Positions 1 through 64,000 are shown, numbered from the stretch's first letter. The stretch: 64,000 nt of DNA from Pseudomonadota bacterium (GCA_018241405.1 JAFEDY010000032.1:5725-69724), one strand, 5' to 3'. The notes: generated by a model not told the origin, from the letters alone. Numbers and translations: made by a program.

Positions 1-271
1 TCTCGTCGATGTCGGCCGCGTCCACATAGCTGTACCAGACCCCCTCCGGGTAGACCACGGCGACGGGGCCGCCCGCGCAGCGGTCCATGCAGCCGGCCTT
101 GTTCACGCGCACCTTGCCGGCGCCGGTCAGGCCCTGCTGCTTGACCAACATCTTGCAGCGCTCGAAGGCCTGCTGCGCGCCATGCTGGGCGCAGCAGTTC
201 TCGCCGTTGGTACGCTCGTTGAGGCAAAAGAAAATATGGCGCTGGTAGTACGGGGGGGTGGTATCGCTCAT
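1..271 (-). CDS. thioredoxin-like [2Fe-2S] ferredoxin, C-terminus runs off the window
   Basis: Partial, so absent from the ORF track. My minus-strand translation from the ATG at 269-271 gives MSDTTPPYYQRHIFFCLNERTNGENCCAQHG...KAGCMDRCAGGPVAVVYPEGVWYSYV. The Cys pattern is typical of this family. Confidence 0.7.
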   Translation of the reverse strand, partial: MSDTTPPYYQRHIFFCLNERTNGENCCAQHGAQQAFERCKMLVKQQGLTGAGKVRVNKAGCMDRCAGGPVAVVYPEGVWYSYVDAADIDE

Positions 272-280
272 GGGCCGATT

Positions 281-1378
281 TTAGGTTTGCGCGTCGCGCC
301 GCGACAGACGCAGCAGCACATACAGCAGCGCGGCGTAGGGCCAGAGCCAGCCCAGCCACTGCCCCAGGCCGTAGAAGCGGCTGAAGCGCCCCTGCTCCCA
401 GGCCTGCAGCGTCTGGGCAAAGTAGGCGCTGGCAGGCGCCTCGTTGAGCAGGTTCAGGTGCAGCATCAGTGCCAGCAGCAGCAAGGCCGCGCAGGCGCGC
501 CGCGGCAGGGCCACCAGGGCCAGCGCCGCGCCCAGCCCCACGGCCAGGCCGGCGCGCGTCGCCGGTGTGAGCCATTCCCAGGCATGGGCCGGACCGTAGC
601 TGAGCAGCCCCGACAATGCCGTCGCCGCCACGCCCAGCGCCGCCGCGGCCAGTGCAAACGCCACGCGCCGCCCCAGGTGGCGCATGATGCAGTAGCCCAG
701 CAGGCAGGGAATCAGCAGGCCCAGCGCCACGGCCAGCAGTTCGCCGCCGGGCGACAGCGGGTCCAGCACCGGCGCACGCACCGGCAGCCAGGCTATGAAG
801 GGCGTGTCCTCCAGCAGGTCGGTCAACGCCTCCTCCAGCCGGTCCCAGACCTGCCCCAGGCCAAAGGGCAGGGCCGCCGGAAACAGCAAGGCCCAGGGCC
901 ACAGGGCCAGCAGCACCAAGGCCCCGCGCGCCTGCGGCACGAACCAGCTCTCGCGAAAGCGGCTCCAGCGCGCGATGGCGCCCAGGCGCTCCAGCAGCGC
1001 CGCCGCCAGCGCCCCCAGCAGCGTGCCGGCGGCATTGAGCGACAGGTCCATGTTGGACGGCACGCGCCGCGGCAGGTACACCTGCAGCGTCTCCATGGAC
1101 AGCGACAGCAGCGCTCCCGCCAGCGCCGCCACCGGCACCGCCGCGCGCGGCCAGCCGGTGCGCAGCAGGGCCAGCGCCAGCAGGAAGCCGAAGGGCGCGT
1201 AGCCCGCCAGGTTCAGGCCAACGTCGAACCAGGTCCAGTACGGCGGCGGCATGGGCGCCGTGAAGAACACCCAGGGGGAGATGCCCTGCACGCGCCAGCC
1301 CTCGAACGGAAACAGGCTGGCAAATACGATCAAGGCGGCATAGATGAGTGCAAGCGGCCAGGCCGATGTCTTGTGCAT
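281..1378 (-). CDS. VanZ-family integral membrane protein
   Basis: ORF 281..1570. The plausible start is the internal MHKTSAWPLALIYAALIVFASLFPFEGW (ATG at 1376-1378). Multi-pass hydrophobic protein; the N-terminal part resembles VanZ. Confidence 0.55.
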   Translation of the reverse strand: MHKTSAWPLALIYAALIVFASLFPFEGWRVQGISPWVFFTAPMPPPYWTWFDVGLNLAGYAPFGFLLALALLRTGWPRAAVPVAALAGALLSLSMETLQVYLPRRVPSNMDLSLNAAGTLLGALAAALLERLGAIARWSRFRESWFVPQARGALVLLALWPWALLFPAALPFGLGQVWDRLEEALTDLLEDTPFIAWLPVRAPVLDPLSPGGELLAVALGLLIPCLLGYCIMRHLGRRVAFALAAAALGVAATALSGLLSYGPAHAWEWLTPATRAGLAVGLGAALALVALPRRACAALLLLALMLHLNLLNEAPASAYFAQTLQAWEQGRFSRFYGLGQWLGWLWPYAALLYVLLRLSRRDAQT

Positions 1379-1391
1379 GGTGCCGCCACGG

Positions 1392-1820
1392 TCAGAACGG
1401 CTTGACCACCACCAGCACCACGGCCGCGATGAGCAGCAGCACGGGCAGCTCGTTGAACCAGCGGAACCACTTATGGCTATGCTGGTCGGTATTGGCCGCC
1501 AGCCGGCCCAGCAGCCGCGCGCAGGCCCAGTGGTAGAGCACCACCAGCAGCACCACCGCCAGCTTGGCATGCAGCCAGCCGTTGCCCGGGCCCATGCCTA
1601 TGCCATAGCCCAGCCATAGCCACAGCCCCAGGCCAATGGCCGGCACGGCCAGCAAGGTGGTAAAGCGCAGGAGCTTGCCCGCCATGAGCAGCAGGCGCGC
1701 GCGCTCGGCCACCGAGCCCGGCTGCACCATGGCCAGGTTGACGAAGATGCGTGGCAGATAGAACAGGCCAGCGAACCAGCTGGCGATGAAGACGATGTGG
1801 AAGGCTTTGACCCAGAGCAT
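1392..1820 (-). CDS. hemJ: protoporphyrinogen IX oxidase HemJ (UPF0093/CopD-like)
   Basis: 142 aa, MLWVKAFHIVFIASWFAGLFYLPRIFVN...; size and N-terminal motif match the HemJ family. Confidence 0.75.
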   Translation of the reverse strand: MLWVKAFHIVFIASWFAGLFYLPRIFVNLAMVQPGSVAERARLLLMAGKLLRFTTLLAVPAIGLGLWLWLGYGIGMGPGNGWLHAKLAVVLLVVLYHWACARLLGRLAANTDQHSHKWFRWFNELPVLLLIAAVVLVVVKPF

Positions 1821-1845
1821 CGGCGCAGTGTACGCGGCACGCTAC

Positions 1846-1876
1846 AAAAAAAAGAGGCCCGGACGGGCCGGGCTGG
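1846..1876 (-). terminator. rho-independent terminator after the ligase-like gene
   Basis: Minus strand reads GCCCGG-cccgt-CCGGGC followed by a T8 run (the A-run at 1846-1853 on plus). Confidence 0.5.
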
Positions 1877-1990
1877 GAAAGCCCCGCGGCGATCAACGCT
1901 ACCGGGCCCCGCTCAGGGAGGTGAAGCGGGGGGCGGCGAACCGCCCGGGCGCAATCTAGCACTCGCAGGCGGCGCGCGCAAGTCGCGAGG

Positions 1991-3797
<1,807 letters not shown>

Positions 3798-3810
<13 letters not shown>

Positions 3811-4958
3811 CAGCCAAGCCGATACGCGTCTTCCACCTGCGGCCCGGCGCTGGCGCCCAGGAACTGGCGCAGCTGCCCGAAGCACCGCCCGCCCAGGGCT
3901 TTTTCTGGATTGCCTGCACGCGCGCGGCCTTCGGCGCCGAGCTGGTGCGCCTGCAAGCCGCGCTGCAGGCCGTCGCCGGCCAGCAGCTGGTGGACCTGCA
4001 TGTGTCCGACCTGCTCAACGCCCAGCTGCCCTCACATTACGACTACACCGCGCAATACGACCTGCTGGTGGTGCGCCGCCTGGCCCAGGCCCAGGCCCAG
4101 GCCGCCGCGCCCCTGGCCGGCACGGCGCGCGGCGGCCCGCCGGTGCTGCGCCGCATAGACACCAGCCCGGTGGGCTTTGCCGTATTCGACCAGGTACTGC
4201 TGTCGGTGCACCCCGAGGACTGCGGCGTGCGCGATGCCTATGCAGCGCGCCTCACCGGCAACGGCTCACTGGCCATGGCGGCCGAGACCGTGATGCCCGA
4301 GCTGCGCAGCGGCCCCGTGCCCGGCGCGCGTCTGCCGGCCAGCCCCGCCGACCTGATGCTGCGCGTGGCGGGCCACATCGTGGACAACTACCTGGACCTG
4401 CGCCGCGAGCTCTCGCGCCAGCTCGACCATTGGCAGGCAGAGTTGCTGCGCCCGCGCACACGCTTTGCCAACTGGGGCGCGCTGCTGGACGCGCGCCTGG
4501 CCCTGCACCAGCTCGACGAGATCTGCGAGGACCAGCGCACCGCCGTGCGCGCCTGGCTGGATGCGCTGGAGGGCTGGGCCGCGCCCGAGGGCGACGCCGC
4601 TGCTTTGCGCGAGCTGGACCTGCTCAAGGTGCGCAGCCGCGACGTGCTGGAGCATATCGAGCGCGTGGTCAGCCATGTGCGGCGCCTGGAGCACAGCACC
4701 GAGACCGCCGTGCAAATGCATTTCTCGGTGCAAAGCCACCGCACCAACGACATCATGCGCATCCTGACGGCGATCACCGCCATCTTCCTGCCGCTGAACC
4801 TGATTGCCGGCATCTTCGGCATGAACTTCGAGTTCATCCCCCTGGTGCACCAGCAGGACGGCTTCTGGTGGGCCATGGGCGCCATGGGCGGCATCTCCGC
4901 CACCCTGGTGGCGCTGTTCTGGCGCAAGCGCTACCTGGCGCGCACCGGCCAGGGCTGA
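3798..4958 (+). CDS. CorA-family divalent cation transporter (divergent N-domain)
   Basis: 386 aa with a TTG start in the track. The C-terminus has two TM helices and a GMNFEF signature (IAGIFGMNFEFIP). Confidence 0.8.
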
Positions 4959-5003
4959 GCGACTCACGCACGCACCATGGCATGACCGGCACATTTAATT
5001 GAC

Positions 5004-5032
5004 TTGACAATAATTGTCTTGGCAATGATAAT
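5004..5032 (+). promoter_or_regulatory. sigma70-type promoter (TTGACA-17-GATAAT) with an embedded 6-1-6 palindrome GACAATaATTGTC, a likely MarR operator
   Basis: TTGACA at 5004-5009 and GATAAT at 5027-5032, with a 17-nt spacer. A perfect inverted repeat at 5006-5018 lies 8 nt upstream of the marR ATG region. Confidence 0.6.
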
Positions 5033-5040
5033 GCACTGCC

Positions 5041-5526
5041 ATGCAGACCGACCACCTTCCGCACGCCGAGCCAGCGGCCGCCCCGCCATTCGAGGTGGAG
5101 CGCAGCGTAGGCTTTCAGATGCGGCGCATCACCCTGCTGCTGGGCGGCGAGATCGACCGCCGCATGGAGCCCCTGGGCCTGACCGACGCACAATGGAAGC
5201 CGCTTCTGCGCCTGCTGCTGGGCACCCCGGGCACGTCCGCCGCGCTGGCGCGCGACTGCCACATGGACGCGGGCGGCCTCACGCGGCTGATTGACCGCCT
5301 GCAGGCCAAGGGCCTGTGCCAGCGCGAGCGCTCGCAGCAGGACCGGCGCACGGTGCACATCGCCCTCACGCCCGAGGGCCGCGCCGCGGCCGAGCAACTG
5401 CCCGTGATCCTCGCCGAACTGCAGCAGCAGCTGCTGCAGGGCTTCAGCCCCCAGGAAGAGGCGCGGCTGCGCAGTTACCTGGCGCGCATCTACGCCAACA
5501 CGCGCCACCTGGCCGAGCGGCGCTGA
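5041..5526 (+). CDS. MarR-family transcriptional regulator
   Basis: 161 aa; winged-helix region LGLTDAQWKPLLRL...ALARDCHMDAGGLTRLIDRLQAKGLCQRERSQQDRRTVHIALTPEG. Confidence 0.9.
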   Translation: MQTDHLPHAEPAAAPPFEVERSVGFQMRRITLLLGGEIDRRMEPLGLTDAQWKPLLRLLLGTPGTSAALARDCHMDAGGLTRLIDRLQAKGLCQRERSQQDRRTVHIALTPEGRAAAEQLPVILAELQQQLLQGFSPQEEARLRSYLARIYANTRHLAERR

Positions 5527-5539
5527 CCAGACCACACCC

Positions 5540-6985
5540 ATGAACAACCCTCCCTCCTCCCCGCGCGCCCGGGCGCTGCCGGCCGCGCTGCTGCTGGCGC
5601 TGGCCCTGCTTGCGGGCTGCGCCGACATGGCGGGCATCGCACCCCAGGCGCGCATGCGCGACGCCACGGCACTGGGCCTGCCGGCCGGCACCGCGTTTGA
5701 AACACCCCAGGACTGGTGGCGCGGCTTTGGCGACGCGCAACTGGATGCGCTCGTGGACCAGGCCCTGGCCGGCAACCCGGGCCTGGCCCAGGCCGCCGCG
5801 CGCGTCGCCCGCGCCCAGGCCTTTGCCGAACAGGCCCACGCCGCCGAAGGACCGCGCCTGGACGCCGGCCTGGACGCCACGCGCCAGCGCTACAGCGCCA
5901 ACGGCCTGTACCCACCGGGCGTAGCCGGCGCCACCATGGGCGTGGAGACGGCGCGCCTCTCGGGCAGCTGGGAGCTGGACTTCTTCGGCAAGAACCGCGC
6001 CGCGCTGCAGGCCGCGCTGGGCCAGGCCGAGGCCGCGCGCGCCGACGCCCAGGCCGCGCGCCTGCTGCTGGCCAGCCGCGTGGCGCAGGGCTACTTCCAG
6101 CTCGCGCGCCTGCAGGCGCAGCAGGCCGTGGCCGAGCGCACCCTGGCCCAGCGCACCGAGCTGCTGCGCCTGGTGCAGCGCCGCCTGGGTGCGGGCCTGG
6201 ACACCCGGCTGGAGCTGCGCCAGAGCCAGGGCGCGCTGCCCGAGGCACGCCAGCAGATCGAGGCTCTGCGCGAACAGCAGGCCCTGGCGCGCAACGCCCT
6301 GGGCGCCCTTATTGCCGATCAAAAAACGGCTCAAGCGCTTACCCCAAAAGCGCTGGAAGCTATTGAACAAATAGCAATCCCGGCCCATATACCGGCCGAC
6401 CTGCTGGGCCGCCGGCCCGATGTGGCGGCGGCGCGCTGGCGCGTGCAGGCCGCGACACAGGACATGGCCGTGGCGCGCGCCCAGTTCTACCCCAACGTGA
6501 GCCTGACGGCCTTCGTCGGGCTGTCCAGCATCGTGCTGGACCGCTTCATCGACGCCGGCAGCCGCGAATGGGGCGCGGGCCCGGCGCTGCGCCTGCCGCT
6601 GTTCGACTCCGGCCGCCTGCGCGCCAACCTGCGCGGCAAAGCCGCGGACCTGGACGGCGCCGTCGAGAGCTACAACGCCGCCCTGCTCGAAGCCGTGCGC
6701 GACGCGGCCGACCAGCTCGCATCGGGCGCCTCGGTCGAGCGCCAGATCGCCGAGCAGCGCCAGGCCGGCGCCGCCGCCGAGGACGCCTACGCCATCGCCC
6801 AAAAGCGCTACGACGCCGGCCTGGCCAACTACCTGCAGGTGCTGGCGGCCGAGACCCAGGTGCTGGCCCAGCGCCGCCAGGCCGTGGACCTGGCCGCGCG
6901 CCGGCTCGACAGCCAGGTGGCGGTGATGCGCGCGCTCGGCGGCGGCTATGCCGCGCCGCTGCCCGTAGCCACCGCACGGCGTTGA
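5540..6985 (+). CDS. efflux outer-membrane factor lipoprotein (NodT/OprM family)
   Basis: 481 aa with lipobox LLAGC. Typical NodT repeats (PDVAAARWRVQAA, FYPNVSLTAFVG, AVESYNAALLEA). Confidence 0.9.
   Translation: MNNPPSSPRARALPAALLLALALLAGCADMAGIAPQARMRDATALGLPAGTAFETPQDWWRGFGDAQLDALVDQALAGNPGLAQAAARVARAQAFAEQAHAAEGPRLDAGLDATRQRYSANGLYPPGVAGATMGVETARLSGSWELDFFGKNRAALQAALGQAEAARADAQAARLLLASRVAQGYFQLARLQAQQAVAERTLAQRTELLRLVQRRLGAGLDTRLELRQSQGALPEARQQIEALREQQALARNALGALIADQKTAQALTPKALEAIEQIAIPAHIPADLLGRRPDVAAARWRVQAATQDMAVARAQFYPNVSLTAFVGLSSIVLDRFIDAGSREWGAGPALRLPLFDSGRLRANLRGKAADLDGAVESYNAALLEAVRDAADQLASGASVERQIAEQRQAGAAAEDAYAIAQKRYDAGLANYLQVLAAETQVLAQRRQAVDLAARRLDSQVAVMRALGGGYAAPLPVATARR
6310..6378 (-). 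repeat. repeat copy B, inside the outer-membrane factor ORF
   Basis: The reverse complement reads caATAGCTTCCAGCGCTTTTggggtAAGCGCTTGAGCCgttttttgatcgg. Confidence 0.7.
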
Positions 6986-7012
6986 CATAGAACCACCGAA
7001 CAAGAACGCACC

Positions 7013-8257
7013 ATGAACGCCCCGCAAACCACCCCCGCCACCGCTACCGACGCGGCAGTCAACGAGGCCCCCGCCGTGACGCCCGCCAAGGCCAAGCGCC
7101 GCAAGGCCCTGCTCACGCTCGCCAGCGTGGTCGCCGTGGGCGCCATCGCCTGGGGCCTGTACGACGGGCTGGTCGCCAGCCACTACGAGAGCACCGACAA
7201 CGCCTATGTGCAGGGCAACCTGATCCAGATCACGCCCCAGGCCGGCGGCACGGTGATGTCCATCCTGGCCGACGACACCGACTTCGTGCGCGCCGGCAGC
7301 GCCCTGGTGCAGCTGGACCCGGCCGACGCGCGCGTGGCCCTGCAGCAGGCCGAGGCCACCCTGGCCCAGACCGTGCGCCAGGTGCGCCAGCTGTACGCCA
7401 ACAACGGCGCGCTGGCGGCCCAGATCCGCCTGCGCGAGGCCGAGGCGGCGCGCGCCCAGACCGACATCGCGCGCGCCCAGGACGACCTGCGCCGGCGCCA
7501 GCAGCTCACCGGCGACGGCGCCGTCTCCAAGGAGGAGCTGCAGCACGCGCAAAGCCAACTCGACACGGCCCGCACGCAGCTCGCCGCGGCGCAGGCGGGC
7601 GTCACCGCCGCGCGCGAGCAGCTGGCCAGCAACCAGTCGCTGACCGCGGGCGTGGCCGTGGCCCAGCACCCCAGCGTGCTGGCCGCCGCGGCGCGCGTGC
7701 GCGAGGCCTACCTGGGCAGCCGCCGCACCGCCCTGCCCGCACCCGTGGACGGCTATGTGGCGCGGCGCAACGTGCAGCTGGGCCAGCGCGTGGCCGCGGG
7801 CACGCCGCTGATGGCCGTGGTGCCGCTCAAGCAGGTGTGGGTGGACGCCAACTTCAAGGAAAACCAGCTGCGCCACCTGCGCCTGGGCCAGGGCGCCACG
7901 CTGACGGCCGACCTGTACGGCGGCAAGGTGGAATACAAGGGCCGAGTGGTCGGCCTGGGCGTGGGCACGGGCGCGGCCTTTGCGCTGCTGCCGGCGCAGA
8001 ACGCCACCGGCAACTGGATCAAGGTAGTGCAGCGCGTGCCGGTGCGCATTGCGCTCGATGCCGAGCAGTTGGCCCAGCACCCGCTGCGCGTAGGCCTGTC
8101 CATGGAGGTGACGGTGGACACCAAGGACCGCAGCGGCCCCGACCTGGCCGAGGCGCCGCGCGAACAGCCCGTGGCCCAGACCACGGTGTACGAGGCGCTG
8201 GACCAGGGCGCCGAGGCCGAGGTGGCGCGCATCATCAAAGCGAACATGGGAACCTGA
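7013..8257 (+). CDS. HlyD/EmrA-family membrane fusion protein
   Basis: 414 aa with an N-terminal TM helix, a long coiled-coil and an EmrA-like motif (TDNAYVQGNLIQITPQ...VQRVPVRIALD). Confidence 0.9.
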   Translation: MNAPQTTPATATDAAVNEAPAVTPAKAKRRKALLTLASVVAVGAIAWGLYDGLVASHYESTDNAYVQGNLIQITPQAGGTVMSILADDTDFVRAGSALVQLDPADARVALQQAEATLAQTVRQVRQLYANNGALAAQIRLREAEAARAQTDIARAQDDLRRRQQLTGDGAVSKEELQHAQSQLDTARTQLAAAQAGVTAAREQLASNQSLTAGVAVAQHPSVLAAAARVREAYLGSRRTALPAPVDGYVARRNVQLGQRVAAGTPLMAVVPLKQVWVDANFKENQLRHLRLGQGATLTADLYGGKVEYKGRVVGLGVGTGAAFALLPAQNATGNWIKVVQRVPVRIALDAEQLAQHPLRVGLSMEVTVDTKDRSGPDLAEAPREQPVAQTTVYEALDQGAEAEVARIIKANMGT

Positions 8258-8322
8258 GCGCCCTGGGAGCGCCGGCATCCTGCCGGCAACAGCCGCCGCC
8301 CCGATGAACCGACCCAAGCACC

Positions 8323-9888
8323 ATGACCGCCCCCGCCACCCCACCCCCACCGCTGCCGCCGCTGTCCGGCAGCGCCCGCACCTGGGGCACGCTGGCCCTG
8401 TCGGCCGCCACCTTCATGAATGTGCTGGACACGTCGATCGCCAACGTGTCCCTGCCCGCCATCGCCGGCGACCTGGGCGTGAGCCCCACCCAGGGCACCT
8501 GGATCATCACCAGCTTTGCCGTGGCCAACGCCATTGCCGTGCCGCTCACGGGCTGGCTGTCGCAGCGCTTTGGCCAGGTGCGGCTGTTCATGGCCAGCGT
8601 CACGCTGTTCGTCATCGCCTCCTGGCTGTGCGGACTGGCCCCCAACATGCCGCTCTTGATCGCCGCGCGCACGCTGCAGGGCTTTGTCGCCGGGCCCATG
8701 ATTCCGCTGTCGCAGTCGCTGCTGCTGGCCAGCTACCCGCGCGCGCTCGCCGGCCTGGCCATGGCCATGTGGTCCATGACGACGCTGATCGCGCCGGTGA
8801 TGGGGCCGCTCTTGGGTGGCTGGATCACCGACAACATCAGCTGGCCCTGGATCTTCTACATCAACGTGCCGGTGGGCATTGCCTCGGTGCTGGCCACCTG
8901 GGCCATCTTTCACAAGCGCGAAACCGCGCGCCAAAGCCTGCCCATCGACGCCATCGGCCTGGCGCTGATGGTCATAGGCGTGGGCAGCCTGCAGGTGATG
9001 CTCGACATCGGCAAGGAGCATGACTGGTTCTCCTCGCCCCTGGTGACGGGCTGCGCCGTCGCCGCCGGCGTCGGCCTGCTGGCCTTCTGGCTCTGGGAGC
9101 GTGACGAGGCCCACCCGGTGGTGGATCTGAGCCTGTTCAAGATCCGCAATTTCTGGGCTGGCACGCTGGCCACGGCCGTGGGCTACGGGCTGTTCTTTGG
9201 CAACGTGGTGCTGCTGCCGCTGTGGCTGCAGCAGTTCATGGGCTACACCGCCACGCAGGCCGGCGAGATCATGGCGCCCGTGGGACTGCTGGCGATGATT
9301 CTCTCGCCCATCGTCGGCAAGAGCATCGGCCGCGTGGACCCGCGCCGCTACGCCACCTTCGCCTTCGTGGTGTTTGCGCTGGTGCTGTGGATGCGCTCGC
9401 TGTTCTCCACGCAGGCGGACTTCGTCACCATCATGATCCCGACCATCATCCAGGGCATCTCGATGGCGTTCTTCTTCATCCCGCTGGTCACGCTCACGCT
9501 GTCGGAGATTCCGCCGCACCGCGTGCCGGCGGCCTCGGGGCTGTCCAACTTCGTGCGCATCACCGCCGGCGCCATCGGCACCTCGGTGACGACGACGCTG
9601 TGGGAGAACCGCGCCAGCCTGCACCACGCCCAGCTGACCGAGCACCTCACGGCCGACAGCCCGGCGCTGGCGCACACCATGCAGACCCTGCAGGCCGCGG
9701 GCATGACGCCCGCGCAGGCGCTCGCGCAGATCGAGCGCATGACCAACCAGCAGGCCTACATGCTGGCCGCCAACGACATCTTCTGGGCCTCGGCCGTGCT
9801 GTTCATCGCGTTGATTCCACTCGTCTGGCTGGCGCACAAGCCCGCACCCGTGGCCGGCGCCGCCGATGCGGCCGCCGGGGCACATTGA
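8323..9888 (+). CDS. DHA2 (EmrB/QacA) family MFS drug efflux transporter, 14-TMS type
   Basis: 521 aa; FMNVLDTSIANVSLPAIAGDLG motif; follows the MFP gene. Confidence 0.9.
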   Translation: MTAPATPPPPLPPLSGSARTWGTLALSAATFMNVLDTSIANVSLPAIAGDLGVSPTQGTWIITSFAVANAIAVPLTGWLSQRFGQVRLFMASVTLFVIASWLCGLAPNMPLLIAARTLQGFVAGPMIPLSQSLLLASYPRALAGLAMAMWSMTTLIAPVMGPLLGGWITDNISWPWIFYINVPVGIASVLATWAIFHKRETARQSLPIDAIGLALMVIGVGSLQVMLDIGKEHDWFSSPLVTGCAVAAGVGLLAFWLWERDEAHPVVDLSLFKIRNFWAGTLATAVGYGLFFGNVVLLPLWLQQFMGYTATQAGEIMAPVGLLAMILSPIVGKSIGRVDPRRYATFAFVVFALVLWMRSLFSTQADFVTIMIPTIIQGISMAFFFIPLVTLTLSEIPPHRVPAASGLSNFVRITAGAIGTSVTTTLWENRASLHHAQLTEHLTADSPALAHTMQTLQAAGMTPAQALAQIERMTNQQAYMLAANDIFWASAVLFIALIPLVWLAHKPAPVAGAADAAAGAH

Positions 9889-9892
9889 TATG

Positions 9893-9945
9893 CTATCAAT
9901 AACTGAGCTGCCAGCGCTTTATTTGCAAGCGCCAGCAGCCAATCA
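9893..9945 (+). repeat. repeat copy C, between the convergent emrB-like and hydrolase genes
   Basis: ctatcaataacTGAGCTGCCAGCGCTTTATttgCAAGCGCCAGCAGCCaatc; the arms pair at 11 of 13 positions. Confidence 0.8.
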
Positions 9946-10629
9946 ACCTACATGCTGGGCCAGAAAGGCCAGCGTGCGCTCGCGCGCCAGCTGCGCCGCG
10001 GCGGCGTCAAAGCTGGCGCGTTGGTCGCAGTTGAAGCCATGGTCGGCGGCGTAGACCTCGACCTGTACCTCGGGGTGGGCCTGGGCGAAGGCCTGCACCT
10101 GCGGCATGGGAATCCAGTGGTCGCGCGCGCCGAAATGCGCCAGCACCGGCACGCGCGGCTGGCGCGCGCATTCGTGCACCGTGGTGATGCCGCCGCCGTA
10201 GTAGGGCACGGCGGCCGCTAGGTCCTCCAACATGCAGGCCGCGCGCCAGGCGAGCAGCCCGCCCCAGCAATAGCCCACCACGCCGACCTTGCCGTTGTGG
10301 CGCCTGGCGTAGGCTATGGCGGCCTGTATGTCGGGCAGCACGCCCGGCGCGGGCAGGGCCTCTGCGGCGGCCTTGAGGGCCTTGCCGGCCTCCATGTCAG
10401 GGGCGCCATAGCCCAGGTCCACATCGCGCTGCACGCGCGCGAAGGTCGATGGCGCAATCGCCAAATAGCCATGCCTGGCATACCAGTCGGCCACGGCGCG
10501 GATATGGCTGTTGACGCCGAAGATTTCCTGCAGCACCACCACCGCGCCGCGCGGCGCACCATCGGTACGCGCCAGCCAGGCAGAAAAGGTGAAGCCGTCG
10601 CCCGATGTCAGGTCTACCCACTGTCCCAT
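9943..10629 (-). CDS. dienelactone hydrolase family protein
   Basis: ORF 9943..10701; likely start MGQWVDLTSGDG. Contains VVVLQEIFGVN and the GYCWGG nucleophile elbow. Confidence 0.85.
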   Translation of the reverse strand: MGQWVDLTSGDGFTFSAWLARTDGAPRGAVVVLQEIFGVNSHIRAVADWYARHGYLAIAPSTFARVQRDVDLGYGAPDMEAGKALKAAAEALPAPGVLPDIQAAIAYARRHNGKVGVVGYCWGGLLAWRAACMLEDLAAAVPYYGGGITTVHECARQPRVPVLAHFGARDHWIPMPQVQAFAQAHPEVQVEVYAADHGFNCDQRASFDAAAAQLARERTLAFLAQHVG

Positions 10630-10754
10630 GTCGCAATCTCCCGCATGTCTGGCGGCACGCCGCGCAAACCTGTTCCAATGCGCGATTGTTTCAGGAGTCA
10701 CGCGTTCATGGAAAAGATTGTTGTGGGCACTGGCCCGGCGGCACGGGAGCCGGC

Positions 10755-11390
10755 ATGAACCTCAAGCCGCTCATCACGCTGCTGGCCATCGTGAACCCGC
10801 TGGCCATCGTGCCATTCTTCATCCACTACACCAACGGCTTCAGCGCCGCGCAGCGCCGGCGCACCATCCAGGTGGCGGCCTTCGCCACGTTCTGCGTGAT
10901 CGCCGTGTGTGCGCTGCTGGGCCTGCAGATCCTGGACTTCTTCAGCATCTCGCTGCAGAGCTTTCAGGTGGGCGGCGGCCTGCTGCTGCTCATCAGCGCC
11001 ATGAACATGCTGAACGCCCAGCCGGCCGAGGCCAAGCCGCACACCAATGAGCTGGAGGAGGGCGCGCAAAAGGCCGCCCAGGGTTCCAGCATCGCCGTCG
11101 TGCCGCTGACCATTCCGCTGCTCACCGGGCCGGCGGCCATGTCCACGGTGGTGATCTACGCCGATCGCGCCCAGACCATCTGGCAGCACCTGGCCCTGGT
11201 GGGCTACGGCGTGGTGGTGGGCGCGGCCACGGCGCTGTGCTTTGCGCTGGCCGAGCCCATCGAGCGCGTGCTCGGCAAGACCGGCATCAACGTCATGACG
11301 CGGCTCATGGGCCTGATCCTGGCGGCGCTCTCGGTGGAGGTCATGGCCGATGGGCTGAGCAAGCTGTTTCCCGTGCTGGCGGGGCGCTGA
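10755..11390 (+). CDS. MarC-family (NAAT/UPF0056) membrane protein
   Basis: Internal start MNLKPLITLLAIVNPLAIVPFF of ORF 10605..11390; characteristic MarC N-terminus. Confidence 0.85.
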   Translation: MNLKPLITLLAIVNPLAIVPFFIHYTNGFSAAQRRRTIQVAAFATFCVIAVCALLGLQILDFFSISLQSFQVGGGLLLLISAMNMLNAQPAEAKPHTNELEEGAQKAAQGSSIAVVPLTIPLLTGPAAMSTVVIYADRAQTIWQHLALVGYGVVVGAATALCFALAEPIERVLGKTGINVMTRLMGLILAALSVEVMADGLSKLFPVLAGR

Positions 11391-11397
11391 TACGCGG

Positions 11398-12078
11398 TCA
11401 GCGCCCCTGGCCCTGCACCCAGTCCGCCAGCTCGTCGGCCACCTGGGCGGCGGCCTCGGCCAGGGCCTTGGCGCCTCCGGCGGCGTCGGGCGTGGCGGCG
11501 CTGCGCTGGGCGATGAACACCTGCTGGGCCAGCGGCGTCTCGCCGGCATTGCTGGCGTCGGCCAGCAGGGCACGCACGCGCACCAGGCCGGCGCTGGCGT
11601 CGGGGGCGCTGAAGACCTGGCTGAATTCCTCGAGCTGCACGCGCAGCACGCTGGGCAGGCGCCCCTGGCCCCGTTGCGGCGCCATGCCTTCGATGCCCGC
11701 GAGCACGACGCGGCGCTGGCCCAGGCGCTCGCGCAGGGCCTGGGCCAGCAGGTCGGCGGGCGGCTGGCTCCAGCGCGCCAGGGTGTAGGGGCGCAGCTGC
11801 TGGGCGTTGGCATAGGCCAGGCGGTACAGCAGGGCGGAGCTGCCATCGGGCAGGCCCACGCTGTCCACCGCGGCCAGCGCAATGGGCGGCAGCGCCGCAG
11901 CCGGCGCGGCGCCCGCGGCGCGCACGGGGCCGGGGCCGAAGTCATACAACTCGGCACGCGCCGGCGGCGCGGGCAAGGCGGAGCAGCCGGTCAGGGCCAG
12001 CACTGCAATGACCAGGTAAAAAGCGCCTTTAGCGCCTGTCAATCCTGCGTCAGCAGCTATGTTTTTGGTAGTTTTCAT
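11398..12078 (-). CDS. ABC-type transport auxiliary lipoprotein (PqiC/DUF330-like), last gene of the Mla/MCE operon
   Basis: 226 aa with lipobox LALTGC; lies downstream of the mlaD-like gene. Its N-terminal 20 aa are encoded by repeat copy D. Confidence 0.7.
   Translation of the reverse strand: MKTTKNIAADAGLTGAKGAFYLVIAVLALTGCSALPAPPARAELYDFGPGPVRAAGAAPAAALPPIALAAVDSVGLPDGSSALLYRLAYANAQQLRPYTLARWSQPPADLLAQALRERLGQRRVVLAGIEGMAPQRGQGRLPSVLRVQLEEFSQVFSAPDASAGLVRVRALLADASNAGETPLAQQVFIAQRSAATPDAAGGAKALAEAAAQVADELADWVQGQGR
12011..12078 (-). repeat. repeat copy D, encoding the N-terminus of the Mla-operon lipoprotein
   Basis: The reverse complement reads atgaaaactaccaaaaacATAGCTGCTGACGCAGGATtgaCAGGCGCTAAAGGCGCtttttacctgg. 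Confidence 0.6.
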
Positions 12079-12099
12079 GGGGCCTTTTCCTGCATCTGG

Positions 12100-13077
12100 T
12101 CAGGGCTGCGCAGAGGGTGCGGCAAAGCCGGGCTCGCCCGGCCCGGCGGGTGCGCGGCCCGGACCGTAGATGAGCGACTGCGGGTTGTCGTTGATGCCGA
12201 CCGCGGTGCGGCTCAGGCGGCGCGCGGCGCGCGCGGCCTCGTCGGCGGCATGGCCGACGCTGGGCAGCGTGGCGCGGTTGAGCCGGTCGGCGGCGGCCGA
12301 CAGCGCCTGGGCGCCACCCGTGATCTCGGCGATGGCGCCCCCCTCGACGTTCAGCGCACGCACGGCCTGGCGCACCTCGTCGGCCGCGCCGGCGGCGTTG
12401 CTGCCCGCCTGGCGCAGCGCCTGCAGCGTCTGCTTCGCGTCCTGCGTGAGGGCGGGCACGCCGGCCAGCGCCGGGTCCAGGCGCGTGCTCACGGTGCTGT
12501 CCAGCCGCCTTGCCAGACGGTCTATGCTGGCCGCGGCCGCGCCCAGCTGCTGCAGCGCGGCGGCAAAGCGCTGCTGGTTCTCGTCGCCCAGCAAGGCGTT
12601 GACGCGCTCGGTCACCTCCTGCGCCTGCGCCAGGATGGCCGGGCCCTGCTCGGCCAGCTGGCTGAACGGCGAGCTTTGCAGCGGCAGGCGCGGCAGGCCG
12701 CTGACGCCCGGCGGCGGCGGCAGCAGCGGCGCGTCGGCGTCGTCGAGCTGGATATGCGCCAGGCCCGTGACGCCCTGGTAGCCCAGCGTGGCAAACGTGG
12801 TGGCGCCAATGGGCGCCGTGGTATTGACGGCAACGCGGATCAGCACATTGCCCGCGGCCTGCGGATCAAAGCCGATGGCCGTGACCTTGCCCACGGCCAC
12901 GCCCTTGTAGCGCACGGCCGCCTGGGGCTGCAGGCCGCTGACGCTCTCCTTGCTGGACAGCTCGTAGAGGCGGTAGTCGGTGCGGTCGCGCGTGAGCCAC
13001 AACCCCAAGCCCGCGAGCAGCGCCGCCACCAGGATCACGAAAATGCCCGCGGCCAGGGCGTGGGACTTGTTTTCCAT
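12100..13077 (-). CDS. MlaD/MCE-domain protein
   Basis: 325 aa with an N-terminal TM helix and an MCE domain (VSGLQPQAAVRYKGVAVGKVTAIGFD). Confidence 0.85.
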   Translation of the reverse strand: MENKSHALAAGIFVILVAALLAGLGLWLTRDRTDYRLYELSSKESVSGLQPQAAVRYKGVAVGKVTAIGFDPQAAGNVLIRVAVNTTAPIGATTFATLGYQGVTGLAHIQLDDADAPLLPPPPGVSGLPRLPLQSSPFSQLAEQGPAILAQAQEVTERVNALLGDENQQRFAAALQQLGAAAASIDRLARRLDSTVSTRLDPALAGVPALTQDAKQTLQALRQAGSNAAGAADEVRQAVRALNVEGGAIAEITGGAQALSAAADRLNRATLPSVGHAADEAARAARRLSRTAVGINDNPQSLIYGPGRAPAGPGEPGFAAPSAQP

Positions 13078-13880
13078 CAGGCCTCCTGGGTCGGGGCGGC
13101 GGCAGCGGGCGGCTGCGCCATGGCGCGGCGGCCGCGCTCCCCGAGGAAAAAGTGGTGAATGAAGGGGTGCTCGAACTGTGCCACCTGGCGCGGCGGCCCG
13201 CTGGTGATGACGCGCCGGTCGGCCAGCACGGCCACGCGCGTGGACAGGTCGTAGAGCGTGTCCAGGTCGTGCGTGACCATGATGACGGTGAGGCCCAGGG
13301 CGGCGTGCAGCTCGCGCAGCAACGCGCAGAACTCGTCGGAGCTGTTCGGGTCCAGCCCCGCCGTGGGCTCGTCGAGCAGCAGGAGCGGCGGGTCCATGAT
13401 GAGCGCGCGTGCCAGGGCCACGCGCTTGATCATGCCGCCCGAGAGGTCGGCGGGCATGCGCGTGGCGTGCTCGGGCTTCAACCCCACCAGGCGCAGCTTG
13501 ACCATGGCCGCATCGCGCACCAGCACGGGCGGCAGCGTGCCCAGCTCGCGCAGCGCAAAGGCGATGTTGTCGAGCACGCTGAAGGCCGAGAACAGCGCCC
13601 CCTGCTGGAACAGCATGCCCACGCGGCTGCTGGCACCGTCACCGCCGAGCTCGGTCGCCGGCCGTCCCAGCACCGTGACGCTGCCGCGCGTGGGCCGCGT
13701 CAGCCCGAGGATATGGCGCAAGAGCACCGTCTTGCCCGTGCCCGAGCCGCCGACGAGCGACAGGATCTCGCCGCGCTGCACGGCAAGCTGCAGATCGTCA
13801 TGCACGGTGAAGGCGGCATCGCCCTTGCCGAACACGGTGGCCAGGCCGCGGATGTCGACGACTGTCTGCGCGTCGCCCAT
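13077..13880 (-). CDS. ABC transporter ATP-binding protein (MlaF-like)
   Basis: Start MGDAQTVVDIRG; Walker A GGSGTGKT, signature LSGGM, Walker B LLLLDEP. Confidence 0.9.
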   Translation of the reverse strand: MGDAQTVVDIRGLATVFGKGDAAFTVHDDLQLAVQRGEILSLVGGSGTGKTVLLRHILGLTRPTRGSVTVLGRPATELGGDGASSRVGMLFQQGALFSAFSVLDNIAFALRELGTLPPVLVRDAAMVKLRLVGLKPEHATRMPADLSGGMIKRVALARALIMDPPLLLLDEPTAGLDPNSSDEFCALLRELHAALGLTVIMVTHDLDTLYDLSTRVAVLADRRVITSGPPRQVAQFEHPFIHHFFLGERGRRAMAQPPAAAAPTQEA

Positions 13881-13881
13881 G

Positions 13882-15000
13882 TCAGAACCCCAGGTTCTTG
13901 AACGCCACCGCAAACAGCGCGTCCACGATGATGACCATGGTGATGGCGCTGACCACCGAGGCCGTCGTGCCCTCGCCCAGGCTCTGGGTGTTGGGCTTGA
14001 CGCGCAGCCCCCAGTGGCAGCCTATGAGCGCGATGAACACGCCGAACACCACCGACTTGGCCATGGCCAGCCACAGGTTGGAGACCTTGACCGCGGCCGG
14101 CAGCGCCTGCGCGAAGTAGGCCGGCGAGATGCCCATCGCCACGTCGGCCGCGAGCATGCCGCCGCCCAGCGCGGCCAGCGTGGTCCACAGCGCGATGAGC
14201 GGCATGGCCAGGCCCAGCGCCAGCGCGCGCGGCAGCACCAGGCGAAAGCCGTGCGCGATGCCCATGACGCGCATGGCGTCGAGCTCCTCGGTCACGCGCA
14301 TCACGCCGATCTGCGCCGTGATGGCCGAGCCCGAGCGCCCCGCCACCAGGATGGCGCCCAGCATGGGACCGAGCTCGCGGATCAGCGAGATGCCCAGGAT
14401 GTTGACGATGAAGGCCTCGGCGCCGAACTGGCGCAGCTGCAGGCTCATGAGGTAGGCCAGCACCACGCCGATCAAGAAACCCACCAGCGCCGTGATGGGC
14501 AGGGCCATGGCGCCCATGCGGTACAGATGGCCCGAGATGTCGCGCCAGGGCGCGCGCCGCGGGTTGCGCGCCAGGCGCAGCAGGTCCAGCAGCAGCTGGC
14601 CCAACAGCTCCACCATGTCCACCAGATGGTCGAGCGCGTGCAGCACCAGCACGCCCAGGCGGTCCACCTGGTCGGCCAGGCGCCTGGACGGCGCGGGGTC
14701 GCAGGGCGTGGAAAAGCGCGCCACGCGCTCCAGCATCTCGCGCTGCGCCGCGCTCAGTTCGATCTGCGCCGGCCAGGCGCGGCCCCAGTGGTTCCACAGC
14801 AGCTGCGCACCCACATGGTCCAGGCGTGCCAGGCCCGTGAGGCTCCAGGCGTGGCCCGGCCCGCAGGCCTTGAGCTCGCCGGCCACGCGCCGCCAGGCGC
14901 GCCGGTCGGCAAAGGCCGCGGCCACCCAGTCGCCCTGCGGCAGCGCACGCGGCGCGGCGCTGCCGTCTTGCACGACCGTGGGCGGGATAGGAGCGGACAT
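13882..15000 (-). CDS. MlaE-family ABC permease with an N-terminal cytoplasmic extension of about 115 aa
   Basis: Start [13 protein letters not shown] (ATG at 14998-15000) inside ORF 13882..15213. The C-terminal part is typical MlaE ([35 protein letters not shown]). Confidence 0.85.
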
Positions 15001-15091
15001 GGTGTTCGGGATCGGGGTCTCGGAAGTCAAACGGCTGCGGCGCATCATTCCACAGATCGGCGCCGTGCAAAAGCGTGGCCGCGGCGCCCGT

Positions 15092-15156
15092 GAAAAAACA
15101 TCACAAAATGCGGCCCGACGCATGGGTAAAGCGTAAGCAGCCATCAAAACCATAGC
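15092..15156 (-). repeat. repeat copy X (with internal deletions), intergenic
   Basis: The plus strand has AAGCGTAAGCAGCCATCAAAAC, compared with copy F AAGCGCTGGCAGCTATCAAAAC (18 of 23). The upstream CGGCC...ACGC segment also aligns. Confidence 0.5.
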
Positions 15157-15267
15157 ATGCCGCGGATTCCCTCTCGACAGCGGGGCGCCGCTTTGCACAA
15201 TGACCCACAGCATCGATGCGCATGCCTACACGGCAGCGCTTTACTTTTCGACAGGCGATCGGCATCC

Positions 15268-16962
15268 ATGAGCGACTCCAGCTTCGACTACATCATCATC
15301 GGCGGCGGCACGGCCGGCGCCCTGCTGGCCAACCGCCTGAGCGCCGACGCCGGCAAACGCGTGCTGCTCGTGGAGGCCGGGCGCAAGGACGACTACCACT
15401 GGATCCACATCCCCGTGGGCTACCTGTACTGCATAGGCAACCCGCGCACCGACTGGCTCTACCACACCGAGCCCGACGCGGGCCTGAACGGCCGCAGCCT
15501 GCGCTACCCGCGCGGCAAGACGCTGGGCGGCTGCTCAAGCATCAACGGCATGATCTACATGCGCGGCCAGGCGCGCGACTATGACCACTGGGCCCAGGTC
15601 ACCGGCGCGGACGCCTGGCGCTGGAGCAATGTGCTACCGGCCTTCAAGCGCCACGAGGACCACTGGCGACTGGACCAGCCCGGCACAGCCGACGCGGCCT
15701 TCGGGCAGCTGCACGGCAACCAGCGCACGGGCAGCACGGGCGAGTGGCGCGTGGACAAGCAGCGCCTGCGCTGGGACATCCTGGACGCCTTCGCCCAGGC
15801 CGCGCAGCAGGCGGGCATACCGGCCACCGACGACTTCAACCGCGGCACCAACGAGGGCGTGGGCTACTTTGAGGTCAACCAGAAGAACGGCTGGCGCTGG
15901 AACACGGCCAAGGCCTTTCTGCGCCCGACTTGCTACGGGCGGCCCAACTTCGAGCTGTGGACATCGGCCCAGGCCACGCGCCTGCTCCTGGAGCGCCAGG
16001 GCGACAGCCGCCCGCGCTGCACCGGCGTCGAGGTGTGGACGGGCGACGAGATGGTCACGGCCCATGCTAGCCATGAGGTCATCCTCTGCGCCGGCGCCGT
16101 GAACTCACCGCAGTTGCTGCAGCTCTCAGGCATCGGCCCGGGCGCACTGCTCAGGCAGCATGGCATCGACGTGGTGCTGGACCTGCCCGGCGTCGGTGCC
16201 AACCTGCAAGACCATTTGCAGATCCGCGCCGTGTACCAGGTGCAGGGCGTAGCCACGCTGAACCAGATGGCGAACAGTCTGGTGGGCAAGGCCAGGATCG
16301 GCCTGGAATACCTGCTCAAGCGCAGCGGCCCCATGAGCATGGCGCCCTCGCAGCTCGGCGCCTTCACGCGCAGCCGGCCCGACCTGCCCTACCCCGACCT
16401 CGAATACCACGTACAGCCCCTGTCGCTGGACGCCTTTGGCGAGCCGCTGCACGCCTTCCCGGCGTTCACGGCCAGCGTCTGCAACCTGAACCCGACGAGC
16501 CGCGGCACGGTGCGCATCACCAGCCCGGACTTTGCCGCCGCGCCCGCGATTGCGCCCAACTACCTGTCCACGCCCGAGGACCGCCAGGTGGCCGCCGACA
16601 GCCTGCGCATCACGCGCCACATAGTCGCCCAGCCCGCGCTGGCGCGCTACCGGCCCGAGGAATACAAACCCGGCCTGCAATACCAGACCGATGATGAGCT
16701 GACGCGCCTGGCGGGCGACATTGCCACCACCATCTTCCACCCCGTGGGCACCACGCGCATGGGCCGCGTGGACGACCCGCAGGCCGTGCTCGACCCGCAG
16801 CTGCGCGTACGCGACGGCCGGGGCGGGGTGGTCGCCGGCCTGCGCGTGGTGGACGCGGGCGCCATGCCCACCATCACCAGTGGCAACACCAACTCGCCCA
16901 CGCTGATGATGGCCGAGATGGCGGCAGAGTGGATACGCAATCCATCGCGCACGGCGATGTGA
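15268..16962 (+). CDS. GMC-family FAD oxidoreductase (choline dehydrogenase-like)
   Basis: Start MSDSSFDYIIIGGGTAGALLANRLS (Rossmann GxGxxG). GMC signatures GGCSSINGMIYMRG and a C-terminal HPVGTTRMG. Confidence 0.9.
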   Translation: MSDSSFDYIIIGGGTAGALLANRLSADAGKRVLLVEAGRKDDYHWIHIPVGYLYCIGNPRTDWLYHTEPDAGLNGRSLRYPRGKTLGGCSSINGMIYMRGQARDYDHWAQVTGADAWRWSNVLPAFKRHEDHWRLDQPGTADAAFGQLHGNQRTGSTGEWRVDKQRLRWDILDAFAQAAQQAGIPATDDFNRGTNEGVGYFEVNQKNGWRWNTAKAFLRPTCYGRPNFELWTSAQATRLLLERQGDSRPRCTGVEVWTGDEMVTAHASHEVILCAGAVNSPQLLQLSGIGPGALLRQHGIDVVLDLPGVGANLQDHLQIRAVYQVQGVATLNQMANSLVGKARIGLEYLLKRSGPMSMAPSQLGAFTRSRPDLPYPDLEYHVQPLSLDAFGEPLHAFPAFTASVCNLNPTSRGTVRITSPDFAAAPAIAPNYLSTPEDRQVAADSLRITRHIVAQPALARYRPEEYKPGLQYQTDDELTRLAGDIATTIFHPVGTTRMGRVDDPQAVLDPQLRVRDGRGGVVAGLRVVDAGAMPTITSGNTNSPTLMMAEMAAEWIRNPSRTAM

Positions 16963-17141
16963 GCCGCATCGGTGCGCGAAGGCCGGCCACGGGAAAGCCC
17001 CAATGTCGCCTGGGTGACGGCTCAAATATAGTTTCGCCACTCGACGCGCGCCTCGGCCCGCCACGCGAGGGGACCGAGGAGACAAACCCCAATCCAACAA
17101 TATCCAAACAATCAGGCATCCGCAACGAGATGCCCTTCACA

Positions 17142-17170
17142 AGGCACCTGCAACCCAGGTGCCTTTTTTA
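17142..17170 (+). terminator. rho-independent terminator
   Basis: AGGCACCT-gcaaccc-AGGTGCCT followed by TTTTTTA. Confidence 0.6.
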
Positions 17171-17218
17171 TGGCCTTGTGGCCCGCCCTTTTCCTCATGA
17201 CGTAGGACAATCCCGCGC

Positions 17219-17977
17219 ATGGAATGGATCATTGTCTCGCTGGCCTCCCTGCTCGCCGGCTTCGTGGATGCGATCGTGGGCGGAGGCGGGCTGATCCTGG
17301 TGCCGGCGCTGTTCGCCACCTTCTCCAGCGCCCCGCCCGCCACCCTGCTGGGCACCAACAAAAGTGCCTCCGTGTGGGGCACGGGCATGGCCACCTGGCA
17401 GTACAGCCGACGCGTGCAGATGCCCTGGCGCGCCATGCTGCCGGCCGCGGGCGCGGGCTTTACCGGCTCCTTCTGCGGCGCCTGGGCCGTGACGGTGCTG
17501 TCCGCCGAGTTCCTGCGCAAGCTGCTGCCGCTGGTCCTGCTGGCCGTGCTGCTCTACACCCTGGCCAAGAAGGAGCTGGGGCGCCACCACGAGCCGCGCT
17601 TTGCCGGCCGCACGGAGACCGCCTTGGCCTGCCTGATCGGCCTGGTGATTGGCTTTTACGACGGTTTCTTCGGCCCCGGCGCCGGCAGCTTCTTCGTGTT
17701 CGCCTTCGTGCGCCTGCTGGGCTACGACTTCTTGAACGCCTCGGTGTCGGCCAAGCTGCTGAACCTGGCGACCAACACAGCGGCCATCCTGTTGTTTGCC
17801 GCCAAGGGCCATGTCTGGTGGCATTTCGCGCTGCCGCTGGCCGTGGCCAACGTGCTGGGCAGCCTGCTGGGCACGCACATGGCGCTGCGCCATGGCACGG
17901 GCTTTGTACGCGCCATCTTCATCCTGGTGGTGAGCGTGCTCATACTCAAGACCGGCTACGACGCGTTCTTGCGTTGA
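17219..17977 (+). CDS. TSUP (TauE/SafE) family anion exporter
   Basis: 252 aa polytopic protein; N-terminal LLAGFVDAIVGGGGLILVPAL motif. Confidence 0.85.
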   Translation: MEWIIVSLASLLAGFVDAIVGGGGLILVPALFATFSSAPPATLLGTNKSASVWGTGMATWQYSRRVQMPWRAMLPAAGAGFTGSFCGAWAVTVLSAEFLRKLLPLVLLAVLLYTLAKKELGRHHEPRFAGRTETALACLIGLVIGFYDGFFGPGAGSFFVFAFVRLLGYDFLNASVSAKLLNLATNTAAILLFAAKGHVWWHFALPLAVANVLGSLLGTHMALRHGTGFVRAIFILVVSVLILKTGYDAFLR

Positions 17978-17991
17978 AGGAGGTGAGTGCC

Positions 17992-18903
17992 ATGTCCCCA
18001 ATCACCCTGATCGGCGCCCCGACCGACATCGGCGCCAGTGTGCTGGGCGCCAGCATGGGGCCGGACGCGCTGCGCATCGCCGGCATAGCCAGCGCCCTGC
18101 GGGCCCTGGAGCCCGATGTGCAGGACCTGGGCAACCTGAGCGGCCCGGGCAATCCGCAGGCCGCGTCCAGCGGGGGCTTCCGCCACCTGGCCGAGGTGAC
18201 GGCCTGGAACCAGGCGGTGTTTGCCGCCACGCTGGCCACGCTGGACGCCGGGCGGCTGCCGCTGCTCATGGGCGGCGACCATTGCCTGGCGATTGGCTCC
18301 ATCAGCGCCGCGGCGCAGCACTGCCATGCGCGCGGCAGGCGCCTGAAGGTGCTGTGGTTCGACGCCCATGCCGATGCCAACACGCCCGCGTCCTCGCCCA
18401 GCGGCAACCTGCACGGCATGCCCGTGGCCTGCCTGCTGGGCCATGGGCCGGTACCGCTCACGCGGCTGGCCGACGCCACGCCGGCACTGCAGGCGCAGCA
18501 GATCACGCTGATTGGCGTGCGCAGCGTGGACGCGACCGAGAAGCGCTTCGTCAACGCCCTGGGTATCGAGGTCTACGACATGCGCAGCATCGACGAGCTG
18601 GGCATGCGCGCCGTGATGCAGGCGGCCTTGGCCGACGTGGACGAGAACACGCACCTGCACCTGAGCTTCGACATGGACGGCCTGGACCCCAGTATCGCGC
18701 CCGGCGTGGGCACGCCCGTGCGCGGCGGCCCCACCTACCGCGAGACCCAGCTGTGCATGGAAATGCTGGCCGACAGCGGCGCCCTGGGCTCGGTGGACAT
18801 CATGGAGCTGAACCCGGCGCTGGACTTGCGCAACCAGACGGCCGAGCTGGCGGTGGACCTGCTGGAGAGCCTGTTTGGCAAGTCCACGCTGATGCGCGCG
18901 TGA
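17992..18903 (+). CDS. rocF: arginase
   Basis: Real start MSPITLIGAPTDIG, with GAAGGAGG 8 nt upstream. Ureohydrolase Mn motifs GGDHCLAIG, DAHADANT and SFDMDGLDP. The upstream part of ORF 17224..18903 is an out-of-frame overlap of the TSUP gene. Confidence 0.9.
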   Translation: MSPITLIGAPTDIGASVLGASMGPDALRIAGIASALRALEPDVQDLGNLSGPGNPQAASSGGFRHLAEVTAWNQAVFAATLATLDAGRLPLLMGGDHCLAIGSISAAAQHCHARGRRLKVLWFDAHADANTPASSPSGNLHGMPVACLLGHGPVPLTRLADATPALQAQQITLIGVRSVDATEKRFVNALGIEVYDMRSIDELGMRAVMQAALADVDENTHLHLSFDMDGLDPSIAPGVGTPVRGGPTYRETQLCMEMLADSGALGSVDIMELNPALDLRNQTAELAVDLLESLFGKSTLMRA

Positions 18904-20847
18904 TCAGGGCTCGGGCGTGACCGCCACCTCGTCGACCTTGCGCGGCACGCCCATGGGCGCCGCGGCCTGGCCCTTGGCGACGGCGGCCAGGTCCTGCTCG
19001 TTGGGGTACTGGCCCTGCAGCCAGTAGTCGAACACGCGGCGCACGATGGGCGCGGCGGCCGCAGCGCCAAAGCCGGCGTTCTCCACGATGACGGCGACAG
19101 CGATCTTCGGGTTCTCCACGGGCGCGAAGGCGGCAAACAGCGAATGGTCGCGCTTGTGCTCATCGAGCAGCCGGGCGTTGTACTTCACGTTCTGCCCCAG
19201 GCTCACGGCCTGGGCCGTGCCGGTCTTGCCGGCCGAGGTATAGGGCGCGCCCAAGAACACGCGCCGGCCCGTGCCGGCCTGGTTCACCGCCATGAGCGCG
19301 TTGTTCACGATGGCCACATTCTTCGGGTTGAAGCCCAGGTTTTCGCCCGGGGGCTGCTGCACCTCGGTCACCTGGCTATTGACCTGGTCCTTCACGGCCT
19401 TGATCAGGTGCGGGCGGTGGCGCATGCCGCCATTGGCCAGCGTGGCCTCGGCCACGGCCAGCTGCAGCATGGTGAAGCTGTTGTAGCCCTGGCCTATGCC
19501 CAGCGACACGGTCTCGCCCGCATACCAACGCTTCATCTCGGGGCGCTTGTAGGTCTTGCGCTTCCATTCGGTGCTGGGCAGCACGCCGCGCACCTCTCCC
19601 CCTAGGTCGATGCCGGTGATCTGGCCAAAGCCCAGCGGCGCCATGAAGTCGTGGATGGTGTCCACCCCCATGTCCACGGCCAGCGAATAGAAATAGGTGT
19701 TGCTCGAATACTGGATGGCGCGGTGCATGTCCACGCCGCCCAGGCCGCCTTCGTGGCTGCGGAAGGTGCGTCCGCCGTAGTTGAAGAAACCCGGGTCGTT
19801 GTAGACCTGGGTGGGCGAGCGCTTTTTCAGCTCCAGCGCCGCCAGCGCCATGAAGGGCTTGTAGGTGGAGCCCGGCGGATAGGTGCCGCGCAGCGCGCGA
19901 TTGAGGAGCGGCTTGTTGATGGACTCGTTGAGCGCCTGCCAGTTCTCCTGGTCTATGCCCTCGACGAACAGGTTGGGGTCGAACGTGGGCTTGGACACCA
20001 GGGCCAGCACCTCGCCGCTCTGCGGGTCAAGCGCCACCAGCGCGCCTCGGCGCTCGCCGAACATGTCCTCGATGAGCTTTTGCAGCTTGATATCGAGCGA
20101 CAGCATCACGGTGTTGCCCGGCGTGGCCGGGTGGCTGTTCAGGCGCCGCACGGCGTAGCCGCCGGCCGAGGTCTCCATGCGCTCGAAGCCCGTCTGGCCG
20201 TGCAGCGTGGACTCGAAGCTCTGTTCCACGCCGAGCTTGCCAATGTAGTCGGTGCCGCGGTAGTTGGCCGCGTCGTCCGAGTCCTCGATGCGCTCCTTCT
20301 CGCGCTGGTTGATGCGCCCGATGTAGCCGATGGCATGGCTTGCCACCTCGCCCATCGGGTAGTTGCGAAACAGCCGCGCCTTGATCTCCACGCCGGGGAA
20401 GCGGTAGCGCTGGGCGGCAAAGCGCGCCACCTCCTGGTCCGTCAGGCGCGTGCGTATCGGCAGGGAGTCGAAGCTGCGTGACTCCTCGCGCAGGCGCTTG
20501 AAGCGGCGCCGGTCGCGCGGCTGTATGTCCACGATCTCGGCCAGGGCGTCTATCGTCGCCTCCAGATCCATGGCGCGCGAGGGCGTGATCTCCAGCGTGT
20601 AGGCCGAGTAGTTGGTGGCCAGCACCACGCCGTTGCGGTCCAGGATCAGGCCGCGGTTGGGCACGATGGGCACGATGGCCGTGCGGTTGTTCTCGGCCTG
20701 GTCGGCCAGGTCCTCATGGCGCACCACCTGCAGCACCACCAGGCGCGCGGCGATGAGCGCAAAGGCCAGCAGCACCACCACGCCGAGCACGAACACGCGC
20801 AGGCGAAAGCGCCAGATCTCGGCCTCGGCATTGCGCAGCTCGGTCAT
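18904..20847 (-). CDS. mrdA: penicillin-binding protein 2 (elongasome transpeptidase)
   Basis: Start MTELRNAEAEIWRFRLRV; motifs STYKP, SSN and KTGTA; follows mreBCD. Confidence 0.92.
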   Translation of the reverse strand: MTELRNAEAEIWRFRLRVFVLGVVVLLAFALIAARLVVLQVVRHEDLADQAENNRTAIVPIVPNRGLILDRNGVVLATNYSAYTLEITPSRAMDLEATIDALAEIVDIQPRDRRRFKRLREESRSFDSLPIRTRLTDQEVARFAAQRYRFPGVEIKARLFRNYPMGEVASHAIGYIGRINQREKERIEDSDDAANYRGTDYIGKLGVEQSFESTLHGQTGFERMETSAGGYAVRRLNSHPATPGNTVMLSLDIKLQKLIEDMFGERRGALVALDPQSGEVLALVSKPTFDPNLFVEGIDQENWQALNESINKPLLNRALRGTYPPGSTYKPFMALAALELKKRSPTQVYNDPGFFNYGGRTFRSHEGGLGGVDMHRAIQYSSNTYFYSLAVDMGVDTIHDFMAPLGFGQITGIDLGGEVRGVLPSTEWKRKTYKRPEMKRWYAGETVSLGIGQGYNSFTMLQLAVAEATLANGGMRHRPHLIKAVKDQVNSQVTEVQQPPGENLGFNPKNVAIVNNALMAVNQAGTGRRVFLGAPYTSAGKTGTAQAVSLGQNVKYNARLLDEHKRDHSLFAAFAPVENPKIAVAVIVENAGFGAAAAAPIVRRVFDYWLQGQYPNEQDLAAVAKGQAAAPMGVPRKVDEVAVTPEP

Positions 20848-20863
20848 CGCTCCAGAATCCTGT

Positions 20864-21385
20864 TCACAAGGGGCGATTGTCGTCCTGATCCGGCGGGCGG
20901 CGCTGCGGTGCCAGCAATATCCAGCTGGCCAACGGCCACAGGGCGGCTTCAAGCAGCGGCGCCGCCAGGCCTTCGAGCCCGGGCAGCGTGCCGCCGCCGG
21001 CGAACACGCGCAGGGCAAGCTCCACGACATGGGCGGCAAAGAACAGCGGCAGCAGCTGCAGCGCCTGCAGCAGCGGTCCGAACCACAGCAGGCGGCGGTG
21101 CGTGAGCTGCGCGCCGAACATCAGGCCGCAATACACCAGCGCATGCTGGCCCAGCAGCGCCGATTGGTTCACGTCGATGCACAGCCCCAGCGCAAAGGCC
21201 ACGCCCAGGCCCACGCGCTGCGGCTGGTGTATGCCCCAGAACACGAGCAGCACCATGAGCCAGTCGGGTGTCCAGACCACGCGGCCCAGCGGCAGCATGT
21301 TCAGCGCCAGCGCCGCCAGCAGGCTGGCCCAGATGAAGGAGGGGCTCACCGGCAGCAGCAGCTGCTGGCCCTTGGGCATGATCAT
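20864..21385 (-). CDS. mreD: rod shape-determining protein MreD
   Basis: MIMPKGQQLLLPVSPSFIWASLLAALALNMLP...; hydrophobic, about 173 aa; its ATG overlaps the mreC stop (ATGA). Confidence 0.85.
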   Translation of the reverse strand: MIMPKGQQLLLPVSPSFIWASLLAALALNMLPLGRVVWTPDWLMVLLVFWGIHQPQRVGLGVAFALGLCIDVNQSALLGQHALVYCGLMFGAQLTHRRLLWFGPLLQALQLLPLFFAAHVVELALRVFAGGGTLPGLEGLAAPLLEAALWPLASWILLAPQRRPPDQDDNRPL

Positions 21386-22299
21386 TTGCGGCCTCCGCGT
21401 TTCTGCGGCGCCGGCTCGGGCGCGGGGCGCGCGGGCAGGTCGGCGGCCTGGGGCTTGAGGACCATCACATGGCGCGCGCCATAGACCTGGGCCAGGGGCG
21501 TGCAGTAGATGCGCGCAAAGGCCGAGTCGGCGCGCCGCTCCACACGCTGCACGCGCGCCACGGGCAGGCCCGGCGGGTACAGCCCGTCCACGCCGCTGGT
21601 GGTGAGCAGGTCGCCCTCCTGCACGTCGGCGTTGCTGGGCGTGAAGCGCAACTCCATGCCACCACCAGAGCCGCCCACAGGGTCGCCATAGGCCACGCTG
21701 CGCGCGCCCGTGCGCAGGTTGAGCACGGGAATGGCCTGGTCGCGGTCTATGACCAGGGTGACCTCGCTGAGCATGGGATAGACGCGCGTGACCTGGCCAA
21801 GCACGCCGTTGGCGTCCACCACGGGCGAGCCCGGTTCCACGCCGGCCAGCTGGCCGCGGTCCACCATGACGCGCCGCGTGTACGGGTCGGCCGTGTCGTA
21901 GAGCACCTGGGCGGCCAGGGCCGGCGTATCCAGGCGCACGCGCAGCTCCAGCAGCTTGCGCAGCTCGGCGTTTTCGCGCAGCAGCTGGTCGGCCTCGCCG
22001 GCACGCACCGACATCTGCGCCATCTTTTTCTGCGCCGCGTCCACGTCCTGTTGTGCCGCCTGCAGCGCCTGGAAATACCCTGCGCCCCGTTCGGCCAGCT
22101 CCACCGGTTGCAGCATCAGCCACTGCAGCGGATACAGCGCGGTGGCCACGCCCTTGCGCAGCGGCTCGGTGACATGAAAGCGCGCATCCGCCACCATCAA
22201 AAACAGCGCCAAGGCGCTGTAGAGGGTGAGACGGGACAGCGCCGACGGCCCATGCTTGAACAGCGTGGGGGCCGAGCGATCCAGGGTTCCCAGGGGCAT
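21382..22299 (-). CDS. mreC: rod shape-determining protein MreC
   Basis: 305 aa with a coiled-coil followed by beta domains (VVDANGVLGQVTRVYP, DLLTTSGVDGLYPPGLPVARV). Confidence 0.9.
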   Translation of the reverse strand: MPLGTLDRSAPTLFKHGPSALSRLTLYSALALFLMVADARFHVTEPLRKGVATALYPLQWLMLQPVELAERGAGYFQALQAAQQDVDAAQKKMAQMSVRAGEADQLLRENAELRKLLELRVRLDTPALAAQVLYDTADPYTRRVMVDRGQLAGVEPGSPVVDANGVLGQVTRVYPMLSEVTLVIDRDQAIPVLNLRTGARSVAYGDPVGGSGGGMELRFTPSNADVQEGDLLTTSGVDGLYPPGLPVARVQRVERRADSAFARIYCTPLAQVYGARHVMVLKPQAADLPARPAPEPAPQKRGGRK

Positions 22300-22325
22300 G
22301 CGGACGGCCTAGTTCGGCGCGTGCC

Positions 22326-23369
<1,044 letters not shown>

Positions 23370-23576
23370 TCAGGGATCCTCTCAGGCACGGCATGCACTT
23401 CGGCCTGCCATCGCCGGGTATTTACAGGGTGTTTGCTGGCTTTTTTCACACAATGACCGGCAATGTGGAGGTCTTGCGGCAAAGCCGGGATAATACCGCA
23501 TCCCCTGTGAATAACTCTCCGGGCGCGGCGCCGATGACAGCTTTTAACATCCGGTTGCCCATGCCCTTACCCCCTT

Positions 23577-23876
23577 ATGGCACTGACACCCCAGGACATC
23601 GGGCGCATCGCCCATCTGGCGCGGCTGGAACTCAGCCCGCTTGAGAGCGAGCGCATGCTCACGCAACTCAACGGCTTTTTTGGCATCGTCGAGAAGATGC
23701 AGGCCGTGGACACCCGCGGCGTCGCCCCGCTACCCCACCCCGTCGCCGCCATCCAGGAAGTGCAGCTGCGTCTGCGCGATGACCTGGCCAGCGAGCCCGA
23801 CCGGCGCGAGGCCAACCAGCAAAGCGCCCCGGCCGTGGAACGCGGCCTGTTCCTGGTGCCCAAGGTGATCGAGTAA
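23577..23876 (+). CDS. gatC: Asp/Glu-tRNA(Asn/Gln) amidotransferase subunit C
   Basis: 99 aa; [19 protein letters not shown]...; precedes gatA. Confidence 0.95.
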
Positions 23877-23880
23877 GGGC

Positions 23881-25380
23881 ATGACGATGAACCACAACAC
23901 CGATCTGCACGACCTGGGCGTGGCCCGGCTGGCCGCCCTGCTGCGCGGCAAACAGGTCTCGGCCGTGGAGGCCGCCCAGCATTTCCTGGCCCGCGCCAGG
24001 AGCCACCAGGGCCTGGGCGCCTATGTGGCCATCAATGACGACGTGACGCTGGCCCAGGCGCGCGCGCAGGACGCGGCATTGGCCGCCGGTACAGCCGCGC
24101 CGCTGGCCGGCGTGCCCATTGCGCACAAGGACATCTTTGTCACGCGCGACTTCCCCACCACGGCCGCCAGCCGCATGCTGGCGGGCTACCGCTCGCCCTT
24201 CGACGCCACCGTGGTCGCCAGGCTGGCCGAGGCCGGCTGCGTGACGCTGGGCAAGCTCAACTGCGACGAGTTCGCCATGGGCGGCACGAACGAGAACTCG
24301 GCCGTGGCCCCGGTAGGCTTTGACGTGCCCCAGCCGGTGCGCAACCCGTGGGACGGCGCGCGCGTGCCCGGCGGCTCCTCGGGCGGCTCGGCCGTGGCCG
24401 TGGCGGCGCGCCTGGCACCGGCCGCGACGGGCACCGACACGGGCGGCTCGATCCGCCAGCCGGCATCGTTCTGCGGCGTGACCGGCATCAAGCCGACCTA
24501 TGGCCGTGCCAGCCGTTACGGCATGATCGCCTTTGCTTCGAGCCTGGACCAGGCCGGCCCCATGGCGCGCTCGGCCGAGGACTGCGCGCTGCTGCTGTCC
24601 GCCATGTGCGGCCCCGACCCGGACCGCGACTCCACCAGCCTGGACCGGCCCGCCGAGGACTTCACCACCCGCCTGAGCGACAGCCTGGAGGGCCTGCGCA
24701 TCGGCATCCCGGCCGAGTTCTTCGGCGACGGTCTGGCGGGCGACGTGCGCGCCGCCGTGGACGCGGCGCTCAAGGAATACGAAAAGCTGGGCGCGCGCCT
24801 GGTGCCCATTGCCCTGCCGCGCACCGAGCTGTCGGTGCCCGTGTACTACATCCTGGCGCCGGCCGAGGCGTCGTCCAACCTGTCGCGCTTCGACGGCGTG
24901 CGCTACGGCCACCGTGCGGCGCAGTACACCGACCTGCTGGACATGTACAAGAAGACCCGCGCCCAGGGCTTTGGCGACGAGGTCAAGCGCCGCATCATGA
25001 TCGGCACCTATGTGCTGTCCGAGGGCTATTACGACGCCTACTACCTGCAGGCGCAAAAGATCCGCCGCATGATCGCCGACGACTTCCAGGCCGCCTTCCA
25101 GCAATGTGACCTGATCGCCGGCCCCGTGGCGCCCACCACGGCCTGGCAGCTGGGCAGCCAGACCGACCCGGTCTCCAACTACCTGGCCGACATCTACACC
25201 CTGCCCGCCTCGCTGGCCGGCCTGCCCGGCATGAGCGTGCCCGCGGGCTTTGGCGCGGGCGGCCTGCCCGTGGGCCTGCAGCTCATAGGCAACTATTTTG
25301 CCGAGGCGCGGCTGCTGAACGCCGCGCACCGCCTGCAGCAGGCGACCGACTTTCACATTCGCACACCGCAGGGCATCTGA
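23881..25380 (+). CDS. gatA: Asp/Glu-tRNA(Asn/Gln) amidotransferase subunit A
   Basis: 499 aa; amidase signature [13 protein letters not shown]...[12 protein letters not shown]. Confidence 0.97.
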
Positions 25381-25382
25381 CC

Positions 25383-26828
25383 ATGAGCGCGAAACTCATC
25401 CATGGCTACGAGGTCGTCATCGGCTTCGAAACCCACTCCCAGCTCGCGACCAAGAGCAAGATATTCAGCCGCGCCAGCACCGCCTTCGGCGCCGAGCCCA
25501 ACACCCAGGCCTGCGCCGTGGACCTGGCCCTGCCCGGCACCCTGCCGGTGATGAACCGCGAGGCCGTCGCCTGTGCTATCAAATTGGGACTGGCCCTCGG
25601 CTCCCACATTGCGCCACAGAGCATTTTTGCCCGCAAGAACTACTTCTACCCGGACCTGCCCAAGGGCTACCAGATCAGCCAGTTCGAGATCCCCGTGGTG
25701 CAGGGCGGCGAGGTCAGCTTCTACCTGGGCGAGGAGAAGAAGACCGTGCGCCTGGTGCGCGCCCACCTGGAGGAAGACGCCGGCAAGAGCCTGCACGAAG
25801 AATTCCACGGCATGAGCGGCATCGACCTGAACCGCGCCGGCACGCCGCTCTTGGAGATCGTGACCGAGCCCGACATGCGCTCCACCGACGAGGCCGTGGC
25901 CTACGCCAAGGCGCTGCACCAGATCGTCACCTGGATCGGCATCTGCGACGGCAACATGCAGGAAGGCAGTTTCCGCTGCGACGCCAATGTCTCGGTGCGC
26001 AAGCCCGGCGGGCCGCTGGGCACGCGCCGCGAGATCAAGAACCTCAACAGCTTCAAGAACATGCAGCAGGCGATCGACTACGAGATCCGCTGGCAGATCG
26101 AAGAAATCGAGGACGGCCGCGCCATTCAACAGGCCACCGTGCTGTTCAACCCCGACACGGGCGAGACGCGCGCCATGCGCACCAAGGAAGACGCGGCCGA
26201 CTACCGCTACTTCCCCGACCCCGACCTGCCGCCGCTGTGCATCGCCCAGGACTGGATAGAGCGCGTGCGCGCCGAGATGCCCGAGCTGCCGCGCGCCATG
26301 GCCGCGCGTTTTGTAACGCAATACGGCCTGCCCGAGTACGACGCCACCACGCTCACGCAAAGCCAGGCCATGGCGGCCTACTTCGAGGATGCGGCCAAGG
26401 CCTGCGGTCAACCCAAGCTGGCGTCCAACTGGGTCATGGGCGAGATTTCGCGGCGCCTGAACACCGAGGAAATCGGCATGGACGCCGTGAAGGTGAGCAG
26501 CGGCCAGCTGGCACAGCTCATCGCCCGCATCCAGGACGGGACGATTTCCAACAACGCCGCCAAGCAGGTATTCGAGGCGCTGTGGACAGGCGAGGGCTCT
26601 CAGGTGGATGCTGTCATCGAGGCCCGGGGCCTCAAGCAGATGAATGACACGGGCGCGCTGGAGGCCATCATCGACGAGGTCATCGCCGCCAACCCGGCCA
26701 ACGTGGAGCAGTTCAAGGCCGGCAAGGACAAGGCCTTCAACGCCCTCGTGGGCCAGGTCATGAAGGCCAGCCGCGGCAAGGCCAACCCGCAGCAGGTCAA
26801 CGAACTATTGAAGGCCAAACTGGCCTGA
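25383..26828 (+). CDS. gatB: Asp/Glu-tRNA(Asn/Gln) amidotransferase subunit B
   Basis: 481 aa; [19 protein letters not shown] and AHLEEDAGK motifs. Confidence 0.97.
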
Positions 26829-26865
26829 GCGCTTGCCAGCCAAGCGCTGGCAGCTATCAAAACAG
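26826..26865 (-). repeat. repeat copy F, starting on the gatB stop codon
   Basis: tgAGCGCTTGccagcCAAGCGCTGGCAGCTATCAAAAc, with a perfect 8-bp stem AGCGCTTG/CAAGCGCT. Confidence 0.8.
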
Positions 26866-27005
26866 GGGTTCAAGCCCTGGGGTGCCGCCGGGTGGCAATG
26901 GGCCAGAGCAGGGCCCTTGCGCGTTGAACATGGTGCCGCAGCCTCCCTGCACCATGGACAAAACCGGCGGGCGGCTCGCCCCATGGGCACCGCTACCGGT
27001 GCGTC

Positions 27006-27914
27006 TCAGCTGAGCACCACGCTGGACAGGCGCCGGCGGTAGGTCGCCACGACCGGGTCCTCGGGCGGGATCTGGCCCTCGGCCACCTTGACTCTGGGCG
27101 GCTCGATGATCTCCAGGATGGCCACAAAGGTCTTTCGTGCGGCCTCGCCGTTCCAGCTCTTGTCGCGCATCAGGATCTCCAGCAGTTCGTCCATGGCCTC
27201 CGGCCAGCGCTGGCGCGCCATGAGCCAGCGAGCGCGGTCGTAGCGCGCCTCGAAGTCGCGCTTGTTGGCGCCTATTTTTGCTGCAAACTGGGCATCAGCG
27301 CCTTCTCCATAAGCGCTAACAGCTACGAAATCAAGAGCATCCATCCAGGCCTTGAGCGCCCCCAGACGGCGCGAGGCATCGGCCTTGGAGATCACGGGGG
27401 CAAAGGCCACCTTGGCCGCGTCCTCGTGGCCAAGCTTCAGCAGCAGTTTCACGTAGTCAAAGCGCGCCTCGTCGTTGGCCGGGTCGGTGGCCACGGCCTG
27501 CTGCAGCGCTTCCAGCGCGGTCTCGGTGTCGCCGCCGGCCAGGGCATCCTGGGCCTGTTCCTCCTGCTCCTCGGCCTGCAGCGCCTCGGCGCTGGGCACA
27601 TGCTTGTCGAGGAAGGCGCGCAGCTGGCCCTCGGGCTGGGCGCCCATGAAGCCATCGACCGGCTGGCCGTTCATCATCAGCACGCAGGTGGGGATGCTGC
27701 GGATGCCGAACATGGCGGCCAGCTGCTGCTCCTGGTCGGAGTCGATCTTGGCGAGCTTGAAGCGGCCGGCGTATTCGACCTCCAGCTTCTCCAGCACCGG
27801 GCCCAGGCTCTTGCACGGGCCGCACCAGGGCGCCCAGAAGTCCACCAGCACAGGTGTGGTCATGGAGGCGGCAACCACCTCGGTCTCAAAGGTTTCTAGG
27901 GTGACGTCGATCAT
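27006..27914 (-). CDS. thioredoxin-domain plus TPR protein (YbbN/CnoX-like)
   Basis: Start MIDVTLETFETEVV; WAPWCGPCK active site, then a helical TPR-like C-terminal half. Repeat copy G lies inside it. Confidence 0.85.
   Translation of the reverse strand: MIDVTLETFETEVVAASMTTPVLVDFWAPWCGPCKSLGPVLEKLEVEYAGRFKLAKIDSDQEQQLAAMFGIRSIPTCVLMMNGQPVDGFMGAQPEGQLRAFLDKHVPSAEALQAEEQEEQAQDALAGGDTETALEALQQAVATDPANDEARFDYVKLLLKLGHEDAAKVAFAPVISKADASRRLGALKAWMDALDFVAVSAYGEGADAQFAAKIGANKRDFEARYDRARWLMARQRWPEAMDELLEILMRDKSWNGEAARKTFVAILEIIEPPRVKVAEGQIPPEDPVVATYRRRLSSVVLS
27272..27338 (-). repeat. repeat copy G, inside the thioredoxin-TPR ORF
   Basis: The reverse complement reads gatttcGTAGCTGTTAGCGCTTATggagAAGGCGCTGATGCCCagtttgcagcaaaaata. 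Confidence 0.7.
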
Positions 27915-28089
27915 TGGTAGGCAGTCCCGGTAAGGTGGCAGCGCAGGCTGCGCCGCTGCATGAAATAGGTCAGTGGCGATTCTCGGACATATTCGGCGCC
28001 CGCTCGCCAAGTGCTGCCAGGCGCAGCCGGGGCACAAAAAGTAAAATAACGGGTTCCCCGCAGAACGCCGCCACGCGGCATGCCTCCAC

Positions 28090-28587
28090 ATGAACCCCAT
28101 TCAGATCGGCGTGGTCATGGGCTCCAGCAGCGACTGGGACACCATGCAGCACGCAGTTGCCATCCTTGCGCAGTTCGGCGTTGCGCACGAGGCGCAGGTG
28201 GTCTCGGCCCACCGCATGCCCGACGACATGTTCCGCTACGCCGAGGCCGCAGTCGGCCGGGGCCTCAAGGCCATCATCGCCGGCGCGGGCGGCGCCGCCC
28301 ACCTGCCCGGCATGATCGCCGCCAAGACCGTGGTGCCGGTGCTGGGCGTGCCCGTGGCCAGCCGCCATTTGCAGGGCGTGGATTCGCTGCACTCCATCGT
28401 GCAGATGCCCAAGGGCGTGCCCGTGGCGACCTTTGCCATCGGTGCGGCGGGGGCAGCCAATGCAGCGCTGTTTGCCGTGGCCCTGCTGGCCAATGAAGAC
28501 CCCGCGCTGCGCGCCAGGCTGGAGGCCTTCCGCGCCGAGCAGACGGCTGCCGCCCGCGCCATGACCTTGCCGCCGGCGGCCGCATGA
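28090..28587 (+). CDS. purE: N5-carboxyaminoimidazole ribonucleotide mutase
   Basis: 165 aa; VVMGSSSDW...SAHRMP...[10 protein letters not shown]. Confidence 0.95.
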
Positions 28588-29762
28588 ACGCGGACGTGAA
28601 CGCCAGCGACGTGATCCTGCCCGGCACCACGCTGGGCGTGCTGGGCGGCGGGCAGCTCGGGCGCATGTGGGTGCAGGAGGCCCAGGCCATGGGCTACTTC
28701 ACCGCGGTGCTGGATGCCGACCCCACCAGCCCCGCCGGCCTGGTGAGCCACCACCACATCCGCACCGGCTACGAAGACCCGCAGGGCCTGGCCAAGATGG
28801 CGCGGCTGTGCACGGCGGTGACCACCGAGTTCGAGAACGTGCCGGCCGCGGCGCTCGACCTGCTGGCCCAGAGCCTGCGCGTGTCGCCCGCCGGCAGCGC
28901 CGTGGCCATCGCCCAGGACCGCGCGGCGGAGAAGGCGCATTTCGTGCGCTGCGGCGTGCCCGTGGCGCCGCATGCGGTGATCGCGTCACCCGATGATCTG
29001 GCCGGCGTAGCGCCCGACCTGCTGCCCGGCATTTTGAAGACCGCGCGCATGGGCTACGACGGCAAGGGCCAGGTGCGCGTGGCCACGCCCGCCGAGCTGG
29101 CCAGCGCCTGGAATGAATTGGGCGGCGTGCCCTGCGTGCTGGAAAAAATGCTGCCGCTGGCGCATGAATGCTCGGTCATCGTGGCACGCGGGCGCGACGG
29201 CAGCACGGCCCACCTGCCCGTGCAGCGCAACCTGCACCGCGGCGGCATCCTGGCCGTGACCGAGGTGTATGAAGGAAATCTGCCTCCAGCGCTTATCAGT
29301 CAAGCGCTGGATGCTGCAAAAAGCGTAGCTGACGGCCTGCAGTACGTGGGCGTGCTGTGCGTGGAGTTCTTCGTACTGCAGGACGGATCGCTGGTGGTCA
29401 ACGAGATCGCCCCGCGCCCGCACAACAGCGGCCACTACAGCCAGGACGCCTGCGATGTTTCGCAGTTCGAGCTGCAGCTGCGCTGCATGACCGGCCTGCC
29501 CCTGGTGCAGCCGCGCCTGCACAGCCCCACCATCATGCTGAACCTGCTGGGCGACCTGTGGTTTGCACATGGCACGCAGGCGCGCACCCCGGCCTGGGAA
29601 CAGGTGCTGGCGCTGCCCGGCTGTCACCTGCACCTGTACGGCAAGCGCGACGCCAAACCCGGCCGCAAGATGGGCCACCTGAACGTGACCGGCGCCACGC
29701 CCGAGGCCGTGCGCGCCACGGCGCTGCAGGCCGCGGCCATCCTCGGCATCGCGCCGTTCTGA
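28584..29762 (+). CDS. purK: N5-carboxyaminoimidazole ribonucleotide synthase
   Basis: 392 aa ATP-grasp protein; ATGA overlap with purE. Repeat copy H lies inside it. Confidence 0.93.
29275..29332 (+). repeat. repeat copy H, inside the purK ORF
   Basis: gaaatCTGCCTCCAGCGCTTATcagtCAAGCGCTGGATGCTgcaaaaagcgtagc. Confidence 0.7.
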
Positions 29763-29773
29763 GCGGGGCGCGC

Positions 29774-30772
29774 ATGATCCTCGACGGACGCCTGGACGCC
29801 TCGGTACAGACCGCCGCGCAGGCCCTGGCACGCGGGGAGCTACTGGGCCTGCCGACCGAGACGGTCTACGGCCTGGCGGCCGACGCCGACAACGACGCCG
29901 CCGTGGCGCAGATCTTTGCCGCCAAGGGCCGGCCCGCCAACCACCCGCTGATCGTGCATGTGGCGGGCAGCAGCGCCATCACCCACTACGCCCGCGAAGT
30001 GCCGCTGTTTGCGCAGCAGCTGATAGACGCCTTCTGGCCCGGCCCGCTCACCGTCATCCTGCCGCGCCTGCCGCAGGCGGCGCGCGCCTCCACGGGCGGG
30101 CAGGACAGCGTGGGCCTGCGCTGCCCGGCCCACCCGGTGGCGCATTCCGTGCTGGCCGCCTGCCAGCAGCTGAACCCGCCCGTCTGGGGCGTGGCCGCGC
30201 CCAGCGCCAACCTGTTCGGCAAGGTCAGCCCCACCACGGCCCGGCATGTGGCCGAGGCCTTTGGCGACGCGCTGCTGGTGCTCGACGGCGGCGCCTGCGA
30301 CGTGGGCATCGAGTCCACCATCATCGACTGCACGCGCGGTGTGCCCGTGCTGCTGCGCCCCGGCGCCATATCGCGCGCGGACGTGCAGCGCGCCTGCGGG
30401 CTGGCGCCACTATCAAAAGAAGAGCTGCCAGCGCACACCCCACGCGCGTCAGGCACGCTTTTGGCGCATTACGCCCCCACGGCGCGCGTGCGCCTCATGG
30501 ACGCCAAACAGCTTCAGACCGGCCTGGACATGCTGGGCGCCGACGCCGCCCACATGGCCGTCTACGCGCGCGCGCCGCTGCGCTCGGCGTCCAGCAAAAT
30601 CATCCTGCGCCGCATGCCCGACGACGCCGCCGCCGCGGCGCAGCAGCTGTTTGCCGCGCTGCGCGGCTTCGACGATGCCGGCGTGAAGCTGATCTGGATC
30701 GAGGCCCCGCCCGACAGCCCCGACTGGGAAGGCGTGCGCGACCGCCTGCAGCGCGCGGCGGCCGCCGGCTGA
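29774..30772 (+). CDS. tsaC: L-threonylcarbamoyladenylate synthase (long Sua5/YwlC type)
   Basis: Start MILDGRLDAS inside ORF 29357..30772. Contains LGLPTETVYGLAADA, KGRPANHPLIVHV and a C-terminal Sua5 domain. Confidence 0.9.
   Translation: MILDGRLDASVQTAAQALARGELLGLPTETVYGLAADADNDAAVAQIFAAKGRPANHPLIVHVAGSSAITHYAREVPLFAQQLIDAFWPGPLTVILPRLPQAARASTGGQDSVGLRCPAHPVAHSVLAACQQLNPPVWGVAAPSANLFGKVSPTTARHVAEAFGDALLVLDGGACDVGIESTIIDCTRGVPVLLRPGAISRADVQRACGLAPLSKEELPAHTPRASGTLLAHYAPTARVRLMDAKQLQTGLDMLGADAAHMAVYARAPLRSASSKIILRRMPDDAAAAAQQLFAALRGFDDAGVKLIWIEAPPDSPDWEGVRDRLQRAAAAG
30411..30472 (+). repeat. repeat copy I, a decayed GC-enriched copy inside the tsaC ORF
   Basis: tatcaaaagaAGAGCTGCCAGCGCACACcccaCGCGCGTCAGGCACgcttttggcgcatta. 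It shares the 12-mer AGCTGCCAGCGC with copies C, F and K. Confidence 0.45.
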
Positions 30773-30823
30773 AGCCTGGCGGCCAGTCGTTAAACTCACG
30801 TCCACCTCAATCCGGAGAAATAC

Positions 30824-31777
30824 ATGCCAGCAAATTGGATGCGCCGCAGCTTCTCGGCGGCCGCCTGTGCATCGGCCGCCCTGCTGGCGGCCTGTGGTTC
30901 CAGCACCGTGGAATCCTCTTTCACGCCCACGCGCTTCATCGCCTTCGGCGACGGCCTGGCCGACGTCGGCCAGAAGGGCGCCAGCTACACGGTCAACGAT
31001 GGCAGCATCAACAACTGGACGCTACAACTGGCCGCAAGCTACGGCGGCACGATCGCGCCCGTGTCCAAAGGCGGACTGAGCTATGCCCAGGGCAATGCGC
31101 GCGTGGCTATCTCGCCCGACGCGGCCGGCGACGCCAGCACGCCCACGGTGGCGCAGCAGGTGGACCAGTTCCTGGCCGGGCAGAAACTCGGCGACGGCGA
31201 TCTGGTGCTGCTCAGCGCCGGCGTGAGCGACATCATCGCCGGCATGGCCGCCGTGCGGGCAGGCACGCTCACCGCGGACCAGTATGTGGCGGCCGCGGGC
31301 CAGGCCGGTCAGGCGCTGGCCGCCCAGGCGCGCCGCCTGTCCAATGCCGGGGCCAAACATATCCTGATGACCGGCACCTACGACCTGAGCCGCACCCCCT
31401 GGGCACTGGCCATCAACCAGCAGAGCCTGATCAGCCAGGCCAGCCTGAGCTTCAACACCAGCCTGCTCAAGAGCATCTCCGACCTGAGCAGGACCGTGCG
31501 CTACGTGGACGCCGCCTACTACATCAACCTGTACCAGGGCAACCCCGGCGGCTTCGGCTTCAGCGACGGCGTGACACCGGTCTGCAACTCGGTGGACCCA
31601 GGCCCCGGCATAGGCATTGGCGCCGGCGAGGTCAACTCTGCCCTGTGCACGCCATCGACCCTGCTGGCGAGCGCAGACCAGAACCGCTATGTGTTTGCCG
31701 ACAAGGTCTACGTCACGCCAAGCGCGCAGCGCCAGTTCGGGGCCAGCGCCTACACCTTCTTGCGCCTGCAGTGGTGA
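30824..31777 (+). CDS. SGNH/GDSL-fold lipoprotein lacking the catalytic Ser, Asn and His
   Basis: 317 aa with lipobox LLAACG. Block I is FGDGLADVG (Ser replaced by Gly), block III is AGVSDII (Asn replaced by Ser), and block V is FADKVYVTP (His replaced by Tyr). Confidence 0.7.
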   Translation: MPANWMRRSFSAAACASAALLAACGSSTVESSFTPTRFIAFGDGLADVGQKGASYTVNDGSINNWTLQLAASYGGTIAPVSKGGLSYAQGNARVAISPDAAGDASTPTVAQQVDQFLAGQKLGDGDLVLLSAGVSDIIAGMAAVRAGTLTADQYVAAAGQAGQALAAQARRLSNAGAKHILMTGTYDLSRTPWALAINQQSLISQASLSFNTSLLKSISDLSRTVRYVDAAYYINLYQGNPGGFGFSDGVTPVCNSVDPGPGIGIGAGEVNSALCTPSTLLASADQNRYVFADKVYVTPSAQRQFGASAYTFLRLQW

Positions 31778-31794
31778 GGGCGGATCACTACAGA

Positions 31795-31828
31795 TAAAAA
31801 AAGCCGATCCGAGGATCGGCTTTTTTGC
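31795..31828. terminator. bidirectional rho-independent terminator between convergent genes
   Basis: AAAAAAA-AGCCGATC-cgag-GATCGGCT-TTTTTT; perfect 8-bp stem flanked by an A-run and a T-run. Confidence 0.8.
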
Positions 31829-31857
31829 GCCTGGGAGCCCGCTGCCGGACGGGCAAC

Positions 31858-32553
31858 TCAGAAGGTGTAGCCGGCGTTGATCGTCAGGACCACCGGGTGG
31901 AAGCGGATGTCGATCTCGCGCTGCACGCCGGACGTCTGGGTCGTGAGCCGGCTCTTGACGCGGGCCGTCGCGACGGCGCCGGTAATCGACCAGCGCTCGT
32001 TGATGCGGTAGCTCAGACCCACCTGGCCCGCCAGGCCCCAGGAGTCGGAGAGGCGGATGTCCGTAGGCCCGCCGTTGAGCGCATTGTTCGCGGCCGTGGA
32101 GGTGCGCTTGTCGAAGTTGGTGTAGTTGATGCCAAGACCCACGAAGGGGCGCCACTGGCTGCTTGCCTCGCCGAACTTGTAGTTCAAGAACAGCGTGGGC
32201 GCGACCTGGCGCACCTCGGCCACCTTCTGACCATTGAAGGCCGCGATATGCGGCGGCAGCCACGGGGCGATCTTGGCGTTCACGTTGTGGGTGGGCGGGT
32301 AGCCCAGCGCAAGCTCCAGCTCCATGTTCGGATGGAAGCCATAGGCCACGGAGAGGAACAGCGTGGACTGGTTCTTCACGTCGATGCTGATGCCCGAGGG
32401 CGGCCCCGGCAACATGGGGCCGACGGCATCGGTGGCCGAGGAATGCGGTGCGATGTGGGTCAGGCCACCGCGCACGGTCCACTGGGCGGATGCGGCCGTG
32501 CACAGCGCCAGCAGCAGGGCGCCGGTGAGGGCTTGGGGAATGAAGCGGGTCAT
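31858..32553 (-). CDS. ompW: OmpW-family outer membrane protein
   Basis: Start MTRFIPQALTGALLLALCTAASAQWTVRGG; C-terminal ...LTINAGYTF; 8-strand beta-barrel pattern. Confidence 0.85.
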   Translation of the reverse strand: MTRFIPQALTGALLLALCTAASAQWTVRGGLTHIAPHSSATDAVGPMLPGPPSGISIDVKNQSTLFLSVAYGFHPNMELELALGYPPTHNVNAKIAPWLPPHIAAFNGQKVAEVRQVAPTLFLNYKFGEASSQWRPFVGLGINYTNFDKRTSTAANNALNGGPTDIRLSDSWGLAGQVGLSYRINERWSITGAVATARVKSRLTTQTSGVQREIDIRFHPVVLTINAGYTF

Positions 32554-32579
32554 GGTGTGAATACTCCTTGCAATGGCGT

Positions 32580-34139
32580 TCAACCGCCCGACGCCAGCAC
32601 CTGCTGGAAGAATGCGCGCGCCGCCACGTTGCAGAACGGCGGCACCAGCGTGCCGTGGTAGGCCTGCACCACGGCATTGGCGCCGCCTTGTGCGGCCACG
32701 CCGGCCTTGGCCTGGGCGAAGCCGGCCTTGACGGCGGCGAACGGATCGGCCGCGCCACCGCTGGCCGAATCCACATCGAGCACCGTGAGCAGGCCAGCCG
32801 GCAGCGCCAGCGGCGAGGGCGCAGACCACAGGCCCTGCATCAGCTGGGTGTTGACGCCGTAGAACACCGTGGGGTCTGCATTGCCGCCGCACAGCAGCAC
32901 GGGCCGCTGGGGTGCCCAGTTGCGCAGGTCATTGGCCTTGAAGGCCTGGCGCATCGGGTTCTGAGGGGCCACGGCCTGGGCGCCGGTGGTGACGCTGGGC
33001 ACGGCACCGTCGGGGTTGGCGATGGCGTCCTGCAGGTAGGCCAGGCGCGTGCTGTTCTTGAGCAGGTTGTTGCTGCCAAAGCCCAGTGCGAACAATGGCG
33101 CCAGCGCGGGCGGCTGGGTCGGCGGCGTGATGCCGGCGAATGCTGGCGCGGGCGCGGTGCTGCTGAACAGCGCCGTCTGCGGCAGCTTGCCCTGGGCAAA
33201 CAGCTGGTTGATGGGCGTGGTGGACGGCAGCAGGGTCTCGATGCCGGCGGCATAGGCGGCCTCGAAGATGTCCGAGGGCTGACTGTAGATGTTGCCGTAG
33301 GCCTTCTGGTAGCTGGTGGCCAGCAGCGGCGTGAACACGGTGGAGCCCAGGTTCACATTGCCGTAGTACACGGCATCACCGAACGCGCCCATGGCATAGG
33401 GGCCGGACATGGGAGCCGACGCCGTCACGGGCACTTTGGCGGCCTGCAGCGCACGATGCGTGGCCATGGCCACATGGCCACCCTGCGAGTAGCCGGTGAT
33501 GAGCAGCTTGCCGCCGTCCTGGCCGCTGATACGGGGCAGTGCCTTGCGCGCGGCGGCGAGCGCGTCGATCATTTCCTTGGACTGCTGATCGGCGTTCAGG
33601 TAGGGGTGGTAGCCGAGTTTGGAGACGTCGTAGCCCGCGTAATTGGGTGCCACCACGATGAAGCCCTGGGCCGCATACATGGCGGCCAGCAGCGAGCCCT
33701 CGGAGGCGCCGGGGCGGCTGGGCTCGGTGATGTCGGCGATGTTGTAGGCGCGGTCGGTAGTCGTGCCGTGCGCGTACAGCACCACCGGGCGCGGGCCGCT
33801 GCAGCCGGGTGCGTCGCCCGCAGGCACCATGAGCGCCCCCGAGGCATTGGTCTTCTCGCCCGCGCCGCCCACCGTGCCGTACTCGATGTAATGGATGTTC
33901 ACGCCGCACTTGGGCGCGCCCGCCAGGGCCAGCAGGCTCTGGCCGCTGGGGTTGGCCGCCAGCCGGTCCTTGAACTCGGCTGCCGACAGCGCCGTCACGC
34001 GCAGCGGCGGGTTGTACATCAGGGAGCCCCGCGCCCCGCTGAGATCGGTGTCGGTGGTGCCGCCCGTATCCGAGCCACCGCCGCAGGCCGCCAGCATTGC
34101 CGCGGCGCCGGCCATGGCCAGTCCAGTCCATTTGTTCAT
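32580..34139 (-). CDS. secreted alpha/beta-hydrolase lipoprotein (lipase/esterase-like)
   Basis: Start MNKWTGLAMAGAAAMLAACGG (lipobox); nucleophile elbow GYSQGG; about 519 aa. Confidence 0.7.
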   Translation of the reverse strand: MNKWTGLAMAGAAAMLAACGGGSDTGGTTDTDLSGARGSLMYNPPLRVTALSAAEFKDRLAANPSGQSLLALAGAPKCGVNIHYIEYGTVGGAGEKTNASGALMVPAGDAPGCSGPRPVVLYAHGTTTDRAYNIADITEPSRPGASEGSLLAAMYAAQGFIVVAPNYAGYDVSKLGYHPYLNADQQSKEMIDALAAARKALPRISGQDGGKLLITGYSQGGHVAMATHRALQAAKVPVTASAPMSGPYAMGAFGDAVYYGNVNLGSTVFTPLLATSYQKAYGNIYSQPSDIFEAAYAAGIETLLPSTTPINQLFAQGKLPQTALFSSTAPAPAFAGITPPTQPPALAPLFALGFGSNNLLKNSTRLAYLQDAIANPDGAVPSVTTGAQAVAPQNPMRQAFKANDLRNWAPQRPVLLCGGNADPTVFYGVNTQLMQGLWSAPSPLALPAGLLTVLDVDSASGGAADPFAAVKAGFAQAKAGVAAQGGANAVVQAYHGTLVPPFCNVAARAFFQQVLASGG

Positions 34140-34245
34140 CGCAGATCTCCCGTCATGAATAGAACGCTCGTTCGTTTTTACCGAGCGCGATATTACCTGC
34201 CACCCCCACCGGCCACCGCCCGGGAAACTACCAATACAAGCCCGG

Positions 34246-35748
34246 TCAATGACCTGCATCACGCGCCGCCCAGTCCACCAGAGCGTCAAGCGCAGGCCGC
34301 GCCGCCGCCGCATTCGGGTGGTTGACCATGGCCACCAGCACGTAGCGGCGGCCGCTGGCGCCCAGCACATAGCCGGCCATGGCCGCTACGTCGCGCAGGC
34401 TGCCGGTCTTCAGGTGGGCGGCACCCGCGGCCAGGCCCGGCCGGCGGCGCAGTGTGCCGTCCACGCCCCAGACCGGCAGCGAGGCGACGAACTCCGGCAT
34501 CACGGGCGCGGCCCAGGCCTGCTGCAGCATGCGGGCCAACGCGCGGGCGCTGATGCGCGCCTCGCGGCTCAGGCCGGCGCCGTTGTCCACCGCCGGCATC
34601 TCGGTGTCGCCCAGGCGCCGGCGCCACCACAGCGCGAGCACGCCGCGCGCCGCCTCGAAGCTCCCTTGACCGCCTTGCCGCAGGCCCAGCGTCAGCAACA
34701 GCTGCTGGGTCATGACGTTGTTGCTATGTTTGTTGATGTCGCGGACCACCTCGGCCAACGGCGGCGAGCGGCCGCTGAACGCCGGCTCCAGACCCGCAGG
34801 CACCTGGCCGTCGCGCACGCGGCCCGTGAGCTGGCCGCCGACCTCGCGCCACATGCCGGCCACGGCGCGCGCGGCATAGCCGCCCGGATCGGCCGGCGCC
34901 ACGGACCATTCGCGTGCGCCGCAGGCTGGTGGATATACGCCACCAAAGGCGATACGCCCGGCCTCGGCAAATTCGGCGCGCAGGGCCGCGCGCCAGTCGC
35001 CGCAGGCCGCACCCGCGGGCGCCAGGGGCACGCTGGCGGGCAGGTCCACCCCGGCCAGCGGTGGCAGGTAGCGCACGCGCGCCACACCGGCGGCGGTGTC
35101 GGGCCGGAAGTCCATGGCGACGGCCTTGAAATTGAGCAGCAGCGCGTCGGGTGCAACGTTGTAGGGGCGCCACGGTTCGCCGTCGAATTCGGCCGGGTCA
35201 TGCGCCGGCAGCTCAAACGCGCTGCGGTCGAGCACGATGTCACCATCGATCTGCGTGACGCCTGCCGCACGCAGGCGCTGCATGAGCAGCCACAGCCGCT
35301 CCACCACCAGCGTCGGATCGCCCTGGCCCTGGATGTAGACATTGCCGCGCAGGCGACCGTCCCGCTGTGGAGCGTCCAGGTACACCGGTGTGTCCCAGGT
35401 GAAGGCCGGCCCCAGCAGGTCCAGCGCCGCAAAGGTGGTCACGAGCTTCATGACCGAGGCCGGGTTGAGGGCCTTGTCGACCTGGTAGGCCAGGCGCGCC
35501 GGCGCACGCCCGGCAACATCCACCAGCATGGCCGACAGGGCCCCAGGCGGCAGGCCGGCGCGCTGCAGCGCGGCATCGACGGAGGGAGGCAGGGCGCCGG
35601 CATCGGCCGCTGGGACCGCGGGCGCCGCGGCACAGGCGGCAACGGCGATGCCGGCCATGCCGGCACAGGCAACGCGGCGCAGCTGGCGCCATACATGCGC
35701 AAGGGACAAGGGCAGCATGGCGGCACAGTCTATCGCGCTCACCGCCAT
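34246..35748 (-). CDS. dacB: D-alanyl-D-alanine carboxypeptidase/endopeptidase (PBP4 family)
   Basis: 500 aa ORF; the start could instead be the internal Met at 35718. Motifs SVMK (PASVMKLVT), SNN-like HSNN and KTGS (HLKTGSL). Confidence 0.85.
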   Translation of the reverse strand: MAVSAIDCAAMLPLSLAHVWRQLRRVACAGMAGIAVAACAAAPAVPAADAGALPPSVDAALQRAGLPPGALSAMLVDVAGRAPARLAYQVDKALNPASVMKLVTTFAALDLLGPAFTWDTPVYLDAPQRDGRLRGNVYIQGQGDPTLVVERLWLLMQRLRAAGVTQIDGDIVLDRSAFELPAHDPAEFDGEPWRPYNVAPDALLLNFKAVAMDFRPDTAAGVARVRYLPPLAGVDLPASVPLAPAGAACGDWRAALRAEFAEAGRIAFGGVYPPACGAREWSVAPADPGGYAARAVAGMWREVGGQLTGRVRDGQVPAGLEPAFSGRSPPLAEVVRDINKHSNNVMTQQLLLTLGLRQGGQGSFEAARGVLALWWRRRLGDTEMPAVDNGAGLSREARISARALARMLQQAWAAPVMPEFVASLPVWGVDGTLRRRPGLAAGAAHLKTGSLRDVAAMAGYVLGASGRRYVLVAMVNHPNAAAARPALDALVDWAARDAGH

Positions 35749-35774
35749 GGCCTGGCCCGATAATCGGGCCCTTC

Positions 35775-36503
35775 ATGAACCTGCTCGCCTTCGACACCAG
35801 CACCGACACCCTGTCCATCGCAGTGCAGCATGGCGCACATGTGTGCACGCACCAAGGCCCGGGCGGGGCACAGGCATCGACCACGCTGATACCCGCCCTG
35901 CGCGCGCTGCTGGCCGAGGCCGGGCTCACGTTTGCGCAGCTCGACGCCGTGGTCTTTGGCCGCGGGCCGGGCTCGTTCACTGGGCTGCGCACGGCCTGCT
36001 CGGTGGCCCAGGGCCTGGCGTTTGGCGCGCGCGGCGGTCAGGGCGTGCCCGTGCTGCCCGTGGACACGCTGCTGGCCGTGGCCGAGGAGGCGCGCGCCAC
36101 CCATGGCTGCACGCGCGTGGTGGCCACGCTGGACGCGCGCATGGATGAGGTCTACACGGCGCCCTTTGAATGGCTGCCCGATGCGGCGGCGCCTGCGGGC
36201 GGGTCTTGGCGCGCGCCGCAGGACTTCGGCCTGTGCGCCCCCGAGGCCGTGGCCGTGCCCGCGGGCTGGACCCTGGCCGGCAACGCCCGGACGGCCTATG
36301 GCGCGCGCCTGGCGCCCGGCGCGCCCCAGGTGCCGTGCCTGCCCACGGCCGCGGCCCTGCTGCGCCTGGCGCCCGCCCTGCTGGCGGCCGGCGCCGCCGT
36401 ACCGGCCGACGCCGCCCTGCCGCGCTACATACGCGACAAGGTGGCGCAAACCACCGCCGAGCGCGAGGCCGCGCGCCTGGCCGCCCAGGCGGCTCGGCCA
36501 TGA
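35775..36503 (+). CDS. tsaB: tRNA t6A biosynthesis protein TsaB (YeaZ)
   Basis: 242 aa; MNLLAFDTSTDTLSIAV...GRGPGSFTGLR. Confidence 0.9.
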   Translation: MNLLAFDTSTDTLSIAVQHGAHVCTHQGPGGAQASTTLIPALRALLAEAGLTFAQLDAVVFGRGPGSFTGLRTACSVAQGLAFGARGGQGVPVLPVDTLLAVAEEARATHGCTRVVATLDARMDEVYTAPFEWLPDAAAPAGGSWRAPQDFGLCAPEAVAVPAGWTLAGNARTAYGARLAPGAPQVPCLPTAAALLRLAPALLAAGAAVPADAALPRYIRDKVAQTTAEREAARLAAQAARP

Positions 36504-36976
36504 GCGCCATGGCCCCGCCTTCGGCCGCTACCGAGGCCCGCTTCGAGGCGCTTACGCCCGCGCACCTGGACGCGCTCATGCCCATTGAGCAAAGCGCCTA
36601 CAGCCACCCCTGGACGCGCGGCAATTTCATTGATGCGCTGGCCACCGGCTACCAGGCCCAGCTGCTCATGGCGGGCACTCAGATCCTGGGCTACTTTGTC
36701 GCCATGCCGGGCGTGGAGGAGGCGCATCTGCTCAACATCACGGTGGCGCCGGCCTACCAGCGCCAGGGCTGGGCCCATGTGATGCTCGACGCCCTGGCCC
36801 TGTGGGCGCGCGGCCGGGGCGCGCAATGGTTGTGGCTGGAGGTGCGCGCCAGCAACGCGCGCGCCCAGCATGTCTACGAAACCCATGGCTATCGCCGCGT
36901 GGGCCTGCGCAAGCGCTACTACCCCGGCGCGGGCGACCAGCGCGAGGATGCCGTGGTCATGAGTCTGCCGCTATGA
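36500..36976 (+). CDS. rimI: ribosomal-protein-alanine N-acetyltransferase
   Basis: Start at 36500 (ATGA overlap with the tsaB stop). GNAT core NITVAPAYQRQGWAHVML...LEVRASNARAQHVYETHGY. Confidence 0.88.
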   Translation: MSAMAPPSAATEARFEALTPAHLDALMPIEQSAYSHPWTRGNFIDALATGYQAQLLMAGTQILGYFVAMPGVEEAHLLNITVAPAYQRQGWAHVMLDALALWARGRGAQWLWLEVRASNARAQHVYETHGYRRVGLRKRYYPGAGDQREDAVVMSLPL

Positions 36977-37722
36977 GTCTGGACCTCGACGCGCGCCAAC
37001 GCGCCATGCTGCAGGAGATGGGTGTCACCGTCTGGGCGGCGCCGCAGGCACTGCCTGCGCCCGCACCTGCGCCCGCACCTGCGGCCCCGCAGCGTCCCGC
37101 GGCGCGTGCCGAGGCACCGGAACCCGCGGCCACGAGCGCAGCAAGTCCCGTGCGGCGCACCGCGCCGGCGCCCGAGGCGCGGACGGCCCCGGTGGCGACC
37201 GGCGTGTCGGCGGGCGGCCTGCTGCTGGGCACTCCCCAGGCCCTGTACCCGCTGGCCGATCCGGCAGCCACGCCGCCGGAGCTGGGTGCGGCTTGGCTGA
37301 TCGTTCTGGAAAGCCCCACGCCGGACCAGCCCCTGGCCGGCGATGTCGGCCGGCTGCTGGACAACATGCTGCGCGCCATGCGCCTGCACCGGCATCCGCG
37401 CGCCTTCGTGACCACATTGACGCGCCCCGCGGTCGGCCTGCCGGCCGAGGGCGTGGAGCCCGCCGCCGGCCTGCAGCAGGCGCTGGCGGCGCTGCGCCCG
37501 GCCATGGTGCTGCTGCTGGGACTGGCGCCCGCACGCGCCCTGCTGGGCAGCCGCGAGCCGCTGGGGCGCCTGCGCGCGGGCGCGCACCGGCTGGCCGACG
37601 GCACGCCGGCCGTGGTCAGCTACGACCCGGCCTACCTGCTGCGCGCCCCCGAGGCCAAGGCCGCCGCCTGGGCCGACCTGTGCCACGCACTGACCCTGGC
37701 TCGCCAGGCGGCCTCGGGCTGA
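36973..37722 (+). CDS. uracil-DNA glycosylase superfamily protein with non-canonical motifs
   Basis: Start at 36973 (ATGA overlap with the rimI stop). UDG family-4-like scaffold (PLAGDVGRLLDNML; SYDPAYLLRAPEAK), but GE(A/G)PG is LESPT and the motif-B His is Asp. The N-terminal region is Pro/Ala-rich. Confidence 0.65.
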   Translation: MSLDLDARQRAMLQEMGVTVWAAPQALPAPAPAPAPAAPQRPAARAEAPEPAATSAASPVRRTAPAPEARTAPVATGVSAGGLLLGTPQALYPLADPAATPPELGAAWLIVLESPTPDQPLAGDVGRLLDNMLRAMRLHRHPRAFVTTLTRPAVGLPAEGVEPAAGLQQALAALRPAMVLLLGLAPARALLGSREPLGRLRAGAHRLADGTPAVVSYDPAYLLRAPEAKAAAWADLCHALTLARQAASG

Positions 37723-37787
37723 ACCTTCGCGCCGATAGCGGTCAAATGCGATAATTGCGGGTTTGCACACACCGGACATCGAACCAT

Positions 37788-37883
37788 GGAAAGCTACCCC
37801 AGTTGGTAGCTTTCAGCCTCCCGGACTGCCGAGGGGCTGAAAGCACCCCACACCCTCGCCGTCAGTAGAAAAACAACCGGGAG
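37788..37883 (+). promoter_or_regulatory. corA 5-prime leader with mutually exclusive hairpins and an anti-SD segment
   Basis: GAAAGCTACC (37789-98) pairs with GGTAGCTTTC (37805-14). GCTTTCAGCC (37809-18) pairs with GGCTGAAAGC (37835-44). CTCCCGG (37818-24) is complementary to CCGGGAG (37877-83), which covers the SD. Confidence 0.4.
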
Positions 37884-37889
37884 TGAGCC

Positions 37890-38876
37890 ATGCTCAACAT
37901 CTTTTCGCTCGCCAATGGGCGGCTGGTCCAGGAAGAAGTCGAGTCCCTGGAAGACCTGCCGCGCTTCCAGCCCATCTGGGTAGACCTGGAATCGCCCACG
38001 GTGCTGGAGAAACGCTGGGTCAAGCAGCACTACGGCCTGTCCATCCCCGAAGACGTGATGGACGAGGACATCGAGGAGTCGGCGCGCTTCTACGAGGAAG
38101 ACAACGGCGAGCTGCACATCCGCAGCGACTTTCTGGTGGACGATGAGGAAGAGCCGCGCTCGGTGCGCGTGGCCTTCATCCTGAACCAGCACAACACCGA
38201 GCTCAAGAGCTGCGGCGTGCTGTTCTCCATCCACGACGAGGACATTCCCGTGTTCCGCCTGCTGCGCATGCGTGCGCGCCGCGCGCCGGGGCTGATCGAG
38301 GATGCCAAGGAGGTGCTGCTATCGCTGTTCGACACCGACGTGGAATATTCGGCCGACACGCTGGAGGGCATCTACGACGACCTGAAGAAGGTCAGCACCC
38401 AGGTGCTCGAAGGCCACATGACCGACGACCACGCCCAGCGCGTGCTGGCCGGCATCGCCTGGCAGGAGGACCTCAACGGCCGCATACGCCGCAACATGCT
38501 CGACACGCGCCGCGCCGTGAGCTTCATGATGCGCAGCAAGATGCTCAACGCCGGGCAGTTCGAGGACGCACGCCAGATCCTGCGCGACATCGAGTCGCTG
38601 GACAGCCACACGCAGTTCCTGTTCGACAAGATCAACTTCCTGATGGATGCCACGGTCGGTTTCCTGAACATCAACCAGAACAAGATCATCAAGATCTTCT
38701 CGGTGGCCAGCGTGGCCCTGCTGCCTCCGACGCTGATCGCCAGCGTCTACGGCATGAACTTCCGCGCCATGCCCGAGCTGGAATGGGAGCATGGCTACAT
38801 CTACGCCCTCGTGCTCATGATCGCCAGCGCGGTGGTGCCCATGCTGTACTTCCGCAAGCGCGGCTGGTTGAAGTAG
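37890..38876 (+). CDS. corA: magnesium/cobalt transporter CorA
   Basis: 328 aa; YGMNF signature (IASVYGMNFRAMPELEW); acidic N-domain. Confidence 0.93.
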   Translation: MLNIFSLANGRLVQEEVESLEDLPRFQPIWVDLESPTVLEKRWVKQHYGLSIPEDVMDEDIEESARFYEEDNGELHIRSDFLVDDEEEPRSVRVAFILNQHNTELKSCGVLFSIHDEDIPVFRLLRMRARRAPGLIEDAKEVLLSLFDTDVEYSADTLEGIYDDLKKVSTQVLEGHMTDDHAQRVLAGIAWQEDLNGRIRRNMLDTRRAVSFMMRSKMLNAGQFEDARQILRDIESLDSHTQFLFDKINFLMDATVGFLNINQNKIIKIFSVASVALLPPTLIASVYGMNFRAMPELEWEHGYIYALVLMIASAVVPMLYFRKRGWLK

Positions 38877-38906
38877 AGATCAACCCCCTGTGCGGCTTAC
38901 GCCGCT

Positions 38907-38942
38907 TCCCCCTTCTCTCCGGCTATCGCCGGGGAAGGGGGA
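38907..38942 (+). terminator. GC-rich hairpin after corA (no U-tract)
   Basis: TCCCCCTTC...(inner CCGG-ctatcg-CCGG)...GAAGGGGGA; 9-bp outer stem. Confidence 0.35.
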
Positions 38943-39002
38943 CGACGCCAGCGCGACGGGGCGGCCCTTGCGCGGCGTCTGCTCGCGGGAGGCGCGCCAG
39001 TT

Positions 39003-39058
39003 CTAGCCGAATTTGGCCATAGCGCATACTACACAAGCGCTAGAAGCTATTATTTCGA
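39003..39058 (-). repeat. repeat copy J, overlapping the mtnN stop codon
   Basis: The reverse complement reads cgaaaTAATAGCTTCTAGCGCTTGTgtagTATGCGCTATGGCCaaattcggc. Confidence 0.75.
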
Positions 39059-39817
39059 TAGCGTTTTCAGCAAGCCATGCACGATGCCGTCGGCGTAGCG
39101 GCTGGCGACATGGGTGACGAAATGGGGGAAGTCCACATGCGCGCTGTCGTCGGCGCGGTCGGAGATGGTGCGCACGGCGGCAAACGGCAGGCCATAGTCG
39201 TGGCAGACCTGGGCCACGGCCGCGCCCTCCATCTCCACGGCCAGCGCCGCATGGCCGGCCGCGGCCAGGGCCTGGCGCAGCGCGCCGGATTCGCCCGAGG
39301 TGGAGACGAAACGGTCGCCGCTGACGATCAGCCCCTGGTGCGCGCATGCCGCATGCCGATGGGCAACGCCGCCGTCTTTTGCATCAAAATGGCCTCCAAC
39401 GCCCGCCAAATAAGCGCTGGCAGCTTCAAACAGCATAGTAGACAAGCCTTGATCGCAGGGCATGCGAGCGCGTCCATAGCCGGGCAGCTCCCAACGCGGG
39501 AACAGGGGCGAGGCATCCATGTCGTGCTGCAGAAAGTCCTGCGCCACCACCACGTCGCCCACCTGCACGCCCTCGCCCAGGCCCCCGGCCACGCCCGTGA
39601 ACACCATGCGCGCCACTGCGAAGCGCGAGGCCAGCACCGTGGCCGTGGTGGCCGCCGCCACCTTGCCTATACCCGACAGCGCCAGCACCACGGGCTGCCC
39701 GTACAGCGCGCCGCGCCAGAAGCTGCGGCCCGCGTGCGCGATGCATTCGGGCCGGTGCAGCGCGTGCATGAGGCTGCCTTGCTCTTCGGGCAGGGCGCTG
39801 AGGATGGCGGTGATCAT
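39050..39817 (-). CDS. mtnN: 5-prime-methylthioadenosine/S-adenosylhomocysteine nucleosidase
   Basis: Start MITAILSALPEEQG inside ORF 39050..40516; contains GIGKVAAA, VEMEGAAVAQVC and RTISDRAD. Repeat copy K lies inside it, and copy J overlaps its stop codon. Confidence 0.85.
   Translation of the reverse strand: MITAILSALPEEQGSLMHALHRPECIAHAGRSFWRGALYGQPVVLALSGIGKVAAATTATVLASRFAVARMVFTGVAGGLGEGVQVGDVVVAQDFLQHDMDASPLFPRWELPGYGRARMPCDQGLSTMLFEAASAYLAGVGGHFDAKDGGVAHRHAACAHQGLIVSGDRFVSTSGESGALRQALAAAGHAALAVEMEGAAVAQVCHDYGLPFAAVRTISDRADDSAHVDFPHFVTHVASRYADGIVHGLLKTLSK
39376..39432 (-). repeat. repeat copy K, inside the mtnN ORF
   Basis: The reverse complement reads tttGAAGCTGCCAGCGCTTATttggCGGGCGTTGGAGGCCattttgatgcaaaag. 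Confidence 0.75.
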
Positions 39818-39833
39818 GGGCGACTCAGGGCGT

Positions 39834-39857
39834 AAAAAAGCCGGGATTATCCCGGCT
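39834..39857 (-). terminator. rho-independent terminator after fadD
   Basis: Minus strand reads AGCCGGG-ataat-CCCGGCT followed by TTTTTT. Confidence 0.7.
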
Positions 39858-39879
39858 GAGAAATGGTGCAGGGCACGGC

Positions 39880-41559
39880 CTATTTTTTGTCGCGCAGCTC
39901 GCGGCGCAGGATCTTTCCCACCGGGGTCTTGGGCAGCTCGGTGCGGAACTCGACCACCTTGGGCTGCTTGTAGCCCGTCAGGTTGGTGCGGCAGTAGTCG
40001 CGCACCTGCGCCTCGGTCAGGGCGGGGTCTTTCTTCACGATGACGAGCTTGACGGCCTCGCCCATCTTCTCGTCGGGCACGCCGACCACGGCGCATTCGA
40101 GCACGCCGGGTATCAGCGCCACCACGTCCTCGACCTCGTTGGGATAGACGTTGAAGCCGCTGACCAGAATCATGTCCTTCTTGCGGTCCACGATCTTGAA
40201 GTACCCGCGCTCGTCCATGATGCCGATGTCGCCGGTCTTGAAGTAACCGTCCTCGGTCATGGCCTTGGCGGTCTCGTCGGGGCGCTGCCAGTAGCCGGCC
40301 ATGACCTGCGGGCCCTGAATGGCGATCTCGCCGGGCTGGCCGCTTGCCGTGATGTCGTGCCCGTCGTCGTCGAGGATGCGCATCGAGGTGCTGGGGATGG
40401 GCACGCCTATGGTGCCCGAGAACTCTGTCGCCGTGACCGGGTTGCAGCTGGCCGAGGGGCTGGTCTCCGACAGGCCATAGCCCTCGCAGATAGGACAGCC
40501 GGTCTTTGCCAGCCATAGCTTGGCCACGGCCGCCTGCACGGCCATGCCGCCGCCGACCGAAACCTTGAGATGGCTCCAGTCCACGCTATTGAAGTCGGGG
40601 TGGTTGGCCAGGCCATTGAACAGCGTATTGACCGCCGGGAAACTGTGAAAACGGTGCTTGGACAGCTCCTTGAGCACGGCGGGCAGGTCGCGCGGGTTCG
40701 GGATCAGGATGGTCTTGCCGCCCGTGCGCATGGACAGCATCATGTTCACCGTGAAGGCGAAGATGTGGTAGAGCGGCAGCGCGCACACGGCCGTGGGCTG
40801 CTCGCCGGCCGGCACCTTGCTCATCACCGGCGCGTTCCAGGCCTCGGACTGCAGCACGTTGGCGATCACGTTGCGGTGCAGCAGCACCGCGCCCTTGCTC
40901 ACGCCCGTGGTTCCGCCCGTGTATTGCAGCAGGGCAATGTCGTCGGGGTTGAGTTCGGGCGGATTGAATCTGGCCGACGCGCCCTTGGCCAGCGCATCGT
41001 TGAAGCCGACGGCACCCGGCAGCTGGTACGGCGGCACCAGCTTCTTGACGTTGCGCACCACGAAGTTGACGATCGCACCCTTGAGCAGGCCCAGCCGGTC
41101 GCCCATGGCGCACAACACCACATGCTTGACGGCCGTGTTGGCAATGCAGGCCTGCAGCGTGGGGGCAAAGTTCTCGATGATGACGATGGCCTTGGCGCCC
41201 GAATCCCTGAGCTGGCGCTCAAGCTCGCGCGGCGTGTACAGCGGGTTGACATTCACCACCACGAAGCCCGCGCGCAGCACCGCCGCCACTGCAATCGGGT
41301 ACTGCGGCACGTTCGGCATCATCAGCGCCACACGGTCGCCGCGCGCCAGGCCCAGGCCTTGCAGATAGGCGGCGAACTGGCGGCTCAGCGCATCGGTTTC
41401 GCCATAGCTGATGTCCTTGCCCATGAAGCTGTAGGCGGTGCGGCCCGCGTAGTCGCGGAAGGCCTCCTCCATCAGCTGCACCAGCGAGCGGTATTGGGCC
41501 GGGTCGATCTCGGCGGGCACGCCTTGCGGGTAGGCGGCCAGCCATGGTCGGTCGGTCAT
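39880..41559 (-). CDS. fadD: long-chain fatty acid-CoA ligase
   Basis: 559 aa; AMP-binding motifs LQYTGGTTGVSKGA, GYGLSETSP and TGDIG...DRKKDMI. Confidence 0.9.
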   Translation of the reverse strand: MTDRPWLAAYPQGVPAEIDPAQYRSLVQLMEEAFRDYAGRTAYSFMGKDISYGETDALSRQFAAYLQGLGLARGDRVALMMPNVPQYPIAVAAVLRAGFVVVNVNPLYTPRELERQLRDSGAKAIVIIENFAPTLQACIANTAVKHVVLCAMGDRLGLLKGAIVNFVVRNVKKLVPPYQLPGAVGFNDALAKGASARFNPPELNPDDIALLQYTGGTTGVSKGAVLLHRNVIANVLQSEAWNAPVMSKVPAGEQPTAVCALPLYHIFAFTVNMMLSMRTGGKTILIPNPRDLPAVLKELSKHRFHSFPAVNTLFNGLANHPDFNSVDWSHLKVSVGGGMAVQAAVAKLWLAKTGCPICEGYGLSETSPSASCNPVTATEFSGTIGVPIPSTSMRILDDDGHDITASGQPGEIAIQGPQVMAGYWQRPDETAKAMTEDGYFKTGDIGIMDERGYFKIVDRKKDMILVSGFNVYPNEVEDVVALIPGVLECAVVGVPDEKMGEAVKLVIVKKDPALTEAQVRDYCRTNLTGYKQPKVVEFRTELPKTPVGKILRRELRDKK

Positions 41560-41639
41560 GTTCGAGTCTCCTGAGCTGTTGAGGTAAAACCGTGCCGAAA
41601 TAAATCAGCACGGTCGTTCGTTTTTATGATTATGCCTCG

Positions 41640-43052
41640 TCAACTCCTCAATACCGCCAGCACCTCGTCCAGCATCTTCTTGGCATCGCCAAACAGCATG
41701 CGGTTGTTCTCCTTGTAGAACAACGGGTTGTCCACACCCGCATAGCCCGAAGCCATGGAGCGCTTCATGACGATGGAATGGTGCGCCTTCCACACCTCGA
41801 GCACCGGCATGCCGGCAATGGGGCTCGCCGGGTCTTCCAGGGCGCTCGGGTTCACGATGTCGTTGGCCCCGATGACGATGGCCACGTCGGTGTCGGGGAA
41901 GTCCTCATTGATCTCGTCCATCTCCATCACGATGTCGTAGGGCACCTTGGCCTCGGCCAGCAGCACGTTCATGTGGCCGGGCATGCGGCCTGCCACGGGG
42001 TGGATGGCAAAGCGCACGTTGACGCCCTTCTCGCGCAGGGTCTGGGTGATCTCATACACCGTGTGCTGGGCCTGGGCCACGGCCATGCCATAGCCGGGCA
42101 CAATGACCACGCTCTTGGATTCACGCAGCATCTCGGCCGTCTCGACCGCGCTCACCGGCACCACCTCGCCCTGGGGCTCGGCGGCGTCCCCCTTCTTGGC
42201 CGGTGCACCGGCGCCCGAGCCAAAGCCACCCGCGATCACGCTGATGAAGTTGCGGTTCATGGCGTTGCACATGATGTAGGACAGGATGGCGCCCGAGGAG
42301 CCCACCAGTGCCCCAGTGACAATCAACAAGTCGTTGGAGAGCATGAAGCCCGTGGCCGCGGCCGCCCAGCCCGAATAGCTGTTGAGCATGGACACCACCA
42401 CCGGCATGTCGGCGCCGCCAATGGCCATGACCATGTGCACACCAAACAGCAGCGCGATCACCGTCATGACGATCAGCGGCAGCATGCCGGCCTGCACGTC
42501 ATGGGCATGGAGGAACTCGCGGCCAAACCAGATCACCACCAGCAGCCCGGCCAGGTTGAGCCAGTGGCGCGCGGGCAGCAGCAGCGGCTTGCCGCCGATC
42601 TTGCCGTTGAGCTTGCCGAAGGCGATCAGCGAGCCCGAGAAGGTGACCGCGCCGATCAGGATGCCGACGTAGATCTCCACCTCGTGGATGAGCTTCTCGG
42701 CCCCCGTGAGCTGGATCGAGGTATCGACATAGCTGGCAAAGCCCACCAGGCAGGCCGCCAGGCCCACCAGGCTGTGCATGAGCGCGACCAGTTCGGGCAT
42801 CTGGGTCATCTTCACGACCTTGGCCGCATACAGGCCGATGCCGCCGCCGATCACCAACGCGCCCACGATCCAGGCGATGCCCGCACCACTGACACGCGGG
42901 CCGAACACCGTGGCCAGCACGGCCAGGCCCATGCCGATCATGCCGAGCAGGTTGCCGCGGCGCGAGGTTTCGGGGTTGGACAAGCCGCCCAGGCTGAGGA
43001 TGAAAAGAATGGCGGCGCCCAGATAGGCCACCGTTGCAAGACTTTCGGACAT
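41640..43052 (-). CDS. pntB: NAD(P) transhydrogenase subunit beta
   Basis: Start [25 protein letters not shown] inside ORF 41640..43631; C-terminal dIII domain ([13 protein letters not shown]...[18 protein letters not shown]). Confidence 0.95.
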
Positions 43053-43075
43053 GTTGTGATCTCCTTGTCGTTTTT

Positions 43076-44677
43076 TTATTTGCGGAACATGGCCAGCATG
43101 CGGCGCGTGACGGCAAAGCCGCCGAACATATTCACGGCAGTCAGCACCAGGGCGGCAAAGGCCAGCCACAGGATGAGCCCATCCGGGCGCCCGGCAGCGC
43201 CGGCTTCTGGCGGCGCAATCTGTACCAGCGCCCCAATGGCGATGATGCTGGAGATGGCGTTGGTGACGCTCATGAGCGGCGTGTGCAACGCGGGCGTGAC
43301 GTTCCACACCACCATGTAGCCAATGAAGCAGGCCAGCACAAACACCGTGAAATGCCCCAGGAAGGCCACGGGCGCATAGGCGCCAACCGCCCAGAACAGC
43401 ACGGCCAGCACGGCAAAGACGATGGTGAGCGTCTTGCCGGACATGGGCGCGCCGGGGCCGTGGCTGGACTTCTTCTCGGCCACGGGCGCGGCGGCCGCCT
43501 TGGGCGCAGGGGCCGGCGGCGCCTTGAGCGGCGGTGCGGGCCAGGTGACGGCGCCCTCCTTGATCACGGTGAGGCCGCGAATGGCGTCGTCCTCCATGTT
43601 GACCACGGCCACGCCGTCCTTGGCCTTGCACAGCTCCTCGACCAGGCGCAGCAGGTTGGTGGCGTACAGCGTCGACGACTGCTTGGCCAGGCGCGAGGCG
43701 AGATCCGTGTAGCCAATGATGGTCACGCCGTGGCGCACCACGGCCTCGCCGGGCACGGTCAGCTCGCAGTTGCCGCCCTGCTCGGCGGCCATGTCCACGA
43801 TCACGCTGCCGGGCTTCATGCTCTGCACCATCGCGGCGGTGATGAGCTTCGGAGCCGGCTTGCCCGGAATCAGCGCGGTGGTGATGATGATGTCCACGTC
43901 CTTGGCCTGGTCAGCGTACATCTGGCGCTGCGCGGCCTGGAAGCCCTCGCTCATGACCTTGGCGTAGCCGCCGCCGCCCGAGCCCTCTTCCTCGTAGTCC
44001 ACCTTGACGAATTCGCCGCCCAGGGATTTGACCTGGTCGGCCACCTCGGCGCGCGTGTCGTTGGCACGCACGATGGCGCCCAGATTGGCCGCCGTGCCAA
44101 TGGCCGCCAGGCCCGCCACGCCCGCGCCGGCGATGAACACCTTGGCCGGCGGCACCTTGCCCGCCGCCGTGATCTGGCCGTTGAAATAGCGGCCGAAGGC
44201 ATTGGCTGCCTCGATCACGGCCCGGTAGCCTGAGACGCCCGCGGTGGAGGTCAGCGCATCCATCTTCTGCGCGCGCGAGAGCGTGCGCGGCAGGCAGTCG
44301 ATGGCCAGCACGGTGGCGCTCTTCGCGGCCAGCTGCTGCATGAGGTCGGGATTCTGGGCCGGCCAGACGAAGCCGATGAGCGCGCTGCCCTGGCGCATCA
44401 GCGCCACTTCACCCTCGCTGGGCGGGCGCACCTTGAGCACGATGTCGGATGCGGCCCACAGCGCCGCCGCGTCGGGCAGCACCTCGGCGCCGGCGGCGCG
44501 GTAGGCGTCATCGCTGCAGTTGGCGGCCTCACCGGCACCCGTTTCCACGGCCACCGCGAACCCGAGCTTGATGAGCTTTTGCACCACGTCGGGCACGGTG
44601 GCCACGCGCTTCTCGCCGGGGAAGGTTTCCCGGGGAACGCCTATGCGTTGCGCCTGCGGGCTGGGGTTGGTCTGCAT
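43076..44677 (-). CDS. pntA: NAD(P) transhydrogenase subunit alpha (fused dI plus membrane part)
   Basis: Start [26 protein letters not shown]; contains [13 protein letters not shown] and a C-terminal TM segment. Confidence 0.93.
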
Positions 44678-44729
44678 GAGGGTCTCCTTGAGTTTAGTGA
44701 TCGTTATGCCAAGCCGACGCTGCGGTTCG

Positions 44730-44894
44730 CTAGTGTCCTGAGTTGGAGGTTCGTTGAAAAACAAATCGGCCGAGATCGGTACCAGACAAGGCGCGAACCG
44801 CAGCCATCGCCGTAGCGATGGCGAGGATTCGCAACGCCGCTTGGCGCCGATATTCGGGTGATTTGTTCATCGAATTTTCAATTCAGGACACTAG
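44730..44894. repeat. 165-bp imperfect palindrome (ERIC/Correia/MITE-like), single copy in the window
   Basis: Symmetric about 44812. The outer arms are CTAGTGTCCTGAGTTGGAGGTTCG... versus the reverse complement CTAGTGTCCTGAATTGAAAATTCG.... The central hairpin is GCCATCGC-cgta-GCGATGGC. Confidence 0.65.
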
Positions 44895-45610
44895 GGAACC
44901 GGCGTCGCCATCGGGAAGGGCGGAATGGCCAGGTAGCCGTTCATCATGCCGGCACTCACGCGCACGGCCTGCCTCAGGTCGTGGGCCCACTGGAGCGCGG
45001 GCCGGCCTGCACGCAAGAACTCCTCGTTGTTGCGCACGGGGGGGGTCAACAACCGCTGATCCACCAGGGCCTCGACCTGCACCAGGGCACCGCCCGTGCT
45101 GGCATAGCGGTAGCTCAGATAGGAGTAGGGCTTGTCCAGTGCCAGCTTGTGCCGGTCCAGCCATTGTGCGAAATCGGGTTCGCTCTTCTCCAGCCATTGC
45201 GCGCTGCCCGCCCAGCGCTTGAGGCGCAGGCAGTCCACGCGCACCGGGCTGCCTTGGGTGGCGTCCTCCACCAGCACACCGGCCTGGCGTGGGCAATCGC
45301 CCGTCCAGTAGACGGACTCACGGGGATAGTTGTCGCGGTTGGTTTGCACGCGCAGCACGGCAAGCAATTCCTGCTGCGCGCCGCGCAGATCCACGGCCCG
45401 GGTTTGCAGCGCAATGCGGCCAATGGGCGCGGGCAGCACGGCAACGGCCTCGTCGGCGACTTCCAGGTCTTGCCAGGCGCCGGGCGGCAGGGCCATCTGC
45501 GCACGCCCCACCGGGTACTGCCCCTGCTGGGGGGCGAGGGGCGCGCACGCCGCCAGCACCACCAGGGTACAGGGCAGCAGGCGCCGGATTGTCGAAATCA
45601 TCAATTTCAT
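44891..45610 (-). CDS. hypothetical lipoprotein
   Basis: Start MKLMISTIRRLLPCTLVVLAACAP (lipobox) inside ORF 44891..45919; GC3-rich coding signal; I recognise no family. Confidence 0.6.
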   Translation of the reverse strand: MKLMISTIRRLLPCTLVVLAACAPLAPQQGQYPVGRAQMALPPGAWQDLEVADEAVAVLPAPIGRIALQTRAVDLRGAQQELLAVLRVQTNRDNYPRESVYWTGDCPRQAGVLVEDATQGSPVRVDCLRLKRWAGSAQWLEKSEPDFAQWLDRHKLALDKPYSYLSYRYASTGGALVQVEALVDQRLLTPPVRNNEEFLRAGRPALQWAHDLRQAVRVSAGMMNGYLAIPPFPMATPVP

Positions 45611-45687
45611 GAAGGCAAAGGGGTTCCTGCATGCCGCATGCGTGGCCATGCTGACCCTGAGCTTACATGATGCAGCGCCGTAACCAG

Positions 45688-45713
45688 GAAAAACGGCAGC
45701 ACGATGGCTGCCG
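45688..45713 (-). terminator. rho-independent terminator after fba
   Basis: Minus strand reads CGGCAGC-catcgt-GCTGCCG followed by TTTTT. Confidence 0.75.
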
Positions 45714-45762
45714 AAGCTTGTCTGCCGCCGCTGATTGCGAACGGCTTTCGGGAGAAATGGCG

Positions 45763-46827
45763 TCAGTTCACGACCTGGCGCAGCGCACCCGAGGCGTAGC
45801 GCGCCGCCATGTCGGCCAGGGGCAGTCCCTTGATCTTGGCCGCCTGGCCCTCGCAGCCGAACTCGAGGTAGCGCTGCTTGCAGATGGCCTTGGCCGCTTC
45901 GCGCGCCGGCTTCATCCACTCGCGCATGTCGAACTTGTCGGGGTTTTCTGCCTGGAACTTGCGCACCGCGCCGGTCATGGCCATGCGGATGTCGGTATCG
46001 ATGTTGATCTTGCGCACGCCATGCTTGATGGCCTCCTGGATCTCCTTGACCGGCACGCCGTAGGTCTGCTTCATCTTGCCGCCGAACTGGTTGATGATGT
46101 CCAGCAGGGCCTGCGGCACCGACGACGAGCCATGCATCACCAGGTGGGTATTGGGAATGCGCGCGTGGATTTCCTTGACGCGCGAGATTGCCAGCACATC
46201 GCCCGTGGGCGGGCGCGTGAACTTGTAGGCGCCGTGGCTGGTGCCGATGGCAATCGCCAGGGCGTCGAGCTGCGTGGCCTGGACGAACTGTGCCGCTTCC
46301 TCGGGGTCGGTCAGCATCTGGGCATGGCTGAGCTTGCCGGCGGCGCCAATGCCGTCCTCCTCGCCGGCCTCGCCGGTTTCCAGGCTGCCCAGGCAGCCGA
46401 GCTCGCCCTCGACCGTGGCGCCGACCTTGTGCGCCATCGCTACCACCTGGCGCGTCACGTCCACGTTGTAGTCAAAGTCGGCCGGCGTCTTGCCGTCCTC
46501 CTTGAGGCTGCCGTCCATCATCACCGAGCCAAAGCCCAGGTTCAGGGCGCCCTGGCAAATGGCCGGCGAGGTGCCGTGGTCCTGGTGCATGACCAGCGGG
46601 ATATGCGGGTAGGCCTCGGCCGCGGCGGCAATCAGGTACTTGATGAAGCTCTCGCCCGCATACTTGCGTGCGCCGGCGCTGGCCTGCAGGATGACGGGCG
46701 CGCCCACCTCGTCGGCGGCGGCCATCACGGCCTGCACCTGTTCCAGGTTGTTGACGTTGAAGGCGGGAATGCCATAGCCGTTGTCGGCGGCATGGTCGAG
46801 CAGTTCGCGCATCGAGACAAGAGGCAT
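45763..46827 (-). CDS. fba: class II fructose-1,6-bisphosphate aldolase
   Basis: Start [27 protein letters not shown]; contains HQDHG and GTSHGAYKF. Confidence 0.95.
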
Positions 46828-46851
46828 GGTGGTGGATCCGTTCGAGGTTGG

Positions 46852-46888
46852 AAAAAAATCGGCGGTAACCGCGTGGTAACCGCCGATT
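46852..46888 (-). terminator. rho-independent terminator after pyk
   Basis: Minus strand reads AATCGGCGGT-(12 nt)-ACCGCCGATT followed by TTTTT. Confidence 0.75.
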
Positions 46889-46974
46889 CTAACCAGCCAC
46901 CTTTGCCAGCACGCCAGGCCCCGGCGCAATCGCTCCAGGCCGGGCCGCTCAACGCGGTCCGGCAGGCGCAACAG

Positions 46975-48411
46975 TCACTGCACCCGGCAGATCTTGAGCA
47001 TGTTCGTGCCGCCCGGCGCGCCCATGGGCTCGCCACAGGTGATCACGTACAGGTCGCCATGCTGCACGATGTTGCGCGCCTTCAGGTGACGCTCGGCCTG
47101 ATCCAGCGCCGTGTCGCGGTCGGCGCTGGTGTCCATGAGCAGGGGACGCACGTTGCGGAACATGGCCATGCGCCGCTGAGTGGCCACCTTGGGCGTCAGG
47201 GCGTAGATCGGGATATGAATGCGGTGGCGGCTCATCCACAGGGCGGTGGAGCCGCTGTCGGTCATGGCGACGATGGCCTTGGCGCCCAGGTGATGGGCAG
47301 TGAACAGCGCACCCATGGCCACGGACTGGTCGATGCGGCCCGCCGTCTCGCCGTCGAAGTCGGCGTCGCGGTCCGGGTCCTCCGCGGCCTCGGCGGCGGC
47401 GCAGATCTTGGCCATCTCCTGCACCGTCTCCAGCGGGTACTTGCCGGCGGCGGTCTCGGCGCTGAGCATCACGGCATCGGTGCCGTCGAGCACGGCGTTG
47501 GCCACGTCGCTGACCTCGGCACGCGTGGGCACGGGGTTGGTGATCATGCTCTCCATCATCTGCGTGGCGGTGATGACGACCTTGTCCATCTCGCGGGCCA
47601 TGCGGATCATCTTCTTTTGCAGCGCCGGCACGGCGGCATTGCCCACCTCCACGGCCAGGTCGCCACGCGCGACCATGATGCCGTCGGAGACGCGCAGGAT
47701 TTCCTCCAGCCTTGGAATGGCCTCGGCACGCTCGATTTTGGCAATCAGCCCCGGCTTGTGGCGGAACTCGGTCGCCGCCACGTTGCACAGCTGGCGCGCC
47801 ATTTCCATGTCGGTGGCGTTTTTGGGGAAGCTCACGGCCACATAGTCGGCCTGGAAGCTCATGGCGGTCTTGATGTCCTCCATGTCCTTGGCCGTCAGCG
47901 CCGGCGCGGTGAGTCCCCCGCCCTGCTTGTTGATGCCCTTGTTGTTGGACAGCTCGCCGCCTATCGTCACCGTGGTATGCACGGCCTCGCCGCGCACCGA
48001 ATCCACGGTGAGCACGATGAGGCCATCGTTGAGCAGCAGCACATCTCCCGCCTTCACGTCGCGCGGCAGCTCCTTGTAGTCGAGGCCCACGCCCAGCAGG
48101 TCGCCGGGCTCACTGCGCGAGGCGTCCAGGATGAAGGGCTGCCCCACCTCCAGCATCACCCGCCCTTCGGCGAACTTGCCCACGCGGATCTTGGGGCCCT
48201 GCAGGTCCGCCATGATGGCCACCTCGCGCCCGGCACGCTGTGCCGCTTCGCGCACCCTGGCGGCACGCTCCACATGGTCGCGCGCCTTGCCATGGCTGAA
48301 GTTCAGTCGCACCACGTTCACGCCGGCGGCGATCATCTGCTCCAGCAGCTGCGGGTCGCTGGATGCGGGGCCCAGAGTGGCAACGATTTTGGTGGCGCGG
48401 CGGCTTCGCAT
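46975..48411 (-). CDS. pyk: pyruvate kinase
   Basis: 478 aa; TKIVATLGPAS, MVARGDLAVE. Confidence 0.95.
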   Translation of the reverse strand: MRSRRATKIVATLGPASSDPQLLEQMIAAGVNVVRLNFSHGKARDHVERAARVREAAQRAGREVAIMADLQGPKIRVGKFAEGRVMLEVGQPFILDASRSEPGDLLGVGLDYKELPRDVKAGDVLLLNDGLIVLTVDSVRGEAVHTTVTIGGELSNNKGINKQGGGLTAPALTAKDMEDIKTAMSFQADYVAVSFPKNATDMEMARQLCNVAATEFRHKPGLIAKIERAEAIPRLEEILRVSDGIMVARGDLAVEVGNAAVPALQKKMIRMAREMDKVVITATQMMESMITNPVPTRAEVSDVANAVLDGTDAVMLSAETAAGKYPLETVQEMAKICAAAEAAEDPDRDADFDGETAGRIDQSVAMGALFTAHHLGAKAIVAMTDSGSTALWMSRHRIHIPIYALTPKVATQRRMAMFRNVRPLLMDTSADRDTALDQAERHLKARNIVQHGDLYVITCGEPMGAPGGTNMLKICRVQ

Positions 48412-48494
48412 GGCTTTGTCTCTCTTTCAGTGGATGTAATCGAGTTTCTATTTTTACACAGGATTGGTTACAACGCGGTTTCCAAATTCCGCCG

Positions 48495-49877
48495 TCAAGC
48501 ACGCATCAGCGCCTCGATCTCATGCCCCTCCACGGGCACGCCACGCGTCAAGAGCTCGCACCCGTCCGCGGTGACCACAGCGTCGTCCTCGATGCGTATG
48601 CCGATGTGGTGGAACTGCTCGGGCACGCCGGGCGCAGGGCGCACATAGATGCCGGGCTCCACGGTCAGCACCATGCCGGGGCGCAGGATACGGCTGGGGC
48701 GGTCCTTGATCAGCTCGCCAGACAACGGGTCCTTGCGCTCACTCAGCTGCCCCACTTCGCCGGGCTCGACATAGCTGCCGCAGTCGTGCACGTCCATGCC
48801 CATCCAGTGGCCGGTGCGATGCATGTAGAACTGAAAGTAGGCGCGCTTGTCGATGACATCCTGCACGCCGCCGACCTGGTTCTTGTCGAGCAGGCCCAAG
48901 TCCAGCATGCCCTGGGCCAGCACGGCCACGGCAGCATCGTGCGGGTCGTTGAAGCGGCGGCCGGCACGCGTCACGGCAATGGCCGCCTTCTGGCTTTCCA
49001 GCACCAGGTCGTAGAGCGCGCGCTGCGGCCCGGTGAAGCGCCCGTCGGCCGGAAAGGTGCGCGTGATGTCCGAGGCGTAGCCGTCAAGCTCGCAGCCCGC
49101 GTCGACCAGCACCAGCTCGCCCGCGCGCACGGGCGTGGCGTCCGCGCGGTAATGCAGCACGCAGGCGTTGGCGCCGGCGGCGACGATGGAACTGTAGGCC
49201 GGGTACTGCGAGCCCTGCTCGCGAAAGGCGTGCAGCAGCTCGGCGTCCAGGTGGTACTCGCGTACCTCTTCGCCGGCGCGCAGCATGCGGCTGCTGCGCT
49301 GCATGGCGCGCACATGGGCCTGGGCGCTGATGGCGCCCGCGCGGCGCAATATAGCCAGCTCGTGCGCGTCCTTGATGAGGCGCATCTCGTCGAGCAGCAG
49401 GCACAGGTCGCCCTGCTGCGCCGGGCACAGCGCGCCGTAGCGCACGCGCGCACGCACCTGGTTCAGCCAGCCCTCCACCCGCGCGGCCAGGCCGCGGTGG
49501 GTGGCAAACGGAAACCAGACCTGGCCGCGGTTTTCCAAGAGGCGCGGCAGGCGCGCATCGAGTTCGGCGGACGAATGCGCGGCCGTCACGCCCAGTGCGG
49601 CCACGGCCGCCTCGGGCCCGAGGCGGTAGCCGTCCCATATCTCGCGCTCCAGATCCTTGGGCTGGCAAAACAAGGTCGCCTCCCCCTCGGCCGTGAGCGC
49701 CAGCCAGGCACCGGGCTCAATAAAGCCCGTGAGGTAGTAGAAGTAGCTGTCGTGCCGGTACAGGTAGTCGCTGTCGCGGCTGCGCGCACATTCGGGAGCC
49801 GTGGGCACGATGGCGATGCCGCCCGCGCCCAATTGGGCCGCCAAACGCGCACGCCTTTGGGCGTAGATGGAGGTCAT
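48495..49877 (-). CDS. pepP: Xaa-Pro aminopeptidase
   Basis: 460 aa; M24B metal ligands in VDAGCELDGYASDITRT, HRTGHWMGMDVHD and TVEPGIY. Confidence 0.9.
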   Translation of the reverse strand: MTSIYAQRRARLAAQLGAGGIAIVPTAPECARSRDSDYLYRHDSYFYYLTGFIEPGAWLALTAEGEATLFCQPKDLEREIWDGYRLGPEAAVAALGVTAAHSSAELDARLPRLLENRGQVWFPFATHRGLAARVEGWLNQVRARVRYGALCPAQQGDLCLLLDEMRLIKDAHELAILRRAGAISAQAHVRAMQRSSRMLRAGEEVREYHLDAELLHAFREQGSQYPAYSSIVAAGANACVLHYRADATPVRAGELVLVDAGCELDGYASDITRTFPADGRFTGPQRALYDLVLESQKAAIAVTRAGRRFNDPHDAAVAVLAQGMLDLGLLDKNQVGGVQDVIDKRAYFQFYMHRTGHWMGMDVHDCGSYVEPGEVGQLSERKDPLSGELIKDRPSRILRPGMVLTVEPGIYVRPAPGVPEQFHHIGIRIEDDAVVTADGCELLTRGVPVEGHEIEALMRA

Positions 49878-49936
49878 GCGCTATCGTACTGCCGCCGCGG
49901 CGCCTCCGCCCAGCCCCCCACCGCCGGCAGGCTCGC

Positions 49937-50701
49937 TCAATGGCGCTTGTTCTTGCGCTCCAGAAACGCGTTCATGTGGTGCTGCGGCTCGCCCGTTTTG
50001 AAGGCCTCGCCAAATTCGGCAATGCTGTCGTCGATGGCGGCGTCCACGCCCATGCGCTCCCAGCGCCGCAGCAGGCGCTTTTGCTGGCGCAGCACGGCGG
50101 GGCCGATCTCGGCCAGGCCGGCGGCAATCTCCAGAATGCGCGCGTCCAGCCTGGCCTTGGGCACGCACTCGTTGATCAGGCCCCATTGCTGGGCCTGGGT
50201 GGCGGGGATGTTCTCGCCCGCCAGCAGCAGCCAGGCGGCGCGCGCCGCGCCGATCTGCGCCGGCATCATCGCCGCGTGGATCACCGAGGGGATGCCCACC
50301 TTGACCTCGGGCATGCCGACTACGGCGTCATCGGCGGCAATGCGCAGGTCGCCGGCCATTGCCAGCTCCAGGCCGCCGCCCAGGGTATGCCCCTCCAGGC
50401 GCACGATGACCGGCACGGGAAAGTGGCGCACGGCATTGCACAGGTCGCGCAGCGCACTGATGAAGACGCGGCCGGTGTCGGCGGTGAGCGCCGCCAGCTC
50501 CTTGATGTCGGCACCCGCAACAAAGGCGCGCGAACCCGAGCCGCGCAGCACCAGGCAGTGCAGTTCGGCGTTTTCAGCCAGCTGGCCGAGCTCGGCCGTC
50601 AACGCCTTGATGACGGGCGTGCTCAGCACGTTCAGCGGCCCGGCGTCGGTAATGGTCAGCACCGCCGTTTGGGGTGTGGGGTAGGCAATCTGGGAATACA
50701 T
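49937..50701 (-). CDS. enoyl-CoA hydratase/isomerase family protein
   Basis: Start MYSQIAYPTPQTAVLTI inside ORF 49937..50938; crotonase motifs RAFVAGADIKE and GHTLGGGLELAMAGD. Confidence 0.85.
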   Translation of the reverse strand: MYSQIAYPTPQTAVLTITDAGPLNVLSTPVIKALTAELGQLAENAELHCLVLRGSGSRAFVAGADIKELAALTADTGRVFISALRDLCNAVRHFPVPVIVRLEGHTLGGGLELAMAGDLRIAADDAVVGMPEVKVGIPSVIHAAMMPAQIGAARAAWLLLAGENIPATQAQQWGLINECVPKARLDARILEIAAGLAEIGPAVLRQQKRLLRRWERMGVDAAIDDSIAEFGEAFKTGEPQHHMNAFLERKNKRH

Positions 50702-50715
50702 GGTGTGGTCTCCAA

Positions 50716-51687
50716 TCACATTTTCTCGAAAGCGATGTCCTTGACGAGGCGCGCCCAGGCCTGGTTGGAGCGCTCCACCGTCTCCTTGAACTGCTGTGGT
50801 GTCTGGTAGTCCACGATGGCCGATTGCTGCTCTATGGTCTTGAGCAGCTCCGGGTTCTGCAGCGTCTTCTTCAACGCGGCGCTCAACCTGTCGAGCACGG
50901 CAGCATCGAGGTTGGCCGGCGCCCCAATGCCGTACCACGACATTTGGTTCATGGGCTTGAGCCCCACCTCGGCATAGGTGGGCACATCGGGCAGGCTGGC
51001 CAGGCGCTTGGGACTGGACACGGCCAGCGCACGCAGCTGCTTGCCGGCAATCAGGCCACCGGATGAGGGCATGTTGTCGAACACCACGTCGATCTGCCTT
51101 GCCATCAGGTCGTTCAAGGCCGGGCCCAGGCCCTTATAGGGCACATGGGTGATCTGCGTGCCCGTGGTGTTGCCGAACAGCGCGCCGCTCAGATGACTGT
51201 AGCCGCCATTGCCAGAGGAGCCGTAGTTGAGCCTGCCCGGCGCCTTGCGCGCGGCCTCCACCACGTCCTGGGCCGTCTTGTAGGGCGAGTCGAAGCCGAC
51301 CACCATCACGCCCGGCACGTTGGCGATGTTGCTGATGGGCGTGAAGTCCTTTACCGGGTCGTAGGCTGGCTTGGCGTAGACATTGGGGTTCACCGCATGC
51401 GAGCTCTCGACCATCATCACCAGCGTGTAGCCGTCCGCGGGCTGCTTGGAGGCGTAGAGCGAACCGGTGCTGCCACCGGCGCCGGGCCGGTTTTCGACGA
51501 ACACCGACTGGCCCAGTTCCTCGCCCAGATAGCGTGCCACCACACGGCCGATCACGTCGGTGGCGCCGCCTACGGCATAGGGCACGATCAGGCGCACGGG
51601 CTTGTCGGGGTAGCCCGCGGCCCAGGCAGCGGGCAGTGCGGCGACTCCCAGCGCAAGCGCCAGCAAGGTCTTTTTCACATGCTTCAT
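50716..51687 (-). CDS. Bug/TctC-family tripartite tricarboxylate transporter substrate-binding protein
   Basis: 323 aa with a signal peptide; YPDKPVRLIVPYAVGGATD motif. Confidence 0.88.
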   Translation of the reverse strand: MKHVKKTLLALALGVAALPAAWAAGYPDKPVRLIVPYAVGGATDVIGRVVARYLGEELGQSVFVENRPGAGGSTGSLYASKQPADGYTLVMMVESSHAVNPNVYAKPAYDPVKDFTPISNIANVPGVMVVGFDSPYKTAQDVVEAARKAPGRLNYGSSGNGGYSHLSGALFGNTTGTQITHVPYKGLGPALNDLMARQIDVVFDNMPSSGGLIAGKQLRALAVSSPKRLASLPDVPTYAEVGLKPMNQMSWYGIGAPANLDAAVLDRLSAALKKTLQNPELLKTIEQQSAIVDYQTPQQFKETVERSNQAWARLVKDIAFEKM

Positions 51688-52866
51688 TCAGGTCTCCTGT
51701 TGGGTGTAGTGAGCGGCCTCTGGCAGTGCCGCAGGCCCGAGTACCGGGGGCGGTGTGACAGGCGCGGCCTGCCCCGCGGGCAGCATGGGGTTGCGCACCA
51801 GCCTCAGCCTGCCCAGCTGCGGGTGCTCCACGGTCTGCAGCATCTGGCGGTGCTGCACCTGGGGGTGTTCAAACACCTGCTCCAGGTCGTTGATGTTTCC
51901 CCATGAGATGCCATTCGCGTCCAGCGCCTGACCCAGCGCGGCCACCTGCCATCGCGCCAGCTCCTCGCGCAGCAGCGGGCGTAGCCGCTTGAGGTGCGTG
52001 AGGCGCCCGGCATTGGTGGCGAACTCGGGCTGCTGGTGCCAGTCTGCACCCATCAGACCACAGAAGGCTGCGAACTGATGGTCGTTGCCTATGGCCAGGA
52101 TGATGTAGCCGTCAGCACAGGCAAACACCTCGTAGGGCGCCAGGTTGGGATGGGTATTGCCGCTGCGCACCGGGCAATCCCCCGACACCAGGTAATTGCT
52201 CGCCTGATTCGCATTCATGGCCACGGCCACGTCCAGCAGGGCGATGTCCAGATGCTGGCCATGGCCCGTGCGGCCGCGCTGCACCAGGGCCGCCAGCACG
52301 GCGCTGGTGGCGTACATGCCGGTCATCAGGTCCACCACGGCCACGCCGGCGCGCAGCGGGCCCGCGCCGGGCTCGCCGTCTTCAATGCCGGTGTAGCTCA
52401 TCAGGCCGCCCATGCCCTGGAAGATGTAGTCGTAGCCCGGCCTGTGGGCAAACGGGCCGCTCTGGCCGAAGCCGGTGACGGACAGATAGATCAGGCCCGG
52501 GTTGAGCGCGGCCAGCGCGGCGTAGTCCAGGCCGTATTTGGCCAGCGTGCCGACCTTGTAGTTCTCCACCAGCACATCGGCGTCGCGGATCTGGCGCAGC
52601 AGCCAGTCGCGGTCGGTGGAGTCGGCAAAGTCCGCCGTCACCGACTGCTTGCCACGGTTGCAGGACAGGAAATAGGCCGCCACCTTCTCGCCCGATGCGG
52701 CCGTGACGAAGGGCGGCCCCCAGGCGCGCGTATCGTCGCCCTGGACTGGCCGCTCCACCTTGAGCACCTGGGCGCCCAGGTCGGCCAGGTTCTGGGTGCA
52801 CCAGGGCCCGGCCAGGATGCGCGACAGGTCTACCACCCGCACGCCTTGCAGTGCATGCGCAAGCAT
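51688..52866 (-). CDS. family III (CaiB/BaiF) CoA-transferase
   Basis: Start MLAHALQGVRVVDLSRILAGPWCTQNLADLGA; typical class III N-terminus. Confidence 0.9.
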   Translation of the reverse strand: MLAHALQGVRVVDLSRILAGPWCTQNLADLGAQVLKVERPVQGDDTRAWGPPFVTAASGEKVAAYFLSCNRGKQSVTADFADSTDRDWLLRQIRDADVLVENYKVGTLAKYGLDYAALAALNPGLIYLSVTGFGQSGPFAHRPGYDYIFQGMGGLMSYTGIEDGEPGAGPLRAGVAVVDLMTGMYATSAVLAALVQRGRTGHGQHLDIALLDVAVAMNANQASNYLVSGDCPVRSGNTHPNLAPYEVFACADGYIILAIGNDHQFAAFCGLMGADWHQQPEFATNAGRLTHLKRLRPLLREELARWQVAALGQALDANGISWGNINDLEQVFEHPQVQHRQMLQTVEHPQLGRLRLVRNPMLPAGQAAPVTPPPVLGPAALPEAAHYTQQET

Positions 52867-52876
52867 CACATCTCTC

Positions 52877-54040
52877 CTATAACTCGGACGACAGAATCGC
52901 CGTGGCCTCGCTGGACAGCACGCCGCCGTTGCCATGCACCAGCGCCGTCTGCGCGCCGGCCACCTGCCTGGCCATGGCTTCGCCGCGCAGCTGCGTCACG
53001 GCCTCGATGATCAGGAAGATGCTGTACATGCCCGGGTGCACGCAGGACAGGCCGCCGCCATTGGTGTTCATGGGGAAGGCGCCGCCCGGTGCAATGCGCC
53101 CGCCCGCTATGAAGGCGCCGCCCTCGCCCTTTTTGCAGAAGCCCAGGTCTTCCAGGAACAGGATGGGGTTGATGGTGAAGGCGTCGTACAGCTCCACCAC
53201 GTCGATGTCGGCCGGCGTCAAACCCGCCTGTGCGAAGGCCTTGCGCCCGGACTCCACGGCCGGGGTCACCGTCAGGTCTTCCATGCAGGAAATCTGCCGG
53301 TGCCAATGCGCAAAACCGCTGCCCAGCACATAGATGGGCTTGGCGTGCAGCGCCTGGGCGCGTTTGGCCGAGCTGACCACGATGGCGCCCGCGCCGTCCG
53401 TGACCAGGCAGCAGTCGAGCGTGGTGAACGGGTCCGAGATCATCTTGGCGTTGATCACGTCGTCCACGCTCAAGGGCTTTTTGGAGAAGGCGTCGGGATT
53501 GAGCTGCGCCCACTGGCGCGCGGCCACCGCCACCTCGGCGAGCTGCTGGCGCGTGGTGCCGTACTCGTACATGTGGCGCGCCGCGGCCAGCGCATAGCTG
53601 GATACCGGGTTGAAGGCCTTGTACGGGTGCTCATAGGGCTGGGGGTCGAGCTCGGCGCGCATCTGGTTGATGCGCGAGCTGCTCGGTGCGCTGCGCGGCG
53701 TGGCGCCGTAGCAGATCAGCACGTTCTCGCATTCACCGGCATCGATCGCCATCTGCGCGATCTTCAGGTCGGCGATGAAGGCCGAGCCGCCGAACATGGT
53801 GCTGTCGGAAAAGCGCGGTCTGATCCCCAGGTATTCGGCCATGCGCATCACCCACCACGGCGAGGTCAGGCTGGAGGTGATGATGCCGTCGATGTCGGAC
53901 TTGCGCAGGCCGCTGCGCTCGATCGCCAGGCAGCTGGCGCGGGCGATGATTTCCTGCTCGGTGGCGCCGCCGGCATGGCCCATGCCGGCCAGGCCCGTGC
54001 CCAGGATGGCGATAGAGCCGCGTGAAGTGTTTGTGGTCAT
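52877..54040 (-). CDS. thiolase-like (SCP-x/nonspecific lipid-transfer type) protein
   Basis: Start MTTNTSRGSIAILGTG inside ORF 52877..54301; thiolase-fold C-terminal GGGLS and HGNGG. Confidence 0.85.
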   Translation of the reverse strand: MTTNTSRGSIAILGTGLAGMGHAGGATEQEIIARASCLAIERSGLRKSDIDGIITSSLTSPWWVMRMAEYLGIRPRFSDSTMFGGSAFIADLKIAQMAIDAGECENVLICYGATPRSAPSSSRINQMRAELDPQPYEHPYKAFNPVSSYALAAARHMYEYGTTRQQLAEVAVAARQWAQLNPDAFSKKPLSVDDVINAKMISDPFTTLDCCLVTDGAGAIVVSSAKRAQALHAKPIYVLGSGFAHWHRQISCMEDLTVTPAVESGRKAFAQAGLTPADIDVVELYDAFTINPILFLEDLGFCKKGEGGAFIAGGRIAPGGAFPMNTNGGGLSCVHPGMYSIFLIIEAVTQLRGEAMARQVAGAQTALVHGNGGVLSSEATAILSSEL

Positions 54041-54435
54041 GCCTGCTCCTCGCTGGCGGTGAAGACCAGCAACGGCCCCTCGGCCGTGGCATCGATGCGG
54101 GCGCGCACGGCCTGGCCTATGCGCACCTGCTCCACCGGCATGTCCACGACGCGGCTCATCAGGCGCGGGCCCTCCTCCAGATCCACCAGCACCACCGTGT
54201 AGTCGCCCTCCGCACGGCGCACGATGGTCACCGAATACACCCGGCCATGGCCCGAGGGCGCGACCCATTGCAGCTGCTGCGAGCCGCAGTAGGGGCAGCA
54301 CAGGCGCGGGTAGAAGTGGTGCCTGCCGCAGGACAGGCAGCGCGGTATCTCGAAGCGTCCCTCGGCCAGCGCGCCGAAGTAGCGCTGGTCGCAGGCGCTG
54401 GCCGTGGCCGCTTGCGGCGTGCCGATATTGGACAT
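54037..54435 (-). CDS. DUF35 OB-fold/zinc-ribbon protein, partner of the thiolase-like protein
   Basis: 132 aa with a CxxC...CxxC ribbon (CLSCGRHHFYPRLCCPYCGS). Its stop overlaps the thiolase ATG (ATGA). Confidence 0.85.
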   Translation of the reverse strand: MSNIGTPQAATASACDQRYFGALAEGRFEIPRCLSCGRHHFYPRLCCPYCGSQQLQWVAPSGHGRVYSVTIVRRAEGDYTVVLVDLEEGPRLMSRVVDMPVEQVRIGQAVRARIDATAEGPLLVFTASEEQA

Positions 54436-54439
54436 GGCG

Positions 54440-55438
54440 CTACTCCTCCGACTTGACGCCGGTCTCTGAGACGACGCGCTGCCACTTCGCCACCTCGCCG
54501 GCCACGAAGCCGCGCGTCTGCGCCAGATCCATCACCCCCAGCGGCTCGCTGTACTGCAGGCGCAGGCGTTCGGTCATCTCGGGCGAATTCATGATCTTGT
54601 TGATCTCGCCATTGAGCTGTGCCAGCACCGGCGCCGGAGTGCCCGCGGGCGCATACAGGCCGAGCCAGGTGTAGACGTCGAAGTCCTTGAACTGCGGCCC
54701 CGCCTCGCGCAGCGTGGGCAGCTCGGGGAACAGCCTGCTGCGCTCGGCCGCCATGTTGGCGATGGGACGCAACCGTCCCGAGGCGATGAAGGCCGAGACG
54801 CTCATGGAGTCCTGCACCGCCATAGGGATCTGGCCCGCCACCGCATCATTGGTGGCCGGCGCCGCGCCCTTGTAGGGCACATGGTTGAACTGGTAGCCCG
54901 TGGCCTTGCGCAGCCATTCGCCCCCCAGATGGGTGGAGCCCGCGGCGCCCGCCGTGCCGAAGGGAATGTTCGATTGCGTCTTGGCCCAGGCCAGGAATTC
55001 CTGGGTGTTCTTGGCCGGCACGCTGGGGTTGACGACGATCAGGTTGGGCGCCCGCGCCAGCACGGCCACGGGCTCCAGGCTCTTGAGCGGGTCGTAGCCC
55101 ACCTTCTTCATCGCCGGGGCAATCACATAGCCGGTCGCGCCCACCAGCAGGGTGTAGCCGTCATGGGGCTGGCGGGCGACATACTCCGTGCCCACCTGGC
55201 CGGCGCCGCCCGGGCGGTTTTCCACGACAAAGGGCTGCTTGAGCCGCTCCTGCAGCTCCTTGGCGAGGGCACGGCTGACGATGTCCGTCATGCCGCCCGG
55301 CGGAAAGGCCACGACCACCGTGACGGGCTTGTTGGGATAGGCACCGCCCTGGGCCTGGGCCGGCATGAGCGATGTCGCCAGGGCCAGGCCCGTGGCATAG
55401 GCCAGGCAACGCGCCTTGGCGCGCAATGTGAAAGCCAT
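54440..55438 (-). CDS. Bug/TctC-family substrate-binding protein
   Basis: Start MAFTLRAKARCLAYATGLALA; YPNKPVTVVVAFPPGGMTD motif. Confidence 0.88.
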   Translation of the reverse strand: MAFTLRAKARCLAYATGLALATSLMPAQAQGGAYPNKPVTVVVAFPPGGMTDIVSRALAKELQERLKQPFVVENRPGGAGQVGTEYVARQPHDGYTLLVGATGYVIAPAMKKVGYDPLKSLEPVAVLARAPNLIVVNPSVPAKNTQEFLAWAKTQSNIPFGTAGAAGSTHLGGEWLRKATGYQFNHVPYKGAAPATNDAVAGQIPMAVQDSMSVSAFIASGRLRPIANMAAERSRLFPELPTLREAGPQFKDFDVYTWLGLYAPAGTPAPVLAQLNGEINKIMNSPEMTERLRLQYSEPLGVMDLAQTRGFVAGEVAKWQRVVSETGVKSEE

Positions 55439-55530
55439 CGTGTCTCCTTTATGTCCTGTGCCGGGCCAGTGTAGGAAGCACCGCCGCATGGGGCCATCAG
55501 AAAGATTCGAAGGCTGTCTTGAAGGATTTT

Positions 55531-56442
55531 TCAGGCCGGCGCGCGCGTCATGGCCACCTGTGGGTCTTCGAGCAGAAAGTTCACGAATTCGGTGATGAAG
55601 CCCGGAAACCGCGCGTCCTTGCGCACCACCAGGCTCAGCTCGCGCAGGGCCCAGGACTCGTCGAGTTGCAAAATCGCGATCTGTCGTGTCAGGTGGCCGC
55701 CCAGCACGCTGCTGGGCACGAGCGCAATGCCCACGCCCGCGGCCACCAGCGACAGCACGGCGTCAAAGCTATGGGCATGCAGGCGTGCGCGCACGGCCTT
55801 GCCCAGGCGCTGCGCGCTGTCGCGCAGGAACAGGTAGTTGCTGCTGCTGCGCGCCATGCAGACAAAGTCGAAATCCAGCGCCGCGCCCAGCCTGATGCGT
55901 GTCTGCGCCGCCAGCACATGTTCGCGCGGCGTGACGATGACCAGTCGATCGACGGCGTAGGGATGGGTGGCAAGCCCCTGCACATCAGACGGGCCGGCGA
56001 AGATGCCGATATCGGCCTCGCGCGCCAGCACCGCCGCGGGAATGGTTTCGCTCTGGCGCTCCTCGATCTCGGCATCTATGCCCGGGTAGGCGACCAGGAA
56101 GCGCCCCAGGGTCGGCGTGACGAAGCCGTTCAGCGCGCTGCTGTTGGCAATAAGCCGCACATGGCCCTTGGCGCCGGAGATGAAGCGGCTCACGTCGCCC
56201 TGCATGCGCGCAATGCCCTCGAACAGCTCGCGCACATGCAGCAGCACGGCGTCGCCCGCGGGGGTCAGATCCATGCCGCGCGGCGTGCGCTCGAACAGCG
56301 CCGTGCCCAGCGCCTGCTCCAGGTTCTTGAGCCGGTAGCTCGCGGCCGACGGCGTGATGAACACGGCGGCGGCGCCGGCCGTCAGGCTGCGCGCCTGGGC
56401 GATCTCAAGGAACAGCCGCAGGTCCGAGAGCTCGTAGCGCAT
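55531..56442 (-). CDS. LysR-family transcriptional regulator
   Basis: Start MRYELSDLRLFLEIAQARSLTAGAAAVFITPSAASYRLKNLE inside ORF 55531..56769. Confidence 0.9.
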   Translation of the reverse strand: MRYELSDLRLFLEIAQARSLTAGAAAVFITPSAASYRLKNLEQALGTALFERTPRGMDLTPAGDAVLLHVRELFEGIARMQGDVSRFISGAKGHVRLIANSSALNGFVTPTLGRFLVAYPGIDAEIEERQSETIPAAVLAREADIGIFAGPSDVQGLATHPYAVDRLVIVTPREHVLAAQTRIRLGAALDFDFVCMARSSSNYLFLRDSAQRLGKAVRARLHAHSFDAVLSLVAAGVGIALVPSSVLGGHLTRQIAILQLDESWALRELSLVVRKDARFPGFITEFVNFLLEDPQVAMTRAPA

Positions 56443-56447
56443 GGCGG

Positions 56448-57197
56448 CTACTGCACCGCGGCGGCATTGAGCGCCGCCAGCCGCTCGGGCGTGCCCACGT
56501 CCGTCCAGCGGCCCGGGTACAGCTCGGCCGTGACGCGGCCCGCGTCCATGGCGCGGCGCAAGAGCGGCGCCAGCGGCACGGCCAGGCCCTCGGGGTTGCC
56601 CGCGGGGATGTTGCACCAGGGCGCAGCGAACAACTCGGCGCGCAAGAGGGCGATGGTGCTGTAGGTGTAGCGCGGCCGGGGGTCGTCTGCGGGCAGGTTC
56701 AGGGCCAGGCCGTGATCGGACAGGCCGAAGTCGCCGCGCGGGTTGTGCGCCGGGTTCTGCACCAGCCACAGGTGGGCCAACGCGTCGCTGTTAGCAAAGC
56801 GCTGCGCCGCGGCGGGGTCGAACAGGAAGTCGGGCGCAAACACGTCGCCCGCGGCCAGCCAGAACATGGGCCCAAGCCGGGGCAGCGCACGCGCGATACC
56901 GCCGGCCGTCTCCAGCGCGCGGCCAAAGTCCACGCCCTCGTGAGAGTATGAAATTGATAGCTGCTTGCGCTTATCCAGCAATTGGTTAAGGCCAAAATAA
57001 CTTGAAATTTGCTCGCCCAGCCAGGCCGTGTTGATGACCACCTGCGCCACGCCGGCATCGGCCAGCGCCTGCAGGTGCCAGGCCAGCAGCGGCCGGCCCT
57101 GCACTTCGAGCAGGGGCTTGGGAACATGGTCGGTCAGGGGGCGCATGCGCTCGCCGCGGCCGGCGGCCAGCAGCAGGGCGGGGGGCTGTGTGTGCAT
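56448..57197 (-). CDS. sugar-1-phosphate nucleotidylyltransferase (MurU-like)
   Basis: Start MHTQPPALLLAAGRGERMRPLTDHVPKPLL inside the antisense giant ORF 56448..59303. Repeat copy L lies inside it. Confidence 0.72.
   Translation of the reverse strand: MHTQPPALLLAAGRGERMRPLTDHVPKPLLEVQGRPLLAWHLQALADAGVAQVVINTAWLGEQISSYFGLNQLLDKRKQLSISYSHEGVDFGRALETAGGIARALPRLGPMFWLAAGDVFAPDFLFDPAAAQRFANSDALAHLWLVQNPAHNPRGDFGLSDHGLALNLPADDPRPRYTYSTIALLRAELFAAPWCNIPAGNPEGLAVPLAPLLRRAMDAGRVTAELYPGRWTDVGTPERLAALNAAAVQ
56950..57010 (+). repeat. repeat copy L, inside the MurU-like ORF (read on the opposite strand)
   Basis: gaaattgATAGCTGCTTGCGCTTATccagCAATTGGTTAAGGCCaaaataacttgaaattt. It shares the identical 15-mer ATAGCTGCTTGCGCT with copy A. 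Confidence 0.8.
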
Positions 57198-57308
57198 GGC
57201 TTGCACTGTAGTGCATTGCCCTACCGCCAGAGTCGCCATGCGGGGCGCCCGGTAGCACCCCGGTAAAATGGCGGGCTTTGCCACAGCCCCTTTTGGAGCA
57301 GCCCCTAC

Positions 57309-59366
57309 ATGGCCAATGCACAACAAATGGCGAATGCGATCCGCGCACTCGCAATGGATGCCGTTCAACAAGCCAACTCCGGCCACCCCGGCGCCCCCAT
57401 GGGCATGGCCGACATGGCCGTGGCGCTGTGGGGCCAGCACCTCAGGCACAACCCTGCCAACCCGCAGTGGCTGGACCGCGACCGCTTCGTGCTGTCCAAC
57501 GGCCACGCCTCCATGGTGCTGTATGCGCTGCTGCACCTGACGGGCTATGACCTGCCTATCCAGGAGCTGAAGAACTTCCGCCAGCTGCACAGCAAGACGG
57601 CGGGCCACCCCGAGCACGGCATCACCCCCGGCGTGGAGACCACCACCGGTCCGCTGGGCCAGGGCGTGACCAACGCCGTGGGCTTTGCGCTGGCCGAGAA
57701 GCTGCTGGCCAAGGAATTCAACCGCGATGGCCACAAGGTGGTGGACCACCACACCTATGTCTTCCTGGGCGACGGCTGCCTGATGGAGGGCATCAGCCAC
57801 GAGGCCATCGCGCTGGCCGGCGCCTGGAAGCTCAACAAGCTGATCGCGCTGTACGACGACAACGGCATCAGCATCGACGGCCAGGTCGCGCCCTGGTTCA
57901 TCGACGACACGCCCGCGCGCCTGCGCGCCTGCGGCTGGAACGTGATCGGCCCCGTGGACGGCCATGACGCCGGCGCCGTGTCCGACGCCATCCGCCTGGC
58001 CAAGGACAGCCATGACAAGCCCAGCTTCATCGTCTGCAAGACGGCCATTGGCCAGGGTTCGCCCAACCGCGCGAACACCGCCAAGGCCCACGGCGAGCCG
58101 CTGGGCGCGGACGAAATTACGCTGACGCGCAACGCGATCGGCTGGAGCCACGCGCCGTTCGAGATCCCCGCCGAGGTCTACGCCGACTGGAGCGCACGCG
58201 ACGCCGGCGCCCAGGCTGAAGCTGCGTGGCGCCAGCGCTTCGACGCCTACGCCGCCGCCTACCCCGAGCTGGCCGCCGAGCTGACGCGCCGCATGGCCGG
58301 CGACCTGCCCAGGCATTTCGCGCAGACCGCCGTGGATGCCGTGGTGGCGGCCCATGCCAAGGCCGAGACCGTGGCCAGCCGCAAGGCCAGCCAGATCGCG
58401 CTGGAGGCCTTCACCGCCCAGCTGCCCGAGCTGCTGGGCGGCAGCGCCGACCTGACCGGCTCCAACCTGACCAACACCAAGAGCACGCCCGCGCTGCGCT
58501 TCGACGAGGCCGGCGAGGTGGTGCAGACCGAGGTCACGCTGGGCGAGCAGACCGTGCGCCTGGGCGGGCGCCACATCAACTACGGCGTGCGCGAATTCGG
58601 CATGGCCGCCATCATGAACGGCATTGCGCTGCACGGCGGCTTCATCCCCTACGGCGGCACCTTCCTCACCTTCAGCGACTACAGCCGCAACGCCATCCGC
58701 ATGGCGGCGCTGATGAAGCAGCGCGTGATCCACGTGTTCACGCACGATTCCATCGGCCTGGGCGAGGACGGGCCCACGCACCAGTCCATCGAGCATGCCG
58801 CCAGCCTGCGCCTGATTCCGGGCCTGGACGTGTGGCGCCCGGGCGATACCACCGAAACCGCCGTGGCCTGGAGCGTGGCACTGTCCAACCGCAACAAGCC
58901 CACGGCGCTGCTGCTCAGCCGCCAGAACCTGGCCTATGCGCCCAAGACCGACCTGGGCGACATCTCGCGCGGCGCCTACATCCTGTCCGAGCCCAAGGAC
59001 ATTGGCCTGAAGAAAAAGGCCCAGGCGGTCATCATCGCCACCGGCTCCGAGGTGCAGCTGGCCCTGGCCGCGCAAAAGCTCCTGGCCGAGAAAAAGATCG
59101 CCGTGCGCGTGGTCTCCATGCCCAGCACCACCACCTTCGACCGCGAGGACGTCAAATACAAGAAGCTCGTGCTGCCCGCCGGCCTGCCGCGCATCGCGGT
59201 CGAGATGGGCGTCACCGACTTCTGGTGGAAGTACGGCTGCGCCGCCGTGGTCGGCATCGACTGCTATGGCGAGTCGGCCCCCGCCGGCGTGCTGTTCAAG
59301 CACTTCGGCTTCACCGCCGAGAACGTGGCCGACACCGTGCGCGTGGCGCTTTCGCGCAAGCGCTGA
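57309..59366 (+). CDS. tkt: transketolase
   Basis: 685 aa; [19 protein letters not shown] and [14 protein letters not shown]. Confidence 0.97.
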
Positions 59367-60410
<1,044 letters not shown>

Positions 60411-60438
60411 GCCGCCGCCCCGCATCCCCCTGCACAGC

Positions 60439-60463
60439 AACGCGCCTTCGGGCGCGTTTTTTG
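60439..60463 (+). terminator. rho-independent terminator after gap
   Basis: AACGCGCC-ttcg-GGCGCGTT followed by TTTTGTG. Confidence 0.8.
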
Positions 60464-60475
60464 TGCCGCTGCGAA

Positions 60476-60516
60476 CAACAAAAAAGGCCGCGGGCACATT
60501 GCCATGCCCGCGGCCC
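60476..60516 (-). terminator. rho-independent terminator for the HPF-family gene
   Basis: Minus strand reads GGCCGCGGGCA-(8 nt)-TGCCCGCGGCC followed by TTTTTTG. Confidence 0.7.
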
Positions 60517-60521
60517 TTATG

Positions 60522-60580
60522 CAGAAAAAATTGGCTCTAACGCCTATCCATCAAGCGCAACAAGCTACGAAAAAAATAGC
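60522..60580 (-). repeat. repeat copy M, in the 3-prime UTR of the HPF-family gene
   Basis: The reverse complement reads tttttttcGTAGCTTGTTGCGCTTGATggaTAGGCGTTAGAGCCaattttttctgc. Confidence 0.65.
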
Positions 60581-60586
60581 ATCAGC

Positions 60587-60931
60587 CTACTCGGCCGTTC
60601 GAATGCTCTCCCGCCCCTGGCGATCCTTGGCGCGTGTGATGTCGTCGCCCAGCGAGCGCACCAGCTTGTCCAGCGCACCGGCTACGGCTTCGGCCACCTT
60701 GGCGGCCTCGGCGGTCGCGGCCACGGGCTGGCGGCCCGCGGGGCGGGCCTCGATCACGCAGCGCTTGTCGGCCACACCGGACTTGCCGGCGTCCACGTCG
60801 GACAGAAACACCTCCACGCGCGTCACATGTTCGCGAAAGCGCGTCAGCTTGGTTGCAACCTCTTCCTGCGTCCATTGGATCAGCGACTCTCCGCCCTGGA
60901 TGTGGTCGTTGGTGTGCACCTGAACTTGCAT
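60587..60931 (-). CDS. HPF/RaiA-family ribosome-associated protein (short form)
   Basis: Start MQVQVHTNDHIQGGESL with AAGGAGG upstream, inside ORF 60587..61021. Confidence 0.72.
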   Translation of the reverse strand: MQVQVHTNDHIQGGESLIQWTQEEVATKLTRFREHVTRVEVFLSDVDAGKSGVADKRCVIEARPAGRQPVAATAEAAKVAEAVAGALDKLVRSLGDDITRAKDRQGRESIRTAE

Positions 60932-61097
60932 GTTTTCCTCCTTGGGTTGAAACCGGGGCCCCGATGCAGACCCCATGGCATCCATCATGCGGCGCCCCGC
61001 GGGCAGCCGCTTGATTCGCATCCATTATGGGTCTTCGGCACCGCCTTGGATCGTGCGGCAGGCAAGCCTATCATGGCGCACACCCTGTCCGTGAAAG

Positions 61098-61559
61098 GTG
61101 CCATCCATGCTCTCGCAAGGAAACCCGCATGCGGCGCTGCGCGAACGCGTCGTCGGCAGCTGGCGCATGCTGTCCTGGACGCGCCGGCTGCCGGCGTCGG
61201 GAACGCGCACCGATGTTCTGGGCGCGCATCCCTTTGGCTACATCAACTATGCGCCCGACGGCCGCGTCATGGTGTTCGTGCTGCGCAGCGACCGCGTACG
61301 CCCCGCGCACAGCCCGCCGTCACCGGCCGAAAAGCTGGCGCTGTTCGACTCCATGTTCGCCTACGTGGGCCGCTACGAGGTGCTGGACGACCGCGTGGTC
61401 CACACGCTGGACGGCAGCTGGAACGAGTTGTGGACGGGCACGCAGCAGACAAGGCTTCTGCACTTCGAAGGGTCGCGCCTCATCTACGACACCCCTGAGA
61501 CCGTAGACCCCATGGACGGCCAGCTGTGCACCTATCAGGTGATCTTTGAGCGTGCATGA
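61098..61559 (+). CDS. lipocalin-like domain protein (hypothetical)
   Basis: 153 aa with a GTG start in the track; the ATG at 61107 is an alternative. VGSWRMLSW...INYAPDGRVMVF pattern. Confidence 0.45.
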   Translation: MPSMLSQGNPHAALRERVVGSWRMLSWTRRLPASGTRTDVLGAHPFGYINYAPDGRVMVFVLRSDRVRPAHSPPSPAEKLALFDSMFAYVGRYEVLDDRVVHTLDGSWNELWTGTQQTRLLHFEGSRLIYDTPETVDPMDGQLCTYQVIFERA

Positions 61560-61628
61560 TCCCCTGCCTCAGCCGGGGGACAGCGCACTCCTACAGACCA
61601 GCGCGCGCCGCAGTGTTACAACCCCTGG

Positions 61629-62510
61629 ATGTCGTTCCTCCATCCTGCGGCCAACCGTCTGAAGATTGGTCTTTCGGCCTGCTTCTTTCACGCCGATCCG
61701 GGCCGGCCGCTGTTCACCAACAAGACGCTGCAGTACGTGGAGCAGTCCATTGCGCACTGGATCATGTCGGCCGGCGCGCTGGTGGTCATGGTGCCCTGCC
61801 CCACGGGCGAAACCGCGCGCGGCGACGTCACACTGATGCACTACGCCGAGTGGCTGGACGGCGTGGTCATGCATGGCGGCGTGGATGTCTGGCCCGGCAG
61901 CTATGGCGAGGTGCCGCTCAAGGCAGACTGGCTGGGCGACCGTGTGCGCGACCTGTACGACCTGGCCGTGGTCGAGGCCTTCGAGCAGGCCGGCAAGCCC
62001 ATCTTCGGCGTCTGCCGCGGGCTGCAGCTCATCAACGTAGCCTTCGGCGGCACGCTGTACCAGGACATTGCGACCCAGCACCCCGGCGCCCTGCAACACC
62101 GCGACGCCGGCACCTATGACCAGCATGTGCACGAGGTCGACATCGTGCCCGGCACGCGCCTGGCGCGGCTCTACCCGGGGCTCACACGCGCCACCGTCAA
62201 CAGCATCCACCACCAGGGCATCAAGAGCCTGGCGCCGGGCTTCGACGTCGAGGCATGGAGCCATCCCGACGCCGTGCCCGAGGCCATACGCCGCAACGCC
62301 AGCCGCGGACGCGGCTACATCGCCGCCACGCAATGGCACCCGGAGTTCCGTTCGCGCGACGGCGTCACGCTGGACGACACGCCGCTGCTGTACGACTTTC
62401 TGGCCGCCTGCGAGCAGGCGCGCCTGCGCCCACGCCCCGGCCAGAGCCCTTTGCGCATCCGCGACCGCGCCGCTCGCCTGTTGCGCCGGGCGCTGCTGCG
62501 GCGGCGCTGA
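61629..62510 (+). CDS. class I glutamine amidotransferase / gamma-glutamyl-GABA hydrolase-like (peptidase C26)
   Basis: 293 aa; GVCRGLQLINVAFGGTL nucleophile elbow and a downstream WHPE. Confidence 0.8.
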   Translation: MSFLHPAANRLKIGLSACFFHADPGRPLFTNKTLQYVEQSIAHWIMSAGALVVMVPCPTGETARGDVTLMHYAEWLDGVVMHGGVDVWPGSYGEVPLKADWLGDRVRDLYDLAVVEAFEQAGKPIFGVCRGLQLINVAFGGTLYQDIATQHPGALQHRDAGTYDQHVHEVDIVPGTRLARLYPGLTRATVNSIHHQGIKSLAPGFDVEAWSHPDAVPEAIRRNASRGRGYIAATQWHPEFRSRDGVTLDDTPLLYDFLAACEQARLRPRPGQSPLRIRDRAARLLRRALLRRR

Positions 62511-62520
62511 TCGGCGCTGA

Positions 62521-62994
62521 TCAGTGGTGGTGCCCATGTCCGCCATGCACATGGCGGTGGGCAATCTCCTCGGCCGTGGCGGCACGCACCTCGGTCACCT
62601 TGCAGGCAAAGCGCAGCGCGTGGCCGGCCAGGGGGTGGTTGCCGTCCAGATGCACCACGGGGCCCTTGATCTTGACCACATGGAACATCTGCGGCTGCCC
62701 GTCGGCACCCGGGCCCTGCAACTGGCCACCGACCTTCACGCCGGGCGGGAATTCGCCCTTTGGAATGGTGCGCACCAGGCTCTCGTCGCGCGCGCCGAAG
62801 GCGTCTTCCACGGTCAGGTCCACCGTGGCGGCATGGCCCGCGGCCTGGCCTTCGAGGGCGGCCTCGACCTTGGGGAAGAGGTTCTCGTAGCCGCCGTGCA
62901 GATAGGCCACATGGCCGGAGTCGAGCGGCTTGCCCGTGGCCGGGTCGGTGATCTTGTAGCTGATGGTGACGGCGGTGTCTTTGGTGATGTTCAT
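62521..62994 (-). CDS. slyD: FKBP-type peptidyl-prolyl isomerase SlyD with a His-rich tail
   Basis: Start MNITKDTAVTISYKITD; C-terminus HRHVHGGHGHHH. Confidence 0.88.
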   Translation of the reverse strand: MNITKDTAVTISYKITDPATGKPLDSGHVAYLHGGYENLFPKVEAALEGQAAGHAATVDLTVEDAFGARDESLVRTIPKGEFPPGVKVGGQLQGPGADGQPQMFHVVKIKGPVVHLDGNHPLAGHALRFACKVTEVRAATAEEIAHRHVHGGHGHHH

Positions 62995-63144
62995 GGCTGG
63001 GGTACGGTGATGGCGGCGGCGCGCAAGGGCGCCACCGCGGGACAGCCCGCCATTGTCCCGCATGCGGGCGGCGTAACGAAATTGAAGGTGAATCCACCAA
63101 AAACCGTTAGCCAAACCACGCCAAAAGCTCTCATTTGGCGAGCA

Positions 63145-63621
63145 TCAAGCAACCTCACCGCTCAGCGGCAGGTAGAGTTCGGTGCGCCAGGCACTGGCGT
63201 CCGAGCCGATCTCGGGGCCGGTGATGTAGCACTCCCACTGCTCGGCGGTGCCGGCCAGGCCCTGCAGCGCGATCCAGGCGCGCAGCGCGGCCCAGGCCTG
63301 CGGCAGGTCTTCGTAACGTCCGCGGTACAGGGTGCGCGCCGCGCGCATCGCAGGCCAATGGCCCGGGTGCACCCTGCCCGCGGCGTGCACCGCGGGGTCC
63401 ACGGTCACGCCAACTTCGCAGTCGAAGCTGTCGGTCGGGCCACGCAGGTGGTGGGTGAATAGCGGGCCAATGGCCCGTGCCCCCTGGACCTTGATGCGGT
63501 CGAGCAACTCGCGCACGCCGCGGCCCATGGTGCATGGCAGTTCCTCGCGCGGGCAGCAGACACGCACCACCGCCGTGGCGCGCGCGGGGGCCATGTCGAT
63601 GATCTGCGGTACCTCGATCAT
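63145..63621 (-). CDS. GyrI-like/SRPBCC-like small-molecule-binding domain protein
   Basis: ORF 63145..63648; likely start MIEVPQIIDMAPARATAVV; weak family assignment. Confidence 0.5.
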   Translation of the reverse strand: MIEVPQIIDMAPARATAVVRVCCPREELPCTMGRGVRELLDRIKVQGARAIGPLFTHHLRGPTDSFDCEVGVTVDPAVHAAGRVHPGHWPAMRAARTLYRGRYEDLPQAWAALRAWIALQGLAGTAEQWECYITGPEIGSDASAWRTELYLPLSGEVA

Positions 63622-63737
63622 GATCGCCTCCGGTGAACGATGAAGCATGCCGGGCGGCAGTGCCCCCCGGGGCCCACGCTATCGTAGGCCGCGCATGCAC
63701 TTCCTGTCTGTAGGAGGGGACCGGATACTGGTAACCG

Positions 63738-64000
63738 TCAGCGCCGCCGCCCCAGCCACCAGCCCGCCGCCAGGCCCACGGCGCCCAGCAGGGCCACCAG
63801 GGCAGCCGCGCCGGCCATGCGCTGGCGCTGGCCGCCGTCGATGGCGGTCTGACGCGATGGGGCGAACAGGTTGCCCTCGGTCAGCGGCGCAGGTGCGGCG
63901 CGGCGCAGCCCCTGGTCGCTGAGCCAGCGCAGCGCGCGCGCCGTGCCCTGGGGCGCAATCGCATGGGCCAACCGCCCGGGCAGCGCGCCCAGGCCCAGCC
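63738..64000 (-). CDS. hypothetical protein with a C-terminal TM anchor; N-terminus probably off the window
   Basis: The frame stays open to the window edge and is GC3-rich. The track starts it at TTG 63971. It ends ...AALVALLGAVGLAAGWWLGRRR. Confidence 0.35.
   Translation of the reverse strand, partial: LGLGALPGRLAHAIAPQGTARALRWLSDQGLRRAAPAPLTEGNLFAPSRQTAIDGGQRQRMAGAAALVALLGAVGLAAGWWLGRRR

What the first reader, a model, noticed from the sequence alone, without database searches (positions are those of the whole stretch)
29275..29332. Repeat copy H sits in-frame inside purK
The purK segment TAT GAA GGA AAT CTG CCT CCA GCG CTT ATC AGT CAA GCG CTG GAT GCT GCA AAA AGC GTA encodes [20 protein letters not shown]. 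It is a conspicuously low-GC island and aligns base by base with copy A. For example, CCAGCGCTTATCAGTCAAGCGCTGGATGC in H aligns with CTTGCGCTCATACATCAAGCGCTGGAGGC in A. The essential purine gene stays open through it. Either a mobile repeat was inserted or converted in-frame, as with Rickettsia RPEs, or a DNA-level signal is being maintained inside coding sequence at the cost of codon usage.
Basis: partly seen in the sequence, partly recalled or inferred. Interest (0 to 1): 0.65.

Follow-up and report, generated by a model that had tools for sequence, protein, structure and literature searches.

The report
Conserved repeat copy inside purK
A 58-base stretch inside the purine-synthesis gene purK is a real, reverse-oriented copy of a hairpin-forming repeat found throughout the genomes of this bacterial family. 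It overwrote existing codons without lengthening the gene, and many genera have kept it at the DNA level even though it uses the genome's rarest codons.

Summary
Window 29271-29330 in purK (28584-29762, +) is a statistically clear member of an AT-rich, quasi-palindromic, roughly 60-70-nt repeat family, with 11 other copies in the window. The copy lies antisense to purK.

It is not an RPE-like insertion. The segment has the same length in 79 of 80 Comamonadaceae orthologues, and it aligns without gaps to PurK structures from Burkholderia and Bacillus.

The DNA likeness cannot be explained by the peptide: 0 of 5000 synonymous resamplings came close to the observed score. The likeness sits at the orthologous codons in about 25-30 of 80 genomes from many genera. 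There GC3 is about 0.34, against 0.85 in the rest of the gene. Other lineages encode the same peptide with GC-rich codons.

Retention of the patch goes together with presence of the repeat family nearby. The Comamonadaceae-specific residues (YEGNLPP, KS) are the ones the element encodes.

Best reading: an ancient replacement that did not change length, followed by selection at the nucleotide level. This is a REP-like element held inside an essential gene. Its molecular role is inferred, not shown.

The parts
28584..29762 (+). purK (N5-carboxyaminoimidazole ribonucleotide synthase), 392 aa. It overlaps the end of purE by 4 nt.
   Evidence: ORF. Pfam domains RS_preATP-grasp, ATP-grasp (residues 119-295) and PurK_C. 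PDB match to 4izo at E=1e-141.
29271..29330 (-). Repeat copy 'H'. It is antisense and in frame, and covers PurK codons about 230-249 ([20 protein letters not shown]).
   Evidence: nhmmer hit on the minus strand at 29273-29330, E=2e-7. Weight-matrix score 40.4 bits at 29272-29330. 37/59 identical to the family consensus.
29285..29311 (.). Perfect palindrome at the centre of the copy: 10-bp arms TCCAGCGCTT / AAGCGCTGGA with the 7-nt loop ATCAGTC.
   Evidence: Sequence. Fold; on the minus strand the 81-nt fold has z=-2.81.
3740..3808 (+). Family copy 'A'. It covers the hemB stop codon and the gap before the next gene.
   Evidence: 61.2 bits.
6306..6381 (-). Family copy inside an outer-membrane efflux (OEP) gene. 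It is antisense, in the same reading frame as in purK, and lies in the linker between the two OEP repeats.
9886..9959 (-). Family copy between two convergent genes. It is nearly symmetric and scores on both strands.
12002..12076 (-). Family copy in sense orientation that encodes the N-terminus of a lipoprotein (MKTTKNIAADAGLTGAKGAFYL...).
15092..15161 (-). Weaker family copy containing an indel.
   Evidence: 28.2 bits.
26802..26870 (-). Family copy covering the last 8 codons and the stop codon of gatB, in a convergent gap.
27268..27343 (-). Family copy in sense orientation inside the thioredoxin-TPR gene (YbbN/CnoX-like), in the linker between the TPR blocks.
30408..30466 (+). Probable decayed copy in the linker of sua5/tsaC (LSKEELP...).
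   Evidence: Weight-matrix score 12.8 bits, the best site in the window outside the recognised copies. Weak copies lie about 700 nt downstream of purK in L012 and L018, the same offset as in the window.
38994..39066 (-). Family copy, intergenic.
39377..39428 (-). Family copy, intergenic.
56941..57012 (+). Family copy, intergenic.
60510..60587 (-). Family copy between two convergent genes.

Best explanation
SHOWN. Window 29271-29330 is a true member of a roughly 60-70-nt, AT-rich, quasi-palindromic repeat family that is widespread in Comamonadaceae. The family consensus is TTGCTATTAAATTGATAGCTGCTAGCGCTT-N7-AAGCGCTAGAGGCCAATTTGACTTAAA. The family is mostly extragenic and sits close against stop codons. 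The purK copy lies antisense and in frame. It occupies the codons of a predicted amphipathic helix in the ATP-grasp domain and adds no residues. The same element-like DNA sits at the orthologous codons in many genera, and it is decayed to GC-rich synonymous codons in others.

INFERRED, history. In an early Comamonadaceae ancestor the element overwrote a stretch that already encoded an alanine-rich helix and so was partly compatible with it. The likely route is an ectopic, templated replacement (gene conversion or template switching at microhomologies), with only length-neutral outcomes surviving in an essential enzyme. This imprinted about 8-10 residues (YEGNLPP, KS). The copy was then inherited vertically.

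INFERRED, mechanism today. In genomes that still carry the family, nucleotide-level purifying selection holds the copy in place. I infer that the element is a sequence-specific DNA (or hairpin) recognition site for a trans-acting factor associated with the family, working like a REP element. Where that system is lost, the patch drifts to GC-rich codons while the protein keeps the imprinted peptide.

My confidence is about 0.85 for the descriptive and historical part and about 0.35 for the specific 'protein-recognised site under selection' mechanism.
For: Family membership and orientation. The likeness is not due to the peptide: (0 of 5000).

No indel.

Orthologous retention. The independent weight matrix gives at least 20 bits at the purK patch in 25 of 80 loci (up to 58.5 bits in Simplicispira, 55.1 in Giesbergeria). 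The distribution is bimodal, with 45 loci below -20 bits.

Codon evidence. GC3 is 0.34 in the patch and 0.85 outside it, with invariant rare codons. The window's AT-ending codons are retained at 0.79 inside the patch and 0.35 outside among patch-bearing genomes, and at 0.33 and 0.32 in the others. Outside the patch, codon identity is only 0.06-0.12 above what codon usage alone predicts. Inside the patch, 7-13 of 11-16 codons match the window, against 2.4-5 expected.

Phylogeny. Patch-bearing lineages are scattered over the PurK tree and have patch-free sister lineages, which points to an old origin and repeated decay.

Co-occurrence with other family copies in the 8-kb flanks: 12/30 against 3/50, Fisher p=2.8e-4; 54% against 7% with the other profile.

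Imprint on the peptide. The score attainable by synonymous codon choice is 54-59 bits for Comamonadaceae peptides, including patch-free ones. It is 5-22 bits for outgroups and Burkholderia, -60 for Bacillus, and -55 +/- 19 across the proteome.

Sequence rather than structure is conserved: pairing in the arms equals the expectation for independent columns.

The unit is the whole element, not a short core: AAGCGCT occurs 16 times outside full copies, against 11 +/- 3.5 expected.

Other length-compatible intragenic copies lie in linkers of the efflux gene, the thioredoxin-TPR gene, sua5 and a lipoprotein gene.
Against: No trans-acting factor was identified. No RAYT-like ORF was seen between closely spaced copies.

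The co-occurrence statistics are not corrected for phylogeny and rest on only 8 kb of flank per genome. Several Hylemonella loci that carry the patch have no other copy in their flanks.

The codon statistics for the patch-bearing group are partly circular, because the group was chosen by similarity to the motif.

The central hairpin is broken in many patch-bearing orthologues (Val242, GCC236), so what exactly is being conserved is unclear.

A one-step replacement that preserves length is postulated, not observed.

The family's position next to stop codons and its 2:1 orientation bias would fit an RNA-level role just as well.
Confidence: 0.6

Rival explanations
1. Molecular drive without function. 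The purK patch is repeatedly re-homogenised by ectopic gene conversion, or by quasi-palindrome template switching, from the many other copies in the same genome. This counteracts GC pressure, and it stops when the family dies out.
For: Patch retention goes together with family presence. The family evolves as a consensus plus uncompensated decay, as expected for copied sequences. The sister taxa L054 and L072 differ by a complementary pair of changes in the two arms (CCA/CTG against CTA/CTA), one of which is nonsynonymous. That is what template switching within a palindrome would produce.
Against: Copies are only about 55-75% identical over 59 nt, which is poor substrate for RecA-type conversion. 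The purK copies share purK-specific states across genera (GCAGCTGC instead of ATAGCTGC, GGCA.ATTTCCTTCATA instead of GGCCAATTTGACT). They therefore behave as one orthologous, vertically inherited lineage and are not reset to each genome's consensus.
Confidence: 0.2
2. A local, purK-specific function. The AT-rich patch is kept as a cluster of rare codons that pauses translation between folding units of the ATP-grasp domain, or as an mRNA or antisense-RNA structure. Its likeness to the repeat is only a historical leftover.
For: It has by far the lowest GC3 in the gene. It sits at a strand-helix-strand boundary in a low-confidence model. The minus-strand fold has z=-2.81.
Against: Specific nucleotides, not merely rare codons, are invariant (GCT244 in 25/25, never GCA; AAT232 in 25/25). 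Many lineages with the same peptide have lost the cluster without any visible change to the gene. Outgroups show no such cluster. Retention tracks the repeat family. No promoter-like or terminator-like site was found at the patch. The hairpin is broken in many orthologues that retain the patch.
Confidence: 0.1
3. An RPE-like mobile insertion: the palindromic element was inserted in frame and added a new peptide segment to PurK.
For: A palindromic repeat lies inside an open reading frame. Several other copies in the window are also intragenic.
Against: The segment is 32 residues long in 79 of 80 orthologues, including those with no DNA similarity. It aligns without gaps to Burkholderia PurK and, across the patch, to Bacillus PurK.
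Confidence: 0.02
4. purK is the progenitor: the repeat family arose from an antisense fragment of this purK segment that became mobilised.
For: Half of the peptide is ancestral, so part of the sequence predates Comamonadaceae.
Against: This would leave the AT-richness of the purK patch and its conservation unexplained. The Comamonadaceae-specific residues moved toward the element, not the reverse. Intergenic copies carry features absent from purK: the GCTAT-N7-ATAGC dyad and the GGCCAATTTGACTTAAA tail.
Confidence: 0.03
5. Chance or peptide-driven resemblance: an alanine-rich helix (GCN GCN ...) happens to look like AGCTGCTAGCGCT.
For: Outgroup peptides are already in the top 0.01-0.5% of proteome sites for compatibility with the element.
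Against: 0 of 5000 peptide-preserving resamplings exceeded 10.1 bits, against 26.4 observed. The weight-matrix score of 40.4 bits lies within the range of true copies, while the background is 12.8 or less.
Confidence: 0.01

Closest known systems
REP / BIME / REPIN elements (enterobacteria, Pseudomonas) and their RAYT transposases
   Same: Short imperfect palindromes in high copy number (here about 2 per 10 kb). They are mostly extragenic, sit close to stop codons, often fill whole gaps between cistrons, are depleted between divergent genes, and occur in both orientations.
   Different: This family is AT-rich in genomes of about 65-70% GC. Its consensus is shared across many genera. Some copies are intragenic, in frame, length-neutral and conserved at orthologous codons. 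No RAYT gene was found or properly tested for.
Rickettsia palindromic elements (RPE)
   Same: A palindromic repeat lies inside protein-coding genes with the reading frame kept open.
   Different: By established knowledge, RPEs are insertions that add tens of residues. Here no residue is added.
DNA uptake sequences (Neisseria DUS, Pasteurellaceae USS)
   Same: A DNA-level motif kept inside coding sequence without indels, at a cost in codons and amino acids. It is conserved at orthologous sites, and extragenic copies form inverted pairs just after genes.
   Different: Those motifs are 9-12 nt long and strongly over-represented on their own. Here the unit is the whole element of about 60 nt, and the 7-mer core is not enriched outside full copies (16 against 11 expected). 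No link to competence is known or testable here.
BRE, the Beta-proteobacterial repeat element (Hot et al. 2011, PMC3110155)
   Same: A repeat reported in Comamonadaceae genomes, with some copies lying entirely inside coding sequences.
   Different: BRE is GC-rich (69%), 75-91 bp long, often tandem, and a variable-number tandem repeat (VNTR). This family is AT-rich, about 60-70 nt long and dispersed.
Position-specific conserved rare-codon clusters
   Same: A conserved run of rare codons at one place in an enzyme.
   Different: Here specific nucleotides are conserved, the sequence matches a genome-wide repeat, and retention tracks that repeat.

Membership tests
AT-rich quasi-palindromic repeat family of this window / Comamonadaceae | Profile match over at least 50 nt to copies other than the purK one | tested here: met
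   nhmmer E=2e-7, 26.4 bits, model positions 8-65. The independent metagenome weight matrix gives 40.4 bits, the 5th best site in the window.
AT-rich quasi-palindromic repeat family of this window / Comamonadaceae | Central palindrome AGCGCTT-N7-AAGCGCT | tested here: met
   TCCAGCGCTT-ATCAGTC-AAGCGCTGGA at 29285-29311.
AT-rich quasi-palindromic repeat family of this window / Comamonadaceae | 5' small dyad GCTAT-N7-ATAGC | tested here: inconclusive
   The purK copy reads GCTAC-GCTTTTT-GCAGC, so only part of the dyad is present. Orthologues read GCTAT-CGATTTC-GCAGC.
AT-rich quasi-palindromic repeat family of this window / Comamonadaceae | Extragenic position next to a stop codon | tested here: not met
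   The copy lies in the middle of purK (codons 230-249). About 90% of family copies are extragenic.
REP/REPIN-RAYT systems | Imperfect palindromic repeat, many copies, mainly extragenic and at 3' ends of genes | tested here: met
   182 copies in 878 kb. Contexts are convergent 29, tandem 60 and divergent 7, against 21.8, 55.4 and 18.8 expected. 40 of 60 tandem copies lie within 40 nt of the upstream stop codon.
REP/REPIN-RAYT systems | Cognate RAYT (Y1 transposase) gene flanked by the repeats | tested here: inconclusive
   I listed the longest ORF for each of 18 closely spaced copy pairs and read them by eye. They looked like ordinary genes or spurious ORFs, and none was scanned against a family library. 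No whole genome was available.
REP/REPIN-RAYT systems | Conserved 5' GTAG-type tetranucleotide | tested here: inconclusive
   (A/G)TAGC is nearly invariant at columns 21-25, but those columns were partly fixed by the search pattern.
Rickettsia-type RPE in-frame insertions | Extra residues compared with orthologues that lack the repeat | tested here: not met
   79 of 80 orthologues have a 32-residue segment. Alignments to 4izo, 4e4t, 10bm and 3q2o have no gap in the patch.
DNA uptake sequences (DUS/USS) | Short core motif strongly over-represented on its own, including in coding DNA | tested here: not met
   AAGCGCT has 28 matches, 12 of them inside full copies. The other 16 compare with 11 +/- 3.5 expected.
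DNA uptake sequences (DUS/USS) | Preferential uptake by competent cells | not testable with these tools
   This needs a transformation or uptake assay.
BRE (Hot et al. 2011) | GC-rich unit of 75-91 bp, often tandem | tested here: not met
   The paper gives 69% GC and tandem arrays. The copies here have about 50% GC and are dispersed.
Intrinsic terminator | GC-rich hairpin directly followed by a T-run | tested here: not met
   No terminator-like site on either strand at the patch. The family tail is typically only ATTT.
Rfam RNA families | Covariance-model match | tested here: not met
   No match on any copy at the gathering threshold or at E<=1.
PurK (N5-CAIR synthase, ATP-grasp) | Domain architecture and similarity to solved PurK structures | tested here: met
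   Pfam RS_preATP-grasp + ATP-grasp + PurK_C. 4izo at E=1e-141.

The most novel reading that the evidence does not exclude
Comamonadaceae may carry a genome-wide cis-element system that has not been described. The host would need this element locally, at the DNA level. Where genes are packed without intergenic space (ybbN-purE-purK-sua5), copies would have been written into coding sequence without changing its length. They would then have been kept there across the diversification of many genera, overriding codon usage and even dictating 8-10 residues of an essential enzyme. A family-specific protein that binds the element (a nucleoid or topology factor, or a domesticated transposase) would be the missing partner.
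Probability: 0.3. Interest if true: 0.8.

Novelty: new variant of a known kind. Interest (0 to 1): 0.6.

Why it matters
What REP-like repeats do for their hosts is a long-standing open question, because extragenic copies are hard to separate from neutral junk.

Here one copy sits inside an essential enzyme gene, where the protein and DNA requirements can be pulled apart. The peptide can be kept while the element is destroyed by synonymous recoding. Nature has already run that experiment in dozens of lineages: the patch decays where the family is absent. This gives a clean, testable handle on whether such elements are under selection in their own right.

The result also shows that a repeat can shape the amino-acid sequence of a housekeeping enzyme without any insertion or deletion. 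Finally, it warns that low-GC islands in GC-rich genes are not necessarily foreign DNA.

Tried and rejected
- **Rfam.** No family matched any copy at the gathering threshold or at E<=1.
- **tRNA origin.** ARAGORN found no tRNA in the window, so I could not test a recalled resemblance to tRNA-Ala and I dropped it.
- **Promoter and terminator scans.** Nothing was found at the patch.
- **Public sequencing runs.** The organism occurs in activated-sludge metagenomes, and DNA contigs confirm the sequence across the patch. The RNA data are unstranded community contigs and say nothing about transcripts or their ends.
- **Structure prediction.** Single-sequence AlphaFold gave a poor model (pLDDT 38). 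Only its secondary-structure call (helix 235-252 between strands) is usable, and only as a weak hint. I did not run a fold search on it.
- **Literature.** Four keyword searches and one search on the literal consensus sequences found no description of this family. BRE is a different element.
- **Plasmid collection.** Only 4 of 72,556 records carry the element. All are Comamonadaceae, and none is annotated at the match.
- **Covariation in the arms.** None was found; pairing equals the expectation for independent columns.
- **DUS-like short-core enrichment.** None.
- **RAYT hunt.** The ORFs between 18 closely spaced copy pairs, read by eye, looked like ordinary genes or spurious ORFs.
- **Re-conversion of the core in the window's lineage.** I considered whether the window had regained Leu237/CTT while core Comamonas has Gln. 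I rejected this because the window branches outside core Comamonas, next to L045, so Leu is ancestral.
- **Iterated profile.** It became dominated by purK copies, so I did not use it for any statistic.

Full report
**What is there.** The window is a GC-rich (about 68%) Comamonas-like chromosome segment. The best PurK match is 83% amino-acid identity to Comamonas sp. NTP6, and the same DNA occurs in activated-sludge metagenomes. purK is the ORF at 28584-29762 (+), 392 aa, with the expected Pfam domains and an E=1e-141 match to Burkholderia PurK structures. It is the lowest-GC part of the gene. The 60 nt have GC 0.52 against 0.70 for the gene. GC3 is 0.35 over codons 229-251 against 0.93 for the other 369 codons, and no other 23-codon stretch falls below 0.74.

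**The repeat family is real, and the purK segment belongs to it, in reverse.**
- Copy A is at 3765-3793. Core motifs occur 12 times, against 2.4-2.8 expected.
- A profile built from ten window copies, without the purK one, finds the purK segment on the minus strand at 29273-29330 with E=2e-7 (26.4 bits). The plus strand reaches only 12.3 bits, over the palindromic core alone.
- I then built a second, independent model. It is an ungapped 59-nt weight matrix made from 150 copies fetched from metagenomes with a pattern that purK copies do not contain. In the window this matrix separates 11 sites (33.7-61.2 bits) from everything else (12.8 bits or less). purK scores 40.4 bits, fifth best.
- Against copy A alone, both orientations give 32/59 identities.
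- The centre of the purK copy is a perfect hairpin with 10-bp arms and a 7-nt loop at 29285-29311.
- The peptide does not cause the likeness. In 5000 resamplings that kept the peptide and drew codons from the window's usage, the best score was 10.1 bits.

**It is not an insertion.** I fetched 80 purK loci from one genome per species. The 32-residue segment TEV...YVGV has the same length in 79 of them, including those whose DNA has no similarity to the repeat. It aligns without a gap to solved PurK structures from Burkholderia and, across the patch, from Bacillus anthracis. The C-terminal half of the peptide (A..AAK.[IV]AD.L) is recognisable in both. A low-confidence model places a helix at 235-252 between two strands, and the hydrophobic periodicity of the peptide agrees with that.

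**The DNA likeness is old and is held in place.**
- With the independent matrix, the orthologous codons score at least 20 bits in 25 of 80 loci. The highest are 58.5 (Simplicispira hankyongi), 55.1 (a Giesbergeria MAG), 52.1 and 50.2. Another 45 loci score below -20, so the distribution is bimodal.
- Patch-bearing lineages lie in many branches of a PurK tree built without the patch: relatives of Comamonas, Acidovorax, Giesbergeria, Simplicispira, Hylemonella, Rhodoferax and Polaromonas. Several have patch-free sister lineages. That pattern fits one old origin followed by repeated decay. The tree is a crude neighbour-joining tree.
- In patch-bearing sequences, GC3 is 0.34 in the patch and 0.85 outside it. 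Particular rare codons are fixed: AAT232 and GCT244 in 25/25, CTT237 in 21/25, AAA246 in 20/25, ATA or GTA248 in 25/25.
- Because that group was chosen by similarity to the motif, I added less circular measures. Outside the patch, same-amino-acid codon identity to the window is only 0.06-0.12 above what codon usage alone predicts. Inside the patch, 7-13 of 11-16 codons equal the window's rare codon, against 2.4-5 expected.
- The window's AT-ending codons are retained at 0.79 inside the patch and 0.35 outside among patch-bearing genomes, and at 0.33 and 0.32 in patch-free genomes.
- Neutral persistence is therefore excluded for the lineages that keep the patch.

**Retention goes with the family.** Other copies of the repeat occur in the 8-kb flanks of 12 of 30 loci with a patch score of at least 10 bits, but of only 3 of 50 others (Fisher p=2.8e-4). 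With the other profile the figures are 54% and 7%. This is not corrected for phylogeny, and the flanks are short. Some Hylemonella loci keep the patch with no other copy in view.

**The element left an imprint on the protein.** For any peptide I computed the best matrix score attainable by choosing among synonymous codons.
- Across 86,280 site, frame and orientation combinations in the window's proteins, the mean is -55 (sd 19). The four intragenic copies stand alone at 45-56 bits.
- Comamonadaceae PurK peptides reach 54-59 bits even where the DNA has fully decayed (L013).
- Outgroups reach 5-14 bits, Burkholderia -5 to 22, and Bacillus -60.
- The ancestral alanine-rich helix was thus already unusually compatible with the element (top 0.01-0.5% of sites). 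The family-specific residues, YEGNLPP in place of PAPxxS[DE] and KS in place of AR, are the ones the element encodes.
The mechanism (templated replacement at microhomologies, filtered by selection for length-neutral outcomes) is my inference.

**What kind of element it is.**
- The family consensus is a pair of roughly 16-nt imperfect inverted arms around a variable 7-nt loop, preceded by a small dyad GCTAT-N7-ATAGC and followed by an ATTT-rich tail. About a fifth of copies have a fully symmetric right arm.
- In 878 kb of metagenomic contigs there are 182 copies, about 2 per 10 kb. Only about 8% lie inside long ORFs.
- Extragenic copies are enriched between convergent genes and depleted between divergent genes (29, 60 and 7, against 21.8, 55.4 and 18.8 expected). 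In tandem contexts they sit right at the upstream stop codon, often filling the whole gap between cistrons. They show a 40:20 preference for the orientation of the upstream gene.
- Departures from the consensus are not compensated across the arms. What is conserved is therefore sequence, as for a copied element or a protein recognition site, and not an RNA fold.
- The 7-mer core is not enriched outside full elements, which argues against an uptake-sequence-like short motif.
- No Rfam family, paper or annotation describes the element. The BRE repeat of Hot et al. is GC-rich and tandem, so it is a different element.
- In behaviour the family is closest to REP/REPIN elements. Membership of a RAYT-associated system could not be tested.

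**How it most likely works.** It is shown that the purK copy is a family member, that it is orthologous across genera, that it adds no length, and that it is constrained at synonymous sites. It is inferred that the constraint exists because the element is recognised as DNA, or as an extruded hairpin, by a factor that goes with the family, so that losing the system releases the patch to drift. Three rivals remain:
- continued conversion from paralogues, acting as a drive (0.2);
- a purK-specific translational or RNA role (0.1);
- an origin of the family from purK itself (0.03).

Against the translational rival, specific nucleotides rather than merely rare codons are fixed, and retention tracks the family. 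Against ongoing conversion, purK copies share purK-specific states across genera.

**Verdict.** The insertion reading is refuted. The 'conversion plus DNA-level signal' reading is supported. This is a new variant of a known kind: a REP-like repeat with length-neutral, in-frame, deeply conserved intragenic copies. It offers a clean experimental handle, synonymous recoding, on whether such repeats are selected in their own right.

Noticed in passing
window 27268-27343 (-): A full repeat copy lies in sense orientation inside the thioredoxin-TPR (YbbN/CnoX-like) gene, in the linker between the TPR blocks. The same copy is present at the orthologous place in L024, L027, L032, L057 and L078. The peptide there (FVAVSAYGEGADAQF) replaces the FV.TDPRGQWPLEQF motif of most Comamonadaceae at equal length. 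Closer relatives that lack the element have gaps of 1-7 residues in this loop.
   Followed up: partly
window 6306-6381 (-): A repeat copy lies antisense inside an outer-membrane efflux (OEP) gene, between its two OEP repeats. It is read in the same frame as in purK (..A L xx [QK] A L [DE] A ... [IV] A) and encodes LIADQKTAQALTPKALEAIEQIAIP. I did not test it for an indel against orthologues.
   Followed up: partly
window 12002-12076 (-): A repeat copy supplies the start codon and N-terminal region of a lipoprotein of the ABC_trans_aux family (MKTTKNIAADAGLTGAKGAFYL, followed by the LTGC lipobox).
   Followed up: partly
window 30408-30466 (+); L012 5867-5915; L018 5854-5901: A probable decayed copy lies in the linker between the YrdC and Sua5_C domains of sua5/tsaC (LSKEELP). 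Weak copies lie about 700 nt downstream of purK in two Rhodoferax-group genomes, the same offset as in the window. Together these make three intragenic copies in the tightly packed ybbN-purE-purK-sua5 stretch.
   Followed up: partly
window 1848-1932 (-): A match to Rfam RF02837 (anti-hemB, Burkholderia RNA 7) at 47.4 bits and E=6e-8, just under the gathering score of 49.5. It lies about 700 nt upstream of hemB (2643-3758, +).
   Followed up: no
window 3740-3808 and 26802-26870: Extragenic copies overlap gene ends. One contains the hemB stop codon (LLKK**). The other encodes the last 8 codons of gatB (NELLKAKLA*). In the metagenomic sample, many copies fill the entire gap between two cistrons.
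   Followed up: partly
L091 1798-1836; L131 278-316; L155 165-203: These are fully symmetric variants of the element: the exact 16-mer ATAGCTGCTAGCGCTT and its reverse complement separated by 7 nt.
   Followed up: no
window 27006-27911 compared with L001-L009 and L024-L078: The window's YbbN-like protein is 82-83% identical to those of the Acidovorax clade but only 56-59% identical to those of Comamonas species. Its PurK, by contrast, is closest to Comamonas (77-83%). This points to two divergent ybbN types, or to exchange of this gene.
   Followed up: no
window 44723-44761 / 44863-44901: An unrelated inverted repeat with 39-nt arms, 82% complementary and 101 nt apart, lies around the inferred start end of the minus-strand ORF 43076-44866.
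   Followed up: no
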